From a virus, in IMG/VR virus record IMGVR_UViG_3300045988_093873: a stretch of 36,919 bases of DNA. The stretch is one strand, 5' to 3'. Below the pieces are notes generated by a model. That model did no database searches, was not told the DNA's origin, and saw nothing but the letters and a program-made list of their open reading frames with translations. The number at the start of each line of letters is the position of its first letter. Positions within the stretch are counted from its first letter, which is position 1. The translations under genes and the position numbers were made by a program. Below, piece after piece: positions 1-36,919 of this stretch.

Positions 1-10
1 GTTTTTTTTT
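1..10 (-). other. Programmed -1 ribosomal frameshift slippery site, A_AAA_AAC within an A9 run (also present as 36835-36844)
   Basis: Minus-sense reading is GCA AAA AAA AAC. The 0 frame stops 8 codons later (TGA at 36813-36811). The -1 frame stays open for 61 codons to TAA at 36652-36650, directly before the tape-measure RBS. This is the conserved G/GT arrangement of siphophage tail chaperones. Confidence 0.75.
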
Positions 11-85
11 GCTTCTGCCTGCGTCTGCTGGTTCAGGTTCCAGAGTTTTACAATCTCCGGGAAAATTGTGTAAATCGAAAATGTA
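1..85. repeat. Terminal direct overlap, copy 1 (identical to 36835-36919); signature of a circular or permuted contig
   Basis: Compared base by base: g + T9 + gcttctgcctgcgtctgctgg...cgaaaatgta occurs at both ends. The unique length is therefore 36834 bp. Confidence 0.95.
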
Positions 86-384
86 TCAAACTGATCTAAC
101 CAGTCGTATACATCTTCCGGGAAATCCTGTCCCTTTTTCTGTGCTGCGTGTTTTGCCATTACGAATGCGACGTTTTCGAACATCTCTAAATCCTCGATAG
201 GGATGTCCGACTCGGACACCTTCGTTTCAGTCTGCTTATCCTGTGATTTTTTTACGGACTTTTCAATTTTTGCCATGTCCTGAAAAATATCTCTCCGGAA
301 CTGAATCCGATAAATTCTCGGAATTGCAGCAGAAGCGGCAAAAAGCACCTCTTTATCATCAATTTTAATTGTTTTCGTCAGCAT
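1..384 (-). CDS. Tail assembly chaperone (gpG-like), first 128 codons; continues across the circular junction to 36811
   Basis: Absent from the ORF track because it runs off the window edge. ATG at 384-382 follows AGGAGAATAAGG, 2 nt after the major-tail stop. I translated 128 sense codons by hand (MLTKTIKIDDKEVLF...QTQAEAKKN). It sits between the major tail protein and the tape measure. Confidence 0.8.
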   Translation of the reverse strand, partial: MLTKTIKIDDKEVLFAASAAIPRIYRIQFRRDIFQDMAKIEKSVKKSQDKQTETKVSESDIPIEDLEMFENVAFVMAKHAAQKKGQDFPEDVYDWLDQFDTFSIYTIFPEIVKLWNLNQQTQAEAKKN

Positions 385-386
385 CC

Positions 387-1007
387 TTATTCTCCTGCGG
401 CTTTTTTATCTACATTAACAGCCTGCGTTGCTTCTGTGATTGTTTCTGGATAGTACACTGTCTTATACCATCCGCTATACACAGTGTCGTCTGTGTCTAC
501 CGTTGTCTGAGCTTTTACCCGGCCGTTCGGAAGTGGAGCATTGCTGATCGTAATTGTTTCTGTGCCAGGTTCAATACTATCTTCTTTCGTCTCGGATTCG
601 ATTGACGGTCTGGTAGCTGTGCAGTTATAGAGAACTCGTCTGATTCCTTTCTGATCTCCATCAAATTCAAACAGAAATGCGAATTTCTGTGTATCCGTAG
701 AATCACTGATTTCATGCAGCACACCTTTTTCGTCCTTCTTTTCTTTCAGGACATCCTGTCTGAAAGAATCCGGAATTAATGCAAATTCTGTATCTCCTTC
801 ATATCCGTTGTTTGCAGCCGACACATAATACTGGATTCCGTCTGCATAGAACGGTGAAATATCTCCATTTGCGTCAAGTGATATGGATACAGATCCCGGA
901 ATCGCTTTCGGGGCTTCAAAAGTAATTGTTCCATCTTCTCCTTCATTCTGCAATGCGTAATGTGCGTTTTTAAGATTGTACTTAACTTTGTTATCTTTTT
1001 TACCCAT
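387..1007 (-). CDS. Major tail protein (phi13-like family)
   Basis: 206-aa ORF. RBS GGAGGTATAAAG precedes the ATG. It lies upstream of the chaperone/tape-measure genes, and the sequence looks like Firmicutes siphophage major tail proteins. Confidence 0.75.
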   Translation of the reverse strand: MGKKDNKVKYNLKNAHYALQNEGEDGTITFEAPKAIPGSVSISLDANGDISPFYADGIQYYVSAANNGYEGDTEFALIPDSFRQDVLKEKKDEKGVLHEISDSTDTQKFAFLFEFDGDQKGIRRVLYNCTATRPSIESETKEDSIEPGTETITISNAPLPNGRVKAQTTVDTDDTVYSGWYKTVYYPETITEATQAVNVDKKAAGE

Positions 1008-1009
1008 CT

Positions 1010-1330
1010 TTATACCTCCATTTCGTATAAAACTTCGTACATTTTTTCTGAGTCAAGATATTCTCCTGTTTTGTCGTATGTGATTCCATACTTATCCAGG
1101 ATGTCCTCTATCTTCTTTTCATTGTTCCAGTCCTTTTCATCTGAATACAATTCGATATTCAGAACGTCAATCTTTGCATATGTAATCCCGTCTGCGTGAA
1201 AATTATCACTTTCCGGAATCCTCCATACAATAAAAGGCGGCTCTATCCAGTTATGAGTCGAAAAATGATCGTATTCATACGGCAAGCCGATTTCATTCAA
1301 CATTTCTTTGATATTTTCAGCTGACATCAT
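1010..1330 (-). CDS. Tail terminator / tail completion protein (putative)
   Basis: 106-aa ORF immediately upstream of the major tail gene. The call rests on position and size only. Confidence 0.45.
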   Translation of the reverse strand: MMSAENIKEMLNEIGLPYEYDHFSTHNWIEPPFIVWRIPESDNFHADGITYAKIDVLNIELYSDEKDWNNEKKIEDILDKYGITYDKTGEYLDSEKMYEVLYEMEV

Positions 1331-1698
1331 AGCTTTGATATGATCTCCTTTTCCAGCTCTGCTATTGCTGCCTGTTCTGCTGGTTCCACATGTTTGATTG
1401 CGGCTACCCTTCCGCCTCCTCTTTTCTGATGTCCTTTTTCAAGCAAATGCACCAGGGAGTATTTTGCATCGTGGATCGCAATAACTAAACTTGTAGAATT
1501 TTCTTTCACAACAGTTTTCTTCCATCCTTTTTTATACTTTCCGGTATTTACCGGGGATGTCTGTTTTAGCTTTGATACTGTCTTTTTTGCAACATTATTT
1601 ACGCATTCCTTCGTTGTCTCAGTGCATTGTTTTCCATAGTCTTCAACAAGGCGATTTATTTCTGCTGCCAGATCATCAATTCTGATACTATCCGCCAT
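1327..1698 (-). CDS. HK97 gp10-family neck/tail-completion protein
   Basis: I chose the internal ATG at 1698 (RBS AGGAGGGGCGACA) rather than the ORF-track start at 1773. The product MADSIRIDDLAAEI...GKYKKGWK...HLLEKGH resembles the HK97 gp10 family. Confidence 0.6.
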   Translation of the reverse strand: MADSIRIDDLAAEINRLVEDYGKQCTETTKECVNNVAKKTVSKLKQTSPVNTGKYKKGWKKTVVKENSTSLVIAIHDAKYSLVHLLEKGHQKRGGGRVAAIKHVEPAEQAAIAELEKEIISKL

Positions 1699-2122
1699 TG
1701 TCGCCCCTCCTGTCTTTATACAACTGTACGATTTTTTCCAACGACAGATATATTGCAGGTGGTGCAGCGTCAAATTTCTCCTGAATCTGCACTATTTTGT
1801 ACATTGCCGGATTATGTTCATTGATAATTTCATCTCTTTCAAAATCGAATGGATCCCAGAGCCAGCCGCTTTGCGAATCAATGATAACAATGTCAAGAGC
1901 TTCAATATCTTCCCTGTTCAGCACTGCTGCCGGAATGCTTAACAATTTTGTTATTTTATTTCCTGCTGTCTGTGCGTCAAAATATCGTCTCTCTCCGATT
2001 GTTCGGTTTCCGAAGCGAATGTTCTTGAGCTTCGTGTCTACGATCACCCTGTCTTCTGTTTTGCAGATACTGAGTATCCCGTCTGTAAACGTTTCAAACT
2101 GTTTACGCCTGGCTCTTGGCAT
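1688..2122 (-). CDS. Head closure / head-tail joining protein (SPP1 gp16-like)
   Basis: 144-aa ORF between the gp6-like connector and the gp10-like gene. Short overlaps with both neighbours suggest translational coupling. Confidence 0.5.
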   Translation of the reverse strand: MPRARRKQFETFTDGILSICKTEDRVIVDTKLKNIRFGNRTIGERRYFDAQTAGNKITKLLSIPAAVLNREDIEALDIVIIDSQSGWLWDPFDFERDEIINEHNPAMYKIVQIQEKFDAAPPAIYLSLEKIVQLYKDRRGDNGG

Positions 2123-2414
2123 ATTTTTCCACCTTCTTTGCTATCTGCAGTCCAATAACCTCACTTTTGTAGTTTTCCCAAAACTGCTGCAGCTCTCCAG
2201 AATACTCATACATTACAAGCTGAAAAAGGAGTGTCCTTTCCTGAGTATCCCCCAGGAAATCGCACTCCCCTATTTTTCCGGCTAATGATGCCATGCCTCT
2301 TTTTATCATTCCTTGGAGCTTTTCATCTCCTTTTGGATCGTCCCAGGTGATGTCCAGATAGTTTCTGACATCCTCCAGAAGTTTTGATAAATCATTTTCT
2401 GACATAGCACTCAT
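2103..2414 (-). CDS. Head-tail connector (gp6-like, DNA-packaging adaptor)
   Basis: 103-aa ORF directly after the capsid gene. The motif VRNYLDITWDDP...GMI is typical of gp6-like connectors. Confidence 0.55.
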   Translation of the reverse strand: MSAMSENDLSKLLEDVRNYLDITWDDPKGDEKLQGMIKRGMASLAGKIGECDFLGDTQERTLLFQLVMYEYSGELQQFWENYKSEVIGLQIAKKVEKYAKSQA

Positions 2415-2418
2415 TTTA

Positions 2419-3876
2419 TCACTCCTTTGTTACAGTTACGGTGTATGTCTTTGTCTGTTCTCCGTCTGTAACTTTAACAGTTACGGTGTTGGCTCCAGTG
2501 TTCCATGTGATCTTTCCGCCGTTTGTTACTTTACTGGATCCTGCAGTAATTTCAATCTCTGCTGTTCCTGATTTCGGGAACGCTGTGATTGTGTTTGTTG
2601 CAGTTGTTGTTTTTGCTGTGTATGTGTTTGTGTCGCTGTCAAATTTCGGCGAGAGAGTTAATCCTCCAATTCTCAGATCAGACAGCAGTGCATTATCTAC
2701 ATGCTCCTCCTGTTTGCTTACAACCTCGAAGCGAACCGGATGCAGATCTGTAATGTCAAGAACGACAAAAGCATTGTTGTCCAGTGCGAATCCGTGAGCA
2801 TATAACTTGATAAGGTATACTCTTTCATCTTCCAGGAATCTGTATTCATCTGAATACTCAATCTTTCCGTTTTTGGACATTCCTACACCAAGGAAATACT
2901 TTCCGGCCATTCCGTATACTGCAGTTCCTTCTGTAACTGCTGCCGACTGGATGATTTCCAGAGGAATCGGAAGTGTTGAAACATATACGCCGTCCGGAGA
3001 CATTGCGCGTGTTGCCGGAAGGATTCGCTTCCAGTAATCCACCGGATTTACGATCATAATCAGGTTATCTACTGTTCTCGCCTGTCCTTTGCTGTTTCTT
3101 GCCATGATAGATGTAACATTTCCAAGCTGGGTCATGTCAAGAGCTGTCATTTTAATAGTCTCTTTTTCCGGATATTCTCCAGACACAACGTTCACTCCGT
3201 CTCCTACCTGACGCGCCATTCCGATTGGCATATCTTTTCCGGTACCATTTACGATTCCATACTCAAGTGCATTTGCAAGAGCTTCTGTGAGCACCTGACG
3301 CACGTAGTTATCTAACCATGCAGGGCCTAAATCAAGCATAGCTTTTGAAACTGGCAGGAATGCGCTCAGTTTATCCTGAGTTACATCTACTTCTTTGAAT
3401 CCGGATGTCAGTTCTTCAATGATCTTGCTGCTGAGTTTGCCCCATGCTGCTTTCTGTTCTCCGTTTGTGTTTAACATCATTCTTGTGAGACCAGTTACAG
3501 TTGTTGCATTTAATTTTGACAGCAGCGGATGATTTGTTGTCAGTTCTTCGAAGACAGAATCAATGATTGTCTCCGGGAAAACAGTCTCAATATTGTTGAG
3601 GGCCTGTTTTGGATCCGAAGATTTCATTGCGTCAATTACTTTCTCATAATATTCTCTTTCTGCGCTTGTGAGCTGACGCACGCCTCTCTGTGCAAGTACG
3701 TTCATGTCGCTCTGATTTACAAGCTCTTTCGCCTGTTCAAGCACGTTCTCCTCAATGTCCTGGCATAATTCCAGATATGCTTTTGAAAACGCTTCTGAAT
3801 CATTTTCCGCAACAGCTGCGTTCATTCTGTTGAGGATTTCCGTTCTCTTTAATGCGGCAAAATCTTTATTTTTCAT
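2419..3876 (-). CDS. Major capsid protein, HK97 fold family, with a C-terminal cadherin-like/Ig-like beta-sandwich domain
   Basis: 485 aa. It follows the protease and portal genes. The core contains GIVNGTGKDMPIGM typical of the Phage_capsid family. The last ~90 aa (LSDLRIGGLTLSPKFDSDTNTYTA...KTYTVTVTKE) match the cadherin-like beta-sandwich pattern. Confidence 0.8.
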   Translation of the reverse strand: MKNKDFAALKRTEILNRMNAAVAENDSEAFSKAYLELCQDIEENVLEQAKELVNQSDMNVLAQRGVRQLTSAEREYYEKVIDAMKSSDPKQALNNIETVFPETIIDSVFEELTTNHPLLSKLNATTVTGLTRMMLNTNGEQKAAWGKLSSKIIEELTSGFKEVDVTQDKLSAFLPVSKAMLDLGPAWLDNYVRQVLTEALANALEYGIVNGTGKDMPIGMARQVGDGVNVVSGEYPEKETIKMTALDMTQLGNVTSIMARNSKGQARTVDNLIMIVNPVDYWKRILPATRAMSPDGVYVSTLPIPLEIIQSAAVTEGTAVYGMAGKYFLGVGMSKNGKIEYSDEYRFLEDERVYLIKLYAHGFALDNNAFVVLDITDLHPVRFEVVSKQEEHVDNALLSDLRIGGLTLSPKFDSDTNTYTAKTTTATNTITAFPKSGTAEIEITAGSSKVTNGGKITWNTGANTVTVKVTDGEQTKTYTVTVTKE

Positions 3877-3877
3877 T

Positions 3878-4687
3878 TTACTCTCCTTTTTTGAATCCCT
3901 GCAGAAATCCCTGCAGTGTGTGTTTCTCTGGTTCTTCCGGTTTCTTTCCCGGTTCGGGTTTCTGTCCTTTCTGCATAAGTTCCAGCTGCTCTCTGAAAGA
4001 CTTCGTGTCTTTCATGTGCTGCATAACTTCCTGGAGACGTTTCTGCATTCCTTCTTTTGTCGTGTCTCCCTCTGGCGCGTGTCCGTAATCCTCTACCTTG
4101 TCGATCAGGCCATATTCCAGGCAATCATCCGGAGTCAGGAAGGTTTCTGCCTCCATCATGTCTGCAAGTTGTTGTTCTTCCAGATTTGAACGCTCAAGGA
4201 AGATCTTCCGGTTGCTTGCCGTAAGTACGTCCAGATCATCCGCTGTCTTTCTCAGTTCTCTTGCGTTTCCGGATGCAGTAACCCATGGTTCGTGAATCAG
4301 TGCTGTTGTTCCTACGCCCATGATTCTTTCATCACATGCCTGTAAAATCACAAAAGCCACGGAATACGCTACCCCATCAACGATTCCTTTTACGTGGCTT
4401 CCGGACTGTTTCAAAAGGTTGTAGATAGTTACTCCCTCTTTTACAGATCCGCCATTTGAATTGATATGTAATTCAATTGTATGGTCTTCCGGAATTGCTG
4501 CCAACTGATCGCGGAAATACTTCGCAGATGTCTCGCTTTCTGTATATGACCATGTTTTCCAGTCAAATTCTCCATACGCTGATACATCATCATAGATGTA
4601 TAGCAAATGTACTGCCGGATCTGCTGCCTGCTTAAAACAGTAATTTGTTTTATTCTGTGCTTTTTCCATTCCCGCCATTTTCTCCAC
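3878..4687 (-). CDS. Prohead maturation protease, ClpP family
   Basis: The motifs INSNGGSVKEG, VDGVAYSVAF and ALIHEPW resemble the ClpP/S14 family. It lies between the portal and capsid genes. The basic/acidic C-terminal tail is possibly a scaffold. Confidence 0.8.
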   Translation of the reverse strand: MEKMAGMEKAQNKTNYCFKQAADPAVHLLYIYDDVSAYGEFDWKTWSYTESETSAKYFRDQLAAIPEDHTIELHINSNGGSVKEGVTIYNLLKQSGSHVKGIVDGVAYSVAFVILQACDERIMGVGTTALIHEPWVTASGNARELRKTADDLDVLTASNRKIFLERSNLEEQQLADMMEAETFLTPDDCLEYGLIDKVEDYGHAPEGDTTKEGMQKRLQEVMQHMKDTKSFREQLELMQKGQKPEPGKKPEEPEKHTLQGFLQGFKKGE

Positions 4688-5858
4688 CTCCTTCCAGGCT
4701 GTTCAATAAATCCTGTACTGTGCTGTAATTCTTTGTGATAAAATGCTGGTTCGCCCATTCTTCATTGATCTGTGGCTGTCCCATTGCACGCAGAATCATG
4801 TTGATCGTATGCGTTCCGGACTGTACTAGCTTGTCAATCTGTGTCGCATTGCTGAATATGTCAACGTGCTTAACGTGTGACGTGTCTACCATGCAGCGGC
4901 TACCCTTCAATACGGCTTTCCCGTACTTTTTACGGTTGATTTCGCTCTCTAAGGATCCGGCTAACGGATCCAGTGCAACAGTCAGCAGTTCGTCTATTGC
5001 CTTGCTGTTGTCCTGCACGTCCCCTTTCAGGACTGACGGAGGGATTCCTATTGCCCTCGCTGTAAAGTCGAATACATCATCATATAGTGCTTTTATGTCT
5101 CTTGTTGTTGTTTCATTGTAGTTCTTTGACCTGTTCGTTTCTGTGAAAGTATATCCTTCGAACAGTGGCAGAACTGCATTTTCGCTTTCAAAGAATGTCT
5201 TAAAATAATCATTCAGCAGCTTTTTGAGAGTATCATCAAAGTTTTTTGCGTTCTGGGCTACAGCTGATATGTCCAGAGTTCCTTTTGATCCATGCGACTG
5301 CATAAAGGTCTTTGCTCCGTACTGGATTAGCTTCGCATAGGATCCGTATAGTCCCTGCAATATCGTATTTACATTTTTCCAGTTCGGTTTTAGATACAGA
5401 ACATCCGTGGATCTAAACGACCTCTGAAAAGTATAATCATCAATCTGCACCTGGCTGTACGTGTTCCCGTACAATGCGTTTCTAGTTGTACAGAACGAAT
5501 CTGCCACATAGAGCTGTCCATCTATTCCCGCAACAACCAACGCCTCTCCATTTCTGAACATTTTTTCGATTAGCTTATCAAAAAATTGCTGTTTATTCTG
5601 ATTTCTGTTTGGTTCGTAGTTCCAGGTATAATATTCATCCCGGAATATTTCGTCACCATTCAGGAATGTACGAATCTCGCATTTTCCTAGCATTTTTGCA
5701 AGAATCTGAATTGCTCTCTGAAAAGCCAATTCCCTCAGATAAATCTCTGTCATTATGTTCTCAATCGGATTGTCTGCAATCTCAATTCGAGACACATTTT
5801 CAACCGACTGTTCTGGTTCCGGCTTTCCCCGTATCAGATTCCTGAATGAAAATCCCAA
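4650..5858 (-). CDS. Portal protein (HK97 family)
   Basis: 402-aa ORF immediately after the large terminase. Size and position are typical. Confidence 0.8.
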   Translation of the reverse strand: MGFSFRNLIRGKPEPEQSVENVSRIEIADNPIENIMTEIYLRELAFQRAIQILAKMLGKCEIRTFLNGDEIFRDEYYTWNYEPNRNQNKQQFFDKLIEKMFRNGEALVVAGIDGQLYVADSFCTTRNALYGNTYSQVQIDDYTFQRSFRSTDVLYLKPNWKNVNTILQGLYGSYAKLIQYGAKTFMQSHGSKGTLDISAVAQNAKNFDDTLKKLLNDYFKTFFESENAVLPLFEGYTFTETNRSKNYNETTTRDIKALYDDVFDFTARAIGIPPSVLKGDVQDNSKAIDELLTVALDPLAGSLESEINRKKYGKAVLKGSRCMVDTSHVKHVDIFSNATQIDKLVQSGTHTINMILRAMGQPQINEEWANQHFITKNYSTVQDLLNSLEGGGENGGNGKSTE

Positions 5859-5874
5859 CCTTCCTCACCTCCTT

Positions 5875-7563
5875 TCAGTAAGTCATTACTCCAATGTCAG
5901 GCACTGCTGCCGTCTGTGCGTATGGAATCATGTCCTCTATTGTCATTGATGCGACAAGTGCCATAAACGGGTCTGTTTTTCTGCTTTTTGCTTCAATTTT
6001 CCCGTAAACATAGTTTCCTATGTCTGCATCATCTTTCTTTCCCGGTTTTCGCCCGTATGGGATCATTTTTGTATTGTTCGTCCCCCAACGGAGCACAGGA
6101 TTGTCGCCCCACACAAAATTATCATTTGCGAAACAGCTGTCTATCACTGTCGCAACTCTCATTATGTCTGAGGGCCGTACAAGTTTTAAATTTTTATATA
6201 CTTTTGCGTCGAATCCGATCTCCCGGAGTGCTGCTGCCAGCAAAGCATATCGGAAATCATCAATCGCAATTCCTTTTATGCAGTATTTCATCATTGCCAC
6301 CTGAATATAATCAGTGATGATCTCTGGATGTATCTCCACATCATCCACCATTGTCAGTAATCCTCTTCGTCTCCATTCTTCCAGAGGAGCTTTTATCCTT
6401 GGAATGTCCTTTGACTGACTGCATAACCATGAATGATTGATGTCATATCTGATATTTTCGTCTCTGAAATGTAGATTTACGGAAACAAGGTCCGTAATCT
6501 TTGAGAAATCAATCCCACATGTGCATGTCCACCCTGACAGATCCGGTATTTCTCTGTTCGTGAGCTTTATTTTCTCATACGAACATACTTTTATGTCTGT
6601 GGATCCGCTTGGGATATTCATTCTCTTTGTCATAAATGCAGTGAGACGTTCAGGATGTGCTAACCAGTCGTTGTACTCTTTTCGCATTTCTCCCATTAAT
6701 GTTGGGAGATATGGCAAGGACGGGTTTGCTTTTTCCCAGTTCTTTTCGTCGTATACTTCTTCTTTACTGTCCAGTCTGCAGATAAATGGCAGCATACCAT
6801 TGTCCGGAAGATCATCAAAAAGAATATCTGCCGCTGTTCCAAGCATATCGTCAAGCGGTCCTTCTCTTATATCTCCCTGGGTAGTGTAGTAGGACCGGCG
6901 CGGATGCGGTTTTTTTCCCAGTCCGGTTGTGAACACTTCAATGTTCTTATAGTCCTGATACTGGTGGATCTCGTTAAATACCACCATCCCAGATCTCATA
7001 CCATCCTTTCCTGACGGATTGTTTGTACGTCCCAGAATCGTTGATTTCGTTTCTGTTCCTATCACTTTTTCAGATGTCCAGTAATAAAATTTTTTTAGTT
7101 TTTTCGTGTGTTCAGGCGTTTCAAGAGCTTCCACCACATCTTTGACGGGTCTTAGTGCCTGATCTTCGTTATTTGCACAAATGTCCACATCATACGCCCT
7201 GATTCCGTTGTACGGACTTACCAGGCAGGCAGATTCCCACGCTATTGTTCCGTCTTTTCCTGCACCCCTTCCGAGCATACAGAAAAGATCCGGCCAGCGT
7301 GGAGTCTTTGATACCCTCCAGTATGTGCAATCGTGCAGTCCCACGACAAAAATCTGCCAGGGAAATAACTTTTCAAACGGGAAATATTTTGCGATCCCGA
7401 TATATTTCGTCAGCTGTTCGCTGTCTGTGTATATGTCTTCGTTTTTGAAACAACTTCTGACGTGTGATACCAGTGCTTTGACTTCCCTGGAAGCTCTGAT
7501 TTTCTCAGACTCTACGGCCTCCATGAACTCCTCTATGCGTGGATCACAATTCGTCATCATCAT
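5875..7563 (-). CDS. terL: Terminase large subunit
   Basis: 562 aa. The stretch CMLGRGAGKDG is Walker-A-like. It overlaps the 3' end of terS and is followed by the portal gene. Confidence 0.85.
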   Translation of the reverse strand: MMMTNCDPRIEEFMEAVESEKIRASREVKALVSHVRSCFKNEDIYTDSEQLTKYIGIAKYFPFEKLFPWQIFVVGLHDCTYWRVSKTPRWPDLFCMLGRGAGKDGTIAWESACLVSPYNGIRAYDVDICANNEDQALRPVKDVVEALETPEHTKKLKKFYYWTSEKVIGTETKSTILGRTNNPSGKDGMRSGMVVFNEIHQYQDYKNIEVFTTGLGKKPHPRRSYYTTQGDIREGPLDDMLGTAADILFDDLPDNGMLPFICRLDSKEEVYDEKNWEKANPSLPYLPTLMGEMRKEYNDWLAHPERLTAFMTKRMNIPSGSTDIKVCSYEKIKLTNREIPDLSGWTCTCGIDFSKITDLVSVNLHFRDENIRYDINHSWLCSQSKDIPRIKAPLEEWRRRGLLTMVDDVEIHPEIITDYIQVAMMKYCIKGIAIDDFRYALLAAALREIGFDAKVYKNLKLVRPSDIMRVATVIDSCFANDNFVWGDNPVLRWGTNNTKMIPYGRKPGKKDDADIGNYVYGKIEAKSRKTDPFMALVASMTIEDMIPYAQTAAVPDIGVMTY

Positions 7564-7861
7564 CCCCCTTTATTGTTTCTTTCGTTGTCAACTCCAGCTT
7601 GTCCAGAATCATCAGCATCTGTTTGTTGACAGCAACCAGATCTTTGACCGACTGGTTCTGTTTTACAATCGTTGCTTTCCCGCTTGCGGATGTGGTCTCA
7701 AAGGTCACTCCACGCTTTTTTATATCTGTTTTTAGCTTCTTTTTGACATCATAGAGGGTCATATAGTCGTCCAAAAGGTCTTTGAAGACGGAAATATCTG
7801 CCTGTTTTTTTCTCAGCTGCTCTTTTAAGCTTTCTAATATATCCGCTTTTTTTTCGGCCAT
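7544..7861 (-). CDS. terS: Terminase small subunit (P27-like)
   Basis: 105-aa ORF upstream of and overlapping terL. An HNH gene lies upstream, as in cos-type HK97-like packaging modules. Confidence 0.65.
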   Translation of the reverse strand: MAEKKADILESLKEQLRKKQADISVFKDLLDDYMTLYDVKKKLKTDIKKRGVTFETTSASGKATIVKQNQSVKDLVAVNKQMLMILDKLELTTKETIKGDDDDEL

Positions 7862-7894
7862 TTTTTCACCCCTATTTTTTTATTTTTTCATCAT

Positions 7895-7977
7895 GTGCGA
7901 CCTTTCGCAGATTTGTCGAGGCCACCCACCGGTCTCCGGCCGGCCGCCAAAAATCGCAATTTTTTCGACCGGGGGTA
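7895..7977. other. Candidate cos / terminase recognition region (GC-rich core with several dyad symmetries)
   Basis: This is a non-coding gap between the HNH gene and terS. It contains TGCGA-cctt-TCGCA (7896-7909), GTCGA...TCGAC (7915-7919 and 7965-7969), the GC block gccacccaccggtctccggccggccgcc, and AAAAAT-cgca-ATTTTT (7949-7964). Confidence 0.35.
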
Positions 7978-8319
7978 TCAGTCCCAGCGTTCCTCTGTCA
8001 GCGGTTCCTGCTTCTGTGGTTTTCTGTAACCATGCACTGCTTCATGGCACTCATGGCAAAGGCTTATAAGGTTTCTTTTCTTCACTCCATGCCACTCATA
8101 CCATATGTCCAGAGCCATCTCAGGATGTCTCTTCACGTAGTTTACATGGTGCACTGTCGTGGCTGCTGTGTATCTGTGATGTTCTCTGCACCTCTGGCAT
8201 TCATTGTGATCCATCTTCAACACCTGCTGCCTGACCTGCTTCCACCTGGTCCACACATAGAACCTGTGTATGTCGTTCGCTACGCACCAGCGCACGAACT
8301 CTGTTTCCTGTTGCGTCAT
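7978..8319 (-). CDS. HNH endonuclease (terminase-associated)
   Basis: 113 aa with CQRC...HHVNY...LCHECHEAVH. It lies just upstream of terS. Confidence 0.8.
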   Translation of the reverse strand: MTQQETEFVRWCVANDIHRFYVWTRWKQVRQQVLKMDHNECQRCREHHRYTAATTVHHVNYVKRHPEMALDIWYEWHGVKKRNLISLCHECHEAVHGYRKPQKQEPLTEERWD

Positions 8320-8444
8320 ATTCCTCCTAACTCAAAAGAGGACCTGCATATAGCAAGCCCTCTCTCGTGGGGAACGATTATTCTGTGGCTTTCCTGAATA
8401 CCACGTTATCAATATATCATTTATTTTGTCCTTCGAGTACCACA

Positions 8445-8768
8445 TTACAGATACTCCTTTATCTTGTCTTTGTTATTGTTTCTCAGTTGCGCCTGGTACT
8501 TCTGTATTGCTTTCTGGAAGTTCTCCATACTCTTTCTGTATGCTTCTACTTCCGCAATGTTCTTTTTCCCGAACATACGTCTGTGCCTTGCCTGCATGTT
8601 CCTGATCCGTATCAGCATTCCTTTCGTCTTGTTATCCTTCAACAGTACAATATACTTCTTTCCGCACTGTTCACACTGAATGTATTGGATGTCCAACTCT
8701 GTCTCTGGTATATGTTCTTCCTTTACGGTCTGCTCCATCTGGGCTTTGCATTTATCGCATTCTATCAT
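8445..8768 (-). CDS. Zinc-ribbon protein, function unknown
   Basis: 107 aa with CDKC...CEQC pairs and a basic/coiled C-terminus. Confidence 0.5.
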   Translation of the reverse strand: MIECDKCKAQMEQTVKEEHIPETELDIQYIQCEQCGKKYIVLLKDNKTKGMLIRIRNMQARHRRMFGKKNIAEVEAYRKSMENFQKAIQKYQAQLRNNNKDKIKEYL

Positions 8769-9181
8769 TTAATCCTCCTTGCTATAATGCTGTAAAACCT
8801 TCTGCGCATTTCATAGAAGTATGATCTCTCGCATGGAATGCCTCTGGTTTTCATGGTCTGAAATGTGCAGTATTCTGTTGTCACATAATACAGCAGATAT
8901 GGATACAGCTCTTTTTCTTTTCCCACTGCTTCCATGGCTGCGTCTTCAATCTTCTTTATCTTGCGTGTGATCTCGGCCGCTTCCATGGCTGCGTCAGCAG
9001 TTGAGTCAGAACAGTTATGTGATCCCGGCTGTCCAGTCAGATTCTGTCCGGCTCTTGTGTCTCTCTTTACGGCCAGCTCCTCTTTCCACTCTGTATACTG
9101 TAAGCAATAGTTGTATGCGGTCTGAAAAGCTCTCTTTGATATATTATATTTCTTTCTGTTCAGCGGTCTCACGTTTGGCAT
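8765..9181 (-). CDS. Late-gene transcriptional activator (RinA/ArpU-like, putative)
   Basis: 138 aa and the last sizeable gene before the packaging module. Its architecture (N-terminal Y..Y..W segment, C-terminal HTH-like ...RSYFYEMRRRFYSIIARRI) resembles RinA-type regulators. Confidence 0.45.
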   Translation of the reverse strand: MPNVRPLNRKKYNISKRAFQTAYNYCLQYTEWKEELAVKRDTRAGQNLTGQPGSHNCSDSTADAAMEAAEITRKIKKIEDAAMEAVGKEKELYPYLLYYVTTEYCTFQTMKTRGIPCERSYFYEMRRRFYSIIARRIK

Positions 9182-9202
9182 ATCTGCCCTCCTTAAAACT
9201 AA

Positions 9203-9559
9203 TTATTTTTCTTGATCTGGCCAGTATTCCTGTGTGTCCATGAATTTTATTTCTCCTGGATATACCTGTTCTACTTTTCCGTTTTTATATTCCACAATTG
9301 CAAGTGTAATATTTGTTTGTCCTCCTGGATGTCCACCTACCAGCGGCGACGGTTCAACAACTGTTGCAAGTTCTGTCCATCGGTGAAATATAGCTTCTCT
9401 TCCTCTCGCCTGACACAAACGGTGTTTTCGCAATTTCTCATAATGCTCTTTTGTGGTAATCACATAGCCGTTGTCTGTCGTAATCTCTGTATTACTGCAT
9501 AAGAATGGCTTCTGTGCCACATTATCAATTAATTTCTTAACGTCGTTAATGTCCATCAT
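9203..9559 (-). CDS. Hypothetical protein
   Basis: 118-aa ORF in the same orientation as the operon. No motif recognised. Confidence 0.5.
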   Translation of the reverse strand: MMDINDVKKLIDNVAQKPFLCSNTEITTDNGYVITTKEHYEKLRKHRLCQARGREAIFHRWTELATVVEPSPLVGGHPGGQTNITLAIVEYKNGKVEQVYPGEIKFMDTQEYWPDQEK

Positions 9560-9875
9560 GTTTATGATCCTCCATGATAAAATTTTTTCCGAATATCTTC
9601 ATAAACTCTTCCCTGCTGCCGAACCGGTCCTCAAAAGCTCTCTGTCCCTCTTCATGCAGCATGTCCATGACCTTTTTGTTTGAGTGTACTGCCTCCAGCC
9701 CTGTCCCTGCCAGGTGATGCACATTGCAGAGATATACTTTCAATCCATAGTGTCCTGAATGTGTCCGATTCGGACACCCTCCAAAAATGTGATGCTCCTG
9801 GAGCGCCGGATGTCGTCTGTAATCATTGTGTAGCTTCATGCAGAGATAACAAGTGCCGCTTTCTCTGCTGTGCAT
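9546..9875 (-). CDS. HNH-like zinc-binding protein (conserved phage protein)
   Basis: Contains CYLC...LQEHHIFGG.PNR...GLKVYLCNVHH...VH. I preferred the start at ATG 9875; the ORF-track start at 9944 adds a Lys-rich overlap. The start remains uncertain. Confidence 0.5.
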   Translation of the reverse strand: MHSRESGTCYLCMKLHNDYRRHPALQEHHIFGGCPNRTHSGHYGLKVYLCNVHHLAGTGLEAVHSNKKVMDMLHEEGQRAFEDRFGSREEFMKIFGKNFIMEDHKHDGH

Positions 9876-9903
9876 GATACTCGGCCTTTCCGGCTCTTTC
9901 TTT

Positions 9904-10047
9904 TTACTCCTTTTTTTCTTTTTCTGCTTCGGAAATGACTGCATTCTTTCTCTCCTCCAGCTTTTTTCTGTAACTTTCGTGATAGTCTTTCAACCAACGT
10001 GTCTGTCTTCTCTGATTAACATTCACTTTTACTTCAATAGCGTCCAT
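9904..10047 (-). CDS. Small hypothetical protein (47 aa)
   Basis: ATG at 10047 overlaps the stop of the ASCH gene (TAATG). The longer 88-aa ORF-track version would lie inside the ASCH gene. Confidence 0.4.
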   Translation of the reverse strand: MDAIEVKVNVNQRRQTRWLKDYHESYRKKLEERKNAVISEAEKEKKE

Positions 10048-10397
10048 TATTGTGCCTTTCTCAGCTTTATTCCGCCTATGTCCTCGATTTTTAAAATGTA
10101 ATATTTCTTTCCCGGCTCTGCGCCCCATTCTTCTCTGCCGTATCCTGCTGTCAGAGAGCACTCTGCCCATATTGTCGGCGCGTCTTTTCCATATCCATTC
10201 CGGAACGCAACCAACTGAACTCTGTTTTTCTGTATTTCTGGAAGTGGAGAACGAATCAGTTTATCTCCTATCCATATCGTTCCGAACGTGTTCATGAAAC
10301 GCTTATCATAATACGGTTTGATTTCTCTGTATTCTTCTTTCTTTTCTCCAGAAAGAATCATGTTAAACCACTTTCGTTTTATTGGCAATGTCAGCAT
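10047..10397 (-). CDS. ASCH domain protein
   Basis: MLTLPIKRKWFNMILSGEKKEEYREIKPYY matches the typical ASCH N-terminal signature. Confidence 0.65.
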   Translation of the reverse strand: MLTLPIKRKWFNMILSGEKKEEYREIKPYYDKRFMNTFGTIWIGDKLIRSPLPEIQKNRVQLVAFRNGYGKDAPTIWAECSLTAGYGREEWGAEPGKKYYILKIEDIGGIKLRKAQ

Positions 10398-10405
10398 CTG
10401 TCCTC

Positions 10406-10843
10406 CTAACTGAATGGCAATTCTTCTTCTATGCCATCCGGAATATTCATAAATCCATCTGCACTGTCCGCAGGAGCTGGCGGCGGTGTCTGTTTTGGTG
10501 GATAATAAGCCGCTCCATTGTCTCCAGATTTACTTTCAGCAAATTCCTGTTCCTCTACTACGATCTCTGTTGTGTAGATCTTATGTCCATCTCGGTTCGT
10601 GTAGCTGCCGGTCTGGATGCGTCCAGAAACAACAATTTTAGTTCCCTGTCGCAGATATTTCTCTGCAAACTCCGCAGCGCGGCCAAAAGTCACGCAATTG
10701 ATGAAGTCTGCGGTTGCTTCGCCGTCACGATGGAATCTCCGGTCTACTGCAAGTGTATATCTGGTAATTGCCAGGTTGTCTCCGGAAGCGTAGCGCACTT
10801 CCGGATCTCTGGTTAAACGTCCCATTAAAATTACTTTATTCAT
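10406..10843 (-). CDS. ssb: Single-stranded DNA-binding protein
   Basis: MNKVILMGRLTRDPEVRY...TADFINCVTFGRAAE is an OB fold, with an acidic C-terminal tip EEELPFS. ATG at 10843 follows AGAGGAG. Confidence 0.9.
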   Translation of the reverse strand: MNKVILMGRLTRDPEVRYASGDNLAITRYTLAVDRRFHRDGEATADFINCVTFGRAAEFAEKYLRQGTKIVVSGRIQTGSYTNRDGHKIYTTEIVVEEQEFAESKSGDNGAAYYPPKQTPPPAPADSADGFMNIPDGIEEELPFS

Positions 10844-11370
10844 CACATTCTCCTCTTGAATCTATTTCTTGGAGGTCTTGCCCCCCCCCGTTTCGTTTTT
10901 GTTACATATGCTGTGCGGCGTGAGTTCATTTCCATGTCGATCAAATTTCCACACTGTAAGCATTCCTGCGTCAGTTCTGCAGTGTTTCTGTTTGTCATGT
11001 ACTTCCATGAACTTCCGCAGGCTTTGCACTCTGCATACATTGGTTTTAAAGCTCTAAGCTGTGTTACGTGTCCGCATTTCTTACATTTGTGCTGTGTCTT
11101 TGGCTCTTTTGCGTTGTACGAGATTGTCTCTCCACATTTTTCGCAACGAATATGTAAAAATCCTTTGTATTCTTCTGCAGCTTCGCTAATCGTTGTCTCC
11201 GGTACCTGATCTGTTTCCTTTTCCGGATCTTCAATCTCAAAATCATCATTTTCGAAATCATACTTTCGTGCCAGTTCTGTCACATCCTTGAGGAAATCAT
11301 ATTCTTTCGAGTCTGAGATCCGTACATGCAGTGTAAAATTACCGGTTTCATTTTGAATTATCATTTCCAT
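10843..11370 (-). CDS. Multi-CxxC zinc-finger protein, function unknown
   Basis: 175 aa with CEKCG, CKKCG, CKACG and CLQCG. The 3' end contains a G9 run (plus-strand C9 at 10881-10889). Confidence 0.55.
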   Translation of the reverse strand: MEMIIQNETGNFTLHVRISDSKEYDFLKDVTELARKYDFENDDFEIEDPEKETDQVPETTISEAAEEYKGFLHIRCEKCGETISYNAKEPKTQHKCKKCGHVTQLRALKPMYAECKACGSSWKYMTNRNTAELTQECLQCGNLIDMEMNSRRTAYVTKTKRGGARPPRNRFKRRM

Positions 11371-11632
11371 TTGTCTTTTTCTCCTTTACCATTACTATTT
11401 TTGTATCTTTGATGCGATACGCTCTTGAATCTCCCGGATGTTCTGTCTCAAGGATGCGATCCTCCAGCAACATTGCTATATGTCGTCTAACTGTTGCTTT
11501 TGACAGTCCTGTATCTGCCGCAATCTCATAAGTAGCCGGTGGATAACAGTGCCGCTTTATGTATTTAACAATGAATTTCAGGATCTTCTCTCTGTTGTCC
11601 TCCGCCTCTGCTGTTGCATAGTTCAATTCCAT
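11348..11632 (-). CDS. Winged-helix DNA-binding protein (LexA N-terminal-domain-like)
   Basis: ILKFIVKYIKRHCYPPATYEIAADTGLSKATVRRHIAMLLEDRIL resembles the LexA_DNA_bind / MarR-type wHTH. Confidence 0.55.
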   Translation of the reverse strand: MELNYATAEAEDNREKILKFIVKYIKRHCYPPATYEIAADTGLSKATVRRHIAMLLEDRILETEHPGDSRAYRIKDTKIVMVKEKKTNGNDNSK

Positions 11633-11991
11633 TCACCTCTTTTTCTGCGGTGTGCTGTCAATGTTTTTGTTGTATTTACCACATTTCTCGTATTTACTGC
11701 GTATGAACTTTCCGGAACTTCGGAAATGTTGATTCCTATGCCTGCAAACAGTTTTATCAGTGCATCCGCTGCCTTTTTTATCGTTACCCTGTTAACGGCC
11801 CATGCTTTTGTGAATTGTGTTACAATTTCTTTCAGCTTCTCGCAGTCCCAGGAGTAGTTTACTGTCGTTTTCTTTCCTCCCCACGGCTTGTTTATTGCCC
11901 GGTGATAGCTTTTCCCGGAATACTTCATTTTCTTCGGTGGATTTTTTCCGGTGACCTGTTTGAATAATTTCTTTTTCTGTCTCTTATTCAT
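11623..11991 (-). CDS. Hypothetical protein (basic N-terminus)
   Basis: 122-aa ORF with operon-consistent overlaps on both sides. Confidence 0.45.
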   Translation of the reverse strand: MNKRQKKKLFKQVTGKNPPKKMKYSGKSYHRAINKPWGGKKTTVNYSWDCEKLKEIVTQFTKAWAVNRVTIKKAADALIKLFAGIGINISEVPESSYAVNTRNVVNTTKTLTAHRRKRGEWN

Positions 11992-12248
11992 TTCTTTCCT
12001 TTCCCGTTGCCCAGCAGCCGATCACAGACGAATTCGAATTCTAACAATAGTTCAAAATCCGTCTTTCTACTCAACTTCCTGTCAATCTCTTCTACCTTGT
12101 ATTCTCCGAAAATACGATCCCCGGAGGCTCTTGCGTTGTTTATCTGAGCAGTTGTACAATGTAGCTCTTCCTTGATCTCTCCGCTTGTTACATTCTCCAG
12201 AATCAGATCACCAGATCTATTTCTTACCTCATACAGTTTCTTGACCAT
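11988..12248 (-). CDS. Hypothetical protein
   Basis: ATG at 12248 follows GAGGAGGGCAAA. The ORF-track start at 12272 is a TTG with no RBS. Confidence 0.45.
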   Translation of the reverse strand: MVKKLYEVRNRSGDLILENVTSGEIKEELHCTTAQINNARASGDRIFGEYKVEEIDRKLSRKTDFELLLEFEFVCDRLLGNGKGKK

Positions 12249-12258
12249 TTTGCCCTCC

Positions 12259-12414
12259 TCAATGTCCGGCAAGGAACGTTTGCATCATTCTAGTTCTCCA
12301 GTCTGTCTGATTGTCCGTCCATTTTTCACACTGATCGTCGTCTTCTACCAGACGGCCGGTGTGATCGCAAAGACCACAATCATTTTCTTTACAGGTTTTG
12401 CAAGTCTTCTCCAT
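12259..12414 (-). CDS. Small Cys-rich protein (51 aa; CxxC...CxxC)
   Basis: Below the ORF-track size cutoff. ATG at 12414 follows GGAGGGATAGAAA. I translated it by hand as MEKTCKTCKENDCGLCDHTGRLVEDDDQCEKW... Confidence 0.45.
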   Translation of the reverse strand: MEKTCKTCKENDCGLCDHTGRLVEDDDQCEKWTDNQTDWRTRMMQTFLAGH

Positions 12415-12417
12415 TTT

Positions 12418-12708
12418 CTATCCCTCCATTTCAATTCCATTGTCAATAAGTTCCTGCATTTCTGCGTCCAGAATGCGGACGTAAGTTCCTCTTACCATCC
12501 GCATTACTTCCGGGCTTAATTCTTTTGTGTTCTTTTCTGATACCAGGCTTTTTGCCAGGGCGAATACATATGCAACGCTTTCATCCTCTGTAACAGTTTC
12601 CTGAAATTCGATTACAAGGATTTTTCTTTCCTCATAGCTGATAATCCATGCGTTCTTTACGATTTTCTTGTGCAGCTCAATATGAACATAAAACGGTTTT
12701 TCCTGCAA
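12418..12708 (-). CDS. Hypothetical protein
   Basis: 96-aa ORF directly downstream of the parB-like gene. Confidence 0.45.
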   Translation of the reverse strand: MQEKPFYVHIELHKKIVKNAWIISYEERKILVIEFQETVTEDESVAYVFALAKSLVSEKNTKELSPEVMRMVRGTYVRILDAEMQELIDNGIEMEG

Positions 12709-12711
12709 TTG

Positions 12712-14448
12712 TTAGTCCTCCTGACTTTCGATTATCTTTTTGATGATTCTAAGTCCTCCGACGATTAACTGCTGCCTGTAAATTGCCATCCATGGAAAAC
12801 CTGGCTCTTTTTCTTCTGCTTCAAGAATTTCTTTGAGTTTTCTTTCCTCGTCATACAAATAGCCTGTTATTTCTGTGCTTGTCGGTATCTGAATATCTTT
12901 AAGCACTTCCTCCCATGTGCTTGGAATCATCCCCCAAGTGTTTGGCTTTTCGTCCTGCTGCTTTTTGGCAGCGTTTTCTTCCTGATCTGCTGCTTTTTGG
13001 CAGCGTTCTTCCTCTGCATCAAATTCCGGTGAATATGGATCATATAAATTTTTCGCTTCTACGATCAGGCGGCCGTACTTCATTGTTACTTTTTCCTTTT
13101 TGACCGTAATTTCCAGACCTGCTGCAAATCCCATGAAAGTATATTCAACTTCGTTTCCGCTAACTGCATGCCATCCATACGGTGCTATCTCTTTTTGTAC
13201 TGCTTTTGCCGCTTCGCCATTATTCTTGCACTGTCTGCATATTCTCATAATTGTTTTTAATTTGTTTGGATACGCCTCAAACAACGCTTTTACTGCTTCT
13301 GCTTCTGTAAGTGTGCTCTGTGGCTTCTCCGGAGCGTCTACGGATACTATGCGGACTGGCTTCTGCTTCTTTCCGAATCTTTTCACCAATTCCTCAGACA
13401 ATTCATTCCATGTCAGGCTGTACTGCATTGTACTGTCGGGATTGAATGTTATTCCCTCTTTGTTTGCCTGATAATTGAAATGTCCGTTTCTTATCCTGAC
13501 ATCTCGGTACCGGATGCTGATTAAATATGCGGCCATTCTCGTGTCGCATTTGAGGACTCTTTCTCTTTCGCCTTTATTTAAGGCTTCGAAGAATCTTTCT
13601 ATCTGCAGTTCTGGCTGTACCGGTGTGTCGTTCTCTGGCGGTCGCTGCTGCCCTGTCGCCTGTTCAATCGTGAATTGTCCAGGAATGTCTCTGTTATTCT
13701 CCTGCAGGCTCTTAAATGCTTTGATCTCTGCTCCTGTAATCCCGTCGTGGTCCTCATAGTGTTCCATTGCCTTTTTCTGGTATGTTTCATCCAGATCTGC
13801 AAGTTCTCGTGCTACTGTGATGTTGATTTTTGTGGATTGGAACTCTTTCATCCATTCCGGACTGAGTTTCTTCTGGACTGCATGGTATCTTTCCATCTGT
13901 GTTCCAGACACTCCGATCGTCTCCCGAACCATGTCTCTTGTTTTGCCTTTCAGCTCTGTGAGTTCTCGCAAGCCTTTTATGATTTCTTCTGTCTCAAGAG
14001 CTTCTTTCATCTTCTCCCAGTCCGTTTTTTCTCTGAACCGGTTCGCCTGGATAACTGCCAGCTTTTCCAGAAGCTGCGTTGTCTCATGGTCTTCTTTGCC
14101 ATCCTCCAGAAACATTTTTCTTGTGTCGTCCTTAACTGTCGTGTATTTGCAGTTAATTTTTCTAAATTCCTCATGCCCTTCCTCTACAAGCATTCTGCAG
14201 CACATTGTTCTGCAGTGTCCGGAAATTATGTGATCTTCTCCGTTTACGTCTTCAATCAGCACGTCTTGCATTACTCCGAACAGCTGAATTGAGTTTTTCA
14301 GTCCCTGGAGCCGGTCCGGGTCTGTCCCGTAGAAATTTTCTTTCGACGGGACAAGTTTGAATACGTCTCTGTATACAGTATCGCTTGTATTTTCCTGTTG
14401 TACCTGTTTCGGACGTTTGTTCACCATATCGGCAAGGTTAAAAGCCAT
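12712..14448 (-). CDS. parB: ParB/Srx-domain protein with HTH and a long C-terminal extension (partition protein candidate)
   Basis: The ParB N-terminal-domain-like stretch is LKNSIQLFGVMQDVLIE...IISGHCR. The HTH-like stretch is IGVSGTQMERY...VARELA. ATG at 14448 overlaps the parA stop (TGATG), downstream of GGAGGGGAGGA. Confidence 0.65.
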   Translation of the reverse strand: MAFNLADMVNKRPKQVQQENTSDTVYRDVFKLVPSKENFYGTDPDRLQGLKNSIQLFGVMQDVLIEDVNGEDHIISGHCRTMCCRMLVEEGHEEFRKINCKYTTVKDDTRKMFLEDGKEDHETTQLLEKLAVIQANRFREKTDWEKMKEALETEEIIKGLRELTELKGKTRDMVRETIGVSGTQMERYHAVQKKLSPEWMKEFQSTKINITVARELADLDETYQKKAMEHYEDHDGITGAEIKAFKSLQENNRDIPGQFTIEQATGQQRPPENDTPVQPELQIERFFEALNKGERERVLKCDTRMAAYLISIRYRDVRIRNGHFNYQANKEGITFNPDSTMQYSLTWNELSEELVKRFGKKQKPVRIVSVDAPEKPQSTLTEAEAVKALFEAYPNKLKTIMRICRQCKNNGEAAKAVQKEIAPYGWHAVSGNEVEYTFMGFAAGLEITVKKEKVTMKYGRLIVEAKNLYDPYSPEFDAEEERCQKAADQEENAAKKQQDEKPNTWGMIPSTWEEVLKDIQIPTSTEITGYLYDEERKLKEILEAEEKEPGFPWMAIYRQQLIVGGLRIIKKIIESQED

Positions 14449-15248
14449 CAGTCCTCCCCTCCTTCCTTTGCGCATTTCATGCACACTGCAGTTATGTATT
14501 CGTTTACAAGGTCTTCGTAGTCTTTCGCCGCCAGAGATCGTGGAGAATACAGTGGAATCGGTATCCTTGCATACGTGCTTTCAGATACCTTTCTGGAATA
14601 TCTTATTTTTGTCTGGAGCATTGGATAGCCTGCTGCCTGGATCATTTCCAGTCCCTGTGCCTGGGCTTCGTTTCTTCTGTCGTACTTCGTGATAAAGATC
14701 CAGAAATTTTCCAGATCTTTGTTCAGGTCTTCTTTTGTATATCCAATCTGTCTCACCAGCTCCGGCAATCCCTCAGTTGTATTGTCGTCGATTTCAACCG
14801 GAATCAGCACATCATCACATGCTGTCAAAGCGTTAATGGTTGATACATTAATATCTGGAGCGTTGTCAATAATGCAGAAATCATACTGATCTTTCACGCA
14901 TTCAAGAGCGTCCCTGATACGGAACTGCTGTGGGCGTGTCTGATCTAACATTACTTCCTGATTCGCACTAAGCAGCCGCATATTTGCCGGGAGGACATCC
15001 AGACCTTCAAAATCTGTGTGCTTAATGAGCTTATTCATCCAGTCTTCCGGATGTCTGGCTGTCATAATTCGGTCAATTCCTTCCTCGTCCTGGGTGCGTC
15101 GGTTTAATCCACGTGACGCGTCTCCCTGCTTGTCGTTGTCCACCAGGAGAACTCTGTTTCCCTGACTTGCAAGAATATATGCGACGCTGTTTGATGTGAT
15201 CGTCTTTGCAACTCCGCCTTTTAAATTTATTACTGCGATTGTTCTCAT
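14448..15248 (-). CDS. parA: ParA/Soj-family partition ATPase
   Basis: The deviant Walker A is VINLKGGVAKT, followed by LLVDNDKQGD. The size (266 aa) fits, and it is coupled to the parB-like gene. Confidence 0.85.
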   Translation of the reverse strand: MRTIAVINLKGGVAKTITSNSVAYILASQGNRVLLVDNDKQGDASRGLNRRTQDEEGIDRIMTARHPEDWMNKLIKHTDFEGLDVLPANMRLLSANQEVMLDQTRPQQFRIRDALECVKDQYDFCIIDNAPDINVSTINALTACDDVLIPVEIDDNTTEGLPELVRQIGYTKEDLNKDLENFWIFITKYDRRNEAQAQGLEMIQAAGYPMLQTKIRYSRKVSESTYARIPIPLYSPRSLAAKDYEDLVNEYITAVCMKCAKEGGED

Positions 15249-15269
15249 AATCGTTTCCCCTTTTCTTTG

Positions 15270-15680
15270 TTATTCCCATTCTTCGCCCCGGCTACATCCT
15301 TCGTCTTCTTCCAGGAATCCTCCCAGAGTGCCATAAATTCCGCATATGCTTCTTCCTGATTTCAGATGTTGTCTTTGCGCGCATTCTTTGCAGAGCGTAA
15401 TTTTTCTGTACTTCTGCATAAGTTTCCATGCTTCACTGTGGTCAAAAGAATTGATTTTGTCATATTCTGCTTTTATTTTGCTTATGTGCTTACTCATTTC
15501 GCACGAACTGCAGAAATAATACTCAAGTGCTTCCTGGCTGGTTGTCTTCTCTCTGTATTGACAGATATTGTCGCAGATGTAAGTCTCCAGGGCTTCAATG
15601 TCTGTGTCTATTCCTTCGCTTTCGGTCTTCGTCGGCGCGGCGCATCCATTCAGGTTTTCCTCCTTCTGGTTCGCTTTCAA
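15270..15680 (-). CDS. Cys-rich hypothetical protein (start uncertain)
   Basis: CDNICQY...FCSSCE...LCKECA. I preferred TTG at 15680 because AAGGAGGG lies 7 nt upstream. The ORF-track start at 15743 is a GTG with no RBS. Confidence 0.4.
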   Translation of the reverse strand: MKANQKEENLNGCAAPTKTESEGIDTDIEALETYICDNICQYREKTTSQEALEYYFCSSCEMSKHISKIKAEYDKINSFDHSEAWKLMQKYRKITLCKECAQRQHLKSGRSICGIYGTLGGFLEEDEGCSRGEEWE

Positions 15681-15819
15681 AGTAAATCCCTCCTTTCCGA
15701 TCTTTGTAGTATGTGAATCTGTATCCGGATTTAATGATCTCACCCAGATACTCCATTTCTGCCGGGTTCTGTTCCGGTCTCAGGCTCCATCCCTTCCCCC
15801 ATATCTCCTCCGGCTTCAC
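15595..15819 (-). CDS. Hypothetical protein (GTG start), overlapping both neighbours
   Basis: 74 aa. GTG at 15819 lies 10 nt after AGGAGGAA. The N-terminal two thirds look protein-like (EMEYLGEIIKSGYRFTYYKDRKGGIYFE). The C-terminal RRADEDRKRRNRHRH looks like an out-of-frame reading. Confidence 0.35.
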   Translation of the reverse strand: MKPEEIWGKGWSLRPEQNPAEMEYLGEIIKSGYRFTYYKDRKGGIYFESEPEGGKPEWMRRADEDRKRRNRHRH

Positions 15820-16234
15820 GTTTCTTCATTTCCTCCTGTAACCATGCTGAGTATGTATGTTTCCCAGTCTGTGAGGATATTGTGATCTTGCACTCCTGCA
15901 GCTTCTTGCAGGCTTTCTCCCACTCCTGGGCGTTCTTTATCAGTTTTCCTTTTGTATCCTTGAATCCTGCTGCCATCATGTCGTCAGTTTTCAGAATCCG
16001 CGTTGCAACAAATGCGTCTCTTGTATATACGCATACTTCACATTCTTTGTGAAAATGTCCCAGGGCTTTTATAAGGGCTTGCAGGTTCGTCTTGTGATAT
16101 GTCCCCTCAATGCTTCCGAATCCCTCTCTGGTTATCGGTGTGCCTTTGAATATCGTTTCGATCACGTACCCATATTTACGCTGCATACATTCCTGAGACT
16201 GTTTATCTGTCTCCAGATATATGTTTACCTTCAT
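15740..16234 (-). CDS. RNase H-like fold protein (putative)
   Basis: VNIYLETD..., ...TNLQALIKAL..., ...VCVYTRDAFV... and ...GKHTY line up loosely with RNase HI strands and helices. The canonical Glu is not obvious. Confidence 0.35.
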   Translation of the reverse strand: MKVNIYLETDKQSQECMQRKYGYVIETIFKGTPITREGFGSIEGTYHKTNLQALIKALGHFHKECEVCVYTRDAFVATRILKTDDMMAAGFKDTKGKLIKNAQEWEKACKKLQECKITISSQTGKHTYSAWLQEEMKKREAGGDMGEGMEPETGTEPGRNGVSG

Positions 16235-16998
16235 GCCCTTTCCCTCTTTTTCTTTGCTTTCTTCTTTTCCTGTTTTGGCAGTCGAACTGTTCTAATCAGA
16301 GTGTAAGATCGGTACTGGTAGCCTGTCAGATCATTCACGCCTTCATGCAATGAGTCTTTTTCCGCCTCCCAGCCCTTCGGCACTCTGACTTTTCCCCATG
16401 TTTTCCAGTGTTTATACACTTTTTTCTCTGGCTCCGGAATTGGAAGATTGCGTGATGCGGAATAGTTTGCCTCTCTCAGTCTCTTGTCCGTCTCCGGTGT
16501 CTTCGTTATGTAGTTGGCCAGTTTCTCAAACTCGCCTTTTTGATACAGAAGCTGATTCTGTATCTGTCCGTGTTTCCACGCTTTCGCAAGAATAACGTCC
16601 GTGTCAGGAATCCTGTTCACTATGATGTGAATGTGCCAGGCTCCCCTTGTACCGACTTCTATATTCCGCATCCATTTCAGTTCTGCTCCTCTTTTCTTGT
16701 ATTCCCTTCTGAGTATCTGCAGAAATGCTTTCCAGTCTTCCTTTGCTTCTTCCATGGATTCCGGTCTTTTGTCCTTCTCGTATGATAATCTTGTGAAATA
16801 ATCATCTACATCAAAATTGTTCCGGATCTTCCACCTTGCCAACCTCTCCCTGTTGTATCTGTTCCTCTTTGCCATCTGTTCCGGAGTGGCTTTCTTTTTC
16901 TCCTGCCTCTCCTGTCCTGGTGCTCCATACTTTGCCGTGTGATATTCATACACCTCTATGGCATTCCGGAACCTCATTCTTTTACACATGTAACTCAT
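16231..16998 (-). CDS. HUH-superfamily rolling-circle replication initiator (Rep)
   Basis: All three motifs are present in order: YFTRLSY (motif 1), GAWHIHIIVN (HUH, motif 2) and LANYITKT (catalytic Tyr Y..K, motif 3). Confidence 0.7.
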   Translation of the reverse strand: MSYMCKRMRFRNAIEVYEYHTAKYGAPGQERQEKKKATPEQMAKRNRYNRERLARWKIRNNFDVDDYFTRLSYEKDKRPESMEEAKEDWKAFLQILRREYKKRGAELKWMRNIEVGTRGAWHIHIIVNRIPDTDVILAKAWKHGQIQNQLLYQKGEFEKLANYITKTPETDKRLREANYSASRNLPIPEPEKKVYKHWKTWGKVRVPKGWEAEKDSLHEGVNDLTGYQYRSYTLIRTVRLPKQEKKKAKKKRERA

Positions 16999-17040
16999 TA
17001 TCGTATCCCCTGTTTTGAATCCATCTTTAATACTCTTAGC

Positions 17041-17086
17041 AAGTAAGCAACAGGGGCTTTCGTTCCCCTGCTTTTTCGGCTTACTT
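17041..17086. other. Nested stem-loop upstream of rep (candidate origin/regulatory hairpin or terminator)
   Basis: AAGTAAGC(17041-48)-aa-CAGGGG(17051-56)-ctttcgtt-CCCCTG(17065-70)-ctttttcg-GCTTACTT(17079-86). There is no U-tract in the minus (transcribed) sense. Confidence 0.4.
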
Positions 17087-17123
17087 TCATTAACTTTTCA
17101 AGGATCCGGTGTTGCCTTTTAGT

Positions 17124-17471
17124 TTACATAATACCTTTGTTATTCTTAACTGATTCGCGCCATGCTTTTGCAGCCGCTTCGCTCATGTTCTTGTTGATTG
17201 TTTCTGTCTGCACTTCCCAGCCAACTCCGTTAATAATTTTTCTCGCGCAATCTTCCGCTTCCGGATTCGTTTTTTTAATTGTCTGTGCCAATGTCTCCAA
17301 CGCATTGATTAAGAACGGAAGATCTCCCACCGGAGTTGGAAAAATAAAATCGGAAATTTCGTTCAGCCACATCTGCTGTCGTATTCCGCATAGTGTTCTT
17401 GTTTCTTCTTCTCCTGCTGTTTTGATTTTTTCCATAAATTCTCCGAATCCTTTATAGTCTGTTTTTAACAT
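17124..17471 (-). CDS. Hypothetical protein
   Basis: ATG at 17471 follows AAGGAGGATTGAAG. The product is 115 aa. Confidence 0.5.
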   Translation of the reverse strand: MLKTDYKGFGEFMEKIKTAGEEETRTLCGIRQQMWLNEISDFIFPTPVGDLPFLINALETLAQTIKKTNPEAEDCARKIINGVGWEVQTETINKNMSEAAAKAWRESVKNNKGIM

Positions 17472-17510
17472 CTTCAATCCTCCTTGACATTTCCCCATAT
17501 TTTCTTTATA

Positions 17511-17732
17511 CTATTTGAAAAGGTTGTTTTTTCTTTTTGCTCTCACGTTGGCGGACGTGAGGGCTTTTTTCATGTCCTGTATCCTCTCCTCAATCCAGAT
17601 CAGGCCGGAGAGGATACAGAAAGATACTGCAAATGTCAGGATGATTTCCTGCATTCTGCTGCCAATCATCCAGATCGGCAGCATAGAAACCAGGTACCCG
17701 GATACCAATGAAATTATTATTTTTCGTTCCAT
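17511..17732 (-). CDS. Small membrane protein (two predicted TM helices)
   Basis: The hydrophobic segments are IIISLVSGYLVSMLPIWMIG and IILTFAVSFCILSGLIWI. Confidence 0.5.
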   Translation of the reverse strand: MERKIIISLVSGYLVSMLPIWMIGSRMQEIILTFAVSFCILSGLIWIEERIQDMKKALTSANVRAKRKNNLFK

Positions 17733-17761
17733 TTCTTATCTCCTTATGTAGTTGTCATAGT

Positions 17762-17893
17762 TCAAGCTGTTTCCTCTTTTTCTTTTGGCTTTTCCTTCAC
17801 CTTTACGGTGATCTCAACGCCATGCTTCTTTGAGAGGATCGCGGCAAGAGTTTCGTAGAACCTTACCGTGTTAAATGTTCCTTGTGTTTCCAT
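17762..17893 (-). CDS. Small hypothetical protein (43 aa)
   Basis: Below the ORF-track cutoff. ATG at 17893 follows GGAGGGGGAAGAAG. The translation is METQGTFNTVRFYETLAAILSKKHGVEITVKVKEKPKEKEETA. Confidence 0.4.
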   Translation of the reverse strand: METQGTFNTVRFYETLAAILSKKHGVEITVKVKEKPKEKEETA

Positions 17894-17906
17894 CTTCTTC
17901 CCCCTC

Positions 17907-18512
17907 CTAAAACTCAAATTCTACTGCAGGAGCTGTCGGCATTGGTGTATATCCGCCAGCCAGCTCCAGGCGTCTTATTGCTTTGCGTCGGCTTGCTTCG
18001 CTGTTGTCCCAGGCATATTCGTATCCATCCGGAGCCGGTCCGCGTTTTGTTTTCCCGTTACAACGATCAGTGATAGCTTGTCGACTCAAAAAATTCTTTT
18101 TCGCTGCTTCTCTCGCAGATCTGTAATATTCCACATCCTGTCCGCAACTGTCCAATTTCACGACTATTTTATTTCTGGAACTGTAACCGGTCAGCTTTCC
18201 AAGTTCCTGTCTGGGTATGTATGCTATATTGTTTATGTGATTCTCAGACTGCATTCCGTTCTTATGATACGGAACCGCACCGTCAGGAACAGGTCCTAAA
18301 AACGTCCTTGCAATCAGGGAGAGAACTATCTCCTCTTTCGCTTTTCCGTCTTTTGTGAGCTTCACAACCAGGCGCTGACTCCCTTTCATTTTTTTGTGAT
18401 AGGGAGTCATGCTGCGAAACTGTCCGGATTTCAAAGTTCTCCGGATGTTCCCCTCTGTGCTCGCCTGGTATTTGCCGTCATATCCTGGAATATCTTTCCA
18501 TCTTTCAATCAA
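17907..18512 (-). CDS. Free-standing HNH homing endonuclease (NUMOD4 / HNH_3 type with a C-terminal helix-turn-helix module)
   Basis: IERWKDIPGYDGKYQASTEGNIR is NUMOD4-like. It also has VPYHKNG...NHINNI and a C-terminal ...YYRSAREAAKKNFLSRQAITDRCNGK. I chose TTG at 18512, 6 nt after AAGGGAGGG. Confidence 0.7.
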   Translation of the reverse strand: MIERWKDIPGYDGKYQASTEGNIRRTLKSGQFRSMTPYHKKMKGSQRLVVKLTKDGKAKEEIVLSLIARTFLGPVPDGAVPYHKNGMQSENHINNIAYIPRQELGKLTGYSSRNKIVVKLDSCGQDVEYYRSAREAAKKNFLSRQAITDRCNGKTKRGPAPDGYEYAWDNSEASRRKAIRRLELAGGYTPMPTAPAVEFEF

Positions 18513-18525
18513 GGTCGTCCCTCCC

Positions 18526-18696
18526 TTATGCCGGCTTTTTCTGAGCCGACATGCTTGCACCCACCTTGACGCCTTTCAGGAATGTATCCATCAGTGTCTG
18601 CTTTGTGATGTTTACAGACTTCAAAAATGTCGTTAATTCTTCTGCTTCGGCTTTGTCTTCCATGTTCAACATTACTTCCATGTTCTTCTGTGACAT
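18526..18696 (-). CDS. Small hypothetical protein (56 aa)
   Basis: Below the ORF-track cutoff. ATG at 18696 lies ~10 nt after GAGGAG. Its stop TAA overlaps the RBS of the homing-endonuclease gene. Confidence 0.35.
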   Translation of the reverse strand: MSQKNMEVMLNMEDKAEAEELTTFLKSVNITKQTLMDTFLKGVKVGASMSAQKKPA

Positions 18697-18829
18697 ATCT
18701 TTCATCTCCTCTTCTTTATAAATTTTTAATCAGATTGTCGAACGAATCTGATTGATTATTTTGACTTCCACCCCTATTCTGTAAATACAGGATGTTTTTA
18801 CATCCGAGTACACAGAAAGGAGCAAACAG

Positions 18830-19159
18830 ATGTTACTTACAAAACAGGACAAACAGATTTTATACAAACTGTATTCTGAATATCTGAACCGTAGAAAAAC
18901 CGGTTTATCAATTTCAGAATCCAGCAACTTTGTTTCCGGAAGATCTGTCCATGAAAATTTCTTCCCTGAAATGTCTTATGAGGATATAGATCATTCTTTA
19001 AGACAGCTCGGCAAGAACAATTATTTGAAAAACACGTACGCAGATAACGAAGTCTATCATTGTGTTCTTTCAAATGATGCAATTGCTTACATGGAAGATC
19101 TTCCCAAAGAAACTTTTTTATCTGTAGCTGACTTTGTTTCCAAGTTTATTCCTTGGTAA
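18830..19159 (+). CDS. YjcQ-like (winged-helix?) protein; plus-strand moron inside the minus-strand early block
   Basis: The RBS is strong (AAGGAGCAAACAG before the ATG). The 109-aa product has a YjcQ-like layout (ILYKLYSEYL...SYEDIDHSLRQLGKNNYL...LSNDAIAYME). It converges on and overlaps the DUF2829 gene by 14 nt. Confidence 0.4.
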   Translation: MLLTKQDKQILYKLYSEYLNRRKTGLSISESSNFVSGRSVHENFFPEMSYEDIDHSLRQLGKNNYLKNTYADNEVYHCVLSNDAIAYMEDLPKETFLSVADFVSKFIPW

Positions 19160-19361
19160 CTAATTCCCAATCGTCAGCCAGCAGATCATTGGCCGTTGGA
19201 TTCCAGCATCTTGCAGGCTGTTGTTTCTCATCTTTTGGAATGAGATAACAGCAGTCGCTGGAATCTGTTGGAAAAATACTAAAGCCGAAATCACGCAAAC
19301 CCATTCTTGTGATCGGCTTCTTTTCTTTCAGCGCTTTTTCTACCGCTTCATAGATTTTCAT
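19146..19361 (-). CDS. DUF2829 (MW1434/Tad2-like) small protein, first gene of the early leftward operon
   Basis: 71 aa. The N-terminal YEAVEKALKEKKPITRMG and C-terminal CWNPTANDLLADDWELV match the DUF2829 pattern (G-K-x-I/V-x-R ... W-x-P-x(3)-D-L-L-A-x-D-W). Confidence 0.5.
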   Translation of the reverse strand: MKIYEAVEKALKEKKPITRMGLRDFGFSIFPTDSSDCCYLIPKDEKQQPARCWNPTANDLLADDWELVTKE

Positions 19362-19395
19362 TGTCCTTCATCTCCTTTTCTCTTAACTTAGTTAT

Positions 19396-19424
19396 ACATT
19401 ATCATGTCTTAGTTATACTGTCAA
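19396..19424 (-). promoter_or_regulatory. Early leftward promoter (-35 TTGACA, 17-nt spacer, -10 TAATGT)
   Basis: The minus-sense sequence is TTGACA-gtataactaagacatga-TAATGT. O2 lies in the spacer and O1 lies just downstream of the -10. Confidence 0.6.
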
Positions 19425-19455
19425 CACTTTTTTCATAACTCAGTTATGTTTTATA

Positions 19456-19484
19456 TTGACTATTAATATTCTTTTTGTTATACT
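19456..19484 (+). promoter_or_regulatory. Repressor promoter (-35 TTGACT, 17-nt spacer, -10 TATACT)
   Basis: The sequence is TTGACT-attaatattctttttgt-TATACT. O4 abuts the -10 and O3 lies upstream of the -35. Confidence 0.6.
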
Positions 19485-19519
19485 TAACTCAGTTAAGGGA
19501 GGTGAACGAGATTAGTACT

Positions 19520-19948
19520 ATGCAAGAAAGAATTGCCTTACTAATAGAAGAGTCAGGCATGACCAAAACCGCATTTGCTCAAAAATTAAATATTACTCAA
19601 CCATACGTGAGCAAACTCTTAAAGACAGGAAGTCCCAGTGACCGACTAATCGAAGATATTTGTGAAAAATTCGAAATAAGTGAAGAATGGTTGCGAAACG
19701 GCACAGAGCCTATGCACATACAACCAGAAACATTCAGTCTTGATGAATTTGCCGCGCAGCATAATGCGACAGATCTTGAAAAGGAAATCATTAAGACTTA
19801 TTTTGAAATCGATCCAGCGATCCGGAGACAGATCCTGAATCACTTTAAAGAGAATCTTATGGGTGCTGGTGGTGCTCCAGACAGCCCAGAAGAATTAGAA
19901 ATTATGCACCCACCTGTTACAGGTGATGAAAATTCAAATGCTGGGTGA
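19520..19948 (+). CDS. XRE-family HTH repressor (cI-like, no S24 peptidase domain)
   Basis: MQERIALLIEESGMTKTAFAQKLNITQPYVSKLLK is a classic HTH_XRE. I chose ATG at 19520 because the ORF-track TTG at 19475 lies upstream of the promoter -10. Confidence 0.8.
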   Translation: MQERIALLIEESGMTKTAFAQKLNITQPYVSKLLKTGSPSDRLIEDICEKFEISEEWLRNGTEPMHIQPETFSLDEFAAQHNATDLEKEIIKTYFEIDPAIRRQILNHFKENLMGAGGAPDSPEELEIMHPPVTGDENSNAG

Positions 19949-19960
19949 AACACACCCAGC
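19940..19960 (+). terminator. Stem-loop overlapping the repressor stop codon (weak terminator candidate)
   Basis: GCTGGGTG-aaaca-CACCCAGC with no clear T-tract. A third arm, cagctgggtg, recurs at about 20124-20133. Confidence 0.3.
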
Positions 19961-20203
19961 TGCAACTAACTATTTAAGTATTATGATTTGAGTTCCCCAT
20001 TTAAAGTTAAGATTAATATATATAGTATTGTTGCTGTGATAATACAAAGCGTATATTTTGCAGTTGCCATAATGTATGTATTTTCTTTTCATCATTGTTC
20101 CCACACCTTCCCGTTATTAGTAACAGCTGGGTGCAGGAAACATTATAAAGTGGAGGTTCGTCATAATACTACCGGTAAATTTTTCCATTTAAGGAGGCAC
20201 TAC

Positions 20204-20701
20204 ATGAGAAAGAAAATGCTCGCTCTGCTGCTGTGTGGAATTATGGCAGCTTCTCCGGCTCCTGTATGGGCCAGCTCCAAAAATGTTGCCGATCAAGACC
20301 AGACAGTAGATTCTGCTGACAATCTTTTATCCGGTTACACTTTGGACGGTCTTCAATCCTTGTATTTGTCAATCACGCCTGATATGTCATACTCAGACGT
20401 TGTTCTATTGATAGAAGATAGCGAACTCCCGTATTCAGAAGAAAAATACAATGGCAGTCGTGAATTGCAGGTTGCTTTTACAGACGGATGTACAGCTCAG
20501 AAATATAAAAAGGAATCTGGTGACTATTTAACAATCTCTTTTAATTATGCGGAAGGAGAGAATAGTTCAAATGACGTTCTTTCCAAATACAGTTTAAGCT
20601 CCTGTATATATTGTCCTGAATCTGGTCCTACTTTGATTAGTCTTTCTGATGGTCATTATTTTTCTTATAATGAACCAGGAAATATACAGTTATGTGTTTA
20701 G
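20204..20701 (+). CDS. Secreted or lipid-anchored protein (lysogeny-module moron)
   Basis: ATG at 20204 follows AAGGAGG. The signal peptide is MRKKMLALLLCGIMAASPAPVWA|SS. The LLLC lipobox is imperfect, so an SPase I site is as likely. Confidence 0.6.
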   Translation: MRKKMLALLLCGIMAASPAPVWASSKNVADQDQTVDSADNLLSGYTLDGLQSLYLSITPDMSYSDVVLLIEDSELPYSEEKYNGSRELQVAFTDGCTAQKYKKESGDYLTISFNYAEGENSSNDVLSKYSLSSCIYCPESGPTLISLSDGHYFSYNEPGNIQLCV

Positions 20702-21248
20702 TGGCTTGCTTCGCTGCGCTCACTGTGGTCAGGCTTTTTCTGGATTTACACAAAAAGCAAAGAAAAAAGCCGGTGGTTTTTACAAATATCCGTACTACAA
20801 ATGTCATGGGGCTTATCCTAATAAGCGTTGTATCAACCGTAAGATGGTTCCCGAATCATATATAGAAAAATACCTGCTTATAAATGTCAAAGATCTCCTG
20901 CAGGAGCATATTGCAGAATATGAGATTGCAAGTGCAAAGATTGTTGATTATGATTCCCGGAGAGCTACACTTCTGAAAAAAATTGATAAACTGAAAGATC
21001 TGTACATAAACGACATAATCACCATGGATGAATTAAAAATGGATAAAGAGAAATATATGAAAGAATTGGAAGATCTCCCACGCAACCAGAATCAGAAAGA
21101 TCTAGCTCCAATCAAAAAGCTCTTGAAAATGGATCTTGATTCGATATATAAGACGTTGGAACCGGCAGAACGCCGTCAGCTCTGGAGATCTGTCATTAAA
21201 GAAATTCAAATTGACGATCATAAGAATTTAAAGATTATTTTTTTATGA
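20649..21248 (+). pseudogene. Large serine recombinase, C-terminal fragment only (zinc-ribbon + coiled-coil); the catalytic resolvase and recombinase domains are missing
   Basis: From about 20691 the product is YVFSGLLRCAHCGQAF...YYKCHG...C, followed by a coiled coil (LKKIDKLKDLYINDIITMDELKMDKEKY). There is no RBS, and no S-x-x-Q catalytic N-terminal domain appears anywhere in the window. The 5' end overlaps the moron gene. Confidence 0.65.
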
Positions 21249-21256
21249 CTTTTTTA

Positions 21257-21302
21257 TAGTAGTAACTGATAGTAACCTGTTGGTTATTCACAGTTACTAC
21301 TA
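21257..21302. other. 46-bp imperfect palindrome just after the recombinase stump (attP-like core candidate)
   Basis: TAGTAGTAACTG (21257-68) and CAGTTACTACTA (21291-302) form a perfect 12-bp inverted repeat. The inner TAACC/GGTTA arms flank a central tgtt. Confidence 0.4.
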
Positions 21303-21310
21303 CTAAATAC

Positions 21311-21338
21311 AGCTCCTGATTATTTCAGGAGCTTTTTG
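21311..21338. terminator. Bidirectional rho-independent terminator between the convergent endolysin and recombinase-stump genes
   Basis: AGCTCCTGA-ttatt-TCAGGAGCT (9-bp stem), followed by TTTTTG on the plus strand. Confidence 0.7.
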
Positions 21339-21342
21339 TTTA

Positions 21343-22785
21343 TCAAATTGCAATCAGATCTTTCCATGTTGCCGGTCCGCATACTCCATCAACTTCAAGG
21401 ACTCCATTTCTGTCTTTCTGGTATGCTTTAAGTGCATAGATTGTATTGTCCCCAGCTTCTCTGTCTAAAGACAGTGGTTTGCTGTTTCTTCCTTTGTATC
21501 CTCTTGCAATAAGAATCTCCTGCAAGAGTAGTACAGATGTTCCTTTGCTTCCTAACTGTACAGTTTCTGGTGTGAACATATATTTTCCCCCTGTCGGTGT
21601 CGTTTTGATTGTTGATTTGTCGGTATCAGTAGTTAATGTAGTAAAGTCAATACCATTACCCGTAAATCTCAAACGGTGAGTCCATCCGTGACTATACAGA
21701 TACCACGGCTGAGTTCTGATCTCATTACCACTGTTGTCTTTTGTGTCGGTTGTCCCCTCAGATGATCTGGCATGTACAATGTTGTCCTTATCAATAGCCA
21801 CGGCAACATGATAAGTCGTATTCAGTTCAAGATCGCCTTTCTGCATCTGACTGTGTGCAGTCTGGTTTCTTGCTACAATCTCGAAACCGCAGTTACACAT
21901 ATTCAGCATATTGCCCGTATAACTACAATGTTCTTTCAGGTATCTTGCCTGCGCGGTCAGTCCATTTTTCAGGAACGCATAGTAATATGCTGTACACGCC
22001 AGACTTGAGCAGTCAAATGATTTAGGATCATTAATCTCATACAGACTTCTGATTCTCTGACTGTAACCATGTTCATTATCATTCGCAATGTTTACCGCAA
22101 ATTCAATTGCATCATTGATGATATTCTGAATGATCTGTGCTTTTGTTTTCTTCACTGCCCCTTCCACCTCACTCTCATTTTTTATATCAGTGGTATAGTC
22201 TTTATAAAAAATATTCCGGTCTACGCTTCCGGTAATACCCGGAATCTTTGCTTTGCTTGAATATTGCCAGCCAATCCCGGCAGATGGTTTCAATCTTTCC
22301 TGCATGGTTCCATCATCCTGTGACGGATATGCTGCCAGCCAACAGTCATATTCCTTTGCATCTTCCGGCAATTTCATTTTGTACCAGTAATAGCCACAAT
22401 AAATGCCAAACTTGTACCCGGCTCTGATAACAATATCATGAAAAGTGTTAATCATCTGCATCATCAGATTCTGTGATAAATTTTCCTGGCATTTATTTTC
22501 AATATCTAAAAATATTGGATAATCCAGTTTTCTCTGTTTCAATACATTTATCACTGTTTCCGCTTCATATTTGATTTCAGAAATATTTGTAGCGTAACTG
22601 TATTTATATACACCCACAGGAATGTTATGAGTTATACAGCCTGCATAATTTCTTTCAAAAGAGCTGTCCGTTTTGTTACCTTTTTCTGTGATTCTAAGGA
22701 TAGCAAAACCCATCCCATAATTTGCTACTTTCTGCCAGTCGATCGCGCCATTCCACGACGAAACGTCAATTCCTTTGATTTCCAT
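21343..22785 (-). CDS. Endolysin with three domains: GH25 muramidase + NlpC/P60-like peptidase + PG_binding_1
   Basis: ATG at 22785 follows GGAGGTAAAT. IKGIDVSSWNGAIDWQKV is GH25. FDCSSLAC...KGDLE...YHVAVAI...VHA is NlpC/P60-like with a Cys-His arrangement. The C-terminal GSKGTSVLLLQEIL...VDGVCGPATWKDL is a peptidoglycan-binding domain. Confidence 0.8.
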   Translation of the reverse strand: MEIKGIDVSSWNGAIDWQKVANYGMGFAILRITEKGNKTDSSFERNYAGCITHNIPVGVYKYSYATNISEIKYEAETVINVLKQRKLDYPIFLDIENKCQENLSQNLMMQMINTFHDIVIRAGYKFGIYCGYYWYKMKLPEDAKEYDCWLAAYPSQDDGTMQERLKPSAGIGWQYSSKAKIPGITGSVDRNIFYKDYTTDIKNESEVEGAVKKTKAQIIQNIINDAIEFAVNIANDNEHGYSQRIRSLYEINDPKSFDCSSLACTAYYYAFLKNGLTAQARYLKEHCSYTGNMLNMCNCGFEIVARNQTAHSQMQKGDLELNTTYHVAVAIDKDNIVHARSSEGTTDTKDNSGNEIRTQPWYLYSHGWTHRLRFTGNGIDFTTLTTDTDKSTIKTTPTGGKYMFTPETVQLGSKGTSVLLLQEILIARGYKGRNSKPLSLDREAGDNTIYALKAYQKDRNGVLEVDGVCGPATWKDLIAI

Positions 22786-22831
22786 ATTTACCTCCAGAAA
22801 AAAGCCCGGCATTATACCGGGCTGTGCAAAA

Positions 22832-23095
22832 TTATTTTGTTCCATCAGAAAACAAGTTGTTCAGGTTTTCGTCCGCCTCTACTTCCGGGATTCCTGCGAC
22901 GCTTGTGAGCAGACTTACAACTCCGGCCACTACTGCAGATGATACAACCATCTTCCAGTCCACTGCAGAGATCACACTTCCGGCTCCGATCACGCCCACT
23001 GCAGTCTGTGCCATTGTCTTTACTGCTCTGATTCCTGCTTTCTTCCACCATTTCACTGTGTCTACGCTTGGCTTAAATACGCAATTTTTAAACAT
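22832..23095 (-). CDS. Holin
   Basis: ATG at 23095 follows AAGGAGGAGCAAA. The 87-aa product has RAVKTMAQTAVGVIGAG...VVAGVVSLLTSVAG hydrophobic helices and lies immediately upstream of the endolysin. Confidence 0.7.
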   Translation of the reverse strand: MFKNCVFKPSVDTVKWWKKAGIRAVKTMAQTAVGVIGAGSVISAVDWKMVVSSAVVAGVVSLLTSVAGIPEVEADENLNNLFSDGTK

Positions 23096-23106
23096 TTTGC
23101 TCCTCC

Positions 23107-23586
23107 TTATAATCCAAACTGTTTTGCAATAATTCCAACTGCAATACCTAATATAGCTGTTAATAAGTAACTTGTTACTGTCCGCCACTTTTCCCCGTCT
23201 CTTGACTCAAGAGCTTCCAGTCTTGCGCTCTGCTGTCCCTGCTCTTTCACCATGTTCTCCATGTTGTTTGCAAGCGTCTGTACAGATGTAACTAATTCCT
23301 GGAGCTGTTGAACACTGTTTTCCAGAATTTCAATCCGTCTGTTCTGTCGGTTGTCTTCTTCCTCAATTCTTTTGCGGAACTCCTCATGTTCTGCTCTTGA
23401 AATCTGTTCATTTTCCATGCTTATTTCCTCATCATCTACGTCTGCATATTTGCGGCAGGAATACTCAATTATATCTAAATCCTGCTGTATATCCTCCAGA
23501 GGTTTTGCTTTCTCTTTATCTTTAATATACAGCAGTAAATCATAAATAGAAGACCATTGCCTGCTAATAATTTGTAATTTAGTCAT
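23107..23586 (-). CDS. xhlA: XhlA-like haemolysin/holin-associated protein
   Basis: A coiled coil (RIEILENSVQQLQELV...RLEALESRDGEKWRTV) is followed by a C-terminal TM helix (SYLLTAILGIAVGIIA). The N-terminal extension makes the start uncertain. Confidence 0.6.
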   Translation of the reverse strand: MTKLQIISRQWSSIYDLLLYIKDKEKAKPLEDIQQDLDIIEYSCRKYADVDDEEISMENEQISRAEHEEFRKRIEEEDNRQNRRIEILENSVQQLQELVTSVQTLANNMENMVKEQGQQSARLEALESRDGEKWRTVTSYLLTAILGIAVGIIAKQFGL

Positions 23587-23595
23587 GCTTCCCGA

Positions 23596-23790
23596 TTACT
23601 CAGTAATTTCCTCCATGCCTGCATCAATAAGGAGTTTTTTTACCTTTTCTTTTAACAGACGTGGAACTCTGTTATATTCCTCTTTTGCTTCTTCAATAGT
23701 ATCTTTACTTAAAATTTCAGTAACCCATAATTTTGCCATCATTTCTTTATCTCCTTTGCTCAATAACATTATAATTAAATTTCTACGCAT
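23596..23790 (-). CDS. XkdX-like small protein
   Basis: 64 aa with ...EEYNRVPRLLKEKVKKLL. Size and position between the fibre genes and xhlA match the PBSX xkdX slot. Confidence 0.4.
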   Translation of the reverse strand: MRRNLIIMLLSKGDKEMMAKLWVTEILSKDTIEEAKEEYNRVPRLLKEKVKKLLIDAGMEEITE

Positions 23791-24136
23791 AAACCAATTC
23801 GCTCATTTCCAGCAGGCAGTCTTTCAACATTTCGATCTGTTCTGCCTGCTCTGCAAATTTCTGTTCAGTGCTTTTTTCTTCCTTCGGAATATATTCCAGA
23901 TATTTTTCCGGTGATGCTCTTACAGTTTCCTCTGAAATCTTCTCCTGTCTTTCCCGGAACTGGTTGAAATCATATTCATACACTGCCTGTTCGATGTGTT
24001 CCGGATTCTCCGGATCTCCACCTGAATAAGTCTCTGTTACGATATTTTCATTCAGGCAGATCATTACATCTACTTTTCCGTCAGGCAGCGTATTCCAGGT
24101 TACAGGATCCTGCTTTTCTGTAAATCTTGCTTTCAC
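23783..24136 (-). CDS. Conserved fibre-adjacent protein (XkdW position), function unknown
   Basis: GTG at 24136 lies 6 nt after AGGAGGG. The 117-aa ORF overlaps the RT 3' end by 56 nt. Confidence 0.45.
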   Translation of the reverse strand: MKARFTEKQDPVTWNTLPDGKVDVMICLNENIVTETYSGGDPENPEHIEQAVYEYDFNQFRERQEKISEETVRASPEKYLEYIPKEEKSTEQKFAEQAEQIEMLKDCLLEMSELVYA

Positions 24137-25310
24137 GGCTTACCCTCCTTTTCGCTTTCTCAAATATCTTATCTACGTTATACTTTTCTCTGAAATATTT
24201 AGAATCGGAATGTTTGAACCATCCGTAATATGCTATACACCGGTACGCAAGATCTAATGGTATCGCTTTTCCTTTCTCCACATACTTCCCAGCTTTTACA
24301 AATGCCCTGCGTCCTCTCAGGAAAATGCTCCGTCTTACCTCTGTGCGATCCCGATAGATTTTGAATCCCATCATATCAATAGGTTCTCCATGATGTTTCC
24401 CGTCTTTGTCTATCCAGTCGATTTGGAACAACTTCCAATCTGGTTTTACCGTCAGATCTAAATACTCATTCATGTACTTAACCAAAAGCTTCATTGCTTT
24501 TCTTACGTCTGCCTTTCTGCTTCCAATCAGTAGGAAATCGTCCATGTAGAACAAGACATGATTAATCAGCCTGATCTCTTCTATTGTTCCGTCTCGGTGT
24601 TTCTTCCTCTTGAACAGCTTTTCAGCAGCATAATGATAAGCTGCGCTCAGATAATAATTACAGAGCCATTGGCTCAAGTATGATCCAATTGACAGTCCCT
24701 GATTGAATGAGTCAATTAAAACAAAAGTCAAATAAAGCAGATCCTCATTTCTGACCTGCTTCTCTAACATTCTTTTCAGTTTTCTCCTGTTAATGGATGG
24801 ATAACATTTCCGGACATCTCCCTTTGCTGCTATTCTGGTCTTGCCCGGATTCTTACGGATCCAGTTCTCAATTGCTGTCTTTCCATAAACCTGTCCCCTT
24901 CCTGGAATACTTGCGCACTGATAAGTTCCTATTTTTCTTTCAAATAGTTCTCTCAATCCGTTTGTGGCTACATAATCGTATATCTGCTGTTTTATGCACT
25001 CAACGCCTATATCTCTTACTTTTCCTGAATTTCCATCCAGCCTTGCGCTTGTCTTTATAGGATCAAAAGATACTTTTCTAAGTTTTATTTCTTCTTCCAT
25101 TCCTGCCGCTGCTGTGCAGACTAAATTATGTAACCAGTCTTTAAGGTTTTCTTTTATAATTCTGTGTATCTGTCTGGCTGTAATGATATTCGTATAGTTT
25201 GCCAGAAATCTGGCTGTATCCATACGGTTCCATTTATCGCTTAGACATTCGTAGATACATGCGGTTATAAAGTTCTGATCTAATGTTATGTTTTTGCAAT
25301 ACCGTTTCAT
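24081..25310 (-). CDS. Diversity-generating retroelement reverse transcriptase
   Basis: 409 aa. The RT motifs include CASIPGRG, GDVRKCYPSI, the LSIGSYLSQWLCNYYL motif 4 ([I/L]GxxxSQ, the DGR hallmark) and FYMDDFLLIG (the YxDD catalytic motif). A TR/VR pair lies immediately upstream. Confidence 0.9.
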   Translation of the reverse strand: MKRYCKNITLDQNFITACIYECLSDKWNRMDTARFLANYTNIITARQIHRIIKENLKDWLHNLVCTAAAGMEEEIKLRKVSFDPIKTSARLDGNSGKVRDIGVECIKQQIYDYVATNGLRELFERKIGTYQCASIPGRGQVYGKTAIENWIRKNPGKTRIAAKGDVRKCYPSINRRKLKRMLEKQVRNEDLLYLTFVLIDSFNQGLSIGSYLSQWLCNYYLSAAYHYAAEKLFKRKKHRDGTIEEIRLINHVLFYMDDFLLIGSRKADVRKAMKLLVKYMNEYLDLTVKPDWKLFQIDWIDKDGKHHGEPIDMMGFKIYRDRTEVRRSIFLRGRRAFVKAGKYVEKGKAIPLDLAYRCIAYYGWFKHSDSKYFREKYNVDKIFEKAKRRVSRESKIYRKAGSCNLEYAA

Positions 25311-25616
25311 TCGTTTCTTGATATAAGGGGTTTTCGGTGTTTCTACTCACCCCACACATGAATCAACTGCATTCATGGTCCTTGTCTCAGGCCCCTATGC
25401 TCCCGATCACAAGGTTCGGCTTCAATCAAATTTCGGTGATGCCCCACGCTGCTGTTGCAGGCTCCGTCCTGCGGAGCGAAATGTAACACAAATATCAAAT
25501 CATTTTCAAGAAAATCCGGAAACGATATTCCAGTTCGCATTGCCAACGCCATTGTTCGCATTCAGAATCCAGAGGCCGTAAATCGTGCCATTGTTCAGAT
25601 TGCCCAGGGACAGCCA
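25311..25616 (-). ncRNA. DGR template RNA region (TR plus a ~205-nt spacer preceding the RT)
   Basis: The stretch between TR and the RT start is non-coding and contains a hairpin GCTCCG-tcctg-CGGAGC (25461-77). Transcript ends were not determined. Confidence 0.55.
25516..25616 (-). repeat. DGR template repeat (TR)
   Basis: This 101-nt segment matches 25767-25867 at 89/101 positions, and all 12 mismatches are A in the TR sense strand. Read in the VR frame, the TR encodes WLSLGNLNNGTIYGLWILNANNGVGNANWNIVSG (9 AAY codons). Confidence 0.92.
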
Positions 25617-25701
25617 GGGAACAGGAACCGCTACCTCGTGTTACAAGTCCGTAATTTATTGCTATTCTGCTTTTTCGAAGTTGATTAGTTATCAGTTACA
25701 T

Positions 25702-25719
25702 AGAGGGGACAGCCCCTCT
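25702..25719 (-). other. GC hairpin one nt after the target stop codon (DGR target-recognition hairpin candidate)
   Basis: AGAGGGG-acag-CCCCTCT has a 7-bp stem and a 4-nt loop. No U-tract follows in the sense direction. It lies 47 nt 3' of the last VR/TR-matching base. Confidence 0.5.
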
Positions 25720-25720
25720 G

Positions 25721-28024
25721 TCAGGCTGCCGCCTGCCATTCACCCCGTGTGCCGTTCGGTGAAACGCCGGAAACGATATTCCAGTGCGCACTGCCAACGC
25801 CATAGTCCGCACTCAGAAGCCAGAGGCCGTAAACCGCGCCATAGTGCAGAGCGCCCAGGGACAGCCATTCTCTTTGGCCGCTCGTGCCTGAATCTGTATA
25901 CAGTCCATTGCAGAATCCTGTTGTACTTCCGGCTTTTGTTTCCGTCGGTACCATGATTCCCAGGGCTGGATCAACAAAGCATTTTGAGATGTATTTCCAT
26001 GATGCTGCTGTGTATGTTACCTGAGCCGCTACTTTCTTGTATCGTGTCTTTGCTGCATTCATATCCGTTGTAAGCAGTGACGCATCCATACAGATGTATA
26101 CGTCTCTCTTTGGTGTTCCGTCTTCATCTGTAACAATATCCATAAATACATTACTGAGGACTTCATAAGCACCGTATCCGGTTTCGATTCCCTGGATCTT
26201 GAATGGATTCTTGTTATCTGTATTTGAGAACGGTGATCCATCTGATCCAAGCACGCTGTCGGTTGAGCCGGTCCGCCATGGCATTGTTGAGATGCAGGTC
26301 GTTAATGTCGTGTTGAATGGTTCTGTGTCCAAATATATTGCAGAATTTGTATCGTCTACCGGTTCAATCTTCAAGATCTTCACGTCATATGCGAGGTTGT
26401 GCATGTATGCGTAATATCTATCTTTATTTGTATTTGAACCAATATCCCCGACAGATACATAAGACCCAACAATATAATTGTTGGCTTTTGCTTTTGGGAG
26501 AATCACTCTTGTTACTCCGGTTTCTGCAACTGCTGCCATTTCCTGCATTGAATAAGAATTACATCCAGCCATAACGCTTCGGCTGTTCGTTGTTGCATAT
26601 AAAATAATCATCATGAGCTGTTTGTAAAAGAGATCCCAGTTTGTTGTTCCCACGTACATTGAGCCTTTCTTTCTCATGTATGCGATCAGTCCTGTGTATG
26701 ATACTGGTTTTCCTCCTTTCTGGCTTCCGTTTGCCAGAATCAATCCAGCGGAGCTGTACGGCACTCCATCAATGTCTCCGGCTCCGTATTTTCCGTGGAT
26801 CATAAAAGGTGAAATTGTTCCGTCTGGATTAATTGACTCTCCCATTGGTCTAAGGCCAAGGGCTTCGTTCGGACTGTCTGAATAATGATAATCTACATAC
26901 TCAGGATTGTCTGTGATTCCAACCCATGCGGACATTGTGACCTCTCCCACATCTACTTTTCCGGTCTTTTTGAAATCCGGTTGTCCCTGCAGTGCAGTCA
27001 CATGGTTAAAGCCTTTATTATCTACGGTAAAATTACATGGAAAGTGCATGAATACGCCAATCTCCCTGTAATCATCCTGTCCGATTGCTGTATTTGTGGA
27101 CGGTTTTCTCACCAGTCCTTCATTGTCGTTCAGTTTCACGCCTGTTGGACTGGTAGAAGTGTCATACTTGTAGATTCTCGTTGTATATACTTTTCCAGTC
27201 CTGCGGAGGGCAAAGAAATTTGAAAGTGCGTTTTCAATTCCTCCACCTGCTGCAGTAATATTCTGAATCTGTTTATTTGCTTCTGTCTGTAAATTGTTCA
27301 CCGCAGTTTCTCCGGTCGTTTGGAGATCTGCCTGCAGCTGTGTTCCTTCTGTGATTTTTTCTCCCAGGGATGTGTTCAGATTAGAGGCGGTTTTATTTGT
27401 TGAATCCAATCCTGATTTTGTCTGTGTCGCAGTTGCATTTGATGAATCCAGGTCGGTTTTGGTTTTTCCGGCCGCTGTGTTTGAATCATCCAGATTCTTT
27501 TTTGCTGTATTTGCTGTTGAGACTGTGGTATCCAGCTGGCTTTTTAAAGCAGTTCCCTGTGTAATATCAGAGTCAAGTCCCTGTTTTAATGTCGTTCCTT
27601 GAGAAATATCTGATTCCAGATTTCCTTTTAACGTCTGTGCGGTGCTTATGGATCCATCCAGATCAGTTTTTCTTTGTGCAGCCGTTGTATTTGTACTGTC
27701 CAAATTCTTTTTTGCTGTATTTGCTGTTGAAACTGTAGTATCTAGCTGACCTTTTAAAGCAGTTCCCTGCTCGATATTCGAATCAAGACCCTGTTTCAAG
27801 GCTTCTGCTTTCTTTACATCTGCTGCAAATGTCTGTTCTGTATGTTCGTTTTTCGCTACTTTTTCGGTTATATCTGTCTGCGCTTCGAGAATGTCAGTTT
27901 TAACCTGATTGTATTCGTTGTTTTCATCCGAGACTGCATTTATCGCATTAACAATCGCATCTCTGACATCTCGCCCTTTTTGCGCTTTTGCAATCTGATC
28001 TGTGTATTTTTTTACGTTTGCCAC
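25721..28024 (-). CDS. Tail fibre / receptor-binding protein, the DGR target
   Basis: 767 aa. The N-terminus (KAQKGRDVRDAIVNAINAV) is typical of fibre anchors. Repeats with a 70-aa period (LDTTVSTANTAKKNLD...) form a shaft. The VR lies within the C-terminal globular part. Confidence 0.8.
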   Translation of the reverse strand: MANVKKYTDQIAKAQKGRDVRDAIVNAINAVSDENNEYNQVKTDILEAQTDITEKVAKNEHTEQTFAADVKKAEALKQGLDSNIEQGTALKGQLDTTVSTANTAKKNLDSTNTTAAQRKTDLDGSISTAQTLKGNLESDISQGTTLKQGLDSDITQGTALKSQLDTTVSTANTAKKNLDDSNTAAGKTKTDLDSSNATATQTKSGLDSTNKTASNLNTSLGEKITEGTQLQADLQTTGETAVNNLQTEANKQIQNITAAGGGIENALSNFFALRRTGKVYTTRIYKYDTSTSPTGVKLNDNEGLVRKPSTNTAIGQDDYREIGVFMHFPCNFTVDNKGFNHVTALQGQPDFKKTGKVDVGEVTMSAWVGITDNPEYVDYHYSDSPNEALGLRPMGESINPDGTISPFMIHGKYGAGDIDGVPYSSAGLILANGSQKGGKPVSYTGLIAYMRKKGSMYVGTTNWDLFYKQLMMIILYATTNSRSVMAGCNSYSMQEMAAVAETGVTRVILPKAKANNYIVGSYVSVGDIGSNTNKDRYYAYMHNLAYDVKILKIEPVDDTNSAIYLDTEPFNTTLTTCISTMPWRTGSTDSVLGSDGSPFSNTDNKNPFKIQGIETGYGAYEVLSNVFMDIVTDEDGTPKRDVYICMDASLLTTDMNAAKTRYKKVAAQVTYTAASWKYISKCFVDPALGIMVPTETKAGSTTGFCNGLYTDSGTSGQREWLSLGALHYGAVYGLWLLSADYGVGSAHWNIVSGVSPNGTRGEWQAAA
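25767..25867 (-). repeat. DGR variable repeat (VR) in the 3' end of the fibre gene
   Basis: It encodes WLSLGALHYGAVYGLWLLSADYGVGSAHWNIVSG and ends 14 codons before the stop. Confidence 0.92.
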
Positions 28025-28026
28025 TT

Positions 28027-28344
28027 TTATTCCCCCTTATTTACAAGGCAGTCTGAATATTCTTTTGACTTTAAATCTCTTACTTCTGACAGAACAGAGG
28101 TAAGCATGTAATCCATTAACGACGCAGGGATTCCATACTGTGCCATTGCTCCAAATACCACGTTTCGAATTTCTTCTGTTCTTTTGTCCAGGATTGCCCC
28201 TAACGGAGGAGCTTCTACTGTTTTCTCTACTGTATTATTATCCTCTTTCTGTTCCTGTGCGGTGCTTTCTTCTGTGTCCGACTCGGACACCTTTGTTTCT
28301 TCCTTAATAGTTTCTTTATTGTCCTTTTCTTTTACTTCATTCAT
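28027..28344 (-). CDS. Small acidic protein between Tal and the fibre, function unknown
   Basis: 105 aa. The N-terminal half is acidic and looks disordered, and the C-terminal half looks helical (GIPASLMDYMLTSVLSEVRDL). It carries copy B of the 25-nt repeat. Confidence 0.5.
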   Translation of the reverse strand: MNEVKEKDNKETIKEETKVSESDTEESTAQEQKEDNNTVEKTVEAPPLGAILDKRTEEIRNVVFGAMAQYGIPASLMDYMLTSVLSEVRDLKSKEYSDCLVNKGE

Positions 28345-31300
28345 TATGCTGTTTTCTCCTTTTCCTCATAGAGGTTTTGAATCAGTTTAAGCATTACCGG
28401 AATTAATACACGAAAGTTCCAGTCTTCCGGTTCTCCTTTTTCATTTAACTGTGCCGCTTCCGGGAAAATGCTGTATATGTCTTCTGCATAAAATCCCGGC
28501 ATTTTCTTTCCGTTTAACCAGTCTTCTGGACTGAGATAATTTTCTTTGTATTTAAACCATATCACTGGAACATTCAGCATTCTTTTCGCTTCATCTAATG
28601 TCATGTTTGCAATATGATCTTTATATCGCTTGGATGATGATGACAAATAAGCCACTGTTGCTCCGTCTCTTGCAAATACCATATGGCCTCCAGATGTCAC
28701 ATGGGAAAGATTAAATACTTTAAATGCGTCAGAACCATCCGAAAACGTTGAAGTACCCGTATGTATCTCTAACCCTCCATCAAAAATGAAAGCATGTGAT
28801 CGCATACTTAACGTTGCATATCCGGTGGTTATTTTTCCGCTTGCAACCGTAAAATTTCCGATAGTTCCTTTCTTCGCTGCAAATGAACCGTCTGTGTTAA
28901 TTTTAAAATAAGTATTCGCAGTAACCAAACCGTTGAAGTTAATTTTTGATGCGTTAATCTTAACGCTCTGCGCTGTCTGGTTAATTGATGATGCAATTTC
29001 TCCAGCAGATACTTTCGACTCTATTTCCGTCTCTGTCTGCGTGATTCGAGAGCTGAGAGTACTTTCCGCACCTTTCGCACGGGAAACCTCTGACGTGATC
29101 GAGTTTTCTGCAACTGTGATCCTGGATATTGCAGTTTCGGCCGTACTTTTTGCGGTGTCAGCTGTATTCTTTGCAGTGTTTGCTGTTGTCTGTGCTGCAT
29201 CTGCCTGGGCTTTTGCAACACTAATATCCTGATCCTGGATTCTTTCCCAGGATGCCGTTTTGCTTCCTGATGTTGTTCCGGAGCATTTCCATAGCAGATT
29301 TATATTGTTTCCGTAGCTTCCATGATTCGGACTTTCTGGATATGTCCCTTTTGTCAGTTCAGTTGCTGTATAGTTTGGCAGGTTCTCGATTGTTCCTGTC
29401 GCTTCTCCGGTTGTTCCAGTGACTGACGCTATCTTGAATCCGTAGAAACTATCGCTTGAAGTATCTGTACGCCAATATACATAAAATTCCGATGATGGGA
29501 CAAAAACAGATGCACCAGCAATGTCAGTTCCTCCCAGCTTCGCTGCAAGTTTCATTGTTCCGTTATCACTGTAATAAATCTTTACATAATCATAATTTAC
29601 GCTTTCCGTTCTGGAGTCTGATGAAAATGTGATCTTTAATCCAGGAACCTTATATGTATATCTGTACGCATATCCGGTTGTGATATCATAGTAAATATCT
29701 CCTATGTGCAGTGACTTTAAATCGTCGCTTGTCCAGGAGGACGCTGGTTCATTTGATGTTGTCGGTATTTTACTCCCGTAGAAATTACCATTTTTTTCTG
29801 ACACTGCCTGACGTACCGTAGTCACTTCAAGAGTGATGTTATCCGTCGCCATTTTGATAGCCGCCGTCATTTGTTCCGTTGTCGAGTAGCTTTTCAGTTT
29901 TTCATCTGTGTCTGCTTTTGCATTCTTTTCAGCATTATTCGCAGCGTTTTGTCCTGCCTTTGTAGCATTGCTTTCCGCAGCGTTTGCCGCATCCTGTCCA
30001 GCTTTTACTGCTGCATTGTATTTTTCTTCCACCTGCACTGTTGTTGTGTAGGTCTTTGACACTTCAAGGGAAATGCTGTCTGCCGCTTGTTTGATTGCAC
30101 TGTTCATTTCCAGTGTCGTAGAATAGTTTTTCAGTTTTGTATCTGTATCGTCTTTTGCATTCTTTTCTGCCTGATCTGCCGCGTCCTGGCCTTCCTGTAC
30201 TGCGTTTGCATAGAGTTTATTTGCCATCTCCTGTGTCGCATATGTCTTTGACACTGTTGAGAGGATATTTGTCTCGGTCAGTGTTATTGCTGATCTGAGT
30301 TTTTCTTCCTCTCCCTTTGCCCTGGATACTTCTGCAGTTATGAGTCCCTCCTGGACCTCGATTTTGGAAAGCGCAGATTCTGCTGTACTCTGAGCTGCTT
30401 CAATGTCCTTATCTTTTACCCTTACCCATCCATACTCATTACTGTCATTTTTCTGATACTGATAAGCATAGCCGGTTGTGGTATTGAAAAAGAGATCTCT
30501 TTCGTGTTCCTGCCTCAATTCGTCTGTCGTCCAGGCAGATGCCGGATTGTTTTCGGATGTTGGTTCATAATTTCCATACCAGTTTCCGGATTTCCTTTTC
30601 AGCTGCTGCTCCAAACTCGAAACAGAAAGAGTTATCTTTCCGTCCATGGCTTTCAGGGATGTTGTGACCTCTTTTAATATTGCTTTTTTGTTTTCTGAAT
30701 CCCCGTCCGATATTTTTGTTTCAATGTAATTTTTGCATTCTGTTGACAGAGCTTCTGTTTTAATCGAACCGGCAAGGATTCTCTCCCCTATAATCTGGCC
30801 ATCCAGTGTCATTCCGATCGTGTACGGGCCGTTATATCCATTGTGAGATCCGCCGATTCCGTTTTTATTTATCTGTAGTATATTTGTTGCCTGTTCTTTG
30901 TCCGGTGCATCCATATACAGATCCCGAAGCCAGAGACCGTTTTTATCAAATTCTGTGAGTTTGTATCCGCCTTTTGCTCCCGTCATTTGTTTCGTAAGAT
31001 TATCAATTGCGGATTTCATCCAAGACGCTTGAACTCTTCCAGCCTCTGTTGTTTCCTGCCGGATCTGAGTAAATGTCCCAGTAGTCTGATCTGTGAAAGA
31101 CTGCTGCAGATTTTCTCCCAGTGTCAACTGCGCCTGATCTGGTTGCTGCAATGGGATTTTCATTTCCATAACCGGCAATACTTTTTTCATTCCATACGGA
31201 ATTGCATTGCAGAGCACACGGTCTCCTATATCAAAAGAATCATAATCCTGGCCAAACAATGACAAATCCACTGCAGTCAGGGAAATGACAAGGTTCTCAT

Positions 31301-32180
31301 ACTGCTGCGTCGTCAGATATTCTGTTGCTTTTTTCAGGAGGTTCGCTGGCGTTGCTACATCGTCCCACTTCTCTGTTTTCCACACCCATCCGAAACTTTC
31401 TACCGCCTCTTTGCTGTATATGTAGTCTTTTCCGTCGTTTACGGATGTAATGTCCACATTCTTTTCAAGACGTTCAAATTCGGATGCGTTTTCGTCTGTT
31501 TCCTGTTCGATTGCTGCCCCCAGCGGGATCAGAGCTGTGATAACATCGTCGGCAGTCATTGTCTCTGAGTAATCAAGCAGGTTCTCTCCGAATTGAATTG
31601 GTTGTTCGCAATACTTGCCGTATTCCTGTATATTTATCCAGTCAAGGTATAGCTTGTCTTCTTCGTGTCTGAGTCTTAGGTATCCGCCCAGGCGATCAAC
31701 CAGTTTCTCCCTGATCGCTTCAAGGGTGTTTTCTCTGTCAGTTATCCTGTACAGAGAGTCATTGCTGTCATGGATCGTAACAACCCCGATATAGATTTTC
31801 TTTCTGTCCTCAACCTGATTATTGTGCAGCTGTAGCCACGCGTCTAACATTTCCCTGGGCGACATGTCGTGCCATTCCTGCTGCGGCAGAATCGTATCTG
31901 CCAGGAACGACAACGCTCCGGTTGCTTTAATCGGTTGATTTTTAAACCGGTCTTTTTCTCTTGTGCGGACTTCTCCGTAAAAGATTTCTGTTTTATCTCT
32001 GTACACTGAAATCATGCTTTTTCTGTTATGAATATCATTGTACAGAGGATTTAAAGCCGGTACTTTCAGGGTTAACTCTCCTGCATATCCTGTCTGCAGG
32101 TCCAGCTCCGGATTGATAACTGCTGCCTCCCGGTCTCCTGGATAATACAGGATCTTGCCATCTAATTTAATTTTGTACAT
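28344..32180 (-). CDS. Tail-associated lysin-like / tail tip protein (Tal; prophage-tail N-terminal domain) with a C-terminal Peptidase_S74 intramolecular chaperone domain
   Basis: 1278 aa and follows Dit. The N-terminus MYKIKLDGKILYYPGD... is typical of the phage minor structural protein / prophage tail endopeptidase family. The C-terminus SSSSKRYKDHI...GFYAEDIYSIFPEA...LIQNLYEE is S74-like. Confidence 0.75.
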   Translation of the reverse strand: MYKIKLDGKILYYPGDREAAVINPELDLQTGYAGELTLKVPALNPLYNDIHNRKSMISVYRDKTEIFYGEVRTREKDRFKNQPIKATGALSFLADTILPQQEWHDMSPREMLDAWLQLHNNQVEDRKKIYIGVVTIHDSNDSLYRITDRENTLEAIREKLVDRLGGYLRLRHEEDKLYLDWINIQEYGKYCEQPIQFGENLLDYSETMTADDVITALIPLGAAIEQETDENASEFERLEKNVDITSVNDGKDYIYSKEAVESFGWVWKTEKWDDVATPANLLKKATEYLTTQQYENLVISLTAVDLSLFGQDYDSFDIGDRVLCNAIPYGMKKVLPVMEMKIPLQQPDQAQLTLGENLQQSFTDQTTGTFTQIRQETTEAGRVQASWMKSAIDNLTKQMTGAKGGYKLTEFDKNGLWLRDLYMDAPDKEQATNILQINKNGIGGSHNGYNGPYTIGMTLDGQIIGERILAGSIKTEALSTECKNYIETKISDGDSENKKAILKEVTTSLKAMDGKITLSVSSLEQQLKRKSGNWYGNYEPTSENNPASAWTTDELRQEHERDLFFNTTTGYAYQYQKNDSNEYGWVRVKDKDIEAAQSTAESALSKIEVQEGLITAEVSRAKGEEEKLRSAITLTETNILSTVSKTYATQEMANKLYANAVQEGQDAADQAEKNAKDDTDTKLKNYSTTLEMNSAIKQAADSISLEVSKTYTTTVQVEEKYNAAVKAGQDAANAAESNATKAGQNAANNAEKNAKADTDEKLKSYSTTEQMTAAIKMATDNITLEVTTVRQAVSEKNGNFYGSKIPTTSNEPASSWTSDDLKSLHIGDIYYDITTGYAYRYTYKVPGLKITFSSDSRTESVNYDYVKIYYSDNGTMKLAAKLGGTDIAGASVFVPSSEFYVYWRTDTSSDSFYGFKIASVTGTTGEATGTIENLPNYTATELTKGTYPESPNHGSYGNNINLLWKCSGTTSGSKTASWERIQDQDISVAKAQADAAQTTANTAKNTADTAKSTAETAISRITVAENSITSEVSRAKGAESTLSSRITQTETEIESKVSAGEIASSINQTAQSVKINASKINFNGLVTANTYFKINTDGSFAAKKGTIGNFTVASGKITTGYATLSMRSHAFIFDGGLEIHTGTSTFSDGSDAFKVFNLSHVTSGGHMVFARDGATVAYLSSSSKRYKDHIANMTLDEAKRMLNVPVIWFKYKENYLSPEDWLNGKKMPGFYAEDIYSIFPEAAQLNEKGEPEDWNFRVLIPVMLKLIQNLYEEKEKTA

Positions 32181-32926
32181 TACAATGATCCCCTCCTGTA
32201 AACAATGTCCAGTGTTCCTGATCCGGCAAATTCAAGTGTTACGTCAGATCCGTATACAACAATATCTGGAAAGCGATTTCTCCCCAGTGTCAGAGTGTAG
32301 GTTTCTCCGCACGCTGTCACCTTTAGTCCTGTTGATCCAATACTTTTTACATTCAGCACCGGAACGATTGCTACATCTCCAGAATATACTGTATATGATC
32401 CTGATCCAGATATTGTGATCCCGGCTCCCTGATCTATCACTCCAGTTTCGAAGTCGAACGGATCCCAGAGCCATTCCTCCGTTGAGTCAGCAAGCGAATA
32501 TTTATAAGGATCTGCTTTCGGAACGCTTAAATGAAATTGACCGATCTCTCTTGACCGGTCAAAATCTGTTATGTACGCTCTTCCGGTCCAGTAATATACT
32601 GGATCGTTTGAAAATGTTATCCTTATATTTTTACCATGCAGTCTGTTTCGAATATTCGAAATAAAACTGTCCCAGTCTTCGCGTGGCTTCTTACCTCCGA
32701 ACAGAATATCAATTTCCCTTGATTTATATACTGGTCTGCCGGTGATTGCTTCTGATCCATCCAGAAAACCGTCAGCTCCTGGGACATCAATGAAATACGT
32801 CTCTACCTCTGGTTCCCCGATATAATCATTATTGCCAATTGCGCAGCCCCAGTCTGCTAATGTATCTATGACTTTCCCAGAGTTTTCAACAGTGATTGTT
32901 GCTTTTATTGTCAATACATTATTCAT
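32180..32926 (-). CDS. Distal tail protein (Dit)
   Basis: 248-aa ORF directly after the tape measure. The sequence is Sipho_tail-like (FIDVPGADGFLD...YWTGRAYITDFD). Confidence 0.7.
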   Translation of the reverse strand: MNNVLTIKATITVENSGKVIDTLADWGCAIGNNDYIGEPEVETYFIDVPGADGFLDGSEAITGRPVYKSREIDILFGGKKPREDWDSFISNIRNRLHGKNIRITFSNDPVYYWTGRAYITDFDRSREIGQFHLSVPKADPYKYSLADSTEEWLWDPFDFETGVIDQGAGITISGSGSYTVYSGDVAIVPVLNVKSIGSTGLKVTACGETYTLTLGRNRFPDIVVYGSDVTLEFAGSGTLDIVYRRGSL

Positions 32927-35900
32927 CTGTAAGCTGCCTCCTTTGCTATTCTTCCAAGTTCATTATTGATTGCAGGTGCAAGTTTCCCAGCCCATTCTCT
33001 GTTGTCAAAATAGATCTCCTGTCCTGCGCTCATTACCTGGATCAGCTGTGCCAGCATTCCGGTTATTCCGGTTATATCTGTTTTGTTCAGGTTATTAGCT
33101 GGTTTCATTGAACTTGTATCTAACTGCATATCCATCTGGACATCTTTCATTGCGTCAGCAACAAGTCCCTGGCTCTTTTCAATTCCTGTCGCAAGACCTT
33201 TCATAAAGTCCGGCATCCATTCTTCATAGTAATGTAGCGGACCCTCATCCGGTCTTGAGAAATGCAGCCACGATCTGATTGTGTTCGCCACGTTTGATAC
33301 TGCATTCGTTACGTTACCTATGCAGTTCCTGATTCCGTTTGCAATACCATTCACGAAATCCTGCCCCCATCGAACCGCCTGTCCTGGCAATCCCGTTATA
33401 TAACTGATTGCACTAGAAAATCCATTTACAACAGCAGAATATACGCCTGACAGTGCTCCGGATATTCCAGATACAACGCTGTTAAATGTATCAACAGCTC
33501 TGTCTTTCATGTTTCCAGCGTATTGTATAACTGTTTCCTTTACGTTCTGCCACGTTTCGGACGTTCTCTCTCTGATGTTATCCCAGTGCTCTGAGGCTCT
33601 GTCCTTTAAATTCTGGATTGCTTCTGTTGCGCTTTCTTTCAGTTTTTTCGCATTATTAACAACAAATCCTTTGATCGCTGTCCATGCTTTTGCTGCTGCC
33701 TGAGAAGCAGAATCCCAGATTTTTGATACTGTGTCCCGGAATCCTGTAAATAATGTTGTGACTGCGGTAACAAGCCCTTTTGCCAGAGCGGACACAACCT
33801 GCTTAATTCCGGTCCATATTGTTTGCGCTGCGTCTTTGATATTTGTCCAGATATTTGATGCGTCTGTTTTGAGCTTATCAAAGTTTCCTGTTACCAGGTC
33901 AATCAGTAAGATCACCAGTGCAAGAATTGTATTTTTCAACAGTTCCCATGCGCCCTGTGCAATCGTTACAAGTCCCTGCCAGATGTTCTGCAGTGTATTA
34001 ACTGCATTCTGCCATAGTGTTGTGATCGTTGTCACGATTCCGGATATAACCGGATTCTGCATCATTGTTGTCCAGATATTTGTAAAGAAATCTGATACCT
34101 GCTGCCAGATGCCGGACCACCACGCCGGAACACCTGCAAAAAATGTAACAACGTTGTTCCATGCCTGCGGTATTGTTACGGTAAAAAAGTTTACAATTCC
34201 ATCCCATATCTGCATGAAAAAGTCTGATACCTGCTGCCAGATTTCAGACCACCATTCCGGAACTCCTGAGAGAAAATCCATCAGTGTGCTCCACGCCTGC
34301 GGTATTGTATCTGTAAAAAACGATACAATTTTTTGGACGACTGCATTTACTGCATCCCGGAACCATTCGCATTTTGTGTACAGCAATACCAGAGCTGCCA
34401 CAATCGCGGCTATGACAGCAATAACTGGGTTTGCGGCTATTACTCCAAACAGTGCGGTAAAAGCACCTTTTAGCTTTCCAATAATACTCGTTATTGTTGT
34501 TAAAGTTTTCATCTTAGAAAACAGTCCTGTAATTGCAGATATTCCGGTTGCAACCTTTCCAACCATTATCAACAACGGACCAATCGCGGCGACTATCAGT
34601 GCAATTGTAGCAACTACTTTCTTCTGTCCTTCACTCATTCCATTGAGCTTTTCAACAAACCCTTGAATAACCTCTACCGCTTTTCTGATATATGGCATCA
34701 GGATTTCTCCGAAGGCAATTGCCAGCTCCTGCAAGGCACTCTGCAAAGTTGTAAGTTGTCCAGAAAGATTATCCTGCATGGTTTCAGCCATGTTTTCAGC
34801 GGATCCTTTGCAATTATCAATATTTTTTATAAGTTTCTGGTAATCTTCATCTGATGAATTGATTATTGCGAGCATGCCGCTCATGGCTTCTTTTCCAAAG
34901 ATAGCTGTCGCTGCCTGCGTCTGCTCTGCTTCTGTCATTCCTCCCATGGTTTCGCGTAAAAAATCCATGGTTTCACGCAGTGTTTTCATGCTGCCATCTT
35001 CGTTCTGCAGTGCTTTATTGTACAGTCTTACATTTTCTGTGGTTCCCTCCTGCAACTGAGTCAGTGTTTCGTTTGCAGTCGCAAGCTCTGTTTGCTTTAT
35101 TTCCAACGTTGCGGCAGCGTTTGAGGCTTCTGTTGACTCAGATCCGTACTTTGATACCGCATCATTGTAAGCCTGCTGTGCTTTATCTGCTGCCAGTGAA
35201 GCTTTTTGCACTCTGAGCATTTGCTTGTCAATTTTAGCTTGATCTATAGACGTAGCCGATTCTGTTGCGTAGAATCCCCACTTTTCCATTGCGTCTCCAA
35301 CATCTTTTGACGGTTTTATCATGTTTGTCAGGGATGATCTCAACTGCGTTCCGGCTGACGACGCTTTGATTCCGCTGTTCGCCATAAGGCCGATAGCGAC
35401 TGCTGCATCTTCTGCGCTATATCCAAGTGCACCTGCTACCGGTGCAATATACTTGAATGTTTCTCCCATCATTCCAACGTTCGTATTAGCGCTGGATGAT
35501 GCCTGTGCCAATACATCCGCAAAATGAGAACTATCTTCTGCCTCCATTCCGAAGGCTGTGAGTGCGTCTGTAACAATATCTGACGTAGTTGCAAGGTCTT
35601 CTCCAGATGCTGCCGCAAGATTCATAATTCCAGGGAGGCCGTCGTACATCTGCTGTGCGTCCCATCCGGCCATTGCCATGTATCCCATGGCGTCTCCGGC
35701 TTCTTTTGCAGAGAATTTTGTCTGTGCTCCCATCTCTCTTGCACGTTCTCGCAACTTATCCATGTCTTCCGCAGATGATCCGGATATTGCGGCCACATTG
35801 GACATGGAGCTGTCAAAATCTGCCGCAGTCTTTACTGCCGCTGTTCCAAGTCCTGTCACTGCCGCCGTAACCGGAAGCATTTTTTCTCCGGCAGATGTCA

Positions 35901-36633
35901 GTGACTCCCCTATTTTCCCGGATGTTTCAGAAATCTCGGCCAGTTTTGCGGATCCTGATCCAACTTCATTCTCAAGTGATTGCAGGCTCTGTTCCGTTTC
36001 TATGATTGTCCTTTTCAGAGCGTCATATTGTTCCTGGGATACTTTTCCCTCCTGGAATTTCTGCTGTACTTCCCCTTCTTCGTTTTTCAGAAGTTCCAGC
36101 TTTTCTTTTGTGTTTCCGATTTCATCAGACAGTGCTCTCTGTTTCTGCTGTAACAGTTCCGTATTCGTAGGATCCAGTTTCAGCAACTTATCAATTTCTT
36201 TGAGTTCTGTCTGTGTAGTATTTATTTTTGCATTCAGACCATCAAGCGACTGCTGCATCTGAGTAGGTGCATTCTTCGCTTCATTTTCCAGAGACTTCAA
36301 ACTCTCCTCGGTTGCAATGATTTCTCTTTTCAGAGCGTCATACTGTTCCTGGGAGATTTTTCCCTCTGCAAACTGCTGCTGTGCCTGCTGTTCTGCAGTC
36401 TTTAAGGTTTCCAGCTTTTCTTTCGTGCTTTCGATTTCGTCAGCAAGCGCTTTCTGTTTCTGCTGTAATAATTCCACATTTGTAGGATCCAGTTTCAGCA
36501 GATTGTTTATATCTTTCAGCTGTGCCTGTGTGGTCTTTATCTGTGAATTTACATTTTTAAGTGAATTTTGTAGTCCTGTGGTATCGCCGCCAATTTCAAT
36601 CGTAAGTCCCCTTATGTCGCGGCCTTTGGACAA
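32923..36633 (-). CDS. Tape measure protein
   Basis: 1236 aa. TTG start at 36633 lies 8 nt after GGAGGTG. The N-terminal coiled-coil segment is duplicated. A central tape-measure core (AKEAGDAMGYMAMAGW) and W-rich membrane-like repeats are present. Confidence 0.9.
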   Translation of the reverse strand: MSKGRDIRGLTIEIGGDTTGLQNSLKNVNSQIKTTQAQLKDINNLLKLDPTNVELLQQKQKALADEIESTKEKLETLKTAEQQAQQQFAEGKISQEQYDALKREIIATEESLKSLENEAKNAPTQMQQSLDGLNAKINTTQTELKEIDKLLKLDPTNTELLQQKQRALSDEIGNTKEKLELLKNEEGEVQQKFQEGKVSQEQYDALKRTIIETEQSLQSLENEVGSGSAKLAEISETSGKIGESLTSAGEKMLPVTAAVTGLGTAAVKTAADFDSSMSNVAAISGSSAEDMDKLRERAREMGAQTKFSAKEAGDAMGYMAMAGWDAQQMYDGLPGIMNLAAASGEDLATTSDIVTDALTAFGMEAEDSSHFADVLAQASSSANTNVGMMGETFKYIAPVAGALGYSAEDAAVAIGLMANSGIKASSAGTQLRSSLTNMIKPSKDVGDAMEKWGFYATESATSIDQAKIDKQMLRVQKASLAADKAQQAYNDAVSKYGSESTEASNAAATLEIKQTELATANETLTQLQEGTTENVRLYNKALQNEDGSMKTLRETMDFLRETMGGMTEAEQTQAATAIFGKEAMSGMLAIINSSDEDYQKLIKNIDNCKGSAENMAETMQDNLSGQLTTLQSALQELAIAFGEILMPYIRKAVEVIQGFVEKLNGMSEGQKKVVATIALIVAAIGPLLIMVGKVATGISAITGLFSKMKTLTTITSIIGKLKGAFTALFGVIAANPVIAVIAAIVAALVLLYTKCEWFRDAVNAVVQKIVSFFTDTIPQAWSTLMDFLSGVPEWWSEIWQQVSDFFMQIWDGIVNFFTVTIPQAWNNVVTFFAGVPAWWSGIWQQVSDFFTNIWTTMMQNPVISGIVTTITTLWQNAVNTLQNIWQGLVTIAQGAWELLKNTILALVILLIDLVTGNFDKLKTDASNIWTNIKDAAQTIWTGIKQVVSALAKGLVTAVTTLFTGFRDTVSKIWDSASQAAAKAWTAIKGFVVNNAKKLKESATEAIQNLKDRASEHWDNIRERTSETWQNVKETVIQYAGNMKDRAVDTFNSVVSGISGALSGVYSAVVNGFSSAISYITGLPGQAVRWGQDFVNGIANGIRNCIGNVTNAVSNVANTIRSWLHFSRPDEGPLHYYEEWMPDFMKGLATGIEKSQGLVADAMKDVQMDMQLDTSSMKPANNLNKTDITGITGMLAQLIQVMSAGQEIYFDNREWAGKLAPAINNELGRIAKEAAYR

Positions 36634-36649
36634 AAATTATCACCTCCGT

Positions 36650-36844
36650 TTAAAATTTATCCATATCCTCCTGAGTTGCCATTTTCGGCCATTTATAGTC
36701 GTCGTTATTTTTTTCCGTAAAAATATCCAGGACAAGACCTACTGTCAGAAGGTCTAAATCCTGGATACTTATTCCAACTTGCGCGCACCTGAGAAGGAAT
36801 AGAGGTGTCGTCATTTCCCGGCTACTTGGTCGAAGTTTTTTTTT
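36650..36844 (-). CDS. -1 frame extension of the tail chaperone (gpT-like part of the G-T fusion)
   Basis: I translated it by hand as LRPSSREMTTPLFLLRCAQVGISIQDLDLLTVGLVLDIFTEKNNDDYKWPKMATQEDMDKF*. It has no initiation codon or RBS of its own. Confidence 0.7.
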   Translation of the reverse strand, partial: KKKLRPSSREMTTPLFLLRCAQVGISIQDLDLLTVGLVLDIFTEKNNDDYKWPKMATQEDMDKF

Positions 36845-36919
36845 GCTTCTGCCTGCGTCTGCTGGTTCAGGTTCCAGAGTTTTACAATCTCCGGGAAAAT
36901 TGTGTAAATCGAAAATGTA
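36811..36919 (-). CDS. Tail assembly chaperone gpG-like, 3' end in the 0 frame (continuation of 1..384 across the junction)
   Basis: The 0 frame reads ...AEAKKNFDQVAGK*, with TGA at 36813-36811. The total is 135 aa. Confidence 0.75.
   Translation of the reverse strand, partial: TFSIYTIFPEIVKLWNLNQQTQAEAKKNFDQVAGK
36835..36919. repeat. Terminal direct overlap, copy 2 (identical to 1-85)
   Basis: Same 85-nt string as 1-85. It lies inside a coding region (tail chaperone), so it is more likely an assembly overlap than a physical phage end. Confidence 0.95.

Follow-up and report, generated by a model that had tools for sequence, protein, structure and literature searches.

A diversity-generating retroelement without a recognisable Avd gene in a Blautia phage, likely varying the tip of a tail fibre

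Introduction

The best-studied phage diversity-generating retroelement (DGR), that of BPP-1, diversifies a tail fibre and depends on Avd, which is essential in that system. The window analysed here, a 36,919-nt stretch of viral DNA to whose full length all positions refer, holds a template repeat (TR), a variable repeat (VR) and a reverse transcriptase (RT) gene, and raises the question of whether such a set works as a DGR when no Avd gene accompanies it, and what it varies. We conclude with high confidence that the locus is a functional Avd-less DGR in a Blautia phage, likely varying a receptor-binding fibre tip. The system is of a known kind, of which this element is clearly a new example.

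The window represents a ~37 kb temperate, siphovirus-like phage of Blautia (Lachnospiraceae, human gut) and encodes tape measure, Dit, Tal, holin, endolysin, terminase, portal and capsid proteins. Its RT is 91% identical to the RT in a Blautia MAG, and homologues of its DGR target occur in Blautia producta. Megablast returned no close GenBank phage record at the DNA level, and its closest relatives are metagenomic contigs that carry no annotation. RT homologues are also present in the uncultured human-gut phages MT835469, MT835477 and MT835485 (37–42% identity), all three carrying target homologues and the last also a homologue of the 117-aa ORF described below, and in Butyrivibrio phages Arawn and Idris, Faecalibacterium phage FP_Epona and Lactobacillus phage LBR48 (27–31% identity).

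Template and variable repeats

The TR (25516–25616, minus strand) is an intergenic 101-nt sequence containing 23 adenines, and the VR (25767–25867, minus strand) is a 101-nt segment in frame with the target gene; the two form a direct repeat with an offset of 251 nt, the minus strand being the sense strand. Pairwise alignment reproduced the counts of the initial annotation: the repeats are identical at 89 of 101 positions, all 12 mismatches are sense-strand TR adenines replaced by G, C or T, and 11 of the 23 TR adenines are unchanged in the VR. The probability that all 12 mismatches land by chance on 23 A among 101 positions is 1.1e-9. The translations given there likewise hold, the TR reading WLSLGNLNNGTIYGLWILNANNGVGNANWNIVSG in the VR frame, with nine AAY codons, and the VR reading WLSLGALHYGAVYGLWLLSADYGVGSAHWNIVSG, with 11 residues changed, as does the distance of 14 codons from the VR end to the target stop codon (25721–25723). 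The window contains no second TR-like site, the next-best match agreeing at 37 of 78 non-A positions.

The repeat begins at a codon boundary, and its 23 adenines occupy codon position 1 (13) or position 2 (10) and no other, within the nine AAY codons and ACG, ATT (twice), TAC and ATC. Because the TR adenines lie only in those codons and only at those positions, stop codons cannot arise in the VR. Fourteen residues of the C-terminal domain are diversifiable, with ~1e13 combinations by our calculation. In the BPP-1 DGR (mtd-avd-TR-brt), too, the template is AAY-rich and transfer from TR to VR is adenine-specific and targets the 3′ end of a gene in the tail-fibre position. Unlike BPP-1, the present element has no extended IMH/IMH* pair, and the homology between its TR and VR just ends at position 101.

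Reverse transcriptase

The RT gene (24081–25310, minus strand) begins 205 nt past the TR and encodes a 409-aa protein (pI ~9.8) containing LSIGSYLSQ and YMDD, as first annotated. The protein matches Pfam RVT_1 (3e-9) and phrog_1423 reverse transcriptase (2e-72), and the PDB entry that it matches best is 8ub7, a 328-aa ‘Reverse transcriptase’ that we take to be bRT of Bordetella phage BPP-1, the match itself naming no organism. The RT-family profile reaches E 2.4e-15 against 8ub7; the next hit scores 5.6e-7, and group II and retron-type RTs lie between 1e-5 and 1e-6. Invariant in the family are the I208-G-S-Y-L-S-Q214 motif, Y255-M-D-D and the counterparts of bRT R74, I76, D138, I181-G182, Q187 and YMDD. 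Within the limits of such a profile comparison, the stronger match to 8ub7 and the invariant signature residues point to an RT of the DGR type, as had been proposed. The BPP-1 enzyme shares IGxxxSQ, YMDD, R74 and I181, the last two of which promote adenine mutagenesis in bRT (PMC7826257); the RT here is 81 aa longer and, by our estimate from the alignment, has only ~25% identity with the 8ub7 RT in the core.

Absence of Avd and the downstream acidic ORF

A scan of the cassette and of ~28 other ORFs in the window revealed no recognisable Avd gene. The initial description of the element as a complete DGR therefore needs qualifying: it stands only if measured by architecture A1 (target-TR-RT), the Avd-less layout of Wu et al. 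2018 (PMC5758913). The locus resembles that class in the order target(VR)-TR-RT, in having no avd, HRDC or MSL gene, and in its single adjacent target, phage association and very few non-adenine substitutions; it differs from BPP-1 both in lacking Avd and in having the TR directly after the target gene. Accessory genes are absent from 29% of catalogued DGRs (PMC5758913), and we propose that the present element works without Avd.

Downstream of the RT gene, and overlapping its 3′ end by 56 nt, lies a conserved acidic 117-aa ORF (23783–24136, minus strand; GTG start, MKARF...). In each of 18 divergent loci the ORF comes directly after the RT, and it is present in further contigs, four of them with a truncated RT; family members are 104–131 aa long with a pI of 4.25 +/- 0.16. 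The AF2 model (pLDDT 90) predicts a beta-hairpin domain and one long helix, unlike the four-helix bundle of the Avd type. Longer members of the family carry a C-terminal DUF4376 domain, which occurs in experimentally shown tail-fibre chaperones whose genes lie just 3′ of fibre genes (PMC7289586, PMC10579305).

The adjacency and overlap with the RT, which extend from the 18 divergent loci to every other context examined, could mean that this ORF encodes a new accessory factor replacing Avd here and required for cDNA synthesis or retrohoming. Homologues away from an RT or RT remnant were not seen, the lineage is without Avd, and the product is acidic, as is CH1 of the Avd-less Bacteroides ‘Lineage 3a’ DGRs (PMC5758913). 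CH1 is likewise small and strongly acidic (pI 4.7 versus 4.25), lacks a recognised motif and is confined to Avd-less DGRs; it differs in being 160–169 aa long, and the family described here has a link to DUF4376 fibre chaperones. Linkage alone cannot separate the two roles because target, RT and ORF travel as one block. Against an accessory role stand the fibre-chaperone domain of the longer members, the persistence of an intact ORF in loci that have lost the TR and keep a truncated RT, and an acidic product of beta structure and one helix that is unlike the nucleic-acid-binding Avd. We therefore regard a new accessory factor as unlikely, and a fibre-chaperone-like gene as the more likely identity.

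Target gene

The 767-aa DGR target (25721–28024, minus strand) is likely a tail fibre whose N-terminal part is a coiled-coil repeat region and whose C-terminal domain is variable. Its gene follows those for Dit (32180–32926) and a Tal-like tail protein (28344–32180) and precedes the lysis genes. The protein matches phrog_17147, a family of unknown function (2.5e-122), and, weakly and through its coiled coil, reovirus sigma-1. It has no C-type-lectin, FGE or DUF1566 match and no Pfam domain, differs from the BPP-1 target in having no detectable similarity to Mtd, and its variable domain matched neither solved variable proteins (Mtd, TvpA) nor C-type-lectin Pfam families in fold or sequence. A C-type-lectin fold is not demonstrable because the AlphaFold model is poor across the VR (pLDDT <50). 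In the earlier claim of a DGR diversifying a tail-fibre C-terminus, the DGR and the C-terminal VR are borne out, and the fibre label comes from gene position and the N-terminal coiled coil, not from homology.

The target of a genuine DGR might instead be another surface-exposed virion protein, for example a side fibre or a mucus- or glycan-binding adhesin, in which case diversification would tune something besides primary host recognition. Homology assigns the protein no function and its variable domain no fold, and the upstream 1278-aa Tal-like protein could itself bear receptor-binding domains. We consider this doubtful, given the classical fibre position between Dit and Tal on one side and lysis genes on the other, the coiled-coil repeat shaft, the gene related to DUF4376 fibre chaperones after the cassette, and the precedent of BPP-1. 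The DGR thus likely varies the receptor-binding tip of a fibre and hence, presumably, host range.

Activity in the phage population

Activity was assessed with TR/VR pairs from 53 related phage genomes. TR/VR mismatches number 633 at TR adenines versus 14 elsewhere, in agreement with the expectation, set beforehand as a test, that VR polymorphism is tied to TR-adenine positions. The genomes hold 13 distinct TRs and 52 distinct VRs, and every one of the 23 VR columns that correspond to a TR adenine is polymorphic. Two genomes differ on average by 15.9% in the VR, compared with 2.2% in the TR and 4.3% in the 400 nt upstream. Twelve genome pairs with identical TRs and 0–3 differences per 1000 nt upstream of the VR have 11–18 VR differences, genomes without any difference in the 1 kb upstream still differ at 13–18 VR positions, and one further near-identical pair has identical VRs. 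None of the 53 VRs contains a stop codon. Since VRs differ between genomes that are alike upstream, and do so at TR adenines, the element is active; as judged from these sequences, the DGR is real and active in the related phage population. The compact VR-TR-RT layout with adenine-biased mismatches recurs in 28 of 30 diverged loci (RT identity 37–65%).

The same genomes locate the end of the diversified unit. A repeat finder stretches the match to 107 nt (to 25510 and 25761), bringing in A->C and T->G mismatches. CG is fixed at VR positions 102–103 in 52 of the 53 relatives and the TR has AT there, so the unit ends at or before position 101, which upholds the boundary as originally set.

One genome alone cannot reveal current activity, and relatives include decayed copies that have lost the TR and keep a truncated RT (L091–L094), but it is highly improbable that the element in this genome is a fossil marked by past activity in a now dead cassette, because its RT ORF is intact with every catalytic and signature residue, all 23 TR adenines are kept, and near-identical genomes with the same TR have strongly divergent VRs.

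RNA elements and proposed mechanism

Covariation backs two RNA helices at this locus, P1 and P3. Just upstream of the TR (25635–25650, minus strand) lie a GG that is invariant in 17 divergent loci (25649–25650, followed here by A25648) and the 5′ strand of P1 (core TGTAACAC, 25638–25645); the 3′ strand (25482–25492, minus strand; core GTGTTACA, 25482–25489) lies 27 nt past the TR, so that the two strands of this long-range helix enclose the TR. All 8 of 8 pairs covary. In a partner-swap permutation across 14 divergent loci the observed score was 116.5 versus 77.3 +/- 5.0, reached by 0 of 100000 permutations. On a MAFFT alignment, pairing is 82.4% versus 65.5% when shuffled, with covariation of 0.63 versus 0.33 (0 of 500 shuffles) and slid controls at 18–48%.

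Hairpin P2 (25461–25477, minus strand; GCTCCG-CAGGA-CGGAGC) begins 4 nt past P1 and, judged by eye, has compensatory variants in relatives (for example GCTCCA/TGGAGC, GCTCTG/CAGAGC and CCCGCT/AGCGGG). The conserved stem-loop P3 (25327–25353, minus strand; GGGGT ... GAGTAG ... CCGAAA ... ACCCC) lies 16 nt upstream of the RT start codon. RNAalifold assigns it 5 pairs, 4 with compensatory changes, and pair counts give 91.3% paired versus 75.0% shuffled, with covariation of 0.66 versus 0.33 (0 of 500 shuffles).

P1 and P3 fit the published RNA logic of BPP-1 (bioRxiv 10.1101/2023.10.23.563531): P1 encloses the TR as the avd:Sp ‘cPRT Stop’ duplex does, and P2 is placed like the stem-loop beside the stop duplex. 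Wu et al. 2018 described no RNA elements for the A1 class (PMC5758913), and the later DGR RNA survey took in only Avd-containing DGRs (10.1101/2023.10.23.563531). Unlike either survey, the present analysis shows a stop-duplex-like helix for an Avd-less clade.

In the mechanism we propose, an RNA would be made that takes in the 101-nt TR together with the sequence immediately upstream of it and the 205-nt spacer. Read-through from the fibre gene may produce this RNA. Upstream of the TR, the window showed no recognisable promoter. Folding would place the TR inside P1, followed by P2 and P3. The 409-aa RT would then turn the TR into cDNA from a priming site that was not located, copying faithfully at U, C and G and inserting random nucleotides opposite the 23 adenines, and this cDNA would take the place of the homologous VR in the 3′-terminal part of the 767-aa gene.

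A GC-rich hairpin (25702–25719, minus strand; AGAGGGG-CTGT-CCCCTCT) lies one base past the target stop codon and 47 nt past the VR, and a hairpin of this kind between target gene and TR is present in most divergent relatives. As in BPP-1, it is located 3′ of the VR, and it is a candidate target-recognition hairpin or cruciform, or possibly a weak terminator. Hairpins of the BPP-1 type have 7–10 bp stems and GRNA loops and lie 4–34 bp from the VR (PMC3240598); with its CTGT loop and greater distance from the VR, the present hairpin departs from that published phage-DGR pattern.

Adenine-restricted divergence between template and variable repeats

All genes of the region lie on the minus strand according to the ORF calls in the window, and a 101-nt direct repeat with an offset of 251 nt connects an intergenic template repeat (TR, 25516-25616) with a variable repeat (VR, 25767-25867) in the 3' end of a 767-aa ORF (25721-28024; hereafter the target). 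In diversity-generating retroelements (DGRs), the VR resides in a protein-coding gene, usually at its C-terminus, and the TR adenines occupy codon positions 1 and 2, as in AAY codons. Pairwise comparison of the two copies in gene sense gives 12 mismatches, 12/12 of them at TR adenines. Given the TR base composition (23 A, 29 G, 26 T and 23 C), the probability of 12 mismatches all falling on the 23 A of 101 positions by chance is 1.1e-9. The repeat starts at a codon boundary and includes 9 AAY codons in the TR; the TR adenines are located at codon position 1 (13) and 2 (10) but never 3, and therefore no stop codons arise from their replacement. The VR ends 14 codons before the target stop. Both translations given in the initial annotation, together with the 11 changed residues, were reproduced, and no further TR-like site was found elsewhere in the window.

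The repeat finder prolongs the TR/VR match by 6 nt. At positions 102-103, however, the VR reads CG, which is fixed in 52/53 relatives, and the TR reads AT, indicating that the diversified unit ends at or before position 101.

Population variation points to recent and repeated activity

IMG/VR supplied 57 loci with an RT at least 90% identical to that of the window and 21 more distant loci. Among 53 TR/VR pairs (window counted), 633 of the 647 mismatches lie at TR adenines and 14 elsewhere, so that the adenine specificity read from the window in the initial annotation is borne out across related genomes. The same annotation proposed testing whether population variation in the VR is confined to TR-adenine positions, and the VR variation is indeed adenine-restricted, with a conserved TR. 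The 53 pairs comprise 13 distinct TRs and 52 distinct VRs, the VRs being polymorphic at 23/23 TR-adenine columns, and the mean pairwise difference is 15.9% in the VR, 4.3% in the 400 nt upstream of the VR and 2.2% in the TR. In 12 genome pairs whose TRs are identical and whose 1000 nt upstream of the VR differ at 0-3 positions, 11-18 of the 101 VR positions are changed; the related loci L020 and L052, for instance, show 0 flank differences and 13 VR differences. The VRs are identical in 1 additional pair with identical TRs and few flank differences. The VR is hypervariable among near-identical genomes, and the population test shows recent and repeated DGR activity. At TR-adenine sites the VR carries A in 46%, G in 23.5%, T in 16% and C in 14% of cases, and stop codons are found in 0/53 VRs.

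Four related loci (L027, L033, L039 and L057) carry a 'TR', at about 5695 of each locus, that is short of 6-13 adenines. In L027, L033 and L039, whose contigs also contain the VR, the replacement TR bases are mostly those of their own VR. This points to either short-read assembly chimeras between the repeats or real VR-to-TR conversion, the latter of which, if real, would cripple the element. Database entries of the target family are mostly fragments of 187-520 aa distributed over many small 90%-identity clusters, a pattern that fits VR heterogeneity breaking assemblies and splitting clusters.

By profile and motifs, the reverse transcriptase is of DGR type

The 409-aa ORF at 24081-25310 encodes the reverse transcriptase (RT), which matches Pfam RVT_1 and, at 2e-72, the phrog_1423 reverse transcriptase. 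Searched against all PDB sequences, the RT sequence has 8ub7 as its sole match, a 328-aa 'Reverse transcriptase' that we take, drawing in part on Handa et al. (10.1101/2023.10.23.563531), to be the BPP-1 reverse transcriptase (bRT) of the bRT-Avd-RNA cryo-EM series. A profile of 21 RT family members retrieves 8ub7 from the PDB at 2.4e-15 (59.7 bits); the runner-up scores 5.6e-7, and RTs of the group II and retron types fall between 1e-5 and 1e-6. The profile search thus agrees with the class assignment of the initial annotation, placing the RT nearer 8ub7 (2.4e-15) than other RT classes (5.6e-7 or weaker).

DGR RTs are distinguished by an [I/L/V]GxxxSQ motif, instead of QGxxxSP, and by a YxDD catalytic box. 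The RT contains I208-G-S-Y-L-S-Q214 and Y255-M-D-D, of which I208, G209, S210, Q214 and YMDD are invariant in the 21 family members; [I/V/L]GxxxSQ is also the published DGR signature (PMC7826257). Residues K72, R74, I76, D138, I181-G182, Q187 and YMDD of bRT align with K97, R99, I101, D165, I208-G209, Q214 and Y255-MDD of the RT, and all of these are invariant in the RT family. Two of these bRT residues, R74 and I181, promote adenine mutagenesis (PMC7826257). By tblastn against GenBank phages, relatives of the RT were found in Bordetella, Faecalibacterium, Lactobacillus, Butyrivibrio, crAss-like and Bacteroides phages, and megablast against GenBank phages gave no match.

A compact cassette without Avd

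Avd, the accessory protein of the BPP-1 DGR, is basic, folds as a four-helix bundle and occurs in about 74% of DGRs, so that it is not universal. An avd gene between target and TR was found in 0/18 compared loci, and no Pfam or NCBIfam match to an Avd-type family was obtained in the cassette neighbours or in roughly 28 scanned ORFs of the window. Three gene families are common to 18/18 compared loci, namely the target C-terminal region, the RT and a small ORF overlapping the RT 3' end; the sole conserved small neighbour of the cassette is acidic and consists of beta structure plus one helix. A de novo search recovered one adenine-biased repeat pair in 28/30 more distant loci (RT identity 37-65%). 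The compact order in the distant loci, which include Hespellia stercorisuis DSM 15480 and MAGs of Blautia, Sedimentibacter, Bacilli and Lachnospiraceae, is VR, short gap, TR, about 130-220 nt and RT.

The window cassette has the same gene order, without avd, as 'Architecture A1' of Wu et al., which makes up 29% of catalogued DGRs, and the same authors concluded that Avd-independent retrohoming must exist (PMC5758913). Judged from sequence, the gut Blautia phage carries a true DGR that is active and has the Avd-less architecture. Gut-phage DGRs are abundant and well catalogued (PMC5758913, PMC8008677), and the current picture of DGR biology is unchanged by these findings; the locus contributes an uncultured example with strong in-silico support, in which population data show the DGR to be active. 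The cassette comprises target, TR and RT only, measures about 1.8 kb between the VR and the RT stop and apparently needs no Avd; if that independence is true, it is attractive as a compact template for targeted mutagenesis.

A covarying RNA helix encloses the TR

An Rfam scan of 23500-28500 with E up to 1 returned no DGR RNA family and a chance match only, and a global RNA fold of the TR region shows no stability gain over shuffled sequence (z -0.4). Structure signal in the TR region is visible only via covariation in the clade comparison. The 5' strand of the first helix, P1 (25638-25645, TGTAACAC), lies upstream of the TR, directly after an invariant GG (then A in the window), and its 3' strand (25482-25489, GTGTTACA) begins 27 nt beyond the TR; P1 thus encloses the TR. 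The P1 sequence changes in nearly every lineage with pairing kept, as in TACAGCAC/GTGCTGTA, TATCGAAAAAA/TTTTTTCGATA and TATGGGGCGC/GCGTCCCATA. Since an unanchored best-helix search proved too noisy in this AT-rich region, it was replaced by anchored permutation and by counts on a MAFFT alignment. In the anchored partner-swap test over 14 lineages, the own-partner scores sum to 116.5 compared with 77.3 +/- 5.0 for permuted partners, and 0/100000 permutations reach the former value. In the MAFFT alignment, which was not structure-fitted, 82.4% of P1 cells are paired compared with 65.5% after shuffling, covariation is 0.63 compared with 0.33 (0/500 shuffles), and double-sided changes occur at 8/8 pairs; slid controls are 18-48% paired.

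Two further elements accompany P1. The P2 hairpin (25461-25477) is located 4 nt past P1 and shows compensatory variation as judged by eye. The P3 stem-loop (25327-25353), 16 nt ahead of the RT start codon, retains the conserved loop motifs GAGTAG and CGAAA and is paired in 91.3% of cases compared with 75.0% in shuffled alignments (0/500 shuffles). In BPP-1, cDNA synthesis depends on the 'cPRT Stop' element, in which the 3' end of avd pairs with the spacer and a short stem-loop comes next; duplexes of this kind are reported for 207/278 Avd-containing DGRs (10.1101/2023.10.23.563531). By analogy, P1 and P2 would be the evident counterpart of this element in the Avd-less clade. A covarying TR-enclosing helix in an Avd-less lineage suggests that the RNA logic of the BPP-1 'cPRT Stop' is independent of Avd, and such a covariation-supported, stop-duplex-like helix in an Avd-less clade would be modestly new.

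Because TR positions 88, 89 and 91 are diversified, cDNA synthesis must start 3' of TR position 91. The same diversification rejects a template:primer duplex between GATATT (25491-25496) and TR AATATC (88-93), which had been considered by analogy to BPP-1 Sp A56. Two other priming candidates are indistinguishable, namely the hairpin ATTTT-CTTG-AAAAT immediately beyond the TR and a second hairpin, CTGGAA-TATCGT-TTCCGG, at the TR terminus. The latter is formed by the last 18 nt of the TR (25516-25533; VR copy 25767-25784) and is followed, in the TR copy only, by a T-rich run, ATTTTCTT, that was flagged by the terminator scan. Across the clade, TR/VR homology ends on its 3' side at a conserved TTC motif. 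The terminal hairpin, the T-rich run and the TTC motif may bear on where cDNA synthesis starts.

A promoter scan upstream of the TR in the window gave nothing convincing. In three distant relatives (L062, L084 and L085), extended -10 promoter boxes (TGATATAAT, TGTTATAAT and TGCTATAAT) are positioned 8-10 nt upstream of the invariant GGA that precedes the TR, suggesting for these relatives that the DGR RNA starts at the foot of P1; the window is without a clear equivalent. For the window, the predicted RNA either begins close to the GGA at 25648-25650 or arises by read-through out of the fibre gene. A GC-rich hairpin (25702-25719; 7-bp stem and CTGT loop) begins one base past the target stop, 47 nt from the VR, and in most divergent relatives similar GC-rich hairpins can be seen. 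The window hairpin is reminiscent of the hairpin/cruciform that BPP-1 requires, but its CTGT loop and its distance from the VR depart from the published phage DGR element, which has a 7-10 bp stem and a 4-nt GRNA loop and lies 4-34 bp from the VR (PMC3240598). As the hairpin carries no U-tract, it may permit read-through from the fibre gene into the TR.

A chaperone-like ORF is co-inherited with the RT

The acidic 117-aa small ORF (23783-24136) has a GTG start at 24136 and shares 56 nt with the RT reading frame. Its family (364 representatives at 50% clustering) has a pI of 4.25 +/- 0.16, and homologues share an MKARF start. The small ORF has no match in Pfam, PHROG or PDB sequences, and its AF2 model (pLDDT 90.4), a long beta-hairpin domain with one C-terminal helix, has no PDB structural neighbour by Foldseek. 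Several family members of 195-245 aa carry an extra C-terminal DUF4376 (31.8 bits in family member P0424, above the gathering score), and a DUF4376 protein is the third BFVD structural neighbour of the small ORF. DUF4376 marks experimentally characterized tail-fibre chaperones of Alteromonas phages V22 and A5, whose genes lie just downstream of the fibre genes (PMC7289586, PMC10579305). In all contexts examined the small ORF follows the RT, including four contigs that retain RT residues 221-409 only and have lost the TR. The most economical interpretation places the TR-RT module between a fibre gene and its chaperone-like partner, and the co-inheritance of such an ORF is modestly new.

The four contigs (L091-L094, 18-322 kb) hold decayed cassettes in which target and small ORF are intact, and the locus there adjoins an integrase, in apparent bacterial chromosomes.

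It is also conceivable, and in our view rather improbable, that the Avd-less clade practises a distinct mutagenic retrohoming, in which the translationally coupled acidic 117-aa protein would replace Avd and operate with the N- and C-terminal extensions of the RT and a P1-P2-P3 scaffold. The small ORF might also, less probably, be a new accessory factor comparable to CH1, an acidic protein of Bacteroides DGRs (PMC5758913). The AF2 model of the small ORF is not an Avd-like helical bundle, and an XkdW-like identity, as in Firmicutes phage tail modules, found no support in Pfam, PDB sequences or Foldseek.

The diversified protein is likely a tail fibre

Upstream of the target lie genes for the tape measure (32923-36633), Dit (32180-32926), a 1278-aa Tal-like tail protein (28344-32180) and a 105-aa ORF, and downstream of it XkdX-like (our own label for a phrog_1382 match), haemolysin-type (phrog_937), holin and GH25 endolysin genes. 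Target residues 241-765 match phrog_17147, a family without assigned function, so the tail-fibre assignment is positional; from its gene position, the target is likely a tail fibre. Its N-terminal 260 aa form coiled-coil repeats with a weak match to the reovirus sigma-1 shaft, and the coiled-coil shaft contains a 210-nt (70-aa) tandem duplication (27441-27589 and 27651-27799, 80% identical). Target length ranges from 530 to 1346 aa among relatives, with the C-terminal variable domain kept.

Variable proteins of DGRs display the VR residues on a C-type-lectin (or Ig) fold. Pfam scans of the target, TR-encoded peptide included, gave no C-type-lectin match, and neither a target C-terminal profile (A6) nor the sequence matched the PDB. 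An AF2 model of the last 299 aa has a mean pLDDT of 69.7, being confident for residues 30-110 and below 50 for model residues 251-299, which contain the VR; Foldseek of this model, with its low pLDDT over the VR, against the PDB returned nothing at E below 0.06. A resemblance of the VR to the Mtd-like 'CLec1' consensus is an impression of ours and was not used as evidence. Judging by these searches and the predicted model, the target may represent a modestly new variable-domain family without detectable similarity to known DGR scaffolds.

Genome context and host

At about 37 kb, the window appears to be a complete phage genome and includes terminase, portal, protease, capsid, tail, lysis, integrase-like, Rep, ParA/ParB and SSB genes; related IMG/VR contigs measure 36-39 kb. 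The nearest genome match is a Blautia MAG (RT identity 91%), and homologues of the target are listed under Blautia producta and Blautia sp. Blautia is an abundant gut commensal, and the phage could be used as a natural system in which to study how host range varies among Lachnospiraceae phages. The phage encodes ParA (14448-15248), a ParB-like protein (12712-14484) and, at 16231-16998, a replication initiator, and an integrase-like gene lies on the other strand (20649-21248). This gene set suggests that the phage may live as a phage-plasmid or may choose between integrating and staying episomal. A 164-aa ORF of the replication module (15740-16234) weakly matches RNase H in Pfam (E 6e-4, under the gathering score); its product could in principle process RNA-cDNA hybrids, and it is probably just a replication gene. 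Two genes (17907-18560 and 7978-8319) encode HNH-type endonucleases, one a NUMOD4-HNH homing-endonuclease-like ORF and the other adjoining the small terminase subunit gene (7544-7861).
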